Positions 1 through 64,000 of a stretch of 64,000 nt of DNA are shown in pieces. This stretch comes from Waterburya sp. (lineage in GTDB: Bacteria > Cyanobacteriota > Cyanobacteriia > Cyanobacteriales > Xenococcaceae). The stretch is taken from positions 1,792,001 through 1,856,000 of the forward strand of contig CBDCJV010000002.1 of assembly GCA_965217895.1 (NCBI GenBank), read 5' to 3'. The notes under the pieces are model-generated. The model was not told the origin of the DNA. It worked only from the letters and a program-made list of their open reading frames with translations, and did no database searches. The position numbers and the translations under genes were made by a program. Position 1 is the stretch's first letter, and every line of letters starts with the position of its first letter.

Positions 1-49
1 CACATACATTACAACCTGTTTAGTTAATCTCAAATGACAAACATCCAGC

Positions 50-86
50 AAAAAAGCCCAAGATAATTAACTAGATTGGGCTTTTT
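50..86. terminator. Intrinsic, possibly bidirectional, terminator hairpin
   Basis: AAAAAGCCCAA...TTGGGCTTTTT inverted repeat with A-run and T-run flanks. Confidence 0.65.
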
Positions 87-107
87 AATAGGTCCCTTGC
101 ACGAATA

Positions 108-284
108 ATGAAAACGATCATTAAACTTAAAATTGAAAGATTTGAAGAACAGGGACAAGAATATTTTGTCGCTACTAGTAATGATATACAAGGATTAGTT
201 GCAGAAGGGAATACAGTAGAAGAAGCAGTAGCCATAGCCGAAGATCTTGCTCATCATCTTCTAGAACTTGATCGTCAGCCATAA
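108..284 (+). CDS. HicB-family (UPF0150-like) antitoxin, 58 aa; not in the ORF track
   Basis: Manual translation MKTIIKLKIERFEEQGQEYFVATSNDIQGLVAEGNTVEEAVAIAEDLAHHLLELDRQP*; the YFVAT..DI.GL.AEG.T.EEA pattern is typical of the HicB N-terminal fold. Confidence 0.7.
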   Translation: MKTIIKLKIERFEEQGQEYFVATSNDIQGLVAEGNTVEEAVAIAEDLAHHLLELDRQP

Positions 285-291
285 AATGTAA

Positions 292-390
292 GGGCGTTGC
301 TCTAATTTAGGTAACGATACACAAAAGAGAAAAGAGTAATGTTCGTAGCTAAAATCTAAAAGCTGATAGCTAAAAGCTGATAGCTAAAAA
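292..390. repeat. Degenerate end of a GGCGTTGCT-type MITE-like repeat with AGCTGAT/AGCTAAA heptamers
   Basis: GGGCGTTGCT...AGTAATGTTCGTAGCTA resembles the reverse complement of 48190-48240 (GGGCGTTGCT...AGTAATCTGTTCGTAGCTA). Confidence 0.5.
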
Positions 391-439
391 CAAATCGGCA
401 AACAGCCTAACACCTTAACTTGTCATAAATGATTAATCA

Positions 440-1408
440 CTAACGGCTTATTTCAATTCCTCTAGACCTTAGCTGCTGCATAAAAAATTCTTCTAGAGAA
501 GGCCTTGCTTGATGAATACTAACTAACTGAGCTTCCAAATTATCCAGATTGGATACAAATTGATTTGGCTCAACTTTTAATTGACCATGCCAACGATTAT
601 TTTCATGGGTCAAATTAGTCATCCAGGGAGCTAAAGTTTCCGAACTTCCCCCAGTTACAATTGCCTGATAGGCATTACTAGTACCTAATAGTTCATCAAG
701 AGATCCCTGGCAAATTAACTCTCCCAGAGCAAGGAAGGCAATGCGATCGCAAATTTGCTCAATATCAGACAGGACATGGGAATTAAAAAAGATAGTTTTA
801 CCCTGTTGTTTAAGAGACAAAACAATTTCCCGCATTCGATAGCGTCCCATAGGATCTAATCCTGACATCGGCTCATCCAAAAACACAATTTCAGGATCGT
901 TAATCAAAGCCTGTGCCATGCCTACTCTTTGCAGCATACCTTTAGAATACTGCTTTAGTTTCTTTTTACGGGCTGTAGACTTAGCTAAACCGACTAAATC
1001 TAGTAATTCAGCAATACGTTGACGCTGAATTTTTCGTGGAATTTGGAATAACCCAGCAATAAATTCTAAAAACTCCCAGGCGGTGAGAAAATCGTAAAGA
1101 AAGGCGTTTTCGGGTAAGTAACCAATCTTTTGCTTAACAGTGCGATCGCCAATTGGTTTTCCTAAAATCACTGCCCTGCCTGTAGTTGGACGGGTAATTC
1201 CTAATAAAGTTTTGAGCAGCGTTGTTTTTCCTGCCCCATTAGGACCAAGTAAACCAAACGTTTCTCCTTGATGAATACTCAAAGAACAATTTTTTAGCGA
1301 TTCTATTTTTTGATTCATCCAAAAGCCAGTACGATAAACCTTGCCCAAATTCCAGGTTTGTACCACTGAAAGAGAATCATTAGGGGAAATTGTAGAAGGC
1401 ATAAACAA
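440..1408 (-). CDS. ABC-2 type transporter ATP-binding protein
   Basis: Walker A GPNGAGKT, signature YSKGM, Walker B FLDEP, H-loop NSH. Confidence 0.9.
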   Translation of the reverse strand: MFMPSTISPNDSLSVVQTWNLGKVYRTGFWMNQKIESLKNCSLSIHQGETFGLLGPNGAGKTTLLKTLLGITRPTTGRAVILGKPIGDRTVKQKIGYLPENAFLYDFLTAWEFLEFIAGLFQIPRKIQRQRIAELLDLVGLAKSTARKKKLKQYSKGMLQRVGMAQALINDPEIVFLDEPMSGLDPMGRYRMREIVLSLKQQGKTIFFNSHVLSDIEQICDRIAFLALGELICQGSLDELLGTSNAYQAIVTGGSSETLAPWMTNLTHENNRWHGQLKVEPNQFVSNLDNLEAQLVSIHQARPSLEEFFMQQLRSRGIEISR

Positions 1409-1618
1409 CCGTCAGTTACAAAGTATATTTGCCTTTATAGTTCCCTAAAATCGATCATTTTTTAACATTTTAATAAAAGTGTTTTAATTAAGCTCCAAAT
1501 CGAAAATTCCAATTTCCTCAACAACTCTATACTAAAAAAACAGACAATTGTGTTGGTATGTATTACTTATTGTGACTATAATTATTTAATCAAACTTAGC
1601 TTTTATTACCTCTAAGAA

Positions 1619-2761
1619 ATGAATATTTTGTTTGTAATCACCAGGGCTGATGTTATTAGAGGAGTGCAAGTTCATGTAAAAGGTTTAGCCGTTGCTTTAC
1701 AACAAGACCAACACAAAGTTTTAGTTCTTACAGGAAAAAAAGGGGCATATAACAAAGATCTTAGAGAAGCTAGAATCGAGTCAATTGCCTATAAATTCTT
1801 ACAGCGGAAAATTAATCCGTTTAGAGATGGCAAAAGTTTACGTTACATTCTGTACATAATTGATTTGTTTAAGCCAGACTTAATCGCTGCCCATTCAAGC
1901 AAAGCTGGTATCTTAGGTCGTATAGCAGGAAAAATGAGCAAAGTTCCTTGTATTTTTACGGCTCATGGTTGGTCATTTACTCCTGGCATTGGTGAGCCTA
2001 ATCGTACTATTTACCGATGGGTAGAAAAATTAATTGTTCCTTTAGCGACTAAAGTGATTTGCGTTTCTGAGTTTGATCGTCAAATTGGCTTAGAAGCGGG
2101 GCTTAATCCCCAAAAGTTGTTAACCGTTCATAACGGCATGAAAGATATTGTTTCCAAGTTGAGGTCTAACCCTGGTCAAGTTGGTTCAGTTAACATTGCC
2201 AGAGACGACGACGACGAATTAGATTCGTCATCCCTGGTGGTTAAAATAGCCATGGTTGCTCGTTTTGATCGACAAAAAGACCAATTAATCTTAATTAAAG
2301 CTTGTCATGGTCTTAATGTAGAGCTAATTTTAGTGGGTGACGGTGTTAATTTAGCTAAAGCTCGCCAACAAGTAGAGCAGTTAAAAATGCAAGATCGGGT
2401 CAAGTTTTTAGGCTTTCGTAAAGATATAGCCGAAATTTTGGCACGAGTACAAATTTTGACCTTAATTTCTAATTGGGAAGGGTTGCCCTGTACGATCATT
2501 GAGGCAATGCGCGCTGGTTTACCCGTCATAGCCTCCGATGTAGTTGGTGTCAAAGAAATTGTCATTGAAAATGAAACAGGCTATTTGATTTCTGACAACG
2601 ACCCTGACATTCTGCGTCAGAAGTTATCCTATTTAATCGATAATAGCCAGATAAGAACTCGTATGGGAAAATTAGCCCGTCAAAGATATGAGTCTCAACT
2701 AACGTTTAAACATATGTATGATAAGACCTTGGCAATATATCAAGATGCCGTAGCTCAATAG
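1619..2761 (+). CDS. Glycosyltransferase family 4 (GT-B)
   Basis: HSSKAG, FTAHGW, VARFDRQKDQ and EGLPCTIIEAM (EX7E) motifs. Confidence 0.9.
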   Translation: MNILFVITRADVIRGVQVHVKGLAVALQQDQHKVLVLTGKKGAYNKDLREARIESIAYKFLQRKINPFRDGKSLRYILYIIDLFKPDLIAAHSSKAGILGRIAGKMSKVPCIFTAHGWSFTPGIGEPNRTIYRWVEKLIVPLATKVICVSEFDRQIGLEAGLNPQKLLTVHNGMKDIVSKLRSNPGQVGSVNIARDDDDELDSSSLVVKIAMVARFDRQKDQLILIKACHGLNVELILVGDGVNLAKARQQVEQLKMQDRVKFLGFRKDIAEILARVQILTLISNWEGLPCTIIEAMRAGLPVIASDVVGVKEIVIENETGYLISDNDPDILRQKLSYLIDNSQIRTRMGKLARQRYESQLTFKHMYDKTLAIYQDAVAQ

Positions 2762-2794
2762 CCCCGATCTAAAAAACAACTACCAAAAATCTCA

Positions 2795-3925
2795 GTGAAA
2801 CAGCCAATCCTATTATCTACGCCTCATATTGGTGAACTTGAGCTAAAGTTTGTCCAGGAAGCTTTTGATACTAATTGGGTAGCACCCGTCGGTTCAAATA
2901 TAGATGCTTTTGAACAAGAATTTTCCCAAGCAGTTGGCTCACAGTCTGCTGCTGCCTTATCTTCTGGAACAGCAGCTTTGCATTTAGCCCTCAAGTTAGT
3001 CGGAGTTGAAGCTGGTGACGAGGTATTTTGTTCGACGTTCACTTTTGTGGCTAGTGCCAGTCCAATTATCTATTTAGGAGCTAAACCAGTATTCATTGAC
3101 AGCGATCGCCTTTCTTGGAATATGGATCCTAATTTGCTAGAAACCGCCTTAGCCAAAAGAGACAAACTGGGAAAATTGCCCAAGGCAGTAGTGGTAGTGC
3201 ATCTTTATGGTCAGAGTGCCGACATTGAGCCAATCTTGGCAATATGCGATCGCTATGATATTCCCTTAGTTGAAGATGCAGCAGAAGCCTTGGGAGCAAC
3301 TTATAAAAATACCTCTCCTGGCACTTGGGGTAAAGCGGGAATTTTCTCTTTCAATGGTAATAAAATTATTACCACTTCTGGAGGTGGGATGTTAGTTTCT
3401 GACGATGCAGACTTAATTCAAAAAGCCAAATTTTTAGCAACCCAGGCAAGAGATCCTCAACCTCACTATGAACATACCGAGATCGGTTTTAATTATCGAT
3501 TAAGCAACATTTCGGCAGGTATTGGTAGAGGACAATTAGCAGTATTAAAAGATAGAGTTGCTGCTCGTAGACGAAATTTTGCAGTTTATCAACAGAATTT
3601 AGCAGATTTGCCAGGAATTAAATTTATGCCCGAAGCAAATTTTGGTACAAGTATACGCTGGCTTAGTTGTTTAACAATTGATCCTGAAATTTCAGGCACG
3701 GATCGAGAACAAATACGTCTACAATTGCTAGACAAACAGATAGAAACTAGACCAGTTTGGAAGCCAATGCACCTCCAGCCGATATTTGCAGATTGTGAAT
3801 GTATTAATAATGGAGTAGCCGAAGAACTATTTCAACAAGGTTTGTGCTTACCTTCTGGCTCTAACCTAACTGAGTCAGACCTTGAACGAGTAATTACTGA
3901 AGTTAAAAGTATGTTTGCCTCTTGA
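2795..3925 (+). CDS. DegT/DnrJ/EryC1/StrS (PglE/EpsN-like) PLP-dependent sugar aminotransferase
   Basis: SSGTAALHLAL, EDAAEALG, SFNGNKIITTSGGG (PLP lysine), CLPSGS. Confidence 0.92.
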   Translation: MKQPILLSTPHIGELELKFVQEAFDTNWVAPVGSNIDAFEQEFSQAVGSQSAAALSSGTAALHLALKLVGVEAGDEVFCSTFTFVASASPIIYLGAKPVFIDSDRLSWNMDPNLLETALAKRDKLGKLPKAVVVVHLYGQSADIEPILAICDRYDIPLVEDAAEALGATYKNTSPGTWGKAGIFSFNGNKIITTSGGGMLVSDDADLIQKAKFLATQARDPQPHYEHTEIGFNYRLSNISAGIGRGQLAVLKDRVAARRRNFAVYQQNLADLPGIKFMPEANFGTSIRWLSCLTIDPEISGTDREQIRLQLLDKQIETRPVWKPMHLQPIFADCECINNGVAEELFQQGLCLPSGSNLTESDLERVITEVKSMFAS

Positions 3926-4034
3926 TGAAATCTTGCTTATTATTCCGCTATTATAATTTGAGTAGTTTTACGTATGTATTTTTCTTTAAATATTTTAAAT
4001 ATCACTATTTAGATATAACTATTAAATATTAAGC

Positions 4035-6644
4035 ATGAACCCCCCACAAACGTCTTTAGATAATCAACAGTATTGGCAGATGATAAAAAGGCGTTGGCTG
4101 CCTGGGTCAATTGTTTTTTTAATCATATTAACTTTGGGTATTGTTGCGACTACTCTAAAGAAAAACTTTTATGAGGCTGAAGCAAGGCTTAAATTTAAAG
4201 GTAACACCGTTAGCTCTTCTTTGACAGAGGTTAGTAAAGCTTTAGAGGGCTTCTCACCAATTGCAGAGAAAGGAAATCCTATTGACACAGAAGCAGAGGT
4301 TTTACGTTCGGTTCCCTTGATTAGCAAAACTATTAACGATCCTAAGCTTCAGTTGAAAGATGCTGATGGCAAAAAGCTCAAAGTTGAAGATTTTCTAGAA
4401 AAATTAAAAGTTTCCTCGATAACTGCTACAGATATTCTCAAGATTTCCTATGCTAGTCAGAATCCAGAGCAAGCTGCCTTAGTGGTTAACACTTTGGTCA
4501 AAAATTATTTAGGTAATAATTTAATAGTTAATAAAGCTGAAGCAGTTTCAGCTAGAGAGTTTTTGCAAGAACAACTACCGAAGGCAGAAGATTCTCTACG
4601 CAAAACTGAAACAAAAATACGGGAATTAAAAGAATCAAATGGATTTGTCTCTCCTGATGAAAATACTAGCTCCTTAATTCAGGGAATGCAGCAGCTACAG
4701 GCAGAAATAGCCCAAACTCGTGGAGAAATGGCTAATGCTGAATCTCAAGCTGACTATATTAAAAAAAAGCTGGGTTTGACCGCAGAACAGGCGGTGGCTC
4801 TAACTACAATTAGCCAATCTCCAGCAATTAAAGAGACGATATCTAAACTGCAAAATGCAGAATCCGCTCTGGCGATCGCCAGAGCGCGTTTTACAGATAA
4901 TAGTCCGAATGTAGTTGAACTACAACAGCAGGTAGATTCACTGTCAAAATTACTCAATCGACAAACCGCTTCTGTTGGCGGAGAGACAGCAAGAGATCTG
5001 GTAGAAAAGAATAAGACAGGTGTAATTCAAGAAGAACTTACCACCGAGCTAATTCAGCTCGAAGCTCGAAAATCTGGTCTGCAAAAGCAAATTGACAGCT
5101 TAAGCCAGGTTGAGGGCGATCGCCGTGCGAGAATCCAGAAAGTACCAGAGCTAGAGCAAAAGTTAAGTCAGCTTGAAAGACAGCAAACTTCGTATCAGTC
5201 AACCTACGATGTTTTGTGGAAACAGCTACAAACTATAAAAATTGCTGAAGTTCAAGATCCTGGAAACGTTAGGGTGATTTCTAATGCCGTTGTTCCCGAT
5301 CAGCCAGTCTCTTCTCGTGCAGTAGGCTTTTTAGCTGCTGGCTCTCTAGCCTTATTATCCGCAGCTGGAGTTATTTATCTTTTAGAAATTAGTGATAAAT
5401 CAATTAAAACCATTGACGAAGCCAAACAACTATATGGTTATACCTCTTTAGGGATAATTCCAGGCACAGACAGAATCAAACTATTGACTTTACCAGAATT
5501 AGAAGATCGAGATCCCTCCATTCCTAAATTAATAGTCCGAGACTATCCTTCTTTAGCACTCAGTGAGTCCTATCGGATGTTGCAGTCTAATATTAAGTCT
5601 CTAAAGACTGATAGAAAGGTAAAAACTATTGTCATTACAAGTTCTAGCGTGCAGGAAGGCAAATCAACAATAGCTGCCAACTTAGCAGCAGCAATGGCTC
5701 AAGTAGGCAATAGAGTTTTATTGGTTGATGCTAATTTACATAATCCTATTCAAGATCGTATTTGGAATACTTATAGCGACAATGGCTTAAGTAATGTAAT
5801 TACCGATCACTTAGATCCCAAAATGACTATTAATGAAGTAATGCCAAATTTAGACTTGCTTACTTCAGGAAGTTTAAATCCCTCTCCTGCAACTTTACTA
5901 GATTCTCAAAGAATGAGAATGTTGATCGATTACTGGTCAGAAAGCTATGACTTTGTAATTTTTGATACTCCTTCTTTAGATTTAACTGCCGATGCTCCAA
6001 TCATGGGTCGTATGGCTGACGGAGTGTTGTTAGTAGTTAGACCTGGTTTAGTAGAGCGATCGCAGGCAAAATTCACCAAAGAAATTTTAGAGCAATCAGG
6101 ACTCAATATGTTAGGAATTGTCTTTAATGGAGTTGAGCCTCAATTTGATTCACGCTTTTACTACTACAATGCTTTTGAAGAGCCGCCAGCTATACTGTCC
6201 CATAACAAACTTTCAAGCATTAGCCCGATAGAAAATGAAGAGCTTTGGGATACTATTTCTTCTATGGCAATAGAGTCCAAAAAAGATAGATTAGGTGCCA
6301 ACCTTGACGCAGATCAGCTGCTATTAGCACCATTGGATAAGCTAGAGTCAATGGTATTTCATTTACAGCAAGATCTAGCAGATTTAAGTAGAGTGGTCAA
6401 AGAACAAGAAGAAGAACTTTTATTGCAGCGTCAGAAAGTCAAAAAATTGCAACGACAAGCTAATGTCTCTCATGAAAATGAACTTTTCTATTCAGAAAAT
6501 CAATTAAATCAGGAGCAAGAACGAAAACGTATGCTGGATGAAACTCTTGTAGGACAAAGGAGAAACCTGGAAAAACGTCGAGAAATGCTTTTCCAGTATC
6601 AGCAAGTGCTAGAAAGCAGAAAAAATGCTAGTTTTCGAGTCTAG
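4035..6644 (+). CDS. GumC/Wzc polysaccharide co-polymerase / BY-kinase with an extra HmpF-like C-terminal coiled coil
   Basis: N-terminal TM, periplasmic coiled coil, second TM, Walker A-like EGKS, VDAN, FDTP, Tyr cluster FYYYN, then about 150 additional aa. Confidence 0.88.
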   Translation: MNPPQTSLDNQQYWQMIKRRWLPGSIVFLIILTLGIVATTLKKNFYEAEARLKFKGNTVSSSLTEVSKALEGFSPIAEKGNPIDTEAEVLRSVPLISKTINDPKLQLKDADGKKLKVEDFLEKLKVSSITATDILKISYASQNPEQAALVVNTLVKNYLGNNLIVNKAEAVSAREFLQEQLPKAEDSLRKTETKIRELKESNGFVSPDENTSSLIQGMQQLQAEIAQTRGEMANAESQADYIKKKLGLTAEQAVALTTISQSPAIKETISKLQNAESALAIARARFTDNSPNVVELQQQVDSLSKLLNRQTASVGGETARDLVEKNKTGVIQEELTTELIQLEARKSGLQKQIDSLSQVEGDRRARIQKVPELEQKLSQLERQQTSYQSTYDVLWKQLQTIKIAEVQDPGNVRVISNAVVPDQPVSSRAVGFLAAGSLALLSAAGVIYLLEISDKSIKTIDEAKQLYGYTSLGIIPGTDRIKLLTLPELEDRDPSIPKLIVRDYPSLALSESYRMLQSNIKSLKTDRKVKTIVITSSSVQEGKSTIAANLAAAMAQVGNRVLLVDANLHNPIQDRIWNTYSDNGLSNVITDHLDPKMTINEVMPNLDLLTSGSLNPSPATLLDSQRMRMLIDYWSESYDFVIFDTPSLDLTADAPIMGRMADGVLLVVRPGLVERSQAKFTKEILEQSGLNMLGIVFNGVEPQFDSRFYYYNAFEEPPAILSHNKLSSISPIENEELWDTISSMAIESKKDRLGANLDADQLLLAPLDKLESMVFHLQQDLADLSRVVKEQEEELLLQRQKVKKLQRQANVSHENELFYSENQLNQEQERKRMLDETLVGQRRNLEKRREMLFQYQQVLESRKNASFRV

Positions 6645-6668
6645 TTATTGATTTCTTTTAGCTTGGTG

Positions 6669-7892
6669 CTATAAATAAAACTCCGTTTTGGCGATCGCCA
6701 CAGCTTTTAATTCAAAGATTTTTTCAATTACGTCAGCCACAACTTTATCAGGGGTAGAAGCACCTGAAGTTATTCCTACGGTAATTTCCCCTTCTGGTAG
6801 CCAGTTTTCGGCTACGGTAATTTCTCGCTCTAAAGGCTTATGTTCTAAGCGATCGCGACTTAGAATACGCTCAACGCAGTCAATATGATAAGAGGGTATA
6901 TTATGCTCAACAGCAATTTCTTGTAGATGAGTAGTATTAGAAGAATTAAACCCCCCAATCACAATCATTAAAGACAAGTTTTCTTCAACCAAATCAAACA
7001 TGGCATCTTGCCTTTCTTGAGTCGCATCGCAGATAGTATTAAAGCTCATAAAATGCTGCGTTAACTCAGTTGGACCATACTTTTTCAGCATTGTTTGCTC
7101 TAAAAGCCTACCAATTTGCTCTGTTTCACTTTTGAGCATCGTAGTTTGATTAGCGATACCAACTCTAACCAAATCTCGGTTAGGATCGAAACCATCAGAA
7201 TAAGCGTTTTTAAACTTAGTTAAAAATTCATGGCGATCGCCGCCATGAAGAATATAGTTAGTCACATATTCAGCCTCTGCTAAATTTAAGACAACTAGAT
7301 AGCGATCGGCAAACGAACTTGTCGCCACAGTTTCCTCATGAGCATATTTGCCATGAATAATTGAAGTGTAGTCCCGTTTTTTATGCTTTTCTACCGAATT
7401 CCAAACTTTTGATACCCAAGGACAGGTAGTATCAACAATAGTGCAGCTTTTATCATTCAGTAGCTGCATCTCCGAAACACTTGCACCAAAAGCAGGTAGA
7501 ATAACCACGTCTGTTTGACCAACAACGCTAAAATCTTTTTCACCATCAACTAATTCAATAAAGTCAACGTTCATTTCTCTCAGACGTTGATTAACTGAAG
7601 GATTGTGAATAATCTCGTTGGTAATCCAAATTTTTTCGCTGGGGAAATGCTGGCGAGTTTCGTAAGCCATAGCCACGGCTCTTTCTACTCCCCAACAAAA
7701 GCCAAAAGATTCGGCTAGAAGAATAGTAACATCTCCTTTTTGTAGACGATAGTTGCGATCGCGAATGGTTTGAATTAAATCACTTTGATACTCCGTATTC
7801 ATTGTTCCAGCTACTTCTTCATCGTGTCCAAATCCTCGACGATGATAGTTTTGGGACTGTTGCAAAGAACGTTTAAAAGCTTTAGTATCCAT
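6669..7892 (-). CDS. ispH: 4-hydroxy-3-methylbut-2-enyl diphosphate reductase
   Basis: [39 protein letters not shown]. Confidence 0.97.
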
Positions 7893-7971
7893 TTTTATAT
7901 CAGTCTATTTTTAAATAAAAGTGATTGTATCTATATTAAATCCAATTCAGGTAGGTTACTTAACTTTTAGA

Positions 7972-8012
7972 TAGTTTGTAGTAAGTAGTTTTTCACTACT
8001 AACTACAAACTA
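7972..8012. repeat. Palindrome built from heptamer (STRR-like) units; possible terminator
   Basis: TAGTTTGTAGTAAGTAGT-loop-ACTACTAACTACAAACTA, one mismatch in the stem. Confidence 0.6.
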
Positions 8013-8040
8013 ATAGATAACTGTTAAATTGGCTTAGTGC

Positions 8041-8931
8041 TTAAAAAATTGCTGCTAGATCAGTTTGCTTGAGAAAATCAATAAATGCCCAGACTGCATG
8101 GGATAAATCTGCGTCTTTAGGAGTAGCCATAACCACAATGCGCTGTAAGGGTTTAGGAAGCTGGCATACAGTTACACCCTGGGGAATATGAAATACAGAT
8201 AGCTGAGGTAAAATGGCTGCACCCGAACCTGCTGCTACTAAATTGATGATTGTGTCACTTTCTCGAACTTGTTCTGATGGTAGAAACTGGTAATTTTCAG
8301 CTTCAAAGTAGCTTTTAATTTGTCTAAAACAGGTATTTTGATTCGGATAAGAAATAATCGGCAAAGCTAATAACTCTGTCCAGCTAATTTTACTCATCTT
8401 AACCAGGGAAAATTTATTAGATGGTAGCAAGACAATATAATCATCTCGCAATACTTCTCTAACTTCGAGTTCTTTAGCGGTGGGTAAAATAGTAAAACCG
8501 AGGTCGGCTTTGCCTGACCATACCATTTGTTCTACTTGGGGACAGTCTTTTTCTTCCGTGATTTTAATCTCGATCTGAGGATATTTAATTTTAAAGCGGG
8601 CTTTTATTTTGGGCAATAATTGAGATGCTGCACCACGAAAAGCCGAAATTCTAACCGTACCTCCCTCAAGGCTTTTATAGCGATTGGCTTCTTGCTTAAT
8701 ATCTTCAACTGATTTTAAAATGCGATCGCAATGAGCTAAAACGCTTTCACCAACAGGGGTAAGATTGACACCTTTTTGGCTTCTAAACAGTAACTGTACC
8801 CCCAAATCATTTTCCAAAGTTGCGATCGCATGACTCACCGTAGGCTGAGTTAAATCTAACTCCATCGCTGCCTGACTAAATTTGCCACATTTAGCTACTG
8901 CCACAAACGACCTGATTTGAGAAAGTTTCAT
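8041..8931 (-). CDS. LysR-family transcriptional regulator
   Basis: N-terminal HTH FSQAAMELDLTQPTVSHAIATLE...LLFRS plus a substrate-binding domain. Confidence 0.93.
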   Translation of the reverse strand: MKLSQIRSFVAVAKCGKFSQAAMELDLTQPTVSHAIATLENDLGVQLLFRSQKGVNLTPVGESVLAHCDRILKSVEDIKQEANRYKSLEGGTVRISAFRGAASQLLPKIKARFKIKYPQIEIKITEEKDCPQVEQMVWSGKADLGFTILPTAKELEVREVLRDDYIVLLPSNKFSLVKMSKISWTELLALPIISYPNQNTCFRQIKSYFEAENYQFLPSEQVRESDTIINLVAAGSGAAILPQLSVFHIPQGVTVCQLPKPLQRIVVMATPKDADLSHAVWAFIDFLKQTDLAAIF

Positions 8932-8961
8932 GTCTTATATCCAGATCACTATCTTTGCCAA

Positions 8962-10386
8962 TTAATCACTCTTCCAAGTACCATGAAAACTATGGGGAAT
9001 TACAGATGGCAAAGCAAGACGACACACAGGCGGTTCAAAAAGGCGATCGCTTTGATAAATTCTGACTTCACTTTGATTTATATTGCCGTCAAATACAATG
9101 GTTATTAACCAACCATGTTCTGAATCATCTTGACGCGAAACCAAAATTGGTTCAGAAGGATAACAATTATCGCCCATATCGGCGATCGCCATATTACTAG
9201 TTTGACGATCAAAACAGGCGATCGCCTGAAATAATTCTTGACCAGATTTTACGCCGTAACGATGGACGTTTAAATAGGTATAACGCCAATCTTGTCCTAT
9301 CTTTGATGGTGCAACTAGGGGAAATTCTCCCGCAGCATTGGATATTTGCTTGTTGCTAATCACCTCGGCAGTTTGAGGATCGATAGTCAGTGACCATAAA
9401 GTTCCTTTAGAGGGAGTTTCGGTGTAGCCAGATGCTACTTCTTTTAAATACTGATTAGTGTCAAAGTTTTCAAAGCGAGTAAATTCAGTGACAATATTTC
9501 CTTCATTGTTGACATAGCCGTTGGCAAAGTGCCACTGAAACCAGGGATCGGTTTTACCCTGACTGACTAAAGATAAATCGTCTTTGGCAAAAATTAAAAT
9601 CTCTGTACCTAATTCGGGCTTCCATTCAAGGGAATCACTATAGCTTTTTTGTCCTAGGGCAACAAGGACAAGATTGACTCTTACAGGAGAAACCAAAAAG
9701 ACTAAATACTCACCTGCCAAACAAAAATCATGGATCAAAGGCAGTCCAGACAGAGTGTGAGAAGTTTGCTGCTCAAGTTTACCCGTAGAGTCGCAACGAT
9801 AAAGATTGAGAGTGCTGTTTGCTCCTCCACGAACTCCGTGATTAAATATTTTGCCTGTCACGGGGTCAACTTTTGGGTGTGCCGAAAAGGGCTGCTTTTC
9901 TCCTAAGCCAGATAGAGTATCTGTGCCAATAGTAGCCAAAGTATCTAAATCTAAAGCATGAGGCTTACCACCTTCCCAAAGAGCCAATAAACGGTCTGAT
10001 AATGCCAAAACTGATGTATTGGCAGCATTTTTAAGTGGCTTAAACCAATTATTCCAAAATGCACCTGCTGCCGTCATGCCATAGTTAGGATAAATAAAGG
10101 CATTTTCTTTTTGCTCGTCCACATATCCTGCGGTTTGTACATAACGATACATCCCTGTTACTCCAGAATCAGTAAAATCGACCTTGAGAATAGCTCCATC
10201 GCCGTCAAACCAATGCCCAACTTTTTGTTCGCTTCTAGATAGCCTAGCAGGACCGTTACGGTATAAAGTACCTTTTAGGTCGGTAGGAATTTCTCCTTCA
10301 ATGATTGATAGAGAAGTAGAATCAAATTCCGTAGCGGGTGTGGCGATCGCTTTTGACCAAGCTTTTTGTTTAGATGAGGTGATCAT
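8962..10386 (-). CDS. Carotenoid oxygenase / lignostilbene dioxygenase family (RPE65-like)
   Basis: YRNGP, HWFDGDG, SAHPK, IHDF, HFAN, EP, HSFHGTW iron-ligand motifs. Confidence 0.92.
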   Translation of the reverse strand: MITSSKQKAWSKAIATPATEFDSTSLSIIEGEIPTDLKGTLYRNGPARLSRSEQKVGHWFDGDGAILKVDFTDSGVTGMYRYVQTAGYVDEQKENAFIYPNYGMTAAGAFWNNWFKPLKNAANTSVLALSDRLLALWEGGKPHALDLDTLATIGTDTLSGLGEKQPFSAHPKVDPVTGKIFNHGVRGGANSTLNLYRCDSTGKLEQQTSHTLSGLPLIHDFCLAGEYLVFLVSPVRVNLVLVALGQKSYSDSLEWKPELGTEILIFAKDDLSLVSQGKTDPWFQWHFANGYVNNEGNIVTEFTRFENFDTNQYLKEVASGYTETPSKGTLWSLTIDPQTAEVISNKQISNAAGEFPLVAPSKIGQDWRYTYLNVHRYGVKSGQELFQAIACFDRQTSNMAIADMGDNCYPSEPILVSRQDDSEHGWLITIVFDGNINQSEVRIYQSDRLFEPPVCRLALPSVIPHSFHGTWKSD

Positions 10387-10525
10387 TAGCTGCTTTTATG
10401 TTTTTATAACTAATTCAAAAGGTGTAGACCAGCGGACAACGGTATACTATCAATGATAACGTTAAAAATTGTATAAGCTCTAAGTGTAGTTTGAGATTAG
10501 CTTAATCTAAATATCATATACAAAC

Positions 10526-11644
10526 ATGAACTCAGGAATCGATTTACAAGGAAGTTTTGTTCAAACTCTACAAGATTTTGGTCTTTCGGCTGGTTTAGCT
10601 AAAGCTGTTTGGCTACCTTTGCCTATGATCTTAATGATAATCGGCGCAACAGTGGGAGTTTTGGTAGTTGTCTGGCTTGAACGAAAAATCTCTGCTGCTG
10701 CCCAGCAAAGAATAGGACCTGAATATGCAGGACCTTTAGGAGTATTACAACCAGTCGCCGACGGAATTAAATTAGTTTTTAAAGAAGATGTTATTCCTGC
10801 TAAAGCCGACCCTTGGTTATTTACCATAGGACCAATATTAGTAGTTATTCCCGTGTTTTTGTCCTATCTTATTGTTCCTTTTGGACAAAACCTAGTGGTT
10901 ACAGATCTAAATGTGGGTATTTTTATCTGGATTTCTTTATCTAGTATTGCCCCGATTGGCTTATTGATGGCTGGTTATGCTTCCAACAACAAGTATTCAC
11001 TATTAGGGGGCTTGAGAGCAGCAGCACAGTCAATTAGCTATGAAATTCCTTTAGCTTTATCCGTACTAGCGATCGTTATGATGTCTAATAGTCTTAGTAC
11101 AATAGATATTGTAAATCAGCAGGCAGGCTATGGTATTTTAGGCTGGAATATCTGGAGACAACCCGTAGGTTTTATTATCTTTTGGATTGCAGCCTTAGCT
11201 GAGTGTGAACGTCTACCTTTCGATTTACCCGAAGCAGAAGAAGAATTGGTTGCTGGATATCAAACCGAATATTCAGGCATGAAGTTTGCTCTCTTTTATC
11301 TAGGCTCTTACGTTAACTTGGTCTTATCCGCCTTGGTTTTTGCTGTTCTCTATTTAGGTGGGTGGGAATTTTTTATTCCTTTGGATCATCTAGCAGATTG
11401 GATTGGGGTTGCAGACACTACTCCCTGGCTACAGGTATTGACTGCTTCTTTGGGTATTATCATGACCTTAGTTAAAGCATACTTCCTAGTATTTATCGCC
11501 ATCTTGTTGCGCTGGACTGTACCTCGTGTGCGTATTGACCAATTATTAGACCTAGGTTGGAAATTTTTATTACCAGTTTCTCTTGCTAATCTCTTGATTA
11601 CTGCTGCTTTAAAATTGTCTTTTCCCGTAGCATTCGGTGGTTAG
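10526..11644 (+). CDS. ndhA: NDH-1 subunit 1
   Basis: [37 protein letters not shown]. Confidence 0.98.
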
Positions 11645-11682
11645 TTAAACTAAAAATAATGGAGTAAAGCCAGCTAAAAATT

Positions 11683-12300
11683 ATGTTTAAAGTTCTCAAG
11701 CAAGTACAGGATTACGCCAATGAAAGTTGGCAAGCAGCAAAGTATATTGGTCAAGGTCTTTCTGTTACTTTCGACCATATGCAGCGTCGTCCCGTTACAG
11801 TTCAGTACCCTTACGAAAAATTAGTCCCTTCCGAACGCTATCGCGGTAGAATTCACTTTGAATTTGATAAATGTATTGCCTGTGAGGTTTGCGTTCGTGT
11901 CTGTCCGATCAACCTTCCTGTAGTTGATTGGGAGTTTGATAAAAAAGCCAAGAAGAAAAAGCTCGATCACTACAGCATTGACTTTGGGGTATGTATTTTC
12001 TGCGGTAACTGCGTCGAATACTGCCCTACTAACTGTCTTTCTATGACCGAAGAGTATGAACTAGCATCCTACGATCGCCACGAGCTTAACTATGATAATG
12101 TTGCTTTAGGACGATTGCCCTATAAAGTCACTCAAGATCCGATGGTAACTCCTCTTAAAGAGTTCGCTTACCTACCAAAAGGCGAAGTTGACCCTCATGG
12201 TTTACCTAAAGGAGCGCAACGGGCTGGCAAACGCCCAGATGAGATTTTGGCAGAAATTAAAGCAGCCAAACCTAAAGAAGAAGCAAAAACTGATAGCTAA
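11683..12300 (+). CDS. ndhI: NDH-1 subunit I (2x4Fe-4S)
   Basis: [12 protein letters not shown] and [12 protein letters not shown]. Confidence 0.98.
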
Positions 12301-12367
12301 TAGCTGATAGCTACCTTAACCAAGGTTATTCAACACAATCATTTAACTTAAAAAAGAGGAGAAAAAA

Positions 12368-12985
12368 GTGAATTTAGCTGAAGGAGTGCAGATAGTTTCT
12401 TTTGGCATCTTGGCAGTAATGATGATCGGGACAGCTTTAGGAGTTGTTCTTTTGCCCAAAATTGTTCATTCTGCTTTTTTGCTGGCTGGGGTGTTTATTA
12501 GCATTGCTGGTTTATATATCCTGCTAAATGCCGATTTTGTAGCTGCTGCTCAAATTTTGGTTTATGTAGGCGCGGTAAACGTTTTAATCTTGTTCGCTAT
12601 CATGCTAGTAAATAAACAAGAAGACTATGCCGAACTTCCTGGTCGTTTAATTCGTAAAATAGCCACAGCCGTAGTTTGCTTTGGCTTGTTTGCGCTTTTG
12701 GGAACAATGGTTTTGGTAACTCCTTGGTCATTAGATACTACTTCTCCACCCGTAACGGATACGGTTGTAGCTTTAGGTGAGCATTTCTTTAGTGATTATT
12801 TGTTGCCTTTTGAGCTTGCTTCAGTCTTGTTGTTGATGGCTATGGTGGGGGCAATTATCCTGGCTCGTCGTGACTTAATTCCTGAATCTTTGGTAACAAA
12901 AGAAAGTATAACAACTAGCTTGACCTTACCTGAGCGTCCCCGTGAATTGGCTACCCTTAGTGGCGATCGCAACAAACAAAAATAA
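12368..12985 (+). CDS. ndhG: NDH-1 subunit 6
   Basis: AQILVYVGAVNVLILFAIML; PFELASVLLL; operon position. Confidence 0.97.
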   Translation: MNLAEGVQIVSFGILAVMMIGTALGVVLLPKIVHSAFLLAGVFISIAGLYILLNADFVAAAQILVYVGAVNVLILFAIMLVNKQEDYAELPGRLIRKIATAVVCFGLFALLGTMVLVTPWSLDTTSPPVTDTVVALGEHFFSDYLLPFELASVLLLMAMVGAIILARRDLIPESLVTKESITTSLTLPERPRELATLSGDRNKQK

Positions 12986-13084
12986 TACTCTCAATCATTT
13001 ATTAAGAAGATGCGAACAGCCGTTAGTCCGTACATCAATAATCAGTTCCATCTTCATGGGATAACATAATTAGTAATTAAAGCA

Positions 13085-13390
13085 ATGCAGTTAGAATATT
13101 TTTTGGGACTGGCAGCAGCCTTGTTTTGTATAGGCATTTATGGTTTGATTACCAGCCGTAATGCGGTAAGAGTTTTGATGTCAATTGAATTAATGCTTAA
13201 TGCCGTTAATCTAAATTTAGTGGGATTCTCTAACTATTTAGACCCCAGCAACATTAAAGGTCAGGTATTTTCAGTATTTGTCATCACGGTAGCAGCAGCA
13301 GAAGCTGCGGTTGGCTTGGCAATTGTGCTGGCTATTTATCGCAATCGTGATACGATCGACATGGAGCAATTTAATTTGCTTAAATGGTAG
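13085..13390 (+). CDS. ndhE: NDH-1 subunit 4L
   Basis: [30 protein letters not shown]. Confidence 0.97.
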
Positions 13391-13583
13391 TTTTTAAAGC
13401 TTTTTCTTGTCAGAAATTGCTCCGCCACGTCCGATATGAACGCCTGGGATTTCGCCAGGCGATACGGACTCATAAACGGACTGGTCTATCTTTGACATAG
13501 AATAGAGTTAGAATTAGTTGAAGTGCTATTATTTTTTCATGAAGACCTATTTGTTCAAAATAGTTTTTCTGTTAATTTGATTG

Positions 13584-13656
13584 GGGCGCGTGGCTCAGTG
13601 GATAGAGCAACAGGTTCCGGTCCTGTAGGTCAGAGGTTCGAGTCCTCTCGCGCTCA
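13584..13656 (+). tRNA. tRNA-Arg(CCG); CCA not encoded
   Basis: Cloverleaf: GGGCGCG/CGCGCTC acceptor stem, anticodon arm ACAGG-TTCCGGT-CCTGT, T arm AGAGG-TTCGAGT-CCTCT. Confidence 0.97.
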
Positions 13657-13820
13657 TTAAGTAAAAGCAATATACCAAAAGGGTTGTAGAGAAGGTACTG
13701 TTTTTTGCAACTCTTTCTTTTCAGGGCTTGATACCAGTTAAAATTTGTCTGGATATTTTGGTAGGATTGAAACTTATATTTACTAAAAAACTAATGTTCA
13801 ATCAGTTCGGGGCATTGCAG

Positions 13821-13990
13821 TTATACTAAATCCGATTTACAACACGGGAGTGGAATATGCTTTTTAACCAAAAGCATTTCCTCCCGTCAAAACCTACTTT
13901 TAAATTAGAAATTCAGAACGGGATTAAAACCATCTGGCATCTGCCTTCACACAACTTTTAAATGATGTATTTCAATAGGATTTGGTATTA
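13821..13990. mobile_element. MITE-like element with imperfect ATACCAAATCC-type terminal inverted repeats
   Basis: Left end TTATACTAAATCCGATT; right end reverse complement TAATACCAAATCCTATT; no ORF inside. Confidence 0.5.
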
Positions 13991-15289
13991 TTACTGACCA
14001 CCACTGCTAACAAAAAAAGTAGCAATAATCCCCCCAGCCAGCCAAATATAAGATAAGATAGCTAGCCAATACAGTAGCGTTTCAGTAAATCCTTGTTTGC
14101 CTCCACCAGGATCGTGTCCACTATGACCTTCGTGTTCTTGATGTTCTTGATGCTGATGTTGCTGGTGCTGTTTTTTTTGCTTTTTACCACTTCCAAAACG
14201 CAACCATGCTAGGACTCCTGTAGCTGCTAAAAATATCAAATTAAGCCAGAAGGTATAGTCGATCGCAAAACGTTCGGTTGACTGAGGGCTGTTACCTGCT
14301 GCACTTTTGGGTAAAACACCAAACAAAGAAAAGCCATAGTGCATCAAAATTGCCGTTGCTACCAAGGCTGCAAAAAATACACCTACAATATATAAAGCAA
14401 CCTTCCAACCATAATATTTAGCATTGACGCGAATTACGGGGAACACGACCAAATCGCTAAAAATAAAAGCCATTACCCCTGCAAAGCTAACGCCGTTGTT
14501 AAATAGAATTGCAGCCAGGGGGATATTACCCATCGAACCAATAAAGGTAAAAAAGGCTGCTATTGGTCCGACGACTGCATTTTCTAAAACGGCAAAAAAG
14601 CTAGGATTTTGCGTACCCGCACCTATAAATAGAGTCTGGAAAAAAGAACGAGGTACAAATGCCGCAATAACCCCTGCTATAGTAAAGCCAAAGGTTACAT
14701 CTTTCCAGACCATACCCCATTCCATAAAGTATTTTTTGGCTACCTGTTGCCATCCCTTTTTGCTGGTAATTTTGTCTTTCCAGTCAGGGGCGTTTTTGTC
14801 CTGTTTGTTTTCTCCTTCTTGTTCGTTTAAGCGTCTTCTAGCTTTTCTGATTAACTCTTTAGGACGAGTGTAGTTAACAATTAGCCAGGTAAAAAGGATT
14901 AAGAAAATTCCACCGAGATATTCACCGACGACAAATTGCCAGCCTAAGAAGATAGCGATAATAAAGCCAAGTTCGATTACGAGATTGGTTGAAGCTAATA
15001 AAAAAGCCAGAGAAGGAACAAATCCCGCACCTTTTTTGAATAAAGATTTGGTGGTAGATAAAGCTGCAAAGCTACAGGAACTAGAGAGAAAACCAAAGAA
15101 AGTGCCGATCGCAATACTTTTTTTGCCCGCTTTTCCCATAGTTTTCTGCATTCGTTCGCGAGTAACAAATACCTGGATCGCACTACTGATAATATAGCCC
15201 ACAACAAATGCCCATAACGCCTTCCAAAAGAAGCTTAGGGAGGTTAATACAGCATCACTATATAGTTGCCAAAAATTAGCGTCATTCAT
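13991..15289 (-). CDS. UPF0718/ArsP-like permease with a His-rich loop; probable metal transporter
   Basis: SSSCSFAA, LASTNLVIELG, FIGSMGNIPLA motifs; HQQHQHQEHQEHEGHSGH. Confidence 0.8.
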   Translation of the reverse strand: MNDANFWQLYSDAVLTSLSFFWKALWAFVVGYIISSAIQVFVTRERMQKTMGKAGKKSIAIGTFFGFLSSSCSFAALSTTKSLFKKGAGFVPSLAFLLASTNLVIELGFIIAIFLGWQFVVGEYLGGIFLILFTWLIVNYTRPKELIRKARRRLNEQEGENKQDKNAPDWKDKITSKKGWQQVAKKYFMEWGMVWKDVTFGFTIAGVIAAFVPRSFFQTLFIGAGTQNPSFFAVLENAVVGPIAAFFTFIGSMGNIPLAAILFNNGVSFAGVMAFIFSDLVVFPVIRVNAKYYGWKVALYIVGVFFAALVATAILMHYGFSLFGVLPKSAAGNSPQSTERFAIDYTFWLNLIFLAATGVLAWLRFGSGKKQKKQHQQHQHQEHQEHEGHSGHDPGGGKQGFTETLLYWLAILSYIWLAGGIIATFFVSSGGQ

Positions 15290-15571
15290 GTTTAGTTAGT
15301 CTTTAAAATAATCGAGTAAAACTTTAAGTCAGCGTTATATCGCTGTTCTACAGCAATGTCTACGTTGGACGCATTTGGTAATAACAATACACCCTACCAA
15401 GAAGAGTTTTATTAAGCCTGTTCAAAGCATAATGAATAGCTCAAGTCGTGTATTTCACTTTTCCGTTTGGAAACATCGCGACCCTTTGCCTATCTTCAAC
15501 ATAAAGTCAATTAATGTTTTACTCATCTATCAAATGAAATAGTCTAAAAATCTATCTAAAAGCCAGTCGAT

Positions 15572-15593
15572 ATTTCATCCTGATTTCATTTTT
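15572..15593. promoter_or_regulatory. TTTCAT direct-repeat box of the CopR/NrsR OmpR-subfamily type
   Basis: ATTTCATCCTGATTTCATTTTT, identical to the reverse complement of 59858-59879. Confidence 0.65.
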
Positions 15594-15709
15594 ATCTGAT
15601 AAGTGCCATTTAGTTTGGTAAAGTTAATTAGCCTTTTTGAATCTGGTTGTTTGTGCTTTAAGGTTTATAAATTGAGATTAGATACACAAATTATCATGTA
15701 AGAATAAAC

Positions 15710-15925
15710 TCAGCCAAGACCCATATTTCCTAAAATAATTTCTTGAAATTCAATTAGATTATTATCGCGATCGCGATAATAAGTAGACTTATGACCTTGA
15801 TTGGGAAATGAGCAAATTTTATTTACTAATTCAACGCCTTTCTCCTTCAAATACTCGCAGGTTTCATCCAAATTTTTAACTTTTAGAGTCAAAACTACGG
15901 TGTCATCATTGTCTGCAAAAGTCAT
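15710..15925 (-). pseudogene. C-terminal half of a VOC/glyoxalase-family protein
   Basis: LKVKNLDETCEYLKEKGV...YYRDRDNNLIEF; no N-terminal module visible upstream. Confidence 0.55.
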
Positions 15926-15980
15926 AAACTCTGAACCGCCCTATCCCTACCTAAGTCTCTCGCTACTAATGATAAATGGT

Positions 15981-16076
15981 ATGAGTTTGTCCAAATGACC
16001 ATTCTGTTCTGTCTGTACTCAATATCCAAGGTTGCGGTATATCCATGATGCTGATTATTGTTCTGGCAATTACTGT
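15981..16076 (-). mobile_element. Internal fragment of an IS4-family transposase
   Basis: Manual translation TVIARTIISIMDIPQPWILSTDRTEWSFGQTH matches the recalled IPQPW.LS.DRT.W.FG motif of cyanobacterial IS4 transposases; begins at a HIP1-like GCGATCGAC. Confidence 0.6.
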
Positions 16077-16083
16077 CGATCGC

Positions 16084-17061
16084 TTATCGAGTTTGAAAGA
16101 TATTCTGTACCATTGGCTTGTCTATTTGGGCTGCTGCACGATCTAATTCTGCTACTTCTCCTGCGTCTAGTTGCCAGTCTTTAGCAGCAATATTTTCTTG
16201 CGCCTGTTGAATATTTTTTGCCCCAGGAATGGGAATTGCACCTTTAGCGATGCACCAGTTGATCGATACTTGAGACATGGTTTTCTGGCGGTATAAAGCG
16301 ATCGCCCGAACACAGTCTAAGAGTGGTTTGGCTTCGGGAACTAGTCTTTTAAACAGTAATCCCCGCAAGCCTTTGGGATAGGTTTCAGGGTCAGTATATT
16401 TACCTGTTAAGATACCCAGACACAAAGGACTATAGGCAATTAACTTAATACCTAATTCATCACAGGCAGCTTTGATATCTAGTTCCGTTACAGGATAAGT
16501 TGAAAGCAGGGAGTACTGCACCTGTAAAGTTGCAATAGGAATATTACGGCTACTAAATTTCTCAGCTACTTTTTTCAATCTCTTTGTTCCATAGTTAGAC
16601 AGTCCCACCCCTTTAATCAATCCCTGTTCGTATAAATCAGCCAAGCCGTCTAAAAGCTGCCATTCTTGCCAAGGAAAGTAATTAGCCGTTGACCAGTGCA
16701 TCTGTGCCAAATCCACCCTACCCATACGTTGTATTGAAGCTTTCCCCGCAGCCACCATCGAACCTCTAGTTAATCGCCAGGGATATGCCGCCAACTTAGT
16801 CGCCAGACAGATATCATTTTTATTCACCCCTGAATATTCCTGTGCAAATTTCCCTAGTAGCTTTTCACTCTGACCATTAAACTTACCCGTACCGTAAGAA
16901 TCCCCAGTGTCAAACAAAGTTACGTTACTAGCAACGCAGAGATTAAATACCTCCTGTAACTGGCTATCCATACTTTCGTCATAACCCCACAGCAGGCGGT
17001 TTCCCCACGCCCAAGTCCCGCAACCCATTGGCGGAAAAATCAGCTTTTTAGTAGTTGACAT
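16084..17061 (-). CDS. Aldo/keto reductase
   Basis: GTWAWG, FDTGDSYG, LATK, GLSNY, AYSPL, PIPGAKN. Confidence 0.93.
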   Translation of the reverse strand: MSTTKKLIFPPMGCGTWAWGNRLLWGYDESMDSQLQEVFNLCVASNVTLFDTGDSYGTGKFNGQSEKLLGKFAQEYSGVNKNDICLATKLAAYPWRLTRGSMVAAGKASIQRMGRVDLAQMHWSTANYFPWQEWQLLDGLADLYEQGLIKGVGLSNYGTKRLKKVAEKFSSRNIPIATLQVQYSLLSTYPVTELDIKAACDELGIKLIAYSPLCLGILTGKYTDPETYPKGLRGLLFKRLVPEAKPLLDCVRAIALYRQKTMSQVSINWCIAKGAIPIPGAKNIQQAQENIAAKDWQLDAGEVAELDRAAAQIDKPMVQNIFQTR

Positions 17062-17219
17062 AATAACTCTTTATTTTAATTTGATAGGATATAAAAATAA
17101 AATCGGCTAAAATTAGCGAAATAAGCCTAAGTTACCAGAAAAATATCAGTTATTTGCCAAAGTCTAAAACCTAATCAAAACAAATTTTATCCTGAGAATG
17201 CCTTGTATTAAATTGAAAA

Positions 17220-17807
17220 ATGCTAACTCAAAAATTACTATCTCATCGCTTTAGTTTAGAAGAATATCTGAATTTTTCTCAGGTAGATTCGGAAAAAACA
17301 TATGAATTAGAAAATGGACAGTTGCGAGAAATGCCACCTAAATCTTGGCAAAATACGAAAATAGCTATGTATTTGCTAGTGGAAATAGCAAAGGTTATAT
17401 CTTTTGAACGTATTTCTCTCAAAACCGAAATAATTACTAGTGGTAATCGAGTAAATGCCAGAATGCCTGACTTAGTTGTTTTATCTCCTGAAGGACTGTC
17501 TGAAATAGAACTGTACAAACGTGCTGTTGTGACTTTAGATATGCCTCCTCCAGTTTTGGTAGTCGAAGTGGTTTCTCCAGGAAAAGCCAATCGCGATCGC
17601 GATTACAGATACAAGCGTTCAGAGTATGCTGCAAGAGGAATTGAGCATTACTGGATTATAGATCCCCAAGAGCAAAAATTTGTTTGTTTGCAACTCCAAG
17701 ATGGTTTATATGAATCAGAAATTCATGATGTTGGTAGCAAGATGATTTGTTTTGACAGACCTTTCAAACTAAATATAGATTGTAGTCAAATATTTCCAGT
17801 GCAGTAA
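17220..17807 (+). CDS. Uma2-family (DUF820) endonuclease-like protein
   Basis: YELENG, RMPDL, VVEVVSPG, RDYRYKRSEYAARGIEHYWIIDP. Confidence 0.9.
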   Translation: MLTQKLLSHRFSLEEYLNFSQVDSEKTYELENGQLREMPPKSWQNTKIAMYLLVEIAKVISFERISLKTEIITSGNRVNARMPDLVVLSPEGLSEIELYKRAVVTLDMPPPVLVVEVVSPGKANRDRDYRYKRSEYAARGIEHYWIIDPQEQKFVCLQLQDGLYESEIHDVGSKMICFDRPFKLNIDCSQIFPVQ

Positions 17808-17841
17808 AAGGCATTGGTAATTTAATGTATTAGGTATAAGT

Positions 17842-19560
17842 ATGAACTCGCAACTCCCTTTAGGTTCAGTCATTCAAGGTTCTTTAACCAAAGGTTTAGA
17901 AGTAAGATTACACCCTGACGTATCAGTTGAAGATATGCGAGTCGGTAAATTCCTAGTAATTCAGGGAACTAGGTCACGTTTCTTTTGCCTGTTGACTGAT
18001 GTATCTCTTGGGTGTTCGAGCGATCGCATTATTGCCAATCCCCCGCCTATTGAAGATACTTTCTTACGGGATGTTTTAGCAGGAAGCGGTACTTATGGTA
18101 CTGTTGCTCTTTCGCCTATGCTGATGTTTACCCCCACAGCCACTAATAGCGATTTTCCTAGTCTACCTATAGATCCAGATAAGGATACAAGTTTGGGTTC
18201 GCTACAGGCACAAACTAGCATTGATATGGAACTGTTACCCGTTAAGACAATTCCTGCCCACTTTAGCCAAGTTTACGAAGCCACCGAACATGATTTCCGC
18301 AGTGTCTTTGGTTGGGAAGACGATCCTTTTCGTCGCAATTTTTCTATTGGTGAACCTTTAGATATGAATGTGCCTGTCTGTATCGATCTCGATCGCTTTG
18401 TAGAACGTAGTAATGGAATCTTCGGCAAATCTGGAACTGGTAAATCTTTTCTTACTCGTCTTTTGCTTTCTGGAGTGATTCGCAAGGATGCAGCAGTCAA
18501 TCTGATGTTTGATATGCACTCAGAATATGGCTGGGAAGCAATGAAAGAAGGAAAGCAGGTAAGCACCGTTAAAGGCTTGCGTCAGCTTTTCCCTGGGAAA
18601 GTAGAAATGTATACTCTTGACCCCGAATCTACCAAGCGCAGAGGCGTTAGGGATGCCCAGGAACTTTATCTCAGCTACGATCAAATTGAAATTGAAGACC
18701 TAAAGTTAGTCTCTTCCGAATTAGGTCTATCTGAAGCAGCAATGGACAACGCCAACATCTTATATAACGAATATGGTAAGTCTTGGATCATGCGCCTGGT
18801 AAACATGACCAACGAAGATATTAAAATGTTCTGCGAAGCCAAACAAGGACATCAAGGTTCAATTTCTTCTTTGCAGCGTAAATTGATGCGTCTCGATAGC
18901 CTAAAATATATTCGTTCAGCCTGTCCCCACAACTATATCGAACAATTGATTCAAGCTTTAGATGCAGGGAAAAATATCATCATCGAATTTGGTTCTCAGT
19001 CTAATATGCTGTCCTATATGCTGGCAACCAATATGATTACCCGTCGTATTCACTCTAGCTACGTCAAAAAAGCCGATCGCTTTTTACAAACCAAAAACCC
19101 CCTCGATAAACCCCGCCAGCTAGTAATTACCATTGAAGAAGCGCACCGTTTCCTCGATTCAAGTATTGTCCATCAAACCATCTTTGGCACGATCGCCCGT
19201 GAAATGCGCAAGTATTTTGTTACTCTTTTAGTGGTAGATCAGCGTCCTTCGGGAATTGATAATGAAGTCATGTCCCAAATTGGTACTCGTGTTACCTGCT
19301 TGCTTAATGACGAAAAAGATATTGAGGCGATCTTTACAGGGGTTTCTGGGGGAGCTAATTTAAAGTCAGTTTTAGCTAAACTAGACTCCAAACAACAAGC
19401 TTTAATCTTAGGTCATGCTGTACCGATGCCTGTAGTAGTGCGCACTAGGGCATACGATGCTCAATTCTACCGCGAGATTGGCTGCACTGACTGGGAAGAA
19501 ATGCCCAATGAAGAGGTGTATGCAGCAGCAGAAGTTGCCAAAGCAGATTTAGGTTTTTAA
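17842..19560 (+). CDS. HerA/DUF87-family ATPase with an N-terminal HAS barrel
   Basis: FGKSGTGKS, FDMHSEY, IEEAHRF, REMRKY, DQRPS. Confidence 0.88.
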   Translation: MNSQLPLGSVIQGSLTKGLEVRLHPDVSVEDMRVGKFLVIQGTRSRFFCLLTDVSLGCSSDRIIANPPPIEDTFLRDVLAGSGTYGTVALSPMLMFTPTATNSDFPSLPIDPDKDTSLGSLQAQTSIDMELLPVKTIPAHFSQVYEATEHDFRSVFGWEDDPFRRNFSIGEPLDMNVPVCIDLDRFVERSNGIFGKSGTGKSFLTRLLLSGVIRKDAAVNLMFDMHSEYGWEAMKEGKQVSTVKGLRQLFPGKVEMYTLDPESTKRRGVRDAQELYLSYDQIEIEDLKLVSSELGLSEAAMDNANILYNEYGKSWIMRLVNMTNEDIKMFCEAKQGHQGSISSLQRKLMRLDSLKYIRSACPHNYIEQLIQALDAGKNIIIEFGSQSNMLSYMLATNMITRRIHSSYVKKADRFLQTKNPLDKPRQLVITIEEAHRFLDSSIVHQTIFGTIAREMRKYFVTLLVVDQRPSGIDNEVMSQIGTRVTCLLNDEKDIEAIFTGVSGGANLKSVLAKLDSKQQALILGHAVPMPVVVRTRAYDAQFYREIGCTDWEEMPNEEVYAAAEVAKADLGF

Positions 19561-19613
19561 TCTGTGAAGATCACTTGCTTAAGCAGCTTAAAAATACTGC
19601 TCTCGAACTCTGA

Positions 19614-20396
19614 CTAAAGTAAAAATTGCAACAATAATGAACCAATACTGCCTATAAATTTACCTATGTTACCCATTCCTCCTTCTTGCTGAGTTGCATT
19701 ATCTTCTGCTTCCTGAATTAAAGCCATTTTTTGCTGAAAATCCACAGCAGTTTTGTAGCCTAGTTGATGTTCTTGCTTTTTAAATAACTTAGCTGCGATC
19801 GCCGTATTTTTTTTAGCTTCTGCTCTTCGATCAAAGTTATATTCAATAATGGCTAATCCCAGGTAAGATGGAGCTAATTCAGGATCTATTTTAATTGCTT
19901 TACGGTAATTAGCGATCGCAGCATTATAATTTCCCCGCGCGGCTTCTTTGACTCCCCAACGGTGAAACTGTTCTGCCGATGCAGCCGTCTCAGATAAACC
20001 TTTAATTCCTTCTAAGTGAGCAGAATCAAGGTCAACTTCGGTCAAATTAGTGTTGCCTACATAAGCATTCCTAAGATCCGTACCAGCTAAATTTGCACCC
20101 GTTAAATTTGCCCCCGTTAGATTTGCTCCATTCAGGGATGCGCCTGTTAAATTTGCGCCCGTTAAATTTGCGCCTGCTAGATTTGCCTGACTCAAATTTG
20201 CCCCCGTAAGATCCGCCTGAAGCAAGTCAGCCCCCTTCAAATCTGCCTGTACTAATCCAGAGCTATTTAGGTCACATTGAGAACACTTTTTAGTACTTAA
20301 AAGTTGATTTAAATCAGTTAAACTTTCAGCTTGAGCAGGTAAAGATAAAGCAACAGTAGCTGAGGTAATGATTACAGATAGTAATTGAGATTTCAT
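19614..20396 (-). CDS. Secreted pentapeptide-repeat protein with a TPR
   Basis: Signal peptide, CSQCDL, tandem ANLTG repeats, TPR-like NYNAAIANYRKAIKIDP. Confidence 0.88.
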   Translation of the reverse strand: MKSQLLSVIITSATVALSLPAQAESLTDLNQLLSTKKCSQCDLNSSGLVQADLKGADLLQADLTGANLSQANLAGANLTGANLTGASLNGANLTGANLTGANLAGTDLRNAYVGNTNLTEVDLDSAHLEGIKGLSETAASAEQFHRWGVKEAARGNYNAAIANYRKAIKIDPELAPSYLGLAIIEYNFDRRAEAKKNTAIAAKLFKKQEHQLGYKTAVDFQQKMALIQEAEDNATQQEGGMGNIGKFIGSIGSLLLQFLL

Positions 20397-20563
20397 AGAT
20401 TTTAAAATAAAGCGTTAAGATTCCGCCATTTTAGCCTCTATAAATTTCAAATGTAGAATACTAGTAGACATGAGCGTAAGTGAAGACACCATTTAGTTGA
20501 CCTCAAACCTTGACTATATCTAACTTGCTATCTGCACACGCTCCAGAACGCGCTACTTGCTAC

Positions 20564-21454
20564 TTATCTTTTCGGATCGAGAGCATCCCTTAGTCCATCG
20601 CCAATATAGTTAATACTTAATACCGTCAAAAATATTGCCATGCCAGGAAAAATTGCCATGTAAGGAGCAGAAGTTAAATAATCTTTTGCCTCAAACAACA
20701 TTCGTCCCCAAGTTGGCACATCAGGAGGAAAACCTAAACCTAGAAAACTTAAGGTAGATTCGGTAATAATAGCGTTACCAACCGATAGGGTAGCAGCCAC
20801 AATAATGACGCTTAAAACATTAGGAAATAAATGTGTCCAAATAAGCCGACTGGGTTTTGCGCCGATCGCTCTGGCTGCGCTAATAAATTCTAACTCTTTA
20901 AGTTTAAGAAAATCTGCTCTAACTAATCTGGCTACCGACATCCAATTCAATCCGCCGATCAGCAAGACAATTAAAATGAATATGCCTAATTCTGCCCCAG
21001 CAACTTTTTTAATTGAATCGCGAAACAGATAAACAATTAAAAGTAATAAAGGTAATTGAGGTAATGCCAAAAATAAATCAGTAATTCGCATTAAAATCCC
21101 ATCAATAATACCGCCATAAAACCCAGCGATCGCGCCCACAATTGTACCGAGAAATATTGCCACCAGCATTGAAGCAATACCCACCGTTAAAGATACTCTG
21201 CCTCCCTGCAAGATTCTCGCTAATTGATCTTGCCCTAAATCATTTGTACCAAAAGGATGTTCCCAGCTAGGAGGTGCAGAAGATGCCAGGAAATCTATTT
21301 TATCAGCAGAATTAGTATAGATAAAAGGAGCAAAAACAACCGCCAAAGCGATAATTAGAATTACTATTGAGCCAAATAGCGCAGGCTTGTCTCGTTTATA
21401 CCTGCGCCAGCTGTCCAACCATAAATTGCTTTCAACTTGTTTAACAGAATTCAT
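20564..21454 (-). CDS. Oligopeptide/nickel ABC permease (OppC/DppC-like)
   Basis: HPFGTNDLGQD, EFISAARAIGA (EAA loop), GDGLRDALDP. Confidence 0.92.
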   Translation of the reverse strand: MNSVKQVESNLWLDSWRRYKRDKPALFGSIVILIIALAVVFAPFIYTNSADKIDFLASSAPPSWEHPFGTNDLGQDQLARILQGGRVSLTVGIASMLVAIFLGTIVGAIAGFYGGIIDGILMRITDLFLALPQLPLLLLIVYLFRDSIKKVAGAELGIFILIVLLIGGLNWMSVARLVRADFLKLKELEFISAARAIGAKPSRLIWTHLFPNVLSVIIVAATLSVGNAIITESTLSFLGLGFPPDVPTWGRMLFEAKDYLTSAPYMAIFPGMAIFLTVLSINYIGDGLRDALDPKR

Positions 21455-21666
21455 GTATGGACTACTGATTACTAATTACTGTCTCAGTATTATCTTGTTT
21501 AACGGGAGTTTTGGCAGAGGACAATCAGCTTTTCTGGGAACGGTTGCTACTCTTTTTGGTTTTTGCCCTGTAAAAAGGCGATCGCTATAGCTTAACTTTA
21601 ATTAATTTTGTGGATAACAGTTTCTCTTTCTGTTTGATTTTCAGCCTTGTTGTCGTTTCCACAGAC

Positions 21667-21704
21667 TAAAATGAGCAAGTTGATAAATCAACTTGCTCAT
21701 TTTA
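21667..21704. terminator. Perfect 18-bp hairpin terminator
   Basis: TAAAATGAGCAAGTTGAT-AA-ATCAACTTGCTCATTTTA immediately after the stop of 21708-22220. Confidence 0.75.
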
Positions 21705-21707
21705 AAA

Positions 21708-22220
21708 TTAATTTTTACGCCGATATAAAACGTTGACGATTAGCCTCGCAATAATTTTAAAAAAGCTAGGCTTACGTTCATTAGAAGTAGAAGATATTGA
21801 AGGTTCTTGCTCTTTGTTTTCTGATTCTTTTACGGCATCAACTTGTTGTGGTTTTGAAGTTGCTTCTGACTCTGTTTCAGCCACATTAGTCTCTTTAGCT
21901 ACTCCTTCTGAGTCCGTAAAAGTTTCAGATGCTGAATGCTCTGTTGCTGAAGATGATAAAGCATGACACTTATTAAGGAACTCTTCTAGTTTTTGACGGT
22001 CTTCTAAAGCTGTTTGACGTGCATTTGCAGCGCACTGAGCAATATCATCTTTGCCGATGTAAAAAAGCCATCTTTCTAGATCTTCTCTGACTAAATAATT
22101 AGTGCCATCGTCAGGGAACTGTTGACACAATTGCAATAAATCATCGGCATTATGGGCTAGTTGACCATTGGAAAAATGAAAGGGCTGGTTCATAATCTTT
22201 GGTTGTATTTTATCAATCAA
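21708..22220 (-). CDS. Hypothetical cyanobacterial protein (PFHFSNG..A...DL domain, low-complexity tail)
   Basis: 170-aa ORF followed by its own terminator. Confidence 0.65.
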   Translation of the reverse strand: MIDKIQPKIMNQPFHFSNGQLAHNADDLLQLCQQFPDDGTNYLVREDLERWLFYIGKDDIAQCAANARQTALEDRQKLEEFLNKCHALSSSATEHSASETFTDSEGVAKETNVAETESEATSKPQQVDAVKESENKEQEPSISSTSNERKPSFFKIIARLIVNVLYRRKN

Positions 22221-22344
22221 GAAAAAAGTTCAACTTTATCTTGGCACAGGTATATTGATACAAACCTTTATAAAGCCTAAATATGTTAACTTATTTATCT
22301 AAAATAAGTTTTTGGGGACAGAATAAGCTTATCTTCAAAATTTT

Positions 22345-23226
22345 CTATCCTGCTTGCTGAGAAAGCACCCTTGCTTTTTGTTTTAACAATCTCAAAGCTC
22401 TATTCTTAATTTGTCTTACTCTTTCTCTGCTGATACCGCAGCGATCGCCTATCTGCTCATAAGTCATTATTTCCCCGTCTTTCAAACCAAAGCGAAGAGC
22501 AATTACATCTCGTTGCTTAGGAGACAAGGTATTTAATAAATCTTCAACCTGAGAACTTAATTCTTTTTCATAAATAAAGTCAGTTGGCGAAGCTGAATCA
22601 TCTGCTAATATTTGCCCTAACTCGGTCTGATTATCATCGATGGTTACGTTGAGGCTTCTTGGCTTAGTAATTTGCGAAGCTCTAAGAATAGATCTAAATT
22701 TCTTCTGGCTAATATCAAGTTCGGCAATTAATTCGTCCTCAGTGGGTTTTCTGCCCAATTTCTGAGACAATTGACGAGTGACTTTTTTAATTTTGTTCAG
22801 GTCTTGAGTAACATGAATCGGCAAGCGAATGGTACGAGCTTGATTAGCGATCGCTCTTGTCATAGCCTGTCTAATCCACCAATAGCTGTAGGTAGAAAAT
22901 TTGTATCCTTTACCTGGGTCAAATTTTTCTGCTGCCCTCATTACACCGATACTGCCTTCTTGGATCAAATCAAGGAAGGACAAACCTCGATTCTGGTATT
23001 TTTTGGCAATAGAAACTACCAGACGTAAATTTGCTCTAGCCATCTTTTGTTTGGCTCGTTGTCCTTTGCGAACAATCTTTTCTTCTTCAGAGGTCAAGTT
23101 ATCTTGCTCTAACAAAGGCATCATCGCCTGAATTTGATTGGCAAGCTCAACCTCTTCTTCTGCTTTTAATAGAGGTGTACGTCCAATTTCTTTTAGATAT
23201 TTAGCGATAGTATTACTTGAATTCAT
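22345..23226 (-). CDS. Group 2 sigma-70 factor
   Basis: [53 protein letters not shown]; no region 1.1. Confidence 0.92.
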
Positions 23227-23511
23227 TTTTAGCTGCTTAGATTAGTTTTATAACTGGCGATCTTCTTTAACTTGTGTAAAAAAGCTTGACAAAAGCTTTA
23301 TTTGGCTTCTTTTTACTTTTCACTAAGTTAATCTTGAAGGAAAATTTAGATACCTTCATAAGAATCGAATTGTGCTGTGCTGCAAGTTTGCTCTTACATT
23401 TGCTACATATATCAATTTTTGTTTGTGGTATACATCCCTCTATAGCAGTAAACTAAAAAACTTCTTCCCACTAGTGAAAGAAGCCTTTGTGGTTAGACTG
23501 CAATTAGATGC

Positions 23512-23724
23512 TTAGTTCTTTTTGACTCCAAACAAAGAATCAACGATATCTTTTTCTTGGCTAATAAATAATTCTTTGTAGAGATTCTCTTTGTAAAGCA
23601 TTTGCTTGTGCATCTGCACAAGTAGCTCTTGCGCTTCCTCACGAGATAGCTGCTTAACCCGGCTTTCAAATACTTTGTGATTAAATTCTTGTTCGACAGA
23701 AAGGCTATTTTCTAATCTGTTCAT
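23512..23724 (-). CDS. nblA: Phycobilisome degradation protein NblA family
   Basis: LSVEQEF...VKQLSREEAQELLVQMHKQMLYKENLYKEL. Confidence 0.8.
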   Translation of the reverse strand: MNRLENSLSVEQEFNHKVFESRVKQLSREEAQELLVQMHKQMLYKENLYKELFISQEKDIVDSLFGVKKN

Positions 23725-23915
23725 TATTGTTGCCCTCTTTACTTTACACTTACATTGTAAACAAAGTTTAAGAAGACTTGACTCTATCTAGAGTAGTAAT
23801 ATCCGAAATTTAGCCAAAGATTTTTAGAAAGAATAACTATTTGTCGTTTCTTTGATTGAAAAGAATTGAGCGTAGTTCTAACCATTGAGTCTATCGCCAT
23901 TGTCGCTAAACACAA

Positions 23916-26594
23916 TCAACTTTTAGATTTATATTCGCTTTTCTGCATAATCAAGCTTGCAATTAAACCAGTCCAGCCAGTCTGATGAGATGCGCCCAAA
24001 CCTGCACCATTATCACCATGAAAATACTCATGAAATAGAATCAGGTTTTGCCAATGAGGATCGGCGTGAAATTTAGTAAAATCTCCGTATACAGGTCTTG
24101 CTCCTTTTGCCTTGGGTAAAAAGATATTAATTAATCTTCTTTCCAATTCCGAGGCTATTTCCTTGAGACTCAGCATTGTACCCGAACCTGTGGGGCATTC
24201 TACTTTAAAATTACCATCATAATAGCAGTCAAATCTTTGCAAAGATTCTATTAAAAGATAGTTGATCGGAAACCAGATAGGTCCTCGCCAGTTAGAATTT
24301 CCCCCAAACATTTTGGTCGGCGACTCGGCTGGTTCATAAGTTACATCATATTTTTTTTCTTTAGTGTTAAAGACGTAGGGATGTTCTTGATGATATTTAG
24401 ATACAGAACGAATGCCATAATCACTGAGAAATTCAGTTTCATCTAGCATTTTCTCTAATAGAAGACGTAACCTGTCTTCATTAACTACTGCTAAGAGGCG
24501 ACTAGAATCACTATCGCATCCTTCCATACAGGCGAGGTTGCGACTAAGCTGAGGACGTTCTTTAATAAACCAATCAATACGGCTTTTAAAGCTGGGTAGT
24601 TTTTCTAAGGTCTCTTGTTGAATAGTAGTTACAGCAAGTAGAGGAATTAAACCGACAAGCGATCGCACTTTTAGATCGATATTTTCACCATTGGGAAGAT
24701 GCAAAACATCATAATAAAAACTATCTTCTTCATTCCATAAGTCTGTGCCTTCCGTCCCCAAATGGTTCATGGCATCGACAATATAAAGGAAGTGTTCAAA
24801 AAACTTACTGGCAATGTCTTCATAAACATCGTTATCCTCTGCCAACTCTAAGGCAATAGTTAGTAAGTCCAGACAGTACATTGCCATCCAGCTAGTACCA
24901 TCAGACTGTGATAGTCTGCCTCCTGTGGGTAAGTCGCCACGATTAAATACGCCAATGTTATCTAAACCCAAAAATCCACCTTGGAAGACATTGTTATTTT
25001 CGTCGTCATTTTGATTTACCCACCAGGTAAAATTAAGCAATAGCTTTTGGAAAACTCTCTCCAAAAACTTCTTGTCCGAACGCCCATATATCTTTTGTTC
25101 AATAGTATATACTTGCCATGCAGCCCAAGCGTGAACAGGGGGGTTGACCCCACTAAAATCCCATTCATAGGAAGGCATTTTGCCGTTGGGGTGCATATAC
25201 CATTCACGAGTAAGTCTTTGTAGCTGTTTCTTAGCAAAGTCAGGGTCGATCGCCGCCAAAGGAATCATGTGAAAAGCCAAATCCCAGGCTGCAAAATAGG
25301 GATACTCCCACTTATCGGGCATCGATATGACATCATCAGCGTGAAGATGTATCCAGTTACTGTTTGTGCCTTTCTTCCTTTTTTCAGGGGGTTTGGGTTG
25401 AGATGGATCGCCTTTTAGCCAAGTATCAACTACATAATAATAATATTGCTTGTTCCAGAGCATCCCTGCAAATGCCTGACGTTCAATATTTTGTAATTCC
25501 AGGCTTTTTTGCTGAGGAGATACGCGCTGATAAAATTCGTCGGCTTCTTGTTGCCGTACTTGAAAGGTATCGTTGAAAGTCTGCCCAAAAGGTGTTTTTA
25601 GATCTGGCTGATTAGATAGTCTTAGCTGTATGCCCGTAGTTTCCCCCGCACCTAATTCTAAGACGTGATGAATAGCGAATTTAGTACCAATATTATCGGG
25701 ATTAACTGCGTCTGCTTGTCCTTTTACCACATAACTATTAAAGGCATCTTTGACGTAGGGGGAATCATTTTTTGTCTGAGATAATCTTTGATAATTGGTG
25801 TTATTTTCTGTAAACAGTAATGGTGTATCGTTATCGTGAGCGCAATACAGCCATCGTTTACCCAAATCAGGATGCTGTGTTTCAATAACGCTGTAGTTTT
25901 CGGTGCGATCGTATATTTTTAATTTTGGTTTCTCAACCTCATAACCCCAAGACCAAATATTGCGAAACCAGAGTGTAGGCAGTAAATGAATGGTTGCACT
26001 TTCGGTTGCGCGATTGGCAACCTGAATATAAATTAAAATATCTTCATCGCTAGCTTTGGCATATTCAACTGTGACATCAAAGTACTTATCTGACTCAAAA
26101 ATCCCTGTTTCGATTAATTCAAACTCTCTATTTTTTAGACCTCTTTCTTTATTCTTTTGTTTTAATTGGGAGTAAGGAAAAGCTGCTTGAGGGTACTTAT
26201 AGAGAAACTTCATATAAGAATGAGTAGGAGTATTATCGAGGTGGAAATAATACTCTTTGACATCTTCCCCATGATTGCCTTGAGAGTTAGTTAAACCATA
26301 AAATCTTTCTTTTAAAAAAGGGTCATTTCCATTCCAAAGGGACAGAGAAAAACATAACCTTTGGTGATTATCAGAAATACCCGCAATACCATCTTCTCCC
26401 CAACGATATGCCCGATAGTGAGACTGTTCAAAATCAAAGTAATCCCAGGCTGAACCGTCGGCACTATAGTCTTCCCGTACAGTTCCCCACTGGCGATCGC
26501 TCAAGTAACATCCCCATCTACGCCAGTATGCTTTACGCTCTCTATCTTCTTGCAACCTGAGTTCTTCTTGAGTAGGCTTTTGATGGTCTGGCAT
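23916..26594 (-). CDS. GH63 glucosidase (MGH1-like)
   Basis: WGTVREDYS, MPDKWEYP, AAWDLAFH, NWRGPIWFP, HEYFHGDNGAGLGASHQTGWT. Confidence 0.92.
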   Translation of the reverse strand: MPDHQKPTQEELRLQEDRERKAYWRRWGCYLSDRQWGTVREDYSADGSAWDYFDFEQSHYRAYRWGEDGIAGISDNHQRLCFSLSLWNGNDPFLKERFYGLTNSQGNHGEDVKEYYFHLDNTPTHSYMKFLYKYPQAAFPYSQLKQKNKERGLKNREFELIETGIFESDKYFDVTVEYAKASDEDILIYIQVANRATESATIHLLPTLWFRNIWSWGYEVEKPKLKIYDRTENYSVIETQHPDLGKRWLYCAHDNDTPLLFTENNTNYQRLSQTKNDSPYVKDAFNSYVVKGQADAVNPDNIGTKFAIHHVLELGAGETTGIQLRLSNQPDLKTPFGQTFNDTFQVRQQEADEFYQRVSPQQKSLELQNIERQAFAGMLWNKQYYYYVVDTWLKGDPSQPKPPEKRKKGTNSNWIHLHADDVISMPDKWEYPYFAAWDLAFHMIPLAAIDPDFAKKQLQRLTREWYMHPNGKMPSYEWDFSGVNPPVHAWAAWQVYTIEQKIYGRSDKKFLERVFQKLLLNFTWWVNQNDDENNNVFQGGFLGLDNIGVFNRGDLPTGGRLSQSDGTSWMAMYCLDLLTIALELAEDNDVYEDIASKFFEHFLYIVDAMNHLGTEGTDLWNEEDSFYYDVLHLPNGENIDLKVRSLVGLIPLLAVTTIQQETLEKLPSFKSRIDWFIKERPQLSRNLACMEGCDSDSSRLLAVVNEDRLRLLLEKMLDETEFLSDYGIRSVSKYHQEHPYVFNTKEKKYDVTYEPAESPTKMFGGNSNWRGPIWFPINYLLIESLQRFDCYYDGNFKVECPTGSGTMLSLKEIASELERRLINIFLPKAKGARPVYGDFTKFHADPHWQNLILFHEYFHGDNGAGLGASHQTGWTGLIASLIMQKSEYKSKS

Positions 26595-26852
26595 AGTTCC
26601 TGGTTAAGATAGTTATCGATATCAGCTTATGTATTAATTAACATTAACAATTATTAATAAGTTATAGGTCAGCTTAGATGATATTTTTCTAGTATTTATC
26701 GTTCTCAAGGTAGATATGTGTAAATCTTATTACCTATTTCTCTAGTTAGATATTGAACGCTGAGAATCTTTCTATATGTAGATGTGCGATCGCTTGAAAT
26801 GTTGCTCTAATTAAGATAAAGACACACAAGCAATCAAATCATCTTACTACTC

Positions 26853-27392
26853 ATGCAAAAGTTAAATATCGGTCTAACAGAAGAACAGCGACATGGCGTA
26901 ATAGAACTCTTGAATCGGGATTTAGCCAATCAATACCTACTTATCATTAAAACTAAAAAGTATCATTGGGATGTCATTGGTCCTCAATTTCGTACTTTAC
27001 ATACCCTTTGGGAAGAGCATTACGAGGCTTTGACTCTCAATATAGATGCAACAGCCGAAAGAGTACGTGCTTTGGGTGGTTATCCCATAGGAACAGCAGC
27101 AGGATTTATTCAGTACGGTACTATTTCCGAACACGCTAACGATTTACCCAACGCTAATGAGATGGTAAGCCGTTTGGTACAGGATCACGAGCTAGTTATT
27201 CGCGACTTACGAGAAGACATCGACAAGTGTGGTGAACAGTTCCACGACGAAGGCACGGCTGACTTCCTGACAGGGTTAATGGAACAGCACGAAGAAATGG
27301 CTTGGATGTTACGTTCCTTCTTAGAGGGTGAAGAAATAAAGCCTAGTGGCGATCGCCCTGAAGCAGAAACTAAACCCACTGTCAATGCCTAA
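26853..27392 (+). CDS. dps: Dps-family DNA protection / iron storage protein
   Basis: HWDVIGPQFRTLH, DATAERVRALG, HEEMAWML. Confidence 0.93.
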   Translation: MQKLNIGLTEEQRHGVIELLNRDLANQYLLIIKTKKYHWDVIGPQFRTLHTLWEEHYEALTLNIDATAERVRALGGYPIGTAAGFIQYGTISEHANDLPNANEMVSRLVQDHELVIRDLREDIDKCGEQFHDEGTADFLTGLMEQHEEMAWMLRSFLEGEEIKPSGDRPEAETKPTVNA

Positions 27393-27453
27393 ATCGATTT
27401 TGTCTAGTCATAAACCATAAAAGAAAGCATTTTTGAGGAGGATTTAAGAGAAG

Positions 27454-28218
27454 ATGGCAGACTATACAGCCGAACGCACTATCACCGCAGTATTAAAAGA
27501 AGAAGAACAAGTAGATAATGTTGTTCGTCGTTTGATTGATCGTGGTGTGCCTCAAGACCACATTTCGGTAATGGGGCAAAACTTTCAATCTCAAACTCGC
27601 ATTACTGGATTTATCAGTAAAAAAGACGTTGTGCTGGGTGGCTTGCGTACTGGTGCCGTTTTTGGCTCTTTATTTGGTTCTCTTTTGAGCTTATTTACTG
27701 GTATTGGCGTGCTGTTTATTCCCTTTATCGGTTCGGTTGTAGCCGCAGGGCCAATTACCTCTGTGTTGCTTGGTGCTGCTACTGGCGCGATCGCTGGAGG
27801 TGCGGGCGCGAGTTTAGCTTCGGCTTTAGCTACTTTGGGAATGCCCAAGGAAAAGGCTGCGGTATACGAAACCCGCGTTAAAGCGGGTGAATATTTGCTG
27901 ATGGCGGAAGTTCCAGCTAATAAATCTGGAGAGTACCAGCTATTAATCGAAAGCGCAGGCGGAGAAGAAATTCACATTAATGATTCTACCTTGCCCCGCC
28001 CTTGTCCTGGTCGCTGCGAAGGAGCAGAAGATTTATCCCCAGAAATTCGCTCCCATCTTTCAGATGCAGCACAGCAAGACTTTATCGCCAGTTATAATGC
28101 TACGTTTGATGAAACAAATAATGAGACCCAAGCAGAGCATAAAGCTTGGGCAACCATTAAAGACAAATATGATGAAGATGAGAATGGCATCTGGTCAAAA
28201 TCTAAAGTAGCATCATAA
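27454..28218 (+). CDS. General stress protein (Gly-zipper membrane domain) with a C-terminal ChaB domain
   Basis: GAVFGSLFG...[35 protein letters not shown]...AWATIKDKY. Confidence 0.8.
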
Positions 28219-28222
28219 AAAT

Positions 28223-28267
28223 ATGGCGATCGCCTCAAGAAATATTTATTAAGGCGATCGCTGTTTT
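28223..28267 (+). terminator. Hairpin terminator whose stem is two HIP1 sites
   Basis: ATGGCGATCGCCT...AGGCGATCGCTGT followed by a T-run, directly after the ChaB-protein stop. Confidence 0.55.
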
Positions 28268-28362
28268 AAATACTTATCAATATTCAATCCTTCAACGAAA
28301 GGATTGATGTTTTTTTTGCTACTTATTCTTTCTTTTTTTCGCCGAACTCACGTTATACAGTA

Positions 28363-28409
28363 TGAGCGCGAGAGGACTCGAACCTCTGACCTACAGGATC
28401 GAAACCTAT
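28363..28409 (-). mobile_element. att-like partial copy of the tRNA-Arg(CCG) 3' half, inverted relative to the tRNA
   Basis: 28363-28398 is the exact reverse complement of 13621-13656; the next 11 nt match at 8/11. Confidence 0.9.
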
Positions 28410-29576
28410 AAAAAAACGTATTTCAGTATAGTTTCAATGAATTTATAAAGCTTATAGCCTCTACATTCAAGCTTGTAATTCATATAGCAAACAAAAGTGG
28501 TATCAAACTGGTACATGGGTGTTAGTGCTAATGGCAGAATCTCTATGGTTGATGCTGATAAAAGCGGTAAGTTCTTTAATCGTCATGCAATAAAACACAT
28601 TAGTGCTGAAGTGCCTGATGCTAGCTTTGACCGCTTAGTAGCTGAAATCTCTAATAGTAACTTTGCTGTTAACTGGGGTTCTATGCAGAACTCCCTATTT
28701 ATTAATTCACCTTTGTTAAGTTTGGCTGTTGGTGACGGTGGCTTTGTAGTCCGTAATCCTCTAACTTTCATTAGATAAAAATCGTTTGGCTGGAATTACT
28801 TAAAAAGAAAAATGCCTGCTGAGGAAGGATATATAGGCTTAATTGCTGAATTGATTATATTTTATTCAGTTAAATTGCTGAGGAAATTTATAGTTACTTT
28901 TTATATGATGCTAATAGCTGCTTTGTAGACTTGTATAATAAATTTCAAGCTAAATCCTAGGTCAAGATAAAAAAAAGGTACCAGCAACTACTACTGATAC
29001 CTTTGGAGTCCCACGAACTGTGAAATACCAAATAACAAAATTTGGTACTCATACAGGATAGTCCGAATTTGCTCCTGTAATGTATCAGATTTTACCATCT
29101 ATTTTTTTCTATTGCCATGAAATATCTAAAACTTTCATGACAAACTAACTGTATCTAAATCTTGATCGGTGAATAACGCAGTTATGTCACAGTAAATAAA
29201 CTTTCTACAAGCTGATATGTGAAGCAGCACACTGTAGATAAAATGGATGGGTATTAGCAATCCCAAGTTTTCTGACTTTATGGCGATCGCTTTTCCGCCT
29301 GAATCCAATCCTCCAATTTCTTTGATTTTTACATTTCAGGTAAACTAAACGCTCTAATTACCTTATCTACACTGGTAATAAATGAGCTTAAAGCCCCATA
29401 ATGTAGGTTCGATTAAATAGTTAAATAACCTGAGTTCAAAATAACTGAGAAGCCTTATCCTTTCGTTAGCCAAAAATACTATTCCTTTGTAAAATTACCG
29501 TCAAAATTGTCTTAACCTGAAAGTAGCGTTAAATACTTTGAATATAGGAAATTGGAAAAAATTTTATTTACATAAG

Positions 29577-29648
29577 AAAAAGGTTTTGGGAGTCTTGCCG
29601 TGTTTCGACCCCAAAACCTTTCTCTCTTACACTTACTCCTCACACACA
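29577..29648 (-). ncRNA. yfr2: Yfr2-family small RNA
   Basis: Minus strand: 5' TGTGTGTGAGGAGT, stem AAAGGTTTTGGGGTC-GAAACACGGCAA-GACTCCCAAAACCTTT with the GAAAC..GG.AA loop; TACACT -10 box at 29655-29660. Confidence 0.85.
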
Positions 29649-29746
29649 ATTAATAGTGTACGGCGACTATTCGATCGCTGTTGCATTTTAGGTGACACTT
29701 TTTAGATCGTCATAATATTCGAGCAAGCTTCTAGAATTAAGCCAAT

Positions 29747-31663
29747 TTAGCTAACCGCAGAGGGTTCTTTATTTTTACTATCGAAGAAAGTTTTCAAGAT
29801 ACTTTCTGCCATCTGAGGACTGCTCAAGCCCAAACTAGCTTTAGATTGATTGGGGGTAGCATGATCGACCAAAATGTCTGGTATGCCAAAGCGTTCGACT
29901 GGTACTAAAACATTATGCTCTTGAAGAGCTTCTAGTACTGCCGAACCAAATCCACCCATAAGACAGCCTTCTTCTAGGGTAACGACTTTGCCGATACGTT
30001 TAGCTAAAGGAACTATCAAATTTGTGTCTAGAGGTTTAACAAAGCGAGCATTAACTACTGTAGCTTCAATACCGTGTTCGCTCAATATTTCAGCTACCTG
30101 TAAAGCAGGATATACCTGAGTGCCATAGCCAACTAGAAGTAGGTCGTCGCCACTGCGCAGAATTTCCCCTTTGCCAATTTCAATAGGTTCCCAGCCTTCT
30201 TCCATCAGCGGTACTCCAATACCATTATCACGGGAATAACGCATGGCGATCGCACCATCATTGTAGTTAACGCCTGTCACCACCATCTGCTGTAGTTCAG
30301 CCTCGTCTTTTGGTGCCATGACGACAATATTGGGAATACACCGTAGATAAGCGATATCGTACATTCCCTGGTGGGTAGGGCCATCTGCCCCGACAATTCC
30401 TGCTCGATCTAAACAAAAGAAGACAGGTAGCTTTTGAATACAGATATCATGAATGATCTGATCGTAAGCTCGCTGCAAGAAAGTTGAATAAATCGCGACT
30501 ACAGGTTTCATCCCTTCACAAGCCATTCCTGCTGATAGGGTAACAGCGTGTTGTTCGGCAATGCCGACATCAATATATTGCTTGGGTAATTTGCTTTGGA
30601 GTTTATCTAAACCTGTTCCCGTTGCCATCGCTGCGGTAATGCCCACAATTTTCGGGTCGTTTTCTGCCAGGGTAGTTAGAGTATCAGCAAATACTTTGCA
30701 ATATTTAGGAGGCTTAGGTTTGGTAGCGGGAATACCTTTACCTGTGGCTAAATTAAAGGGACTTTGAGCATGATAGCCTACCTGATCTTTTTCAGCGATC
30801 GCATATCCTTTTCCCTTGACAGTTGCCACATGAACTAACACAGGACCAGGTACTTTATGAGCCTGTTTAAAGGTAGAAATTAATTCTGCTAAATTGTGTC
30901 CATCAATAGGACCAAAATACTTGAAGCCTAATTCTTCAATCACTGCACCAACTTTTGGCACAGCCAGCCGTTTCATTCCTTCTTTGACTCTTTCCATTTC
31001 TGGGGTTAAAGATTGACCGAAGAAGGGTAGCTGTTTAAATTGTTCTTCTAGGTTGTCAGAAAGAAACTGCACGGGGTCAGATAGTCGAACTTTGTTCAGA
31101 TAGCGAGAAATAGCTCCTACGTTGGGAGAAATAGACATTTCGTTATCGTTTAACACTACCATCAGATTAGTGTTAGGCAGGTGTCCTGCATGGTTGATAG
31201 CTTCAAGTGCCATCCCCCCAGTCAAAGCACCATCGCCGATGACCGCTACACATTTAAAATCTTCTCCTTTGGCATCCCTCGCCAACGCCATGCCTAAGGC
31301 TGCGGAAATGCTAGTCGAAGCGTGACCTGCGCCAAAATGATCGAATTTATTTTCACTTCGTTTTAAATAGCCAGCGACACCATCTTTTTGCCGTAAGGTA
31401 TTAAATTTGTTGTATCTCCCCGTGAGCAATTTATGGGGGTAAGCCTGATGTCCAACATCCCAAGTCACTTTGTCGCGGTCTAAGTCCAAAGTTTGGTAGA
31501 GGGCAATAGTTAGCTCTACTACTCCTAGACCTGGACCTAAATGACCTCCACTAGCTGCAACTGTTTGTAAATGTTTTTCTCTTATTTGGCGGGCGATTTT
31601 CTCAAGTTGTCGGATTGATAAACCGTGCAACTGATTTGGGTGAGTTATTTCACTTAAATGCAT
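29747..31663 (-). CDS. dxs: 1-deoxy-D-xylulose-5-phosphate synthase
   Basis: [42 protein letters not shown]. Confidence 0.98.
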
Positions 31664-32060
31664 ACTGCCGTGTTCTCTAATAACAGATTATCTATTTATT
31701 CTTGAATTGATTATCCTACTTTCTCTGTCCTCAAAGGAAAAATTGGATACTTTTCTCAATGTGATGAGCCTTGATGCTATTTTTTTTAACTAAAATTGTC
31801 CAAAAGCAGCAACAGTAAGCTTTTGTCTCGATGTTTGAAGTATCTAAAACTTTCTGCTTGTGATTTTATTGTAGCTTGTCTGCCTGAGAAGATAATTAAA
31901 AATATCTTAAGTGAATTAGTTTCGTTTAAAGCTTTTAGCCGCAGGCTTCTTGGCTTCCAAACAAAGATTCCAGTAAAAGCACTTTTACTGGAATCTTTTA
32001 AAACTTGTTTGAAAGTTCATATTTTATATATAGAAATCAATGCCCTGATTGTCTTAGCAG

Positions 32061-32699
32061 CTATGATGCTTGACCAATTTTTGGCTCAATGCCAGCTATT
32101 AAACGCTGAATATTAGTTTTGTGACGTAGGATCACGTACAATCCTGCCAAAACGGCAAAGATTGAATAGGCTGGAGGTTGATTTAAAGCAACCATTAAAA
32201 TATTAACGGCGATCGCGCCACAAATTGAACTGAGAGAAACTATTCTGGAAATACTCAAAGTAATTCCAAAGCTTGCTAAAGTTCCTAAAGCAACAGCAGG
32301 ATTCATCACCAGCAAAATACCCAAGGTAGTAGCAACTGATTTACCTCCACTAAAGTTGAGCCAAATGGACTTACTATGTCCGATAATGGCACTTAAAGCT
32401 GCGCCTGTGATTAACCAAGAATGCCAGTCAATAGGTAAAGTTTGGCTGGGGGCAAAGTAATAAAAAAGGTTAACTATAGTTAATGCTAATAAACCTTTGC
32501 ATAAGTCTATTGCCAATACGGCGATCGCCGCAGATTTACCCACAGTTCGTAAAACATTTGTAGCTCCTGTTGAACCTGAACCATGTTCTCTAATATCAAT
32601 TCCCTTCAGATAACGCCCGACTATATATCCTGTCGGAATCGATCCCAATAGGTAAGCAGTCAAAATTAGTAAAGCACTAATAGCAAAATATACCACCAT
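32061..32699 (-). CDS. plsY: Glycerol-3-phosphate acyltransferase PlsY
   Basis: GSIPTG, GSGSTGATNVLR, GGKSVAT, RHKTNIQRL. Confidence 0.95.
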   Translation of the reverse strand: MVVYFAISALLILTAYLLGSIPTGYIVGRYLKGIDIREHGSGSTGATNVLRTVGKSAAIAVLAIDLCKGLLALTIVNLFYYFAPSQTLPIDWHSWLITGAALSAIIGHSKSIWLNFSGGKSVATTLGILLVMNPAVALGTLASFGITLSISRIVSLSSICGAIAVNILMVALNQPPAYSIFAVLAGLYVILRHKTNIQRLIAGIEPKIGQAS

Positions 32700-32911
32700 G
32701 ATTTATTCGTTTTATTAAAATATCGTATGACCAGTTTAACGGCTTTTTGCGACAAAATAATACTTCTACTAATAGATATTTGCCTTAACATTTATCTTTC
32801 ATCAGGTACAACCAACCTCAAGAAAAGATGAACTTTTGTAATTTTACCAACAGGGATCGCCTATAGTTATTTCATAGTATACTGCACTGCTAACAATTGT
32901 CTTTAAAAGAA

Positions 32912-34474
32912 TTAAACATTTTTTTTCATTTGACTATAAATGAATCCTAATCCACTTAGAAAAAGTAACATAGGCGTTAACCAGTCTCCCCAGCGCACAT
33001 ATAGAGTTTTGTTTTGGCGACGATAGATAGTGTGAGCGTGAATTGCATATTGATTAATATCTGAGATCCATAAAGTATTGCCATGAGGATCGACGATCGC
33101 ACTATAGCCTGTGTTTGTAGCTCTAGCAGCCCAGCGATCGCTTTCTATGGCTCGCATCACGTCATGGGCATGATGTTGGCTGGGCATCGCCGTGCTATAG
33201 TGAGCATCATTTGATGCAGTAATAATAAACTCGCCCCCTGCTTTTGCCTGTCGCCAAAAATGCTGGGGGAAAGCAGACTCGTAGCAGATAGCAATAATTG
33301 CTCTACCAAAAGGAGTATCAAATATCTGATCGCTTTTGCCAGCAGCTAGATGGGCATTTAAGGGTGAAAGGCGATCGATTATTTTGCCAACGACAGACTC
33401 AAAGGGGATGTATTCTCCCAAAGGAACAAGCTTGTATTTGTCGTAACGACTATAGGTTTTTCCTTCACCAGTTAAAGTAAAGATACTATTGGTGTAGCTG
33501 TCGCCATTTCTACCGTTTGCACCTATCCAGGCGGGAATTTTGGCTGTAATTACTGCCTGATAAAAACTAGAGCCATCAATAATATCCTGCCAATAAAAAG
33601 GTAAAGCACCTTCAGGGGTTAAGACTACATCTACTCCCTGTTTGGCTAGTCTTTGATAACCAGAAGTATAGCCAGCGATCGCTTTAGGCCAGCCTTCAGA
33701 ATAAAGCTTGATTTCATTGGCAATATTTCCTTGAATAATGCCAACTTTTAGCGGTGCTAAGTTGTCTTTTGATACTGGTATTTGATAAAGATAATAGCCT
33801 ACAAGATGACCTGTAATTAAAACTATTAAAGGAGAAGTTATCAATAATAGTTTAATTCTTAAGTTAGCATGATTGCGCCAAGCTAAAATAGCTTCTGCCA
33901 GTAAACCATTAACGGCAATAATGATCGCTGCAACGGTATTAACTCCTGAGATTTTGCCTAACTGAAGGATAAATAAATTGTGTGGGCTTTGAGTATAGGC
34001 GATCGCGGGCCACCACAAAGGACTATAGCTCCATAATGTTTCTAAAGTACACCATAAAGCTACACCAATTAAAACCAAGATTAGACTACTAGATATATTT
34101 TTCTGACTAATTCTTTGACTAACAAAGCCGATTAAAATTGCCCAGGTTACTACTACTCCTGCACCCCATAAAGTAATAAAAACCCAGCAGAAAATGGCGA
34201 TCGCTAAACTAGCTAGCCAAGGAACACCCATCCAAGTCATCGGATGTATGCCAGTAATCCAAAACAAAGCCAAGCCGTCATAGCCAACTCCCCAAGCTAA
34301 AGCAATAATAGCTATCTGTTTGGCCGACTTGTGCTGTCTAATTAAAATCCATAAAGGAGCTAGAGCAAACCAAGCAAAATACCAAGCGTTAAACGGTGCT
34401 GGTGCTAACCCCATTAAGAAACCGCTTAGTAAAGAGATGATGATTGTTCGGATTTTCAATGGTAATAATTTCAT
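32912..34474 (-). CDS. lnt: Apolipoprotein N-acyltransferase
   Basis: QGNI, TPEGA, KLVPLGEYIP, ICYES, RATNTG nitrilase triad context. Confidence 0.95.
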   Translation of the reverse strand: MKLLPLKIRTIIISLLSGFLMGLAPAPFNAWYFAWFALAPLWILIRQHKSAKQIAIIALAWGVGYDGLALFWITGIHPMTWMGVPWLASLAIAIFCWVFITLWGAGVVVTWAILIGFVSQRISQKNISSSLILVLIGVALWCTLETLWSYSPLWWPAIAYTQSPHNLFILQLGKISGVNTVAAIIIAVNGLLAEAILAWRNHANLRIKLLLITSPLIVLITGHLVGYYLYQIPVSKDNLAPLKVGIIQGNIANEIKLYSEGWPKAIAGYTSGYQRLAKQGVDVVLTPEGALPFYWQDIIDGSSFYQAVITAKIPAWIGANGRNGDSYTNSIFTLTGEGKTYSRYDKYKLVPLGEYIPFESVVGKIIDRLSPLNAHLAAGKSDQIFDTPFGRAIIAICYESAFPQHFWRQAKAGGEFIITASNDAHYSTAMPSQHHAHDVMRAIESDRWAARATNTGYSAIVDPHGNTLWISDINQYAIHAHTIYRRQNKTLYVRWGDWLTPMLLFLSGLGFIYSQMKKNV

Positions 34475-34578
34475 CCTTACATTACCATCACCAGCAAGAA
34501 AAACTTGAGAAGAGATCGAGCAATTGTTTGCCGATCTCTTTACTATACTATCTGTCTCTAGACAGATGACTGAAATAT

Positions 34579-35700
34579 TTAGCGTATGTATTCTTTTAGT
34601 ATGCTATTGCGGTTAGGATGACGCAGTTTGCGTAATGCCTTGGCTTCAATTTGACGAATACGTTCGCGGGTAACATTAAAGATTTGTCCAATTTCTTCTA
34701 ATGTTTTCATACGACCATCATCTAAACCATAGCGTAGGCGCAAAACGTCTCGTTCGCGGGGGCTAAGAGTATCTAATACGCTTTCTAAATCTTCTCTAAG
34801 CAAACTTTTAGATACCTGATCTTCTGGAGTCTCTCCGTCTGCCTCAATAAAATCGCCCAAACGAGAGTCTTCTTCTTTACCAATAGGTGTTTCTAAGGAA
34901 ATGGGCAGTTGAGCCGATTTAGCAATAAATCTGAGCTTTTCAATGGTCATCTCCATGCGAGTAGCAATTTCTTCTTCTGTAGGCTTGCGTCCTCTTTCTT
35001 GAGAAAGTAATTTAGTAGTTTTTTTAATCCGAGAGATAGTTTCATATAGGTGAACAGGAAGGCGAATAGTCCGAGACTGATCGGCGATCGCTCTGGTAAT
35101 TGCCTGTCTGATCCACCAAGTAGCATAGGTAGAAAATTTATAGCCTTTTTCGTGATCGAACTTTTCGGCGGCTCTAATCAAACCAAGAGAACCTTCTTGA
35201 ATCAAGTCCTGAAAAGACAAACCACGATTCATATATTTTTTGGCAATTGAAACAACCAAGCGCAGGTTAGACTGCACCATCTTGTCTTTAGCTCTCCTAC
35301 CAATATAAAGGCGACGGCGGAATTTAGGATATTCCATGTCTACTTCTCTTGCCCACTCTTCGTCACTAGCTTCGTGACCTAAACCGTCTTCTAAACTATC
35401 TTTAAGTCTTTCTAATTCCAATAAATCGGCAATTTGGCGGGCTAATTCAATTTCTTCCTCTGCTCTTAAAAGCCTAATACGACCTATTTCTTGCAGATAG
35501 ATGCGAATAGAATCTTCAGTATAGGGTTTTTTTCTGCCACGTTCGACACGCTTGGTACCAGTAGCTTTTTTCTTTTTGCCTTTTGCTGCTGGCTTAAGAT
35601 CAACATTGTCTTTTACTTTTTTGGAATCCTCTTCAATGAGGCTTTCCCAGTCGTTTCCAGGATTGGCGATCGTTGCTAGAACTTGATTAGCTTGGGTCAT
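34579..35700 (-). CDS. sigA: Principal RNA polymerase sigma factor
   Basis: [59 protein letters not shown]. Confidence 0.97.
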
Positions 35701-36403
35701 GCCGTTTTCCTCTTGCTCCTTCAGTGAAAATTTAATGATATTTTTTTAGTTAACTTTAGTTAAGTCGAAACCAGCTTGTGTCTAATTACACTTAACTTTA
35801 CTATTGATTATGTAGAATCGGTTATCTGCTGACAAATAACGGTTTGATCCTTGTGTGTCAGGGTTGAGATAGGTTTTCTAGCAAGTATTATTAACTAGAA
35901 GCTGGCGATATTTTCCGATTTTAGCCTTGATCGCCATGACTTTGGTAAATATTAAACAGAAATTTAGTAGTTTTTACACAAGATTTATCAAGAAATTACA
36001 AAATTTTCTGTAATTTTACTCCTATGGCATTGTAAGCAATTTGACAGAAAATAACACGGATTAATTTTTCTGTCTAAGAAACTAATTCTTGGAGAAGCTC
36101 GTCAAATAGCATCCAAGAAGCTTTAAATGAGATCCTAATCGGAGCGTCTTTTTTCTTTACATTTATTCGTAATTCTTGATAGCGATCGCTTGGATAATTC
36201 CCTATGTCTAATTTGATTATCTGGTTAAAAGCCTCAACCAGATAAATAGCCCAAACATATAGCCACTAATCTGACATATTTAATTGATGAGCCACAGATA
36301 TTGTTATCAATTAAACGATAGTCTCAACGCTCGACGAGAGACTTGACCCACTGTCACAAATGGCTTATATATGCTAAATATCTAATCTAATGGTGAAGAG
36401 TAA

Positions 36404-38137
36404 GTGAAAATCAACAATAAAAATTTTTATTTCTGGTTGGGTGTAAGCTTATTATTTGCTCTTTATTACGGATTATTTTTTTACTATCAGGTATTTAGCC
36501 ATGAATACATAGTTCAAGATGATGCCAGACACCATGTAGTTTGGCTACAAAAATTTGTCGATCCAAAGCTATTTCCTCACGATCTGATTGCTGACTATTT
36601 TCAAAGTCTTGCTCCTTTAGGATTTAAAATACTATATTTTTTAATGGCAAAAATTGGCATTCAGCCAATTGTCTTGGCAAAAATATTGCCTCCAATACTA
36701 GGTCTAATTACTACTGTTTATATTTATTTATTTAGTTTAGAAATATTACCTCTTGCTAGTTGTGCATTCTTAAGCAGTTTATTCGTCAATCAACTCATTT
36801 GGCTAAATGACGATCTTGTTTCGGCAACCCCTAGAGCTTTTCTTTATCCGATTTTTGCAGCATTTCTCTATTATTTATCCACAAGAAAGCTTGTTGCTTG
36901 TTTGCTGTTAATGATATTGCAGGGTTTATTTTATCCTCAGTTGCTATTAGTTGAAATAATCATATTTAGTTTAAATTTATTAATAGTAAAGGACAAATTA
37001 TTATTTAAACTTACCTCCAAAAAAGGAGCTTATATTTGGTTTATATCAGGAGTAATAGTTACAGCGATCGCTCTTTATCCTGAGGTTCAAAAACCTCCAG
37101 AGTTAGCAGCCTTGGTTACCGCCCAACAAATGCAGCAAATGCCAGAGTTTAATCCTGGTGGCAGAACTCCATTTTTTGGTGGTGGTTGGTTTAATTATTG
37201 GCTGGCTGGCGATAGTGGCTTGAGTTTGCCTCTTTTTCCGCCTATAGTTTGGAGTGGGTTGGCATTACCTTTTTTACTTAAAACTAAGCTACCAATTACC
37301 AAGTTAATTACCCAAAAAATTAACATTTTAACTCAGGTTGCGATCGCATCTATTCTCATGTTTATCGCTGCCCATATTTTATTGCCAAGGTTACATTTAC
37401 CAAACCGTTATACATATCATAGTCTGCGGTTTGTTATGGCAATAAGCACGGCAATTGTCTTAACAATCTCGATCAATATAGCTAGAAATTGGTTGCTTAA
37501 AAAGCTTCAGTCAAAAACCCCTTTTAAATCCTCAGAAAAAATCAAAATTGCTTTAATTACTCTTTTCAGTATCACAATAATTATCCTTCCTGCTATTCCT
37601 TATGTATTTACTAATTGGTGTCAAAATTGGAGAATAGGTATGGCAACGGAAATATATCAATATTTAGCAGGGCAGCCTAAAGACATTGTGATTGCATCCT
37701 TAAGCCAAGATGCTGATAATATTCCTGCATTTTCCCAACGGTCAATCTTAGTCGGAGGTGAATTTGCCTTAGCTTATCATCCTACTTACTATAATCAATT
37801 TAAACAAAAAACAATTGATTTATTAGAGGCTCAATATAGTCCAAATCCACAAGTTTTAAAATCTTTTATCCAAAAATATAAAGTAGATTATTTACTGTTA
37901 GATAATAATGCTTTTACAGCTAATTATTTGTTAGCCAAAGGTTGGCTGGTTAATAGCAGTTGGTCAGCAGAAACAAACAAAAGCATATCCCAATTAGAAT
38001 CAAATGTTTCTCCTGCATTAGTAACATTTGTTTTATCTTGTTCAGCTATATCTACAAGCAACCTAAATCTGGTAGATAGTAACTGTATTGTGAATAATTT
38101 TAACTCATTAGCAAAACCGCCGACAGCAAGAGAATAA
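36404..38137 (+). CDS. Polytopic membrane protein, possibly a GT-C-type glycosyltransferase
   Basis: Many TM segments, QDDARHH and DDL.SATPRAF loops; low GC. Confidence 0.7.
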   Translation: MKINNKNFYFWLGVSLLFALYYGLFFYYQVFSHEYIVQDDARHHVVWLQKFVDPKLFPHDLIADYFQSLAPLGFKILYFLMAKIGIQPIVLAKILPPILGLITTVYIYLFSLEILPLASCAFLSSLFVNQLIWLNDDLVSATPRAFLYPIFAAFLYYLSTRKLVACLLLMILQGLFYPQLLLVEIIIFSLNLLIVKDKLLFKLTSKKGAYIWFISGVIVTAIALYPEVQKPPELAALVTAQQMQQMPEFNPGGRTPFFGGGWFNYWLAGDSGLSLPLFPPIVWSGLALPFLLKTKLPITKLITQKINILTQVAIASILMFIAAHILLPRLHLPNRYTYHSLRFVMAISTAIVLTISINIARNWLLKKLQSKTPFKSSEKIKIALITLFSITIIILPAIPYVFTNWCQNWRIGMATEIYQYLAGQPKDIVIASLSQDADNIPAFSQRSILVGGEFALAYHPTYYNQFKQKTIDLLEAQYSPNPQVLKSFIQKYKVDYLLLDNNAFTANYLLAKGWLVNSSWSAETNKSISQLESNVSPALVTFVLSCSAISTSNLNLVDSNCIVNNFNSLAKPPTARE

Positions 38138-38163
38138 TTCCACAGTGCGATCGCATCTTTTCC
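38105..38163 (-). pseudogene. Degenerate relic of the ileS 3' region
   Basis: Aligns with ileS 38441-38499; WNYSLAVGGF versus IleS WNYSLSVGSF; centred on HIP1 at 38147-38154. Confidence 0.65.
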
Positions 38164-38391
38164 TGAAATTTTCGGTAATTTAGAACGTAATAAATATGTC
38201 ACCTTAGCAAATGAACATTCAGTTCTTTGAATAATTGCATTAATTCTCAAGTCATTATTTATCCAACTATAATCGAGCGACATTTATATGCACACAATCA
38301 ATTGAACAAAAATCAAATATTTATACTACTTCGTTTGAAAAAGAGGTTGAGATTTGCTTGTGTATAACTTATCTTCTGACAGAAAAGCTAA

Positions 38392-41301
38392 TTAAAACTG
38401 GCTTTTTAATGCTGCATTACAGCGATCGCATATTGTCGGATCATCTTTAAAACTACCAACAGATAAAGAATAATTCCAACAGCGATCGCATTTTTTACCG
38501 TCAGCTTTAACTACGGCGATGTTGGTAAGATCTGATTCACTCTTATATTCTGAATCAAGCAGAAAATCGACTAACTCTACTTGAGAAGCTAAGAAGAAGT
38601 AACGTAATTCATCTACATTTTTTTCACTCAAAGTATCAGAAGAATTGTAGGATGCTAGCTTATCTTTTAATTCAACATCAGCAACTTGCAACAATACTTT
38701 AGCATCAAGAGAAGAACCGATCGCTTTTGCTGTTCTCGCCTGTTCCATTACCTTGTTTACTTCATCTCTTAAACTGCCGATCATTCCCCAAAATTTATTT
38801 AATTCGGGTTTATGCCATTCGTCTTTGGTTTCTACCCAACCAGACTCAAACACCGATTTATAACCAGTGTCATAGGGTAAGGCTTGCCAAATATCTTCTG
38901 CCATGTGACATAATACTGGTGCGATCGCTTTAGCAATGTTTTCGATAGCTATGGCTAATACTGTCTGACAGCTACGACGACGGAAAGAATCAAGGCTGCT
39001 GATATAAAGTCTGTCTTTAGCGATGTCTAAATAGAAGTTAGATAAATCTACTACACAAAAGTTTTGAATGGCTTGAAAGAAGCGGAAAAATTGATAGCTT
39101 TCATAAGCGTCAGTAACTTCAGTAAATACCTCTGTCATGCGGTGCAGCATATACTTATCTAATTCTGGTAAGTCTGCATAGGCGATCGCATCTTGTTTTG
39201 GATCGAAGTCGTGTAAGTTACCCAGCAAGAAACGCGCCGTATTACGCACCTTGCGATATATTTCAGAATTTTGCTTGATAATATTCTTGCCGACACGAAC
39301 ATCTGAAGTATAATCAACCGAAGATACCCACAGGCGCACTACATCAGCACCATAAGCAGGTTCTTGCTTCTTGTTATTCCCCCCTTCGATAATCAATTCA
39401 GGAGCGATACCGTTGCCCTTAGACTTACTCATCTTGAAGCCTTTCTCATCAACTACATAGCCATGAGTAAGGACAGTTTTATAGGGCGCAATACCGTTAA
39501 CCGCGACGCTAGTAAGTAAGCTAGATTGAAACCAACCCCGATGTTGATCGCTTCCTTCGAGGTACATATCAACAGGATATTTTAATCTTTCCTTAGCTAC
39601 CGCAGCCCAAGATGAACCTGAATCAAACCAGACATCCATTGTATCTGTACCTTTGCCATAGGTGCGTCCATTATTACGGTAAGACTCAGGTAATAATTCT
39701 TCTATGGATAATTCCCACCAGGCATCAGAACCTTTTTCAGCAAAGATCGCCTTAACATGATTGATAGTTTCTTCGGTTAATAAAGGCTCATTAGTTTCTT
39801 CATCATAAAATACGGGAATCGGTACACCCCAGCTACGCTGACGGGAAATACACCAGTCAGAGCGATCGCTTACCATTGGCGTAATTCGTTTTTCTCCTTG
39901 AGCGGGAATCCAGGTGACGTTAGAAATAGCTTTCAAAGCATCGTCGCGGATGCCTTCTACTGAGGCAAACCACTGTTCGGTAGCGCGGAAGATTGTCGGC
40001 TTGCCTGTACGCCAGTCATAGGGATATTTATGGGCATATTCTTCGTGCTTGAGCAATGCACCAGCCTTGGTTAAAGCATCTATAATTGCTTGATTGCCTT
40101 CGCTTACTTTTTCATTGCCCTTAGCTACCACCTGCAACCCTACAAACTTACCAGCCTCTTCGGTAAACTTACCGCCATCATCCACAGGCGAAAGAATCGG
40201 CAGACCATATTTTTGTCCCGTGATATAGTCTTCCTGTCCGTGTCCAGGGGCAGTATGTACTAATCCTGTACCAGATTCAGTGGTGATGTAGTCGCCACCA
40301 ATCACAACTTTACTTTCGCGATCATACAAAGGATGACAATAGGTAGTATTTTCTAAAGCTTTGCCTGCTAGGATAGTTTTAACCTTTAACTCTAATCCCA
40401 AAGTTTCAGACAATCTTTCAACTAAATCCTTTGCCACTATTAAATAAGATACTCCTTCTTTAGCCATCATTGATTCTGTAGTAGGCAACGGCGGACTCAT
40501 TTCGACAACCGCATATTTTAATTCTTCATTAACCGCCACTGCCAAATTACCTGGAATAGTCCAGGGTGTAGTAGTCCAGATAGCTACGCTTAAGTTAGGC
40601 AAATATTCTTCTAATTCGGCTGCGCCTTCGCCCAATTTAGTTACAGGAAATGCCACATAAATGCTAGGAGAAGTATGTCCTTCAGGATATTCTAATTCCG
40701 CCTCTGCTAATGCAGAACGAGAACTTGGACTCCAGTGAACAGGTTTCAAACCCCGATAGATATTTCCTTTAAGCACCATTTGCCCAAAGACATCGATTTG
40801 TGCTGCTTCATATTCGGGAGTGAGAGTCAGATAAGGATGTGACCAATCTCCCCAAATACCATAACGCTTAAAGCCTTCGCACTGTTCTCTTTGTGCTTCG
40901 AGGGCAAATTCTTTCGCTTTTTGACGCAACTTGAGGGGAGTTAACTCTTGTCTCTCTTTAGATTTAATTTTCTGTAAAACTTTTAGCTCAATTGGTAGCC
41001 CATGACAATCCCAGCCAGGAATATAGTCTATTTTGTGTCCCTGTAACAGCTTGTATTTGTTGATAATATCCTTGAGAATTTTACCCAACGCATGACCCAT
41101 GTGTAGTGAACCATTAGCATAAGGAGGACCATCATGGAGAATAAAGGAGTCTTTAGGATTATTCTGTGACAGTTGCTCGTAAATTTTATTTTCTGCCCAA
41201 AATTGCTGTAGTTCTGGTTCGCGCTGCACGGCATTCGCCCGCATACTAAAGTCTGTTTGGGGCAGATTTACGGTTTCTTTGTAGCTTTTTGCTTCTGTCA
41301 C
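38392..41301 (-). CDS. ileS: Isoleucine--tRNA ligase
   Basis: HDGPPYANG, HMGH, KMSKS, C-terminal CDRC..CDRC zinc finger. Confidence 0.98.
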   Translation of the reverse strand: MTEAKSYKETVNLPQTDFSMRANAVQREPELQQFWAENKIYEQLSQNNPKDSFILHDGPPYANGSLHMGHALGKILKDIINKYKLLQGHKIDYIPGWDCHGLPIELKVLQKIKSKERQELTPLKLRQKAKEFALEAQREQCEGFKRYGIWGDWSHPYLTLTPEYEAAQIDVFGQMVLKGNIYRGLKPVHWSPSSRSALAEAELEYPEGHTSPSIYVAFPVTKLGEGAAELEEYLPNLSVAIWTTTPWTIPGNLAVAVNEELKYAVVEMSPPLPTTESMMAKEGVSYLIVAKDLVERLSETLGLELKVKTILAGKALENTTYCHPLYDRESKVVIGGDYITTESGTGLVHTAPGHGQEDYITGQKYGLPILSPVDDGGKFTEEAGKFVGLQVVAKGNEKVSEGNQAIIDALTKAGALLKHEEYAHKYPYDWRTGKPTIFRATEQWFASVEGIRDDALKAISNVTWIPAQGEKRITPMVSDRSDWCISRQRSWGVPIPVFYDEETNEPLLTEETINHVKAIFAEKGSDAWWELSIEELLPESYRNNGRTYGKGTDTMDVWFDSGSSWAAVAKERLKYPVDMYLEGSDQHRGWFQSSLLTSVAVNGIAPYKTVLTHGYVVDEKGFKMSKSKGNGIAPELIIEGGNNKKQEPAYGADVVRLWVSSVDYTSDVRVGKNIIKQNSEIYRKVRNTARFLLGNLHDFDPKQDAIAYADLPELDKYMLHRMTEVFTEVTDAYESYQFFRFFQAIQNFCVVDLSNFYLDIAKDRLYISSLDSFRRRSCQTVLAIAIENIAKAIAPVLCHMAEDIWQALPYDTGYKSVFESGWVETKDEWHKPELNKFWGMIGSLRDEVNKVMEQARTAKAIGSSLDAKVLLQVADVELKDKLASYNSSDTLSEKNVDELRYFFLASQVELVDFLLDSEYKSESDLTNIAVVKADGKKCDRCWNYSLSVGSFKDDPTICDRCNAALKSQF

Positions 41302-41358
41302 AGTAATAACTAGTTGAATTTAGTCAAGGGTTTGCTCATCTTCTCATTTATATATTAT

Positions 41359-41402
41359 TACTCGATCGCCCTACCAATTTCAGATTTTTTTCCATCTGAG
41401 AT
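41359..41402 (+). repeat. 44-bp direct repeat, copy 1 (copy 2 at 42146-42189)
   Basis: TACTCGATCGCCCTACCAATTTCAGATTTTTTTCCATCTGAGAT, 41/44 identical to copy 2. Confidence 0.9.
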
Positions 41403-41431
41403 GCTGGTATTCAAAATCAAGGATGTATAGA

Positions 41432-41818
41432 TTAATTAATCAAAGTAACTGAGTATTTATCAAAAGCTGAGTCAACAGATATGATGGGTAAGTTTTCAGC
41501 TATGGATTGAGCAATAATAAGTCGATCAAAAGGATCTCTATGGTAAAAAGGTATAGTGGCATTGACTCTAAGATGCTCTAATTCAACAGCTAGCAACCTT
41601 ATGCTACTGGTTGTTACTTCTCTCTTAACAAATTCTTCGTAGTTGGGATCTAATTTGAGCTTGCCTAAGTTATATTTAATCGACATCTCCCAAAGGCTAG
41701 CTATACTCAGGTAACTAAGATTACTTTCATCTTCAATTAAATCTTTGAGGTGGTTGCTTAGTTTGAAATTATCATTTACAAACCAAAGGAATGTATGGGT
41801 ATCTAGCAATAATTTCAT
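41432..41818 (-). CDS. vapC: VapC/PIN-domain toxin
   Basis: LLLDTHTFLW, SIASLWEMSIK, HRDPFDRLIIAQ, SVD. Confidence 0.93.
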   Translation of the reverse strand: MKLLLDTHTFLWFVNDNFKLSNHLKDLIEDESNLSYLSIASLWEMSIKYNLGKLKLDPNYEEFVKREVTTSSIRLLAVELEHLRVNATIPFYHRDPFDRLIIAQSIAENLPIISVDSAFDKYSVTLIN

Positions 41819-42045
41819 TGCTGCATATATTCCTTAAAGTCTTCTAGAGGCTCATCAAAGTCATCAGACATCCATACCCTACCTTTTGCACTACCTCTTT
41901 TTAAAGGGTGCTGGATTGGGAATATTGGTGAGATCTTAGCTACTGGTTGATTATCTTGGGTAATAACAATCTCTTCTCCTTTAATAGCCAAATCTAAAAG
42001 TTTAGATAAATTGACCTTGGCTTGAGTTATATCTATTTGCGTCAT
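41815..42045 (-). CDS. Phd/YefM-type antitoxin with a DUF2281-like C-terminus
   Basis: QAKVNLSKLLD..GEEIVIT...PVAKI; GSAKGRVWMSDDFDEPLEDF; overlaps the toxin start (ATGA). Confidence 0.9.
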   Translation of the reverse strand: MTQIDITQAKVNLSKLLDLAIKGEEIVITQDNQPVAKISPIFPIQHPLKRGSAKGRVWMSDDFDEPLEDFKEYMQQ

Positions 42046-42079
42046 AGGTGTAGTTCGATCCCATTAGGTCGAGGGACTG

Positions 42080-42148
42080 GTTCTAAGTTTATTAAAACTT
42101 ATGGTCAATTGTTTTATGTGGAAGGAGATATCTTACCAGAAACAATAC
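42080..42148 (+). pseudogene. 69-bp relic of the 3' part of ychJ
   Basis: 62/69 identical to 42571-42639. Confidence 0.85.
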
Positions 42149-42189
42149 TCGATCGCACTACCAATTTCAGATTTTTTCCCATCTAAGAT
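42146..42189 (+). repeat. 44-bp direct repeat, copy 2
   Basis: TACTCGATCGCACTACCAATTTCAGATTTTTTCCCATCTAAGAT. Confidence 0.9.
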
Positions 42190-42233
42190 AATATCGAATA
42201 TATTTAGCTTCAAAAGGTTAGATAACTTCCAAA

Positions 42234-42704
42234 ATGTCTAAAGAATTATGTCCTTGTGGAAGCAAAAAGCAATATTCATACTGTTGTGAAATGTTTCTAT
42301 CTGGTAAAAAGAAACCAGAGACGGCGGAAAAATTAATGCGATCGCGCTACACTGCTTTTGATCGGGGTAACGTTGACTATCTCCTTGCTACTCTGCATCC
42401 AGAAAAAAGGCAACCTAGCGATCGCCTTGAATTATCTAAAAGTATCAACAATACCCAATGGCTAGGCTTGAGCGTTATTGATACTCAAAAAGGCAAAAAA
42501 AATGACGTAACTGGGTATGTAGAATTTGAAGCAGTTTATCAGGTAGATGAACCAGGACAACTCCACGAACGTTCTAAGTTTATTAAAACTGATGGTCAAT
42601 GGTTTTATGTAGAAGGGGACATCTTACCTGGAACAATACCCAGGCGTAACGAACCTTGTTGGTGTGGTAGTGGCAAAAAGTATAAAGATTGTCATGAAGT
42701 TTGA
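42234..42704 (+). CDS. ychJ: YchJ-family protein with SEC-C motifs
   Basis: CPCGS, LMRSRYTAF, VEFEA, HERSKF, WFYVEG, RNEPCWCGSGKKYKDCH. Confidence 0.92.
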   Translation: MSKELCPCGSKKQYSYCCEMFLSGKKKPETAEKLMRSRYTAFDRGNVDYLLATLHPEKRQPSDRLELSKSINNTQWLGLSVIDTQKGKKNDVTGYVEFEAVYQVDEPGQLHERSKFIKTDGQWFYVEGDILPGTIPRRNEPCWCGSGKKYKDCHEV

Positions 42705-42817
42705 TCTCTTTTATATCGCGCAAAGACGCAGAGGCGCAGAGAGATGATGAAAATCTATTTTTATCTGCTTTAGCTTGTCAGCGAAATCTCTATTAGTTGG
42801 CGTTTAATTCAAAATAG

Positions 42818-42857
42818 TCAAGCCTGTTTGATGTTAGTTTCCATCAAACAGACTTGA
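42818..42857. terminator. Hairpin terminator downstream of the csp gene
   Basis: TCAAGCCTGTTTGATG...CATCAAACAGACTTGA. Confidence 0.65.
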
Positions 42858-42880
42858 AATATCACTCTTTGCAAGTAAGA

Positions 42881-43084
42881 TCAATTTGGAATAACGTTTA
42901 CCGCACAAGGCCCTTTTTTACCTTGTCCGACTTCATATTCCACTTTTTGTCCCTCTTTAAGAGTAGTATCGCGATCGCCTTGAATTTCGGTGGCATGAAC
43001 AAAAAGATCTTTGCCTCCGTCATCTTGAAGTATAAAACCAAAGCCTTTTTCGTCATTAAAGAACTTTACAGTACCTGTACTCAT
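42881..43084 (-). CDS. Cold-shock protein (CspA family)
   Basis: [15 protein letters not shown] (RNP1), DLFVH (RNP2), [19 protein letters not shown]. Confidence 0.93.
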
Positions 43085-43403
43085 GCAGTTTTCTCTTTGC
43101 TAAATAAATAATCCAGTAGCTTGAAGTGTATCGCAAAAGTAACTAAAAATATCTAGTTTTACCCGAAGCAGATCGCGCCAAACTTGAAATTTACGGTAAA
43201 ACGTCAGTTCGCCGAAATTTACTTAATGTTAAGCCGTTTTAGTAAAATTTTTTGTTAATTTAATTTCAAGTTACCGACTCGTAAAACTAAAAATAAACGA
43301 TATCAGTAACTTTGCTTATAAATGCGATCGCGGAGACTAATATTGCTCACTTTAAAGTAGTTTTGAGCAACAAGTAAAATAAATAGCGAGACTTAAACAA
43401 TTT

Positions 43404-46358
43404 TTAAGCTCTTTTAACTTCTAAATCAGCAGCAATAGGGTGTTTTTGCAGAACTTGTTTTAAATATTTTGCTGTATAAGAATTTTTATTCTCAGCTACT
43501 TCTTCTGGTGTACCTGTGGCGATAATGTGTCCGCCTTTATCGCCTCCTTCAGGGCCAAGATCGATAATCCAGTCCGAACAACGGATAACGTCTAAGTTAT
43601 GTTCAATAACAATTAAGGAGTTGCCTTTATCTACCAGACGTTGCAGCACGTTTAAAAGATGATGCACATCGTAAAAGGATAAGCCCGTAGTAGGTTCATC
43701 AATTAAGTAAAGAGTTTTACCTGTGGCACGACGGGATAATTCTGAGGCTAGCTTAACTCTTTGTGCCTCGCCTCCTGAAAGAGTGGGGGCAGGCTGTCCG
43801 AGTTTGACATAACCTAAGCCTACATCCATTAGAGTTTGCAATCTATTAGCAGCACGAGGAATATTTTTAAAGATTTCTGCTGCCTCTTCTACCGTCATGT
43901 CTAAAACATCGGCAATAGAATAGTTTTTATACTTAACCTGGAGAGTTTCACGGTTATATCTTGCCCCCTTGCAGACATCACACTGTACATAGACATCAGG
44001 TAAAAAATTCATTTCGATGACATTGACTCCTTGTCCGCTACAGGCTTCGCAGCGTCCACCCTTAACGTTAAAAGAAAATCGCCCTGCTTTGTAACCTCTG
44101 GCTTTGGCTTCAATAGTTTCCACAAAGATTGCCCGAATGGCATCAAATACCCCTGTATAGGTAGCCGTGTTAGAACGAGGAGTCCGACCAATGGGAGATT
44201 GGTCTATAGTAATTACTTTATCGATCGCCTGTAAACCTTCTACTTCTCCTAGTTGTTTGGGGAAAGGAACTTTACGACTGAGGTAATGTTTTAAGGCGGG
44301 ATGGAGTATTTCATTGACTAGGGTAGATTTTCCTGAACCTGATACTCCAGTGATGCAGACGAATTTACCTAAAGGAATATTTACGTCAAGATGCTGAAGA
44401 TTATTTTGATGGCAGTCTTTAAGAGTTATGCAAATTGCTTTACCTCTTCTTCTCTCTTGAGGAGTAGCAATCACCCGTTTACCAGATAGATATGCCCCAG
44501 TTAAAGAAGCTTCTGAATTTAATAGGGTAGTTAAATCTCCCTGAGAAACAATCTCGCCACCATGTACCCCAGCTTTGGGTCCAATATCGACAATGCTATC
44601 GGCAGCCCGAATCGTGTCCTCGTCGTGTTCGACGACGATTAGGGTATTGCCCAAATCTCTGAGTTTTCTTAAGGTTCCTAGTAATTTATTGTTATCCCGT
44701 TGATGTAGACCGATACTCGGTTCATCAAGTACATATAATACTCCTGTTAAGCCCGCACCGATTTGGGTAGCCAAACGAATTCGCTGTGCTTCTCCTCCAG
44801 AAAGAGTCATAGCTGCACGATCTAAAGTTAAATAATCTAAACCCACATCTAGTAAAAACTGAAGGCGGGATCTGACTTCCTTAAGTGCCAATTCGCCAAT
44901 TAACGCCTGACGGTTACTCAACTTAAGGTCATTTACTCGCTCTAAACACTCTCGAATTGGTACACCTGCTAAATCATTGATGCGGTATTGTCCTAGACTA
45001 ACGGATAAAGAGGCTGGCTTGAGACGTTGACCATTGCAGGTTACACAAGGTTGATTGACAAGATACTGTTCTAGCTTACTCTTAATGGCATCAGAGTTCG
45101 TTTCTTGATAGTTACGCTGCAACATTTTCAGCACCCCTGAGTAGTGGCGATGATAGCCTTTTTTCTGACCGTTGCGACTGTCAGACTGAAAATACAGAGC
45201 TTCTGCTGCACCAAAAAGAATAACCTCCTGCTGTTCTTCTGTCAGCTTTGACCATTGAGTCTGAATCTCAAAACCAAACGCCTGTCCCACTCCATGCAAA
45301 AGAGAGAGATAGTAAGAATTATCTTTATCCGACCAAGGTGCGATCGCGCTATATACTGGTTGATGGGGATCGGGAACAACCAATTCAGGAGCAAAAGTTT
45401 TGTGGCTGCCTAAACCATGACAGTCAGGACAAGCACCATAGGGGGAATTGAAAGAAAACAAGCGAGGAGACAGTTCTTCGATCACCGCACCATGTTCGGG
45501 ACAGGCAAAGTTTTCGGAAAAGACAATCTTCGAGAGTTGCTCTTTAGCATCAGCAGCAGGAATAATTTCTATTTCAGCAATGCCTTCAGATAAATTCAGA
45601 CAAGTACCTAAAGAATCAGCTAGACGTTCGGTGATTCCTGGCTTTTTAACTAAACGATCTATAACTACTTCAATATCGTGCTTATAATTTTTATCTAGTT
45701 TAGTCCGATCGTCAAGCTGCTGCACTTCTCCATCGATTTTTACCCGTACAAAGCCTTGAGAAGCCAAACTAGACAACAATTGTTTGTGTGTCCCTTTATT
45801 ACTCCGCACCACGGGAGCAAGAATCATAAACTTAGTTTTATCGGGTAGTTCCATAATGCGATCGCACATCTCATCAATAGTCTGTGGTACTATAGAACGA
45901 TCGCACCTAGGACAGTGAGGTTCACCAGCTCTACCAAACAGCAACCTTAAATAATCATATATTTCTGTAACCGTCCCGACAGTAGAACGAGGATTATGAG
46001 AGGTGGACTTTTGATCGATAGAAATTGCAGGACTCAACCCTTCAATGGCATCCACATCGGGCTTATCTAGCTGTCCTAGAAACTGACGGGCATACGCACT
46101 AAGAGACTCCACATATCGTCTTTGTCCCTCGGCAAAAATAGTATCAAACGCCAAGGAAGATTTACCCGAACCTGAAACTCCAGTAAAGACAATCAGCTTG
46201 TTGCGAGGTAACTCTAAGTCAATATTTTTAAGATTATGTTGTCTTGCACCTTTAATACGAATGACATTTTCTGCTAAAGATTCTGGCTGAATTTTGCTTT
46301 TTTTACCGTTAGGTTTTGAACCGTTGCTGGAGGGAGACATACAGACAGTGCTTAACAA
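43404..46358 (-). CDS. uvrA: Excinuclease ABC subunit A
   Basis: Two ABC cassettes (GVSGSGKS, LSGGEAQR) and zinc fingers. Confidence 0.98.
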   Translation of the reverse strand: MLSTVCMSPSSNGSKPNGKKSKIQPESLAENVIRIKGARQHNLKNIDLELPRNKLIVFTGVSGSGKSSLAFDTIFAEGQRRYVESLSAYARQFLGQLDKPDVDAIEGLSPAISIDQKSTSHNPRSTVGTVTEIYDYLRLLFGRAGEPHCPRCDRSIVPQTIDEMCDRIMELPDKTKFMILAPVVRSNKGTHKQLLSSLASQGFVRVKIDGEVQQLDDRTKLDKNYKHDIEVVIDRLVKKPGITERLADSLGTCLNLSEGIAEIEIIPAADAKEQLSKIVFSENFACPEHGAVIEELSPRLFSFNSPYGACPDCHGLGSHKTFAPELVVPDPHQPVYSAIAPWSDKDNSYYLSLLHGVGQAFGFEIQTQWSKLTEEQQEVILFGAAEALYFQSDSRNGQKKGYHRHYSGVLKMLQRNYQETNSDAIKSKLEQYLVNQPCVTCNGQRLKPASLSVSLGQYRINDLAGVPIRECLERVNDLKLSNRQALIGELALKEVRSRLQFLLDVGLDYLTLDRAAMTLSGGEAQRIRLATQIGAGLTGVLYVLDEPSIGLHQRDNNKLLGTLRKLRDLGNTLIVVEHDEDTIRAADSIVDIGPKAGVHGGEIVSQGDLTTLLNSEASLTGAYLSGKRVIATPQERRRGKAICITLKDCHQNNLQHLDVNIPLGKFVCITGVSGSGKSTLVNEILHPALKHYLSRKVPFPKQLGEVEGLQAIDKVITIDQSPIGRTPRSNTATYTGVFDAIRAIFVETIEAKARGYKAGRFSFNVKGGRCEACSGQGVNVIEMNFLPDVYVQCDVCKGARYNRETLQVKYKNYSIADVLDMTVEEAAEIFKNIPRAANRLQTLMDVGLGYVKLGQPAPTLSGGEAQRVKLASELSRRATGKTLYLIDEPTTGLSFYDVHHLLNVLQRLVDKGNSLIVIEHNLDVIRCSDWIIDLGPEGGDKGGHIIATGTPEEVAENKNSYTAKYLKQVLQKHPIAADLEVKRA

Positions 46359-46613
46359 TGCTTAAGAGTTCCTAATTATATTAGCGTTATCTAATAGTTA
46401 ATGGATTGAGTTAAATAATTGGATTGCTGTTGATGGCTTTATCTTATCTGCTTCAGCTTAAACCTAATTCCTCAGAAATAAAGCAATACGCATTTATATT
46501 AGGACACTCCCTGCGGGGGATACCCCTCGGCTACTTACGAGCAACTAAATTTTCTGTCCTGTCTTGGTGCGCGTACATGCGGCTAAAGCCTTTGTCTTGC
46601 GCATTTTGACGAC

Positions 46614-46710
46614 GCGGTGAGACAGTTGCGTTGCGGTGAAGCAGTTGCGTTGGGCGGGTTTCCCGACTTGAGCAAACTGCTGAACCCGAAGGGGGTTTCC
46701 CCCGTTGAGG
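46614..46710. repeat. Small dispersed repeat nested within a copy of itself
   Basis: GCGGTGAGACAGTTGCGTTG followed immediately by GCGGTGAAGCAGTTGCGTTGG; two GGGTTTCCC hairpins. Confidence 0.65.
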
Positions 46711-46902
46711 AGGGCGTGTCGTCGTAGCTTTGCTGCGACGTTTATACCGCCCGTCAAACTGTTGAACCCTTTAGGGGGTCGCACCGCTAACCGATTGACG
46801 TACTGCGATAAATTGTTTCTCTTTGACATTGCGAATCAAAACTCGTTAGATGCTCACGCTCATCTGTCTGGTTATCGGCGAATAATTATGTTATGCTAAT
46901 TT

Positions 46903-47000
46903 GTGATTCGGACTCATGCAGTATTAACGCCCGAACCTTGTCAGAGCTTGACGGCAGCAGCAATAAGGGATGCTTAACACAGGCGTGATATCCGAATCAT
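46903..47000 (+). ncRNA. ffs: Signal recognition particle RNA (4.5S) with a UGAC tetraloop
   Basis: Long hairpin TGATTCGGA.../...TCCGAATCA; helix 8 CCCGAACC..GTCAGA-GCT-TGAC-GGC-AGCAGC-AATAAGGG; TGnTATGCT extended -10 at 46889-46897. Confidence 0.88.
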
Positions 47001-47006
47001 CATTAT

Positions 47007-47138
47007 TAAACCATGTCTATATTAAAAACAGTAGTTCTGATGAAGGCGAGATAGTATCAAATCAAAACTCGTTACTTGCTACTTGCTACTCAAAACAGTT
47101 AACTAAAAAATTACAGGTTTCAAACTAGATGCAGTTTA
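47007..47138. mobile_element. Degenerate MITE-like element with TAAACCGCATCTAG-type ends and internal ACTTGCT heptamers
   Basis: Right end TTTCAAACTAGATGCAGTTTA; degenerate left end TAAACCATGTCTATATTAAAA; related end at 50103-50123. Confidence 0.45.
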
Positions 47139-47207
47139 ATAGCTCTGTTTCAAGACTCAAATCACTATGGTTCTTGGGATTAAATCACTGCCACAGATGT
47201 TGACCTA

Positions 47208-48032
47208 ATGTTGACAAAAAGGATAAAAAACATACCTAAGAAATTTATCGTTTTTCAATTGTTGATTTTAAGTTTAGTCAGTAGCTGTACTCAAACCGTT
47301 AATCGCCAGACAGTAGATAAACAACAAACTCCCGCAACAACGGAATTAACTATCTCTGCTGCTGCTAGTATGCAGGATGTATTAACTGATATTGAAGATC
47401 TTTATACTCAACAACATCCTCAAGTAAAGATAGCTCTTAATTTTGGTTCTTCTGGTTCTTTGGAAAATCAAATAGAACAAGGCGCGCCGATTGATATTTT
47501 TATTTCTGCTGCACCAAAGCAAATAAATGATTTAGAGGCTAAAAAGCTGCTACTCGCCACAACTCGCCAAGATTTAGTAGCAAACCAAATGGTGTTAATA
47601 GTACGGCCAGACAATCAATCAATTGTTGATTTTGCCGATTTAGCCAAAGAATCAACTAAGCAAATCGCTTTAGGAGAACCGACTAGTGTTCCTGCGGGAC
47701 AATATGCTGAAGAAATATTAACCAACCTAAATATTATTGATGCTGTTAGACCTAAAAGTGTTTATGGCAAAGATGTACGCCAAGTTTTAAGTTATGTGGA
47801 GACGGGCAATGTAGATGCAGGGATAGTTTATCGTACCGATGCAGAGTCTTCTAAACAAGTCAAAATTGTTGCTACTGCACCCGAAAAAAGCCATAGCCCT
47901 ATAATATATCCTGTTGCCGTAATTAAAGATAGCAATCATCCCCAAGCTGCGGAACAGATGCTTCAGTTTCTCTTTTCACCTGAAGCTCAGGCTATTTTTA
48001 AACAGTATGGTTTTGTGTCAATTAACAATTAA
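47208..48032 (+). CDS. modA: Molybdate ABC transporter substrate-binding lipoprotein
   Basis: Lipobox-like VSSC, SAAASM, FGSSG, VPAGQYA, DAGIVYRTDA. Confidence 0.95.
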   Translation: MLTKRIKNIPKKFIVFQLLILSLVSSCTQTVNRQTVDKQQTPATTELTISAAASMQDVLTDIEDLYTQQHPQVKIALNFGSSGSLENQIEQGAPIDIFISAAPKQINDLEAKKLLLATTRQDLVANQMVLIVRPDNQSIVDFADLAKESTKQIALGEPTSVPAGQYAEEILTNLNIIDAVRPKSVYGKDVRQVLSYVETGNVDAGIVYRTDAESSKQVKIVATAPEKSHSPIIYPVAVIKDSNHPQAAEQMLQFLFSPEAQAIFKQYGFVSINN

Positions 48033-48055
48033 CAACTGAAGATACTTCATTGGCT

Positions 48056-48239
48056 GGCGTTGCTGAATCCAGGTATGATTCATAATTTTTACTCGTTGAG
48101 CAAATCAATTAAAAAGCTAAGAGCTGCAAGCTGGAGCTTGCCGACTCTCCTTCGGAGAGGCGAGGCTTTCCAAAGCCTCTAAGAGCTAATAGCTACGAAC
48201 AGATTACTTTTCGGTTTCATACTTCAAATCAGCAACGCC
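48056..48239. mobile_element. MITE-like element with 23-bp imperfect TIRs and nested hairpins and heptamers, located between modA and modBC
   Basis: GGCGTTGCTGAATCCAGGTATGA ... TCATACTTCAAATCAGCAACGCC. Confidence 0.7.
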
Positions 48240-48274
48240 CATTTGCTTTACCCAAATTTGTACGATTAAATCTT

Positions 48275-50098
48275 TTGTTAAATAGCAGTGTTTTAGCTTC
48301 CGTTTGGATATCTCTCAAAACAGCAGTAGTCGCCACGATAATTACCTTCTGCTTGGGAGTTTTGGCTGCGTGGTGGATGAGTCGATATCGAGGTAAAGCT
48401 AAAGGCTTAATTGATGGCATCTTTACTGCGCCGTTAGTATTACCACCGACAGTAGTAGGATTTTTATTACTTTTGGCTTTGGGTAAAAATGGATTTTTGG
48501 GACAACTATTAGATTTAGTAGGCATACGAGTAATTTTTACCTGGTATGCTACCGTCATTGCAGCCACAGTAGTAGCTTTTCCTTTAATGTATAAGACTGC
48601 TTTAGCAGCATTCCAGCAAAATAATACTAATAGTAATCTCGTTGCTTGTGCGAGAACTTTAGGAGCTTCAGAAACCACTATTTTCTGGCGAATCATTTTA
48701 CCGTTAGCTAAACCTGGGCTGATTGCAGGAACTTTATTAGCTTTTGCTCGCGCTTTAGGCGAATTTGGGGCAACCTTGATGTTAGCAGGCAGTATTCCTG
48801 GTAAAACTCAAACCATACCAATTGCCATCTTTTTTGTTGCCGAAAGTGGGGCGATGGATCAAGCCTTATGGTTAGTAATTATATTGTTATTTATTTCTTT
48901 AGCCGTCATTATGGGGGTTAATTATTGGGAAAACAGAGAAAGTAGGGGCAAATGGTTGTTAACCCACAAGAAAGCTAGAGGCTATTCGCAAACAGCCTTT
49001 AGAAAAAGTAAGCAAATAGAAGAGATAAAGTTAGAGGTAGATATTCAAAAACAACTACCAGATTTTTTATTGGACATTACCTTTAAAATTGATAGCCAGC
49101 AAAATACTTTAGGAATACTAGGAAGTTCTGGAGCAGGAAAAACCACTCTTTTACGCTGTATTGCAGGATTAGACACTCCAGACCGAGGCAGAATTATCCT
49201 CAACAATCGAGTTTTATTTGATTCAGCCAAGGAAATTAACTTACCACCTCAAGAACGTACTGTGGGTTTAGTATTTCAAGATTATGCTCTTTTCTCTCAT
49301 CTTACTGTAGCTGAAAATATTGCTTTTGGGATGTCTGCTACACACTCAGCTTTGGTAATTCAGGAAGAAATAAATAAGCAATTAGAACAAGTAAATTTGT
49401 TGTCAAAAAGCGATCGCTTTTCTGCCCAGCTATCAGGAGGAGAACAGCAAAGAATCGCCTTAGCAAGAGCTTTAGCTAGCAATCCTGCTGTAACCTTACT
49501 AGATGAGCCATTTTCTGCTTTAGACACTAACTTAAAAGCTAGATTAATTAAATTGCTCCACAAGCGTTTAACTAATTATCCAGGCTTAACTCTATACGTT
49601 ACTCACAATTTGGCAGAGGCATATTATCTTTGTCCGCAATTATTAATTATCGATCGCGGCACAGCGATCGCTTTTGATCAAAAACAAAATATAATTAATC
49701 ATCCTCCTAACCTCAAAACGGCTCAAATAACAGGATGCAATAATTTTTCTCGTGCCAAGAAAACTTCACCGCAAACTATTAAAGCAGTAGATTGGCAATG
49801 CGAGCTACAGGTTGAGCATCCCATACCTAAAAACTTAAGCCAAATTGGTATTCATGCTCATGCAATTACCTTTACCAAGAATGAGTCAGGGGTAAATATA
49901 TTTCCCGTTTGGCTGGCTAAATATAGTGAATTTCCTAACAAAGTTATTGCGTATTTAAAACTTCATTCCACAATTAATAATTCAGAAGACTATCATTTAG
50001 AAGTGGAAGTAACTTTTTCTCAATGGCAACAGTTACAACAGCTAGCTTTACCTTGGCAGATACAATTACCTGCTAATCAAATAATAATGTTTAGCTAA
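48275..50098 (+). CDS. modB: Fused molybdate permease and ATPase (ModBC)
   Basis: PLVLPPTVVGF, FARALGEFGAT, then GSSGAGKT, LSGGEQQR, LLDEP and a TOBE-like tail. Confidence 0.92.
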   Translation: MLNSSVLASVWISLKTAVVATIITFCLGVLAAWWMSRYRGKAKGLIDGIFTAPLVLPPTVVGFLLLLALGKNGFLGQLLDLVGIRVIFTWYATVIAATVVAFPLMYKTALAAFQQNNTNSNLVACARTLGASETTIFWRIILPLAKPGLIAGTLLAFARALGEFGATLMLAGSIPGKTQTIPIAIFFVAESGAMDQALWLVIILLFISLAVIMGVNYWENRESRGKWLLTHKKARGYSQTAFRKSKQIEEIKLEVDIQKQLPDFLLDITFKIDSQQNTLGILGSSGAGKTTLLRCIAGLDTPDRGRIILNNRVLFDSAKEINLPPQERTVGLVFQDYALFSHLTVAENIAFGMSATHSALVIQEEINKQLEQVNLLSKSDRFSAQLSGGEQQRIALARALASNPAVTLLDEPFSALDTNLKARLIKLLHKRLTNYPGLTLYVTHNLAEAYYLCPQLLIIDRGTAIAFDQKQNIINHPPNLKTAQITGCNNFSRAKKTSPQTIKAVDWQCELQVEHPIPKNLSQIGIHAHAITFTKNESGVNIFPVWLAKYSEFPNKVIAYLKLHSTINNSEDYHLEVEVTFSQWQQLQQLALPWQIQLPANQIIMFS

Positions 50099-50174
50099 GA
50101 ACTAAACCGCATCTAGTTTGAAATGCGCAAATGCCTGGGTTTCAAATATCTGTTTGAGAGAGTAGAGAGTTGTA

Positions 50175-50309
50175 TTATATTAGGTTCGGATGAAGAGTTA
50201 AATTTAGGTAGGTAGAGTAGCAAGTAGCAGATAGCAAGTTTTTTAGACCCAGTTTTAATTATTTCATGGATACATATTGTATTAAAGCAATTATCCGAAC
50301 TTGATATTA
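50175..50309. mobile_element. MITE-like element with ATATCAAGTTCGGAT-type TIRs
   Basis: TTATATTAGGTTCGGATGA ... TTATCCGAACTTGATATTA, with internal AGCAAGT heptamers. Confidence 0.55.
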
Positions 50310-50391
50310 GACCTTTTCTAAATACAAAATTACCATCTCTAAATTAATTAGAATGACTATAGCTTTCAATATTTTAAAAACTATCTATTTT

Positions 50392-50721
50392 TCAATTGTT
50401 TCTAGTTATGGGTCTTTCCCCATCAATATCTAAAGTATCGACAACTTCGTATTTATTAGCCATGATGGGGCGTTCTCCGTCGTCTTGAAAAGTATCAACA
50501 ACTTTTACACCATGATTATTCGCAGGACGCTTACTGTCTTTTTCTTCTGGCTGATTTTGAGGTTTATTTGATTCTGAAGAATTATTTACCAGAAAATCAA
50601 GACTTTTAGCAATTGGCCGTTCTCCATCTTCTTGAAAAGTATCTACTATATCGATTTCACCTTCATCAATCGGACGAATACCATCTTCTTGAAAAGTTTT
50701 GTTTTCTTGTTGTTCGCTCAT
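50392..50721 (-). CDS. Acidic protein with four DTFQ(E/D)DGERPI repeats
   Basis: TFQEDGIRPI, DTFQEDGERPI, DTFQDDGERPI, DTLDIDGERPI. Confidence 0.75.
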   Translation of the reverse strand: MSEQQENKTFQEDGIRPIDEGEIDIVDTFQEDGERPIAKSLDFLVNNSSESNKPQNQPEEKDSKRPANNHGVKVVDTFQDDGERPIMANKYEVVDTLDIDGERPITRNN

Positions 50722-50801
50722 GATCTTTGTATTTTTATTAAGGATATAGTTATTTAGCTTTTAGTAAGTAGTGAGTAGTAAGTAGTGAGTAGTTTTCTAT
50801 G

Positions 50802-50927
50802 CAATACCGTTCGTTTAAGCCCCCCAGCCCCCAACTTTGGGGGAGCTAGACTTGTGTAGCTGTCCCCCAGGATTGGGGGATTTAGGGGGCGGATGAAATA
50901 ACTTAAGAGACTAACCGAACAGTATTG
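50802..50927. mobile_element. MITE-like element (CAATAC(C/T)GTTCG TIRs) carrying a C/G-run palindromic repeat and sitting inside a heptamer palindrome
   Basis: CAATACCGTTCGTTTAAG ... CTAACCGAACAGTATTG; internal CCCCCAACTTTGGGGG and CCCCCAGGATTGGGGG. Confidence 0.7.
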
Positions 50928-51010
50928 GTTTTTTATGACTACTTACTACAAACCACGAACTACAAACTTCATTTCAATACCATTAAATAAATTGTTGTTC
51001 TCAAACTGTC

Positions 51011-51394
51011 TTAGTCGAAGAAATCTTTAACTGAATCTACGAAACTTTCCGACTTATCTCCTACAGTATCTTTAGCATCATCTAATTTGTTTTTAGCAGT
51101 GCCAATACCTTGCTTAGCTGAACCTTTTGCTTGGTTCAATGCACCTTCTGCCTTATTATCTATGTCGCTTGATGCTTTACGTTTGGCTGTACCCATGCCC
51201 TTTTGCATACCGCCTTCAACCTGATCGGAAATTCCCGATGCTGTTGCTGCTAGCAAAGGATTATTAAAAGTTTCTATATTTACTGAGGCATTAGCCGAAG
51301 CAGTAAAAGAATTAAAACCTATAAAGATAGTAAAGGCGATCGCGCTCAAGGCGATCGTTAATTTACCTGCATATATTTTGAATTTACTGATCAT
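51011..51394 (-). CDS. CsbD/LEA-like stress protein with an N-terminal signal or TM segment
   Basis: KAEGALNQAKGSAKQGIG...VDSVKDFFD. Confidence 0.7.
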   Translation of the reverse strand: MISKFKIYAGKLTIALSAIAFTIFIGFNSFTASANASVNIETFNNPLLAATASGISDQVEGGMQKGMGTAKRKASSDIDNKAEGALNQAKGSAKQGIGTAKNKLDDAKDTVGDKSESFVDSVKDFFD

Positions 51395-51539
51395 TTTTTG
51401 TCCTTTATCTAAAACGTAATGTTTATTGCTCTGTTCTTTAGCTTTAACAGTATATTTGGTATTTTATTTTATTTAATCATTCTAGAGTTAGAGATTAAGA
51501 AAAATTAAACTGCTCGCGTCTGTCTATCGCCCAACTTCA

Positions 51540-52376
51540 CTATCCTTTAACTCCACTGCTAACGTCCGTCGGAATTATATATCGCTGAATCAATAAAAAT
51601 AAAATTAAAATTGGGGCAATAGAAATAACTGAACCTGCTGCTACCAATCTCCAATCTAAAGAAAAAGAACCAGCTAAATTTTCTACCGCTAGGGGTAAAG
51701 TGTAATAATCTGGATCGTCTAAGACAATTAAAGGCCAGATAAAATCACTCCAGGAGCCGATGAATACAAAAATAGCTAGAGTAAATAAGGCAGGACGAAT
51801 TGCGGGTATCATTATATTCCACCAAATACCAAGTTCAGAACAGCCATCGATACGTGCAGCTTCTTCCAACTCCAAAGGAACAGCTTTTAGTGCTTGTCTG
51901 AGCAGAAATATTCCAAATGCTGAGGCAAGATTAGGCAAAATAATTCCCATATAGGTATTTCTCAAACCTAAATTTACCGCCAAGATATATAGAGGAATCA
52001 TGATGATCTGAAAGGGAATCATAATGGTTGCCAAAATAAGAGTAAAAAGCAACTCCCGTCCGCGAAAAGACAAACGAGCTAAGGGATAGGCTGCTAATGA
52101 GCAGAAGATTAGATTTGAACCTACGGTGCAAACAGCAACAACTGTACTATTAATTAGATATTGTCCAAAAGGATAACTTTGCCAAACCGTGACAAAATTT
52201 TCCCAGGTAGGTTGAGTTGGCAATATTTGCGGGGGAAAAGCAAAAACATCTTCGGTGGGAGATTTAAAAGACGTGCCAATTAACCACATGAGAGGGAACA
52301 ACATCAAAAAAGCGATCGCGCTAAGAACTAGATACGTGACTATGGTTTTGGTTATTGATCGCTGATTTATTGTCAT
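51540..52376 (-). CDS. Carbohydrate ABC transporter permease (MalG/LacG-like)
   Basis: LAAYPLAR, ELEEAARIDG, WSDFIWPL. Confidence 0.92.
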   Translation of the reverse strand: MTINQRSITKTIVTYLVLSAIAFLMLFPLMWLIGTSFKSPTEDVFAFPPQILPTQPTWENFVTVWQSYPFGQYLINSTVVAVCTVGSNLIFCSLAAYPLARLSFRGRELLFTLILATIMIPFQIIMIPLYILAVNLGLRNTYMGIILPNLASAFGIFLLRQALKAVPLELEEAARIDGCSELGIWWNIMIPAIRPALFTLAIFVFIGSWSDFIWPLIVLDDPDYYTLPLAVENLAGSFSLDWRLVAAGSVISIAPILILFLLIQRYIIPTDVSSGVKG

Positions 52377-52457
52377 TTTTGTAGCAATTCAGTTTTCAGT
52401 AATTAATTATCAATAAACAATGAACAATTATCAATAAAAGTTTGTCTTGCTTAGTGA

Positions 52458-52709
52458 TTATTTCTGTTCTTTACAGCGGAATCTTCCCTCAATAAAACCC
52501 CTTTGGGCTAAATGTTTCGTTTTTCTACCTGTGACTCGCTTGCGCCACATTTTAAAGCTTGAATGTTTCATTTCTTTTCTCATCAAGGCTATGACTTCTT
52601 TTTCTTGTAAGCCAAACTGAGTTTCAATTGCGCTAAAAGGGGTACGATCTTCCCAAGCCATTTCCACAATGCGATCAATACTTTTTACGTCTAGATCGGG
52701 TAGTTTCAT
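52458..52709 (-). CDS. TIGR03643/DUF2805-family protein
   Basis: DRIVEMAWEDRTPF, SFKMWRKRVTGRKTKH. Confidence 0.85.
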   Translation of the reverse strand: MKLPDLDVKSIDRIVEMAWEDRTPFSAIETQFGLQEKEVIALMRKEMKHSSFKMWRKRVTGRKTKHLAQRGFIEGRFRCKEQK

Positions 52710-52852
52710 AATGTTTAAATCAATTTAATTTATATATACTTTGATTTAACAACTTATTATATTTCAGCAATTATCGCTTCTGTAGCAAGATAGAACAATC
52801 AAAATTTTAGCTATAATGCCCACCAGAATGAGCTATTACCTCTTACCGAGTT

Positions 52853-53716
52853 ATGACATCCACAATTAGACAACCTCGTCGATTTCATCTGACTCTTTCC
52901 CAAAGTTTAACTATTATCGGCTTAATTATTACTCTTGGCTGTATTGCGATCGCAATATTTGCTCCCGCATTACAAGACATTGGCTGGTTACAAGATCCCT
53001 TAGAAGGTTTGGCTAATCCAGTTGACGAACCTCCAGGGGCAGATTATTGGTTTGGGACGACTCGTCAGGGATATGATGTGTTTTCCCGCACTCTTTTTGG
53101 TACTCAAGCTGCTTTAAAAGTGGTGGTGTTGGCGACAACCATTAGTTTAGTATTAGGCGTTCCTTTGGGCTTGGTAAGTGGCTACCTCGGTGGCAAAATT
53201 GATAAGGTTCTGATTTTCTTTATGGATACAATTTATACTTTACCTGGATTATTGTTGTCTGTAACTCTGGCTTTTGTGGTCGGACAGGGAGTGTTAAACG
53301 CAGCTTTAGCTCTGAGCATTGCTTATATTCCTCAATATTATCGAATCGTTCGCAACCATACTACTAGTGTCAAAACCGAGTTATTTATTGAAGCTGCCCA
53401 GGCGATGGGCGCACCTACCAGCAGGATTTTATCTCGCTATTTGTTTTTTAATGTGATTCAAAGCGTTCCTGTTTTGTTTACCTTAAATGCTGCCGATGCA
53501 ATTTTAATTCTTGGTGGTCTGGGTTTTTTGGGCTTAGGTCTACCTCCTGAAGTTCCAGAATGGGGTCACGATCTTCGTTTGGCTTTAGATGCTTTGCCCA
53601 CGGGTGTCTGGTGGTCTGCTACTTTTCCTGGTTTGGCAATGACAACTATGGTAACGGGTTTGTCTTTAGTTGGGGAAGGACTGGGAGATATGCTGAATTC
53701 AGGAATACGTAAGTAG
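52853..53716 (+). CDS. Peptide ABC permease (DppC-like)
   Basis: WFGTTRQGYDVFSR, FIEAAQAMGA, GFLGLG, PEWG. Confidence 0.92.
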   Translation: MTSTIRQPRRFHLTLSQSLTIIGLIITLGCIAIAIFAPALQDIGWLQDPLEGLANPVDEPPGADYWFGTTRQGYDVFSRTLFGTQAALKVVVLATTISLVLGVPLGLVSGYLGGKIDKVLIFFMDTIYTLPGLLLSVTLAFVVGQGVLNAALALSIAYIPQYYRIVRNHTTSVKTELFIEAAQAMGAPTSRILSRYLFFNVIQSVPVLFTLNAADAILILGGLGFLGLGLPPEVPEWGHDLRLALDALPTGVWWSATFPGLAMTTMVTGLSLVGEGLGDMLNSGIRK

Positions 53717-53739
53717 GGGCGATTCGCGAATCGCTTGAC
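53713..53739 (+). repeat. GTAG-type REP-like palindrome overlapping the stop codon
   Basis: GTAGGGGCGATTCGCGAATCGCTTGAC. Confidence 0.6.
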
Positions 53740-53801
53740 AAACAAAAACGATTTTGCAATATTTATAGTAATAATTACCAAAATTATATCAGATTTCCAG
53801 A

Positions 53802-55169
53802 ATGAAAACAATCCTAGCAAAAGATGCCCTAAATATAAACCCTCAAGATTACTCTTTATTAACAGATTTATATCAGTTAACCATGATTGCCTGCTATGGG
53901 GGAGAAGGAATTGCCACTAAAAGAGCAAGTTTTGAGTTATTTACACGGCATTTACCTCAAGACTTTGGCTATCTAATTGCCATGGGATTGACTCAGGTAC
54001 TGGAGTATCTAGAAGCACTGAGCTTTAGTTCTGAGCAAATTCAAGCATTAAAAGATACAGGAATATTCACTCATGCACCTAAAGCATTTTGGCAGTTATT
54101 GGACTCTGGGGGTTTTACGGGAGATGTTTGGGCAGTACCAGAAGGCACGGCAATATTTGCTAATGAACCGATATTAAGAATCGAAGCTCAACTGTGGCAG
54201 GCACAGCTAGTAGAGACTTATCTGCTAAATACAATTAATTATCAAACTATAGTTGCTACCAAAGCAGCAAGAATCAGAGATGTTGCGGGAAAACAGGCGA
54301 CTATTCTCGAATTTGGCACGAGAAGGGCATTTAGTCCCCAAGGGGCAGTTTGGGCAGCTAGAGCAGCCTTATCAGCAGGATTTGACGGCACGTCGAATGT
54401 ATTGGCAGCATTAAGGCTAGGAGAAAAACCGCGAGGCACAATGGCTCATGCTTTAGTTATGGCAATAAAGGCGATCGCAGGCAGCGAAGACGAGGCTTTT
54501 AAGGCTTTTCAGAATTACTTTCCTGATGCAACTTTACTTATCGATACCTATGACACTGTAGCAGCAGCACAACGTCTACAAGTCCAAAGGGATGCAGGAG
54601 AAATTAGCGTCAAGGGAGTACGAATTGATTCAGGAGATTTGGCAGAATTATCACAAAAAGTACGCCACTATTTACCAGAGACTAAAATTTTTGCCAGCGG
54701 TGATTTAGATGAATGGGAAATCAGCAAACTACAGCAACAGGGTGCATCTTTAGACGGCTATGGCATTGGTACTAAATTAGTCACAGGTGTAACAGTCAAC
54801 GGGGTATATAAGCTAGTAGAAATAGATTCTATTGCGACTATGAAACAATCTAGCCACAAGCTCACATATCCAGGTTGCAAACAAATATTCCGTAAAGTAA
54901 TTGATGGTCACATAAGTTCAGACAGACTGGGTTTGAAAGATGAAATGCCTGATGATGATGAACAAGGTTTATTAGAAATAGTTATGCAGTCTGGGAAAAG
55001 ACTACAATCATCTGAAGGCTTGGATACAATTCGTCAGCGCGCTGCCAGTTCTGTAGCAAGTCTTCCTACTAAGGTTCGTCAAATTAGCCAGCCTTTTGCT
55101 TTTGAAGTTGATATTTCTGATGCTTTAGAGTCTTTGCGGGATGAAGTAGCTAGACGAAATAATAAGTAA
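53802..55169 (+). CDS. pncB: Nicotinate phosphoribosyltransferase
   Basis: LLTDLYQLTM, EFGTRRA, GTMAH, LIDTYD, VRIDSGDL, GVYKLVE. Confidence 0.95.
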   Translation: MKTILAKDALNINPQDYSLLTDLYQLTMIACYGGEGIATKRASFELFTRHLPQDFGYLIAMGLTQVLEYLEALSFSSEQIQALKDTGIFTHAPKAFWQLLDSGGFTGDVWAVPEGTAIFANEPILRIEAQLWQAQLVETYLLNTINYQTIVATKAARIRDVAGKQATILEFGTRRAFSPQGAVWAARAALSAGFDGTSNVLAALRLGEKPRGTMAHALVMAIKAIAGSEDEAFKAFQNYFPDATLLIDTYDTVAAAQRLQVQRDAGEISVKGVRIDSGDLAELSQKVRHYLPETKIFASGDLDEWEISKLQQQGASLDGYGIGTKLVTGVTVNGVYKLVEIDSIATMKQSSHKLTYPGCKQIFRKVIDGHISSDRLGLKDEMPDDDEQGLLEIVMQSGKRLQSSEGLDTIRQRAASSVASLPTKVRQISQPFAFEVDISDALESLRDEVARRNNK

Positions 55170-55212
55170 TAAGTCAGGATAATCAATACAGCCAATTTGA
55201 TCTAGAAAAAAT

Positions 55213-55452
55213 CTACCAAGTCGGATCATCGTATATATTTACCGTTAATTCTGATCTGTCTCCAGGAACAGAACTAATGCAGGCACAAATAGCTTCCCCA
55301 TCCCCTAGTTCCACTTCACAAGCATGACAAGAACCCATTAAACATCCCGTGGCAATAAACACCCCTGCTCGTTCTGCCACCTGTAACATTGGTTCTCCTG
55401 GTTCTGCTTCAACTGTAATATTGTCTGGCAGAAAACAAACCTTAATACTCAT
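55213..55452 (-). CDS. Small 2Fe-2S ferredoxin-like protein
   Basis: GCLMGSCHAC...ICAC. Confidence 0.88.
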   Translation of the reverse strand: MSIKVCFLPDNITVEAEPGEPMLQVAERAGVFIATGCLMGSCHACEVELGDGEAICACISSVPGDRSELTVNIYDDPTW

Positions 55453-55714
55453 TTACTTTTATACGCCTGATGTGAATTACTTCGTTTAGATTTATTGGTT
55501 TTCAGCTATTAGCCCTTAGCTCTTAGCTCTTAGCTACTACGATCTTCGTGTAAGGTTCGGCAAACCCTAGCTACGTAAATTAATTACAAAATTTTACTTT
55601 TGTAAAATGATTAATCGATGCATTTTGAATATGGGGGATGCTGAAATTATTTCAGCATATCCAACCACGTTGTTAAAGTTTTTTAATTTACATTAGACGT
55701 TTTATAGATAACCT

Positions 55715-57208
55715 TCAATAATAATTAGACAAAATTTTCTTTAAATCTAAATGTTTTTCTACAATGTCTGCCAAGGTATTCAAAGTAGTCTCTCTTTGAT
55801 CTCGGTAATTAGAAATCCCTGTAGCTAAAGACGACATTCCCCTTTGCTTACGTAAGTGATTAATCCAAGAGCGTCGCCAAGCACCATTATCAAATAGCCC
55901 ATGAATATAGCAACCCCAAACAGACTGATTTTTGTCTACCAATCCTAAGCCAGCATCATCAAAAATTGGTCGATAATCTTCTTCTCCTCCTTCTTTAAGA
56001 CGACGACTAAGACGAGTGCGCCCTTGGTGAATTTCATAGCCGTCTACGGGTAATCCAGGTTGGGGAAAGTGGGAAATTACCTGTCTTTGACGAGCGATTT
56101 TGTTAGGGGAAAGCATAGTTGTAATTGGCAATAGATCGAGAGCATTGTATTCTCCTGCTTCTCCTTCAAAGCCTTCGGGGTCAATTATACGCTGTCCTAA
56201 GATTTGATAACCGCCACAGATACCTAATACTGTACCTCCCGCAGCAGCATAACTTTTAATTTGTTCTGCCATACCGCTTCTTTCCATTGCTAACAAATCG
56301 GCAATAGTGGTTTTAGTGCCAGGAATAATTACTGCATCAGGATGTCCTAGAGAATCTTGAATATCTATATAGTTAACGGCTACAGAAGATTCTGCCTCTA
56401 AGGGGTCAAAATCAGTAAAGTTGGCAATTCTTGGTAGCCTAATAACGTGAATATTAATATCTTGACTACTGCGACGACGATTTCTTTCTAACAAATCGAG
56501 GGAATCCTCGGAGGGAAACCGCTCATTACTCCAGGGAATTACACCTAAAACAGGTATTTTGGTCTTTTCTTCTAACCACTCGATTCCTGAGTCGAGAAGT
56601 TCTTTCTGTCCGCGAAATTTATTAATTACCACTCCTTTGACAAGCGATCGCTCTGTCGGGTCTAATAGTTCTAACGTGCCTACTACGTGAGCAAACGCGC
56701 CACCACGCTCAATATCTACCACCAAAATAGTTGGCGCATTAAGATGTTTGGCAACTCTCATGTTAGTCAGATCTCGGTGTTTGAGATTAATTTCTGCGGG
56801 GCTTCCTGCCCCCTCACAGACAACTAAATCAAATTCTAAAGATAGACGATATAAAGACTCTTGAATTACTTCCCAGCCCAAATCAAAATATTTCTCATAA
56901 TATTCGCTGGCTTTAACCGTACCTACAGCCTTGCCCTTAATAATTATCTGAGAAGTCATATCCCCTTGAGGCTTTAAGAGAATGGGGTTCATTTCTACTC
57001 TGGGGGCAACTCCTGCTGCCCAAGCCTGAACTGCCTGAGCGTGTCCTATTTCTCCTCCAGTCGATGTTACATAAGCATTTAGTGCCATGTTTTGCCCTTT
57101 AAAGGGGGCAACTCGCCAACCTTTTCTTGCCAAAATACGGCATAGTGCAGCAGTCAGGAAGGATTTTCCTGCATGAGATGTTGTCCCGACCACCATAATC
57201 GCTTTCAT
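55715..57208 (-). CDS. cobQ: Cobyric acid synthase
   Basis: GTTSHAGKS, PFKGQNMALN, EGAGSPAEINL, GICGGYQ, GYEIH. Confidence 0.97.
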   Translation of the reverse strand: MKAIMVVGTTSHAGKSFLTAALCRILARKGWRVAPFKGQNMALNAYVTSTGGEIGHAQAVQAWAAGVAPRVEMNPILLKPQGDMTSQIIIKGKAVGTVKASEYYEKYFDLGWEVIQESLYRLSLEFDLVVCEGAGSPAEINLKHRDLTNMRVAKHLNAPTILVVDIERGGAFAHVVGTLELLDPTERSLVKGVVINKFRGQKELLDSGIEWLEEKTKIPVLGVIPWSNERFPSEDSLDLLERNRRRSSQDINIHVIRLPRIANFTDFDPLEAESSVAVNYIDIQDSLGHPDAVIIPGTKTTIADLLAMERSGMAEQIKSYAAAGGTVLGICGGYQILGQRIIDPEGFEGEAGEYNALDLLPITTMLSPNKIARQRQVISHFPQPGLPVDGYEIHQGRTRLSRRLKEGGEEDYRPIFDDAGLGLVDKNQSVWGCYIHGLFDNGAWRRSWINHLRKQRGMSSLATGISNYRDQRETTLNTLADIVEKHLDLKKILSNYY

Positions 57209-57278
57209 CGATCGCTCCTGTGCTGGAATATATACACTGTTATAACAGCTAGATCGGCAGTTAATATTAGTGAAGCGT

Positions 57279-57674
57279 TTATTTTAACCAACGATTGAGC
57301 CAATTGAAAACTAAATCTAACAAAGAGGCAGGAGGAATCTGATTTTGTGACTGTTCCCATTGGGCTACAATCTTTCTACCCAAAGGAGTTAAACGAAAAC
57401 TATCGGTTAATCCCTGACCGTCTACTTCCCGTCTTAACAAGCCTACACTAATTAGCCAAACTAATTTGGCTTCAGTTTTTGGTTCACTAAAAGCTTGGGT
57501 GGCATAACCCAATTTAATTCCTGTTTCACCAGCAATTTGCTGAATTGGTACGCTTTGATTACGCATATCTTGGAATAGCTTAAGGCAAAAAGGAGAACAG
57601 GATAATGCTCTTTTGGCTCTATTAATTATTCTGGGAGCATAATCGACAGTGGTGCTGTCTATATTTGAAGTCAT
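57279..57674 (-). CDS. Npun_F0494-family conserved cyanobacterial protein
   Basis: WLISVGLLRREVDGQGLTDSFRLTPLG. Confidence 0.85.
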   Translation of the reverse strand: MTSNIDSTTVDYAPRIINRAKRALSCSPFCLKLFQDMRNQSVPIQQIAGETGIKLGYATQAFSEPKTEAKLVWLISVGLLRREVDGQGLTDSFRLTPLGRKIVAQWEQSQNQIPPASLLDLVFNWLNRWLK

Positions 57675-57738
57675 TATTATTAAATATGTTTTAACTCGTC
57701 CAATTGCCGATTCAATAGTTAAATTTATGATTTAAACA

Positions 57739-59088
57739 TTATATTAAAGGTAACTCAATTGTAAATGTGCTTCCTCTATCTAATTGGCTACTAACCCTAA
57801 TTGAGCCATGATGCGATCGCACTATCGCCTGAGCAATAGCTAAACCCAATCCTGAACCTCCACTATTACGAGAGCGATCGCTATTGACGCGATAGAACCG
57901 CTCAAAAATACGGGATTGTTCTGCTTCTCGAATCCCAATTCCCGTATCTCGAATTTGAATTATGGCGTAGCGGTTATCTCGATCTAAGATCGCGGTAACT
58001 TTACCTTTTTGTGGAGTGTATTGAATCGCATTAATCACTAAATTGGCAACTAGGCGATACAGTTCGGGTTCATTTCCTGCTATTTGTAAAGCATGACAGA
58101 CACGAATATCAGTTGCTAATTTAATCTTAGAAGCTAAAGCCAAAGCAGTGAATTCTTCGGCAATATCGTTAACTAGATCGTTGAGTATAATGCGATCGCC
58201 TTGATAGTGAGTGGATAAGTTGCGATCGCTTTCTCGCTCCATTCGAGATAAAGTTAATAAATCAGCAACCAAGCCTGACATACGATTATTTTGTCGCTCA
58301 ATTGCTGCTAGAGATTCTTTTACTTCATTTTCTTGCCAGACTGGCAACAATGATACTGATTCTATTGTGGCTCTAATTGTTGCCAAAGGTGTTCTTAATT
58401 CGTGTGCCGCATCTGCTGTAAACTGCTGAATTTGGAGATAAGAACTGTATATTGGTTGCATTGCTAACCCAGCTAAATACCAAGCTGAAATAACTACCAA
58501 TATTAAAGCCAGGGGAAATCCTAATAATAAGATCCAGGCAACGTTGGCTACATAACGATTGAAATCTTGTAAACTTCTGCCAACTAATAAATATCCCCAT
58601 GGCCGATTGTCAACTGTTTCTAGGGTTAGTACAATCTGATGATAGCGATTACCCTGGTTATCTCGAAGATGAATCCAGGATTGCTGCTGAAACTTTATCG
58701 GCAAACCTCCAGGCTGGATTCCCACCACAGCCACCAAACGCCCAGAAGTATCTAATAAACGTAGATAGTAATCCCCTCGATCGACAGCGTTTATTTGATG
58801 GCGATCGCGATTATTTACCTGAGAACAATTGGTTGCCACCAGACATAAACTAGGGAATAGGTTGTTAACGGCTGGCTCTAATTTTCCTGGCTCTTGGAGA
58901 TATAGTTCCAGGCTATCGTGAAATGCACCTGCTACCGATTCAATTTCGCGATCAACTGTCACTTTATGGGCATGGGCGATCGCCTGATAAGCTCCCAAAC
59001 CACATCCGCCAAGAATGATACTCATTACTCCTGCATACCAACAGGCTAAACGCCAGCGAGTTGTTTTAAAGAGTCGATCTTGATTCAC
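57739..59088 (-). CDS. Metal-responsive sensor histidine kinase (RppB/NrsS/CopS-like)
   Basis: TRWRLACWY, two TMs, FTADAAHELRTPL, NAIQYT, DTGIG, GGSGLGLAI. Confidence 0.9.
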   Translation of the reverse strand: MNQDRLFKTTRWRLACWYAGVMSIILGGCGLGAYQAIAHAHKVTVDREIESVAGAFHDSLELYLQEPGKLEPAVNNLFPSLCLVATNCSQVNNRDRHQINAVDRGDYYLRLLDTSGRLVAVVGIQPGGLPIKFQQQSWIHLRDNQGNRYHQIVLTLETVDNRPWGYLLVGRSLQDFNRYVANVAWILLLGFPLALILVVISAWYLAGLAMQPIYSSYLQIQQFTADAAHELRTPLATIRATIESVSLLPVWQENEVKESLAAIERQNNRMSGLVADLLTLSRMERESDRNLSTHYQGDRIILNDLVNDIAEEFTALALASKIKLATDIRVCHALQIAGNEPELYRLVANLVINAIQYTPQKGKVTAILDRDNRYAIIQIRDTGIGIREAEQSRIFERFYRVNSDRSRNSGGSGLGLAIAQAIVRSHHGSIRVSSQLDRGSTFTIELPLI

Positions 59089-59783
59089 AATTTGTCAGGA
59101 GAAAAACGATAACCCAAACCATAAACTGTCTCTATTACATCTTCAAATCCTTGTTGAGCTAGTTTACGTCGTAACAGTCGCATTTGCGCTGCGACTACGT
59201 TACTTATAGGCTCTGTACCCCATTCCCATAGTTGAGATAAAAGTTGTTCACGGGTCAAGATTTGCTGAGGATGGCGCATAAAATACTCTAATAGCTTAAA
59301 TTCTTTTAAAGTTAAGTTGATTTTTCGTCTTATCGCTGTTTTATCTTCGATCCATACTTGATTTGTACCATAGTTTAAAATTAACCTACCTACCTGCAAC
59401 TGTTGCGGTGCTAGATTTGGCGATCGCCTTTGTAAAGCCCTCAATCTCGCTAGTAATTCTCTCATCCCAAAGGGTTTAACGAGATAATCATCTGCACCAG
59501 CATCTAAACCCGTAACGCGATCATTCATGCTGTCTTTTGCTGTCAGCATTAATATTGGTAAATTATCTTGCTTGCGCCTCAACCGCCTCAGTAACTCGAC
59601 ACCAGATAAACCAGGTAACAACCAGTCAAATATCCCTAAATTATATTCGGTTTGCTTGTCTTCTAAATAACACCAGGCTTCTGTGCCATCTTGTACCCAG
59701 TCAACCACATAGGCTTGTTGATGGAGAGTGCGCTTAATGGCAGTGCCTAAATCAGGCTCGTCTTCTACTAATAAGATACGCAT
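59085..59783 (-). CDS. OmpR-family response regulator (RppA/NrsR/CopR-like)
   Basis: VEDE, DWLLPG, GADDYLVKPF, SNVVAAQMRLLRRKL, ETVYGLGYR. Confidence 0.92.
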   Translation of the reverse strand: MRILLVEDEPDLGTAIKRTLHQQAYVVDWVQDGTEAWCYLEDKQTEYNLGIFDWLLPGLSGVELLRRLRRKQDNLPILMLTAKDSMNDRVTGLDAGADDYLVKPFGMRELLARLRALQRRSPNLAPQQLQVGRLILNYGTNQVWIEDKTAIRRKINLTLKEFKLLEYFMRHPQQILTREQLLSQLWEWGTEPISNVVAAQMRLLRRKLAQQGFEDVIETVYGLGYRFSPDKL

Positions 59784-59857
59784 AGATACTAGCCAAAATT
59801 AACTTAACTCTGACATATTTTCGATTCTTTGACTTAAGACTAAAAACATTAACAAAC

Positions 59858-59879
59858 AAAAATGAAATCAGGATGAAAT
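59858..59879. promoter_or_regulatory. TTTCAT direct-repeat box between the divergent regulator and copper-storage genes
   Basis: AAAAATGAAATCAGGATGAAAT; on the minus strand a TAGTCT -10-like hexamer lies 19 nt downstream, towards the regulator. Confidence 0.7.
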
Positions 59880-60004
59880 CAGTTTCTTTCTTTAGCCATA
59901 AATTACTATTCACTCATTGGAAAGATGTGAAGATTATGCAAGCCTTATAGCTTAGATATTGTAGGCAACTACATCACGTTAAATAAATCAATTGGAATTA
60001 AATT

Positions 60005-60349
60005 ATGACAGCTACACAAACTCAATCATCTAATCTAGAATCTTGTATTCAGGCTTGCTTGGATTGCCTTAAAGACTGTGAAAACTGCGCTACTGCCTGT
60101 TTAAAAAGCGATATGGTGCAAATGATGTCCAAATGTATTGAATTATGCCGTGACTGTTCTGATACTTGCGACCTTTGCGCTCGTTTGATGATGCGTAACT
60201 CAGGTATTCATGCTCAAATGTGCGGTGTTTGCGCGCAAGCGTGCGATCGCTGTGCCGAAGAATGCGGTAGTCATGATAGCGACCACTGTAAACGTTGTGC
60301 GGAATCCTGTCGCCGTTGTGCAGAGTCTTGCCGTCAACACCGCGATTAG
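60005..60349 (+). CDS. Four-helix-bundle copper-binding/storage protein (DUF326/Csp3-like); C-terminus altered by an insertion
   Basis: Repeated CXXXC/CXXC motifs (CIQACLDCLKDCENCATAC...CKRCAESCRRCAESC). Confidence 0.9.
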   Translation: MTATQTQSSNLESCIQACLDCLKDCENCATACLKSDMVQMMSKCIELCRDCSDTCDLCARLMMRNSGIHAQMCGVCAQACDRCAEECGSHDSDHCKRCAESCRRCAESCRQHRD

Positions 60350-60385
60350 AGATGCTCTCTGAGCGAGAGCCTCTCTCGCGGTCAA
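60338..60385. mobile_element. 48-bp palindromic insertion with a GTCAA duplication
   Basis: GTCAA at 60333-60337 and 60381-60385; ACCGCGA/TCGCGGT and GCTCTC/GAGAGC stems. Confidence 0.8.
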
Positions 60386-60638
60386 ATGGCAGCAGCATAA
60401 ATTTTAAGGTATTGCCATCGGTTTATATAAAAGTAGTCTGGGAGACTAGAGGACTGGGGGACTGGGAGATCGTTTGTTACTTGTTAACTCTTCCCTACTT
60501 GCTACTCTCCGCTCGTTTTTTAAATCGTTTTGCACTAAAGAGATCGCTTTCAACTAGAATCTACAACCCTTTCAGAATATTTATCTGTTTGTGACAACAA
60601 AATTAGCTGCATTGATAATTACTTCTCGTGCGATCGCT

Positions 60639-60935
60639 TTAAACTGAAAATATTTCTACTAAAATATCAGCCATTAATTGACATTCTTCTGTATTAATCA
60701 TCCATAATTTCTTTATATCTACACCAATTACTAAACCTTGCTCTCCTACGATTCTTGCCAAGGGAATGGCTACTAAACCAGTTCCCGTACATACATCAAG
60801 AATTGTTTGACTTGATCGCAAAGTTACAAAATCTAATAGTCTTTGAGCGTTTTCAGGATGTCCCCTATCTTCAGAATCATAAGCAGTTCTATTGTTAAAA
60901 AAATCAACTATTCTTTGCTGATAGTTTTTCTGCAT
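60639..60935 (-). pseudogene. Truncated class I SAM-dependent methyltransferase (UbiE-like N-terminus)
   Basis: ILDVCTGTG...VIGVDI, then similarity is lost; ends next to HIP1 at 60630-60637. Confidence 0.7.
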
Positions 60936-60979
60936 TTCTAATCAGTAATTGAGTTTAGTAATCAATAAATAGTAATCAA

Positions 60980-61019
60980 TCACTGTCTTTGGCGAAACAC
61001 CTCATAAAGTGCGATCGCT
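60980..61019 (-). pseudogene. rlmB 3'-end relic, distal copy ([12 protein letters not shown])
   Basis: Same peptide as the rlmB end with 6 nt differences, all synonymous; starts at HIP1 61011-61018. Confidence 0.9.
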
Positions 61020-61270
61020 TTTTTTCTTGGCTGTTTTCAATTTGCATAACGAAGTTAAGCTGTTAGGCTTATCGCCTTCTGTCTCAATATCAGCACACTA
61101 TTAAAAATTTAAATTTTTATTTAAATTTAGAATTGCCCGTGGGTGTTGCAGTTTTCCCAGAAAAAAGTGTGTCTGGTTTGGCTTTGGATATATTAGTGCA
61201 AATTATACAAAGCAGTATGAGTTGAAGATAGTTGCTATCCAGAGGTCTAGTAATTGGTAACCAGCAATGA

Positions 61271-61345
61271 TTATTGTCTCTGACGAAACACTTCATAAAG
61301 TGCGATCGCTGCTGCCACAGAAGCATTAAGACTAGGTGTTTTACC
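61271..61345 (-). pseudogene. rlmB 3'-end relic, proximal copy ([24 protein letters not shown])
   Basis: 67/75 identical to 62196-62270; all 8 differences synonymous. Confidence 0.92.
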
Positions 61346-61429
61346 TACTAGAAAATAGAGAACACAGAGTTGTTTATCAGGTTACAGATTGGATTCTTAG
61401 CTTTTCAAATTTGATGAGATCTAACGTAA

Positions 61430-62170
61430 TTACTTTACAGCCATAAGAGTAACCAAGCCATTATTGGTGTTAGAAACAATTTTATTAAAACCTACATCAC
61501 TAAGCTGTTTATCTACCCACTGCTTAGATAAGCGTAACTTTCTATAAAAACTTTTATTTAACTTCCAACTATCATGATTTTTTTGATAGATAAGATCGTG
61601 AACTTTAACTGTATCTGGTTCATATTCTAAAAAGCAGGTAAATATTGTTTGCTCATCACTCTTAATGGTTATAAAGCGATCAAGTTCAGATAACTCAACA
61701 GAAAGATCCCTGAAGGTAATAATAAACTTACCGTTGTCTTCTAATGCTGAAAACACTTTTCTAAGCAGAGAAATCACTTTATCTGGCGACTCTAAATGAA
61801 GCAGAGTATCAGTCATGCAGGTGATTAACTCTACTTGAGTATTAATATATTGCTCAAAATTGATGAGATCGTCTTGAATTGTAGAGATAGCCAAGTTAGT
61901 GGTACAATTTGCTTCTAATTCATCAAGCAACTGCCGATCTAAATCAATAGCTGTAACGGTAAAACCTAGTTTAGCCAGAGGAATTGATTGAAATCCGCAT
62001 CCTGCACCAAGATCGATTGCTTTAGCCGAGCTTGTTGGACTAACATGGTGTTCGTTCAAAAACTTAATATTTTTGCTGATACCTTGTTCAAACCCATTAA
62101 ATATCCAAGAGTAAACATCTGCAAGAACTTGATTATAATGCTCCTGAACTGTTGTCATAATCACCCTCAA
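61430..62170 (-). CDS. Class I SAM-dependent methyltransferase
   Basis: AIDLGAGCG, TAIDLD, CMTDTLLHL, KLRL. Confidence 0.88.
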   Translation of the reverse strand: MRVIMTTVQEHYNQVLADVYSWIFNGFEQGISKNIKFLNEHHVSPTSSAKAIDLGAGCGFQSIPLAKLGFTVTAIDLDRQLLDELEANCTTNLAISTIQDDLINFEQYINTQVELITCMTDTLLHLESPDKVISLLRKVFSALEDNGKFIITFRDLSVELSELDRFITIKSDEQTIFTCFLEYEPDTVKVHDLIYQKNHDSWKLNKSFYRKLRLSKQWVDKQLSDVGFNKIVSNTNNGLVTLMAVK

Positions 62171-62195
62171 TATTTATTGTTGTCTTGATTATTAG

Positions 62196-63023
62196 TTACT
62201 GTCTTTGTCTAAATACTTCATAAAGGGCGATCGCTGCTGCCACAGAAGCATTAAGACTGGGAGTTTTACCACTTAGAGGAATTGCCACTAGCTGATCGCA
62301 GTTTTTCTCTGTTGATTGACTCAAGCCTTGACCTTCTGAGCCGATAACTAAACCCACAGAGCCACTAAAGTTAGTCTGGTGCAGCATATTATCTGTATCG
62401 GCTGTTGTGCCATAGATCCAAAAGCCAGCATCTTTAAGCTTGATAATTGCTTGGTTCAAGTTTACGACTCTGGCGATCGCCATATTTTCTAATGCCCCTG
62501 CTGCCACCTTCATTACCGTTGAAGTAATACCTGCTGCGCGCCGTTGAGGAATAACTATTCCTTGGACACCTAATGCTTCGGCAGTACGGATAATTGCACC
62601 CAGATTATGAGGATCTTCGATCCCATCGGCAATGACAATTACAGGATCGGGTGTTTTTTTAGCATGGTCAATTAAAGCGGGCAAATCCCAGTAAGAGTAA
62701 GGAGCAACCTGGGCTGCAATGCCCTGATGATTGCCTCCTTGGGTTAACTGAGCTAAACGACGGGAATCTACCTCATCAATAATTGTACCGTTGGCTTTAG
62801 CCTCTTTAACTAAGGGATAAAACTGTCCGTGAGCGAGGAGTTTATCCGTAAGCCAAATTCGATTAATCTGGCGATCGCTTTTTAAGGCAGCCAAAACCGC
62901 ATGACGACCATAAGTTAAATCTATTTCTTCTGCTGGTTGAGTAAAAATCTCAGGAGTATTCTTACTATTAGAGTTAATTTTTGATTGAATTTTTTTCTTT
63001 GGTGGAGACGATTTGGGTTTCAT
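62196..63023 (-). CDS. rlmB: 23S rRNA (G2251) 2'-O-methyltransferase, TrmH/SpoU family
   Basis: [37 protein letters not shown]. Confidence 0.95.
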
Positions 63024-63057
63024 TATTTAATGCCTGTTACAAAAAAAAGCTGAATAT

Positions 63058-63474
63058 CTATTCTCCACTGTCAACGAAAGCAAAATCCAATTTGGCAAAC
63101 AATTCTTGTAAACGCTGAGGATTAGTTAAATGAAGATAGCCGACTAATGCTTCTAAGCCAGTTGCTTGCTGGTAAACGTGGCGAGATAAACGGCGAGGCT
63201 TGGTTGCACAAGCGTTGCGTCCTCGGCGTAAAATTTCCTTTTCCCCATCAGTTAAATATGGGAGTAAGGAGGATAAATGTATCGCCTGACTTTCGGCTCT
63301 TACTTGGGTGACGACTCGATCATGATAATCAGCCATACGTTTCGGGGGCATTAAGAATCTGGTGCGAACATATAGTTCAAATACAGCATCTCCTACATAC
63401 GCTAGAGCGATCGGCGACAACCGTTCAATTTCCGTCAATTGAATTGTTGTAGTCGAATCTGCCATAACTCCCAA
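63058..63474 (-). CDS. mrnC: Mini-ribonuclease III
   Basis: LAYVGDAVFEL, RRGRNA, YQQATGLEALVGYL; adjacent to rlmB. Confidence 0.92.
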   Translation of the reverse strand: MGVMADSTTTIQLTEIERLSPIALAYVGDAVFELYVRTRFLMPPKRMADYHDRVVTQVRAESQAIHLSSLLPYLTDGEKEILRRGRNACATKPRRLSRHVYQQATGLEALVGYLHLTNPQRLQELFAKLDFAFVDSGE

Positions 63475-63554
63475 TTTTACCTAAGCATGAGCCGTGTCTA
63501 TTGGCGTATTATCGAGTAGTTTATCTTCTGGTAAAAAAGCATCCATCAAGGACG

Positions 63555-63920
63555 TTATTTTTTTAGGCTTTCTAGTGCCTCTTCTACAGAAGGCTGGAGA
63601 GAAAGAAATTTCTCTAAACGAACTAGCTTAACAGTTTGTGTCACCCTAGGGTTAGTAACAACCTGTAAACTACCTCCTATTGTCTGCGCCTTCTTCACGA
63701 GCTGCACCAAAGCTCCCAGCCCAGAACTGTCGATAAAATCAATTTGTGCAAGAACCAAAATTAGGTTTTTTGGCCCCTCGTCTATACAGTTACCAATAAC
63801 CTTACGGAATGCTGGTTCTGAAAAGGCATCGAGTAACCCAGTTAGACGAAATATTTGATAGTTTTCCCTGACTTCGCGGGTGCCTCTTAAGCTTACAGTC
63901 AGGTTTAGCTGCTCAGGAAT
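63555..63920 (-). CDS. STAS-domain anti-sigma factor antagonist, 121 aa, probable ATT start
   Basis: The frame is open from ATT at 63918-63920 (IPEQLNLTVSLRGTREVRENYQIFRLTGLLDAFSEP...FIDSSGLGALV); GAGGAGGAGG SD just upstream; in-frame TAA at 63942-63944. Confidence 0.85.
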   Translation of the reverse strand: MPEQLNLTVSLRGTREVRENYQIFRLTGLLDAFSEPAFRKVIGNCIDEGPKNLILVLAQIDFIDSSGLGALVQLVKKAQTIGGSLQVVTNPRVTQTVKLVRLEKFLSLQPSVEEALESLKK

Positions 63921-64000
63921 AGCCTCCTCCTCAACTTTACCTTATGATTGCTAGCAGTAAGTGCTGTGCCGAATACCGACTTGTAACATTACTTTTAGCT

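Follow-up and report, generated by a model that had tools for sequence, protein, structure and literature searches.

In polysaccharide co-polymerases of the Wzc/PCP-2a type, everything C-terminal of the second transmembrane helix is cytoplasmic. Those active as BY-kinases carry a Walker A' motif of the form hhhhDxDxR and a Walker B motif of the form hhhhDxxP (PMC9800525). HmpF, a cyanobacterial motility regulator, is described as being without characterised domains (PMC11407516). Published reports state that Hfq and PilT are binding partners of HmpF, which marks the leading pole (PMC11407516, PMC12288463), that its localisation needs the Hmp/Tax3 system and is abolished by CCCP (PMC9239167, PMC12422006), and that its homologs self-interact, cross-interact and co-purify with PilB, one of them forming sheets in vitro (PMC7002697). 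Polysaccharide output and pilus activity are co-regulated (PMC9239167), and the Wzc locus of the hormogonium polysaccharide contains crtB, wza and wzy (PMC12188702). Both the docking of HmpF on pilus motors and the coupling between pili and polysaccharide are described as unresolved (PMC12288463, PMC9239167). In the literature searched, no description of a Wzc-HmpF fusion was found, nor any assignment of a region of HmpF that binds Hfq, PilT or HmpF itself.

The window, i.e., the whole 64,000-nt stretch of Waterburya sp. DNA that was analysed, contains a gene in which a Wzc and a part of HmpF are joined. Features of the gene and of its neighbours are in Table 1. As in PCP-2a proteins, two predicted transmembrane helices stand on either side of a periplasmic Wzz/GNVR coiled region, with GNVR above its cut-off and Wzz below (E 0.002). 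A BY-kinase-type domain follows, with 164.5 bits for TIGR01007 against a cut-off of 108; the best Foldseek matches of this domain are CapAB, Etk, BceF and Wzc (E 8e-21 for CapA1B1, 8e-18 for Wzc). A further 157 aa are found C-terminal of the FYYYN tyrosine cluster, in agreement with the roughly 150 aa noted in the initial annotation, and the motifs quoted there are present.

Table 1. Features of the fusion gene and adjacent genes, in window coordinates.
Feature	Position	Strand	Basis
GT4-type glycosyltransferase, same small cluster	1619..2761	+	family matches all below cut-off; synteny
DegT/LegC-type sugar aminotransferase, usually found upstream of the fusion gene	2795..3925	+	
Wzc/PCP-2a polysaccharide co-polymerase with C-terminal HmpF-derived hairpin, 869 aa	4035..6644	+	Wzz, GNVR, AAA_31; TIGR01005, TIGR01007; NF038350
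Predicted transmembrane helix 1, aa 22-40	4098..4154	+	hydropathy scan
Predicted transmembrane helix 2, aa 432-450	5328..5384	+	hydropathy scan
BY-kinase-fold domain, aa 511-711	5565..6167	+	TIGR01007 above cut-off; Foldseek to CapAB, Etk, Wzc; motif counts
Short tyrosine cluster FYYYN, aa 708-712, three Tyr, now internal	6156..6170	+	sequence; varies among orthologs
Linker of low conservation, aa 713-733, predicted disordered	6171..6233	+	conservation, pLDDT, dN/dS
HmpF-homologous tail, aa 734-865	6234..6629	+	NF038350 E 1.1e-31
Core mobile module, aa 757-863: short helix and predicted antiparallel coiled-coil hairpin (helices 767-811, 814-868)	6303..6623	+	structure prediction, conservation, covariation

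The homology of the tail to HmpF is specific and is no product of composition. The tail aligns to positions 307-438 of the 553 positions of the NCBIfam HmpF profile with 110 bits, which is below the 200-bit cut-off set for the whole protein, as expected because only a part of HmpF is present. In a composition-adjusted BLASTP, 44 of 99 residues are identical to the HmpF of this genome (44%, E 9e-19), and the proposed relationship thus withstands this correction. With an HMM built from full-length HmpF, the tail piece scores 102.4 bits and its reversed sequence 4.2 bits; the maximum is 8.1 bits among plain shuffles (996 scored of 1000) and 13.0 bits among 1000 heptad-preserving shuffles. When all 5319 genomic frames of 100 aa or longer were scanned with a module HMM built from HmpF alone, only hmpF (142 bits) and the fusion gene (89 bits) exceeded 15 bits. 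The other eight Wzc-like proteins of the genome are without such a tail. The block had been placed in the C-terminal half of HmpF, but it is at the centre (about aa 324-431 of 571) and ranks among the two best-conserved helical stretches of that protein. Its QEEEL and LVGQRR motifs are both present in the Wzc tail, and near-invariant HmpF residues are kept among 47 alignment rows not labelled HmpF (E792 0.98, E794 0.98, L834 0.98, G840 0.98, Q841 1.00).

The module is predicted to be an antiparallel helical hairpin of ~107 aa, equal to the HmpF central block. Structure prediction displays the short helix and the hairpin alike in the Wzc tail and in the genome's own HmpF, and covariation favours the hairpin, with 17 of the top 30 pairs at i+j 1614-1634 (effective depth 189). 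A possible second register also appears in the covariation signal, too weak for a reading as intermolecular contact. A comparison of the module with solved structures revealed no homolog (best E 0.015, to generic coils); in Foldseek the HmpF model matched nothing but generic coiled coils (TM <=0.32), and the ESM Atlas search gave no usable match. The linker is probably flexible: pLDDT is below 50 across aa 704-752, a disordered stretch of ~45 aa, the mean top-residue frequency of aa 717-733 is 0.39 in the ortholog alignment, and linker dN/dS is 0.13-1.1. A cytoplasmic placement of the tail is predicted from the topology of Wzc proteins.

The protein was originally named a Wzc polysaccharide kinase. 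The Wzc identity and the BY-kinase fold hold; the kinase label does not, and the motifs point instead to a co-polymerase that has the BY-kinase fold but is of doubtful activity as a kinase. The Walker A lysine K543 is kept here and in 94 of 95 fusions of the family, and D565 of Walker A' and D644 of Walker B are kept here and in all 95. Walker A' departs from the consensus by D567N and R569H (DxDxR to DxNxH); the family fusions have N at the first of these positions in 67/95 and H at the second in 92/95, and each equivalent residue is kept in 32 of 35 tail-less Wzc. Walker B displays P647S, the final P being S or A in 92/95 fusions whereas it is P in 27/35 tail-less Wzc. In the O-motif ExxRxxR, E511 is present in 95/95 and R514 in 94/95, and the third position is Q; the third R is absent from the tail-less paralogs too. 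Tyr residues in aa 700-733 number three here and 0-5 among the 95 fusions, with at most one in 32 of them, and the mean count is 2.2 in family fusions vs 3.9 in tail-less Wzc. Erosion of Walker A' and the shortness of the tyrosine cluster hint that autokinase cycling is weak. The H and PS changes are independent of the tail, since the tail-less relative L098 has them too.

In a survey of Wzc orthologs, the fusion is present at full length in 43 of the family's 61 genomes, from 7 of 9 genera and including assemblies of one or two contigs. Twelve of the 61 are without a second copy, two have only a remnant and one has a frameshifted gene. Beyond a few lineages extra copies are rare; in the rest of the order, 6 of 366 genomes have one. 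Cultured strains with the fusion include Stanieria cyanosphaera PCC 7437, Pleurocapsa sp. PCC 7319 and Acaryochloris marina MBIC11017, and among 120 homologs listed, 111 are Wzc proteins with the same extra Pfam family as HmpF. Tail dN/dS is 0.06-0.35 in 11 of 14 pairs, the other three being saturated; purifying selection is seen in four lineages, and the tail core is nearly as well conserved (0.79) as the kinase domain (0.82). The tail is thus no strain-specific accident, the outcome that the initial annotation had held to be damaging. Tail-less orthologs of the Wzc are found downstream of the same aminotransferase in two genomes of the same family (G015, G016), a further one is present in G244, and the tail is therefore dispensable for the basic job of this Wzc subfamily. 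That Wzc body and tail are always inherited together was considered and is rejected by the tail-less orthologs within the family.

Two observations go beyond the initial annotation, namely the erosion of the kinase motifs and the presence of the block as a mobile domain on several proteins. The same block, with nearly identical borders, is found at the C-terminus of other Wzc subfamilies and at the N-terminus of one Wzc (L137). It is N-terminal on DevB- and RND-type adaptors, C-terminal on an AcrB-type RND permease, and is also found on rotamase (L088/P0240), TPM and TPR proteins. In 13 of 13 membrane carriers scanned, the module precedes the first or trails the last predicted transmembrane helix. 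Stand-alone and single-transmembrane copies without an export domain are conserved (L057; L058/L059, dN/dS 0.04; L089), and an internally deleted, kinase-less Wzc (L064) retains the tail. With the DevB-borne module (P0255) as query, the homolog search gave only two proteins. Two of 150 representative matches (P0145, P0242) were set aside as probable chimeras.

AU tests reject a single clade of fused modules (p 9e-4), of Wzc-borne modules (p 2e-10) and of tailed Wzc bodies (p 5e-5), and thus the fusions have several origins. The module tree is built on no more than 107-108 columns and leaves many forks open; in it, the RND-borne and Wzc-borne tails of one genome (G253) cluster with the HmpF of that same genome, with support of 100/99, and 99/98 under a mixture model.

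A full-length hmpF gene (571 aa), whose presence elsewhere in the genome it had been advised to confirm, is at C2:656342-658057 and adjoins cheY-cheW-MCP genes. Hmp-type genes flank this separate hmpF, and the fusion gene is not beside hmp chemotaxis-like genes. The genome also encodes PilB, two PilT-like ATPases and a cyanobacterial Hfq; the last was detected with PF21979, the Pfam Hfq family PF17209 having missed cyanobacterial Hfq, the S. elongatus control included. The neighbours of the fusion gene are the GT4 and DegT genes, the only adjoining ones of sugar type, and a gene that we take to be ispH-like. The aminotransferase is directly upstream of the fusion gene in 12 of 21 family loci, in one case as a 99-aa remnant. 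A promoter scan of the fusion gene gave a score of 10, below the 14.7 of shuffled sequences. In a second family, c-di-GMP modules are found on neighbouring sugar enzymes. A tie to the crtB motility-slime locus of N. punctiforme was looked for and none was found: there is no wza beside the fusion gene, the single Wza of the genome being ~115 kb away and adjoining another, tail-less Wzc, no CrtB scores above cut-off in the genome (23.5 bits vs 300), and no crtB-type locus is recognisable around the nearest tail-less relatives. The position of Wza, the absence of a CrtB above cut-off and the setting of the relatives lend no support to a role in motility slime.

The tail may well be a cytoplasmic docking tag that ties the Wzc export ring to the type IV pilus patch marked by HmpF, a reading to which somewhat less than an even chance is given. 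Each subunit of the ring would display one hairpin, and the hairpins would pair with the hairpin of HmpF itself, which self-interacts, or would bind Hfq or PilT as the motor partner of HmpF. Wzy-type polysaccharide would then be released at sites of pilus activity, e.g., in motile or settling baeocytes, and, given weak autokinase cycling, control might be partly taken over by position or partner binding. Docking gains support because the same block was grafted repeatedly onto export proteins; the rotamase, TPM and stand-alone carriers, which are non-exporters, count against it. More tentatively, the HmpF central hairpin could be a portable "pilus-patch address tag", copied several times from the cyanobacteria's own hmpF and joined to secretion machines (Wzc, DevB- and RND-type adaptors, RND permease) at one or the other of their cytoplasmic ends, such that polysaccharide and other exports would follow the light-steered side of the cell.

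It is less likely that the hairpin only self-associates, with no link to pili, and braces ring-shaped machines (the Wzc octamer, adaptor rings, the RND trimer), so that it, rather than the eroded phosphorylation cycle, would hold the Wzc ring closed. Most carriers are from oligomer-forming families, self-interaction is reported for HmpF homologs together with sheet formation in vitro by one of them (PMC7002697), and the family fusions combine eroded motifs with fewer Tyr, all of which would fit such bracing. However any coiled coil would do for this purpose, yet the donor is always the HmpF block, with its charged and Gly positions kept; a self-pairing copy would be expected to pair with HmpF as well, and the H and PS changes are not restricted to tailed proteins.

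The Pleurocapsales have a life cycle in which motile baeocytes become sessile. A membrane-anchored hairpin that traps HmpF or a motor partner, so that synthesis of the exporter stops the pili as the cell settles and builds its sheath, would suit this cycle, and the conserved copies without an export domain and the kinase-less L064 with its retained tail are consistent with it. Fusion to exporters would be unnecessary for a trap, yet exporters are most of the carriers found, and such an off-switch is considered improbable. At least as improbable is a receiver role, in which Hmp/Tax3 response regulators or membrane potential would act on HmpF through the hairpin, and the fused copies would gate export without relocating the exporter. 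The dependence of HmpF localisation on Hmp/Tax3 and its loss with CCCP (PMC9239167, PMC12422006), the strong conservation of the block in HmpF, and the c-di-GMP modules of the second family, as a case of regulatory grafting in such clusters, argue for a receiver of this kind; the ~45-aa disordered linker fits a tether better than an allosteric switch, and the literature searched maps no regulator binding to the block. A neutral accident, read-through or assembly chimera, for which the two chimera-like matches and the loss or breakage of the gene in some relatives might speak, is very improbable and is refuted by the dN/dS values and the distribution of intact fusions.

Repeated natural grafting delimits one block of ~107 aa with few near-invariant residues, and the docking of HmpF and the coupling of pili to secretion can both be approached with truncated, point-mutated and fused proteins. 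Orthologs with and without the tail that follow the same neighbour gene are natural pairs for comparison. If the block is indeed an address tag, the fusions map the functional core of HmpF and supply a tag of ~107 aa for steering secretion. Even without a pilus link, this is a mobile domain on cyanobacterial exporters that is undescribed in the literature searched.

With the Wzc/PCP-2a co-polymerases (E. coli Wzc, S. aureus CapAB, Synechocystis Sll0923) the fusion shares the two predicted transmembrane helices, the long periplasmic coiled region, GNVR, the P-loop kinase fold, and glycosyltransferase and aminotransferase neighbours. It differs from them in the DxNxH of Walker A', the S in place of the P in Walker B, the Q in the O-motif and a cluster of three Tyr; Sll0923 ends in a Y-rich stretch of 25 aa (PMC6562117), whereas the fusion continues beyond its cluster. 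With HmpF (N. punctiforme HmpF, Synechocystis Slr1301, S. elongatus Synpcc7942_1139) it shares the central block, i.e., ~130 of 553 profile positions, without the N-terminal beta domain or the long flanking coils, and unlike HmpF it is membrane-anchored and encoded far from the hmp locus. S. pneumoniae CpsD is likewise part of a BY-kinase capsule machine set at a defined site in the cell, there the division site rather than the proposed pilus patch, and the accessible part of that report mentions no fused HmpF-like domain (PMC4574921). The polymer of the fusion is not necessarily hormogonium polysaccharide, as it is in the DnaK1/DnaJ3 system of N. punctiforme. Like DnaK1/DnaJ3, the fusion would connect HmpF-activated motors physically to the output of polysaccharide; there, a chaperone is recruited in trans (PMC9239167), whereas in the fusion the link would lie within the exporter itself.

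The fusion gene encodes a Wzc-type (PCP-2a) co-polymerase for which two TM helices are predicted. The protein has Wzz/GNVR and P-loop signatures and passes the cut-off of TIGR01007, the BY-kinase-type P-loop model. The initial annotation had described about 150 aa beyond the tyrosine cluster and a resemblance of this tail to HmpF, and both points are borne out. The cluster lies at aa 708-712 and is followed by 157 further aa, and aa 734-865 match the NCBIfam HmpF model (NF038350) with an E value of 1.1e-31. A full-length hmpF elsewhere in the genome, raised there as a point to check, is present as a single intact copy (571 aa), with whose product the tail shares 44% identity across 99 aa. This hmpF is divergent from what we take, by sequence recognition, to be cheY-, cheW- and MCP-like genes.

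The tail scores 102 bits, against at most 13 bits in 1000 heptad-preserving shuffles. Besides hmpF and the fusion gene, none of 5319 frames of the genome exceeds 15 bits for the module, i.e., the core of the tail that corresponds to central HmpF. Coiled-coil character thus does not account for the match. The eight other Wzc-like proteins of the genome all lack the tail.

Features and their coordinates
Feature	Locus	Coordinates	Strand	Length
Fusion ORF	window	4035-6644	+	869 aa
ABC ATP-binding gene upstream of fusion gene, ordinary	window	440-1408
Downstream genes, presumably ispH-like, LysR-like, carotenoid-oxygenase-like, ndhA/I/G/E-like and permease, ordinary	window	6669-15289
Wzc with internal deletion, kinase domain gone, tail kept (G060; P0137)	L064	4911-5843		310 aa
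Wzc with other long acidic C-terminal extension, HmpF match absent (G186)	L111	1036-3633		865 aa
Tandem full-length hmpF pair inside hmp locus (G305)	L063	3478-7254
Extra copy, RND permease (G253)	L055	2418-6014
Extra copy, Wzc (G253)	L056	3679-6228
Extra copy, single-TM protein (G253)	L059	4691-5404
Extra copy (G239)	L057	4846-5349
Extra copy (G239)	L058	4579-5292
PseB/PglF-type dehydratase + EAL domain, adjoining f53 fusion gene	L090	1945-4791		948 aa
Same, second locus	L092	1255-4101		948 aa
DegT aminotransferase, N-terminal MshE-related c-di-GMP-binding motif, adjoining f53 fusion gene	L093	2784-4433
Wzc with N-terminal block (Hydrococcus MAG)	L137	3432-6089
Module on rotamase (G638)	L088	5478-6983
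Module, stand-alone (G638)	L089	2776-3417
Single Wza and adjoining tail-less Wzc	L162, L128 (host genome G000, contig C2)	1912257-1926400

A homolog search found 142 sequences. In the best 120 of the 142, 111 are Wzc proteins that also bear PF28019, the sole family on HmpF proteins among the matches listed. Named homologs among these matches are from Pleurocapsa, Chondrocystis, Waterburya, Stanieria and Hyellaceae, and we therefore infer that the lineage is the Pleurocapsales. A survey of Wzc orthologs, also suggested in the initial annotation, finds the tail in reading frames no shorter than 859 aa in 43 of the 61 genomes of the host's family (the family). The gene is interrupted by contig ends in three and by a frameshift near aa 310 in one. 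In two (G038, G048; loci L155, L156) all that is left is the final 50-60 codons of the tail, the deletions having taken out an aminotransferase gene and nearly the whole Wzc gene. Twelve of the 61 have no second copy of the HmpF block. A DegT-type aminotransferase lies immediately upstream of the fusion gene in 12 of 21 loci. The fusion is present in seven of nine genera; the two without it are single-genome genera (G015, G016), with a tail-less ortholog downstream of the same aminotransferase gene. Wzc searches of four further genomes that lack the tail gave best matches of at most 36% identity, and those placed fell among other paralogs.

Mean column conservation in 95 full-length fusions is 0.79 for the tail core, 0.82 for the kinase domain and 0.39 for the linker. 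For aa 734-865, 11 of 14 family pairs give a dN/dS of 0.06-0.35 (the other three are saturated), and for the kinase domain 13 of 14 give 0.05-0.24; the pairs overlap in members and are not independent. For modules of other lineages dN/dS is 0.01-0.26 in five of seven pairs, with two saturated. The lack of purifying selection that the initial annotation had named as counting against the tail is thus not what these values indicate.

The block is also found on other proteins. Beyond the family, multiple matches occur in 6 of the order's 366 other genomes, with up to 10 candidates scored in each. These comprise the tandem hmpF pair, a short stand-alone copy (G070), N-terminal blocks on DevB/HlyD-type adaptors (G067, G100) and, in the relatives G239 and G253, stand-alone copies and C-terminal blocks on an AcrB-type permease and a different Wzc subfamily; G253 has three extra copies and G239 two. 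In the family of these two, 3 of 17 genomes have extra copies. A class-wide sample gave extra matches in 12 of 399 other genomes. Eleven belong to f53, a second family, and the remaining one is probably a split hmpF. Extra copies occur in 17 of 48 f53 genomes, and 10 such proteins from nine genomes were verified as Wzc fusions. Named fusion records include Acaryochloris marina MBIC11017 and Altericista sp. CCNU0014. A Hydrococcus MAG has, with a normal hmpF, N-terminal blocks on a 618-aa DevB-type adaptor (L149) and on a Wzc of another subfamily whose Walker A lysine is replaced. By rough classification, 150 representatives drawn from 1.84 billion proteins are 106 HmpF-like or fragments, 22 Wzc, 6 adaptors, 2 TPR and 14 other, with rotamase and double-module TPM proteins among them. 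The module is doubled on a TPM-domain membrane protein (P0153), and is found on a ~270-aa family (P0231, P0193) and on TPR membrane proteins (P0232, P0224).

In a 60-row tree of Wzc bodies (the Wzc part of each protein, apart from any tail) the tail label requires 6 changes and a single clade is rejected (p 5e-5); with 64 rows 8 changes are required, 5 of them forced by strong branches. The module tree rejects a single clade for fused copies (p 9e-4) and for Wzc-borne copies (p 2e-10). The clearest case is G253, where the RND and Wzc tails cluster with its own HmpF. Pleurocapsales Wzc tails form one clade (support 100/99). The Pleurocapsales and f53 fusions may have a common origin: their bodies are sisters (support 84), and f53 member G580 has neighbouring sugar genes in common with Pleurocapsales fusion loci; the module trees give no resolved placement of the tails of one group relative to the other. 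Since the module alignment has few columns and some of the long branches join one another, the number of independent gains is given as a lower bound, at least three to four, and not as a precise count.

The AlphaFold2 model of aa 456-869 (mean pLDDT 82) displays a BY-kinase fold, then a linker modelled with low confidence (aa 704-752), and in the tail a short helix and a pair of long ones, 767-811 and 814-868 (pLDDT 77-91). In modelled HmpF the short helix and the long pair recur at aa 326-429, flanked by long coiled helices. Covariation in 331 module copies points to a hairpin with antiparallel arms. A search for solved-structure homologs of the module or the HmpF model found none.

Judged against the motifs in PMC9800525, the fusion protein retains K543, D565 and D644. 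In 67 of 95 fusions N takes the place of the second Walker A' aspartate, which that paper proposes to recognise the tyrosine substrate. The next R is replaced by H in 92 fusions, and the Walker B proline by S or A, likewise in 92. C-terminal to the last strand, tailed Wzc have a mean of 2.2 tyrosines (25 rows) and tail-less Wzc 3.9 (35 rows). Because the tailed rows mostly share descent and a tail-less Wzc (L098) shows two of the changes, these are a subfamily trait and do not prove that the kinase gave way to the tail. From its motifs, the protein probably binds ATP and has weak autokinase activity.

In excerpts of the literature, HmpF homologs interact with themselves and each other, and PilB co-purifies with them (PMC7002697). 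Hfq and PilT are binding partners of HmpF, which relocates to the leading pole (PMC11407516, PMC12288463) and in unicellular Synechocystis shows oscillation (PMC12422006). Polysaccharide output is coupled to pilus activity (PMC9239167, PMC7690835). Pilus ATPases and Hfq are encoded in the genome. The best-fitting reading, a tentative one, is that the tail would act as a docking tag. It is favoured because the block is copied from resident hmpF, is under selection, sits at exporter ends predicted to be cytoplasmic, where a flexible tether would carry it, and keeps the invariant residues of HmpF. However, a version with slime delivered at the pole is opposed by the tail-less orthologs, by the position of the genome's only Wza beside another Wzc, and by the search for a link to a crtB-type locus, which found none. 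The Wza lies ~10 kb from a pilT-pilB-grpE-like cluster, a nearness that may be chance. A tail that clamps oligomers is rather unlikely, a decoy more so, and a signal receiver slightly less probable again; with the tail under selection, an accident is very improbable.

No HmpF-Wzc fusion is described in the HmpF papers searched, which include those since 2023 among the matches listed and are mostly open ones. The same holds for the excerpted literature naming both HmpF and Wzc, and for that on Wzc/hormogonium polysaccharide, cyanobacterial PCP domains, Acaryochloris Wzc and hmpF locus tags. The available text of a phylum-wide PCP survey (PMC4594306) does not mention it, and the supplementary alignment may include these proteins. 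The architecture is already apparent from automatic Pfam annotation. Among known systems, the protein is classed as a variant of PCP-2a, and neither as an HmpF nor as a proven kinase.

Follow-up and report, generated by a model that had tools for sequence, protein, structure and literature searches.

Layout of the rlmB locus

The window (the whole stretch of 64,000 nucleotides of Waterburya DNA that was analysed) is part of contig C2; the genome has two contigs, 5.29 Mb in total, and the octamer HIP1 occurs in it at a density of 1.1 per kb. Towards its right end, the rlmB gene is followed on the minus strand by a stack of gene parts in which the end of rlmB recurs twice. The features of this locus are:

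62196..63023, minus strand: rlmB, encoding the 23S rRNA G2251 2'-O-methyltransferase, with its current 3' end; working gene of 275 aa
62227..62234, no strand: HIP1 within the rlmB end (Ala-Ile-Ala), at the same position in all 22 genus sequences compared
61430..62170, minus strand: intact class I SAM methyltransferase, in the cassette 61346-62195
61271..61345, minus strand: relic 1, the last 25 codons of an rlmB allele, with 8 synonymous differences and an internal HIP1 (61302-61309)
61119..61270, plus strand: 3' end (about 150 nt) of a convergent LysR regulator, the native neighbour of rlmB in the related genome G019
61019..61118, no strand: about 100 nt upstream of the HIP1 joint of relic 2, source not found in the genus
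60980..61018, minus strand: relic 2, the last 13 codons, including the stop, of a third rlmB allele, with 6 synonymous differences; starts exactly at HIP1 61011-61018
60715..60935, minus strand: 5' fragment of a UbiE-type methyltransferase, homology breaking at 60715
60630..60715, minus strand: 3' end of a MazF/PemK gene and HIP1 60630-60637, both native to a block elsewhere in the related genome G020

The rlmB product scores 262 bits with TIGR00186 (cut-off 160), and its top matches are named cyanobacterial relatives. The cassette with the intact methyltransferase has a GC content of 0.335 versus 0.43 for rlmB. Relatives hold homologues of this methyltransferase with 67–83% identity at other loci, and in none of 38 other genus genomes was it found adjoining rlmB.

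An earlier note on this DNA had described two copies of the rlmB end, of 75 and 39–40 nt. We confirmed both, with 8 and 6 differences from the gene and no change of a residue; the length of relic 2 is 40 nt when one further matching base, at 61019, is counted. If the relic alone had decayed, the chance that all differences are synonymous would be 1e-5 to 4e-5 for relic 1 and 1e-4 to 4e-4 for relic 2. If the gene had been drifting too, it would be 6e-4 to 1.5e-3 and 2e-3 to 6e-3, respectively. Relic 1 probably extends two codons further, where it would read Leu-Val versus Leu-Ser in the gene; the Leu-Val form is present at those two codons in 16 of 22 genus relatives. The first 36 nt of this relic are identical to the alleles of G023 and G017. 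Its 5' joint lies away from HIP1, and the idea of a HIP1 at this edge had to be dropped.

The DNA between the relics had been taken for 250 bp of unrelated sequence. Its first 150 nt or so are the end of the convergent LysR gene and show 90.6% identity to the G019 LysR versus about 73–75% to the LysR paralogue of the same genome. For the remaining 100 nt or so ahead of relic 2, the 38 other genus genomes gave no convincing homologue (best E value 5e-6 over 33 nt). Beyond relic 2, the UbiE-type fragment has a full homologue of 267 aa (77%) in G010, located 865 nt downstream of rlmB. The note had this truncated methyltransferase ending at another HIP1. Its ORF does end beside HIP1 60630, but the homology already stops at 60715. 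This HIP1 was rejected as a joint because it is native to the neighbouring block in G020, and the breakpoint is 60715.

The DNA on the far side of that breakpoint shows some features of its own. A repeat of about 55 nt that recurs at least 11 times elsewhere in the genome lies at 60331-60385, at the end of a DUF326 gene; this gene also has 48 extra nt compared with G020. The stretch 52037-60715 is collinear with a part of G020 that is 1.4 Mb away from rlmB. In G019, G020 and G023, rlmB is followed by a urease region, which sits elsewhere in the genome of the window. Together these two observations indicate that 60715 is also the breakpoint of a large rearrangement.

The rlmB end in related genomes

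According to the earlier note, each relic was once the working end of an rlmB allele from another lineage, and its junction with the adjoining DNA should be native in some other strain. The first statement is supported: all 14 differences in the two relics are synonymous and the flanks are native to other strains. The second is supported for relic 1 and for a relic in G019. Relic 1 together with 160 nt of its flank aligns at 87% to the native rlmB-LysR junction of G019, where the LysR gene lies directly after rlmB. G019 in turn carries a relic of its own 1657 nt downstream of rlmB. This relic begins with the HIP1 itself, departs from the G017 end at a single nucleotide and leads on into the flank that is native in G017 and G020; these two genomes represent the empty single-copy state of the locus relative to G019. 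The DNA preceding the HIP1 of the G019 relic is an 87% copy of the DNA preceding another HIP1 further downstream, which indicates that two HIP1 sites already in place were fused at this joint. No relative was found to hold an exact empty allele of the stack in the window. The rlmB alleles of the group are mosaic, which obscures the homologous crossover, and donor sequence upstream of HIP1 is only weakly visible in rlmB. As the allele comparison was inconsistent on which copy was resident, the strict time order that had been read from the stack is mostly unproven.

Extra local copies of the rlmB end are present in two of the 36 genus genomes with the motif; a second motif match in G050 is on another contig, has 2 mismatches and involves no local repeat. 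Relics of the rlmB end were absent from 16 metagenome loci, 8 of them with at least 3 kb of downstream sequence, and 14 loci of other families gave no convincing copy. On the basis of the genus genomes and metagenome loci, rlmB was rejected as a special hotspot. Upstream of rlmB, G019 contains about 2.2 kb and about 1.2 kb of extra DNA (L102, G019:C2 1670000-1678800) that are absent from the genome of the window.

Gene-end relics and HIP1 at other loci

Copies of gene ends were sought without any use of HIP1. This gave 34 rows, 21 of them with the geometry of an additive insertion, and 20 after one duplicate was dropped. An intact gene with HIP1 at the joint was found for 9 of these 20 relics, versus a background of 1.5%. 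The other 11, including rlmB relic 1, have no HIP1 at the joint, which means that HIP1 is preferred rather than required. The genes concerned encode a PutP-like symporter, MobA, UppP, a YifB-family ATPase, a DHA2 efflux protein and FumC, among others. Copies of 3' ends lie downstream of the gene and copies of 5' ends upstream, with inserts of 250–850 nt at rlmB and 0.4–6.3 kb elsewhere. The pooled pN/pS of relic versus gene is 0.43–0.44. Most relics are thus not purely synonymous, and rlmB is an unusually clean case.

Nine other loci were compared with five relatives. An empty allele was found at five of them, in one to four relatives, and in these five the duplication begins at HIP1 or at most 3 nt from it; at the other four, a clean empty allele was absent from the relatives compared. 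At the DHA2 efflux gene, G019 has a separate relic that ends at the same HIP1. The donor-side HIP1 pre-existed natively in two cases, namely the G019 insert at rlmB and the putP-like insert, whose far end has a homologue in G017 (G017:C24) that ends in HIP1 and then diverges. Which copy is nearer to the relatives varies, being the relic at uppP and the in-gene copy at the YifB gene. The assignment of resident and donor by allele identity was abandoned in view of this mixed outcome across loci.

Several of these loci deserve a description. The inserts L087-L100 frequently carry toxin-antitoxin pairs (HicAB, MazF, PIN, HigB), small methyltransferases and regulators. A mirror-image stack is located at the 5' end of fumC (L093, G000 C2 4100649-4105251), with two upstream copies of the fumC start, the far one ending at HIP1 and fused in frame to an AraC gene to give an ORF of 311 aa. 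Two 3'-end relics each are present at G000 C2 4172957-4176693 and 2159251-2161801, and one joint per stack is at the HIP1 of the gene. Copies of the putP-like end that start at HIP1 also occur far from the gene, at L134 (G019:C2 2797440-2798395), where two of them are in tandem, and at L135 (G020:C1 3471273-3471448).

Self-comparison of the genome in 24-kb windows yielded 1270 non-tandem direct repeats, of which 235 (at most three copies and above a score threshold) were kept. The repeat score ignores HIP1 bases, and controls with any octamer and with GC-rich octamers were run; on these grounds, a detection bias from HIP1 itself was rejected. Of the HIP1 sites common to both repeat copies, 25 of 48 lie at most 3 nt from an edge, whereas 3.9 were expected from other shared octamers (p = 3e-15). 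A genome-wide enrichment at relic joints, on which the earlier note had staked the role of HIP1, was thus observed. When two HIP1-rich clusters were excluded in a stricter test, 20 of 36 sites were at edges (2.9 expected), a result that was stable over four score thresholds, and GC-rich control octamers were at repeat edges in 10 of 193 cases. The two excluded clusters (G000 C2 2376-2384 kb and 3523-3526 kb) are made up of short non-coding repeats with HIP1 at one or, frequently, both of their borders. For pairs of HIP1 within 15 kb of each other, the ratio of one-sided to two-sided likeness was 41:18 versus 114:519 for control octamers, the 41 including dependent pairs and some intragenic repeats; distant pairs gave 0–1.

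The number of HIP1 bases found in the second copy at the joint shows two peaks. All 8 bases are shared at 15 joints and exactly 5 at 7 joints, versus 1.1 expected in each case. Among the seven 5-base joints, two share one relic and one is possibly a mutated HIP1, leaving five clean ones (p = 0.006, post hoc). Three of these five have the expected polarity. A cut staggered about the central AT of HIP1 would leave five shared bases, which is suggestive only.

The same signal was sought beyond this genome. Four 400-kb samples had 5 of 16 shared HIP1 sites at edges versus 0.88 expected, corresponding to 4 independent repeats (p = 0.012), and G020 had no shared HIP1 site at all. Two of the sampled edge repeats, from other families, are relics of gene ends; the first shows 3 synonymous changes and 1 other, the second 0 synonymous changes and 2 others. 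None of 42 repeats from 33 other cyanobacterial loci had a shared HIP1 site. With such a thin signal outside the genus, it is suggested, not shown, that HIP1-edged gene-end relics are general in cyanobacteria.

Possible origin of the stack and related systems

We consider it probable that DNA from relatives was integrated additively, by means of one homologous joint and one short joint that is preferably at HIP1. A donor from a related strain would bring the same gene end (B') with a different neighbour (X), and would be added without loss of resident DNA. One joint would be homologous and located inside or just ahead of the shared gene end. The other would be short and non-homologous; it would re-enter the resident chromosome ahead of the gene end already there, with a preference for the HIP1 within the gene. 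The product, A-HIP1-B'-X-HIP1-B, would have an intact gene with a new tail, the old tail being shifted downstream. The rlmB stack could have arisen by repeated rounds of such events, relic 2 via HIP1 and relic 1 via another joint, and later breaks would have truncated the LysR gene and the second methyltransferase gene. In the two cases of a native donor-side HIP1, this 8-bp microhomology is present on both parents. Homology-facilitated illegitimate recombination involves a linear donor and depends on RecA. Here too, a linear donor may have been joined by host recombination enzymes, in the order of events given above. Natural transformation would be the route, as suggested by the intact comEC frame in the genome and by reports that HIP1 raises transformation (excerpts of bioRxiv 2024.09.10.611283).

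Other explanations were weighed against additive integration. That strains living side by side were assembled into a chimeric array is most improbable. The reads were checked through contigs of two runs from one sample, possibly the source of the window, 16 of 169 pieces being listed. These runs hold several strains, including one with a joint of the G019 type, and 61202-61304 is covered, but bridged by no piece among the 16 of 169 listed. However, single exact pieces with zero differences span both sides of relic 2 (60674-61202) and the 5' joint of relic 1 with the methyltransferase and rlmB (61304-62256), at similar depth (147.5 and 164), and relics of the same kind exist in G019 and at many loci. 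A dedicated integrase, for which the rlmB end would be the attB and which would bring a substitute end along in the manner of prophage e14 at icd, appears very improbable, although the geometry is as in icd/icdC (PMC13626634, in part). The earlier note had no integrase in view, which was borne out for tyrosine recombinases and for the ORFs scanned: none of the 10 tyrosine-recombinase matches in the genome is near rlmB, and no integrase or transposase family was detected in 45 insert ORFs or in the neighbouring ORFs scanned at rlmB. The 45 insert ORFs also lack a restriction-modification pair and include one Uma2 putative endonuclease. A viral attP for the rlmB end was rejected, the exact pattern of this end having 0 matches in viral contigs. 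There is no tRNA or tmRNA target within 44000-64000 of the window, nor a long close-spaced inverted repeat at the cassette ends at rlmB. An integron has a tyrosine integrase beside the array and an attC site at the end of each cassette, and an element of the e14/icd type has an integrase in the insert and one fixed target; no such integrase was found here, and the same structure occurs at many unrelated host genes. The rlmB array is neither an integron nor an att-site element, and "integron-like" was an overstatement, considering that there is no fixed site, that rlmB relics are limited to two of the 36 genus genomes with the motif and that two cargo genes of the stack are broken.

Two further alternatives were considered. 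An insertion may have duplicated sequence of the resident itself, after which the relic decayed or the allele in the working gene was replaced. Such a structure has been described in naturally competent bacteria (excerpts of PMC2853133), the pooled pN/pS of 0.43 leaves room for decay, and the mosaic rlmB alleles are in line with it. Nevertheless, this is distinctly unlikely given that 14 of 14 differences are synonymous, up to the stop codon, that the relic flanks are native to other strains and that the LysR piece resembles the G019 gene more than the paralogue of its own genome. A module running from HIP1 to HIP1, that is, a donor circle closed between two HIP1 sites and entering by a single crossover at HIP1 or at the shared gene end, would give the same product as a linear anchored donor. 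In accordance with such a circle, the G019 insert spans HIP1 to HIP1 with both ends copying resident sequence, HIP1 is present at either end of some repeats (C2 3516952-3517033; L275 of G028), and the putP-like end copies of G019 and G020 that lie at distant loci start at HIP1. Site-specific HIP1 recombination has moreover been reported in PCC 7002 (cited in PMC4390886, of which a part was available). Relic 1, the joints that lack HIP1 (11 of 20) and those with partial HIP1, however, cannot be products of a circle. There is also a weak indication that, immediately ahead of HIP1, the rlmB of G019 departs from the G017-type lineage of its relic. We regard the circle as unlikely.

Within the preferred reading, additive integration by one homologous and one short joint, the latter may be initiated by cleavage in the middle of the resident HIP1, an idea that is suggestive only. 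A broader proposal, which we advance tentatively and with some doubt, is that HIP1 is a general joining site for cyanobacterial gene acquisition. The resident chromosome would receive a cut or nick in the middle of HIP1; one of the ends would be repaired on a relative's DNA, and the other rejoined at the donor's next HIP1. The proposal draws on the two peaks of 8 and 5 shared bases, the latter at the position reported for the SDR5 insertion. If this is true, any gene end bearing HIP1 would be an integrase-free entry point. If general, the process would explain how small accessory genes are gained beside core genes without mobile elements, and one-arm integration suggests itself as an engineering route. 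As a natural record of past gene gains, the relics locate HIP1 precisely at the joints. They offer a simple genomic assay, i.e. the presence of HIP1 at the edges of local allele-level repeats, as well as a direct transformation test.

HIP1 is an 8-letter palindrome whose function is still unresolved after some thirty years, the favoured roles being DNA uptake, a Chi-like activity and chromosome structure, according to the portions of the literature consulted. Its recombination is known from the laboratory, with smtB excision between HIP1 sites and site-specific plasmid recombination in PCC 7002 (parts of PMC13756078 and PMC4390886), and the SDR5 insertion has been reported between HIP1 bases 3 and 4 (PMC4390886, same part). 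HIP1 is the recombination point in those cases and here, and the partial joints fall at the reported SDR5 position. However, as far as these excerpts go, the earlier cases are laboratory deletions, plasmids or one repeat family, whereas we describe natural gene gains with a gene end displaced at HIP1, and count them over the whole genome. Our literature search, with most subscription papers outside its reach, found no report of HIP1 at natural gene-gain joints. While the insertion structure is already known, this link of HIP1 to such joints is a new element within the literature searched.

The closest structure is the insertion with long target duplication described by Furuta, Abe and Kobayashi (2010, PMC2853133, in part), in which an insert of less than 20 kb is flanked by direct copies of more than 30 bp, mostly in naturally competent species. 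The rlmB copies of 39–75 nt and the insert sizes here fall within these limits, there is likewise no mobility gene, and an empty single-copy site exists in relatives, at five of nine other loci and in G017 and G020 versus G019 at rlmB. The cargo in that system consists of restriction-modification genes, which were not found here, where small methyltransferases, regulators and toxin-antitoxin pairs are carried instead. Moreover, the two copies here represent distinct alleles, and HIP1 is associated with one of the edges, unlike what the excerpt describes. In prophage e14 at icd, with its icdC tail (excerpts of PMC13626634), the gene likewise functions with a substituted 3' end, a fragment of the former end being left downstream, but this involves a prophage and an integrase at one fixed site, none of which was found here. 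In transformation merodiploids of S. pneumoniae (PMC3784515, in part), incoming DNA triggers an unequal crossover and both versions are kept, as here. Those events rely on long IS repeats and duplicate 100–900 kb, in contrast to an 8-bp word and inserts of 0.4–6 kb. Finally, in the T6SS immunity arrays of V. cholerae and in Rhs orphan tails (excerpts of PMC5361080), a homologous anchor and a non-homologous joint displace the old DNA, as here, resulting in an integron-like order without integrase that was ascribed to homology-facilitated illegitimate recombination. The displaced modules in these arrays are selected and belong to polymorphic toxin loci, whereas the relics described here look inert, adjoin housekeeping genes genome-wide and have a joint that is marked by a genome-wide motif.
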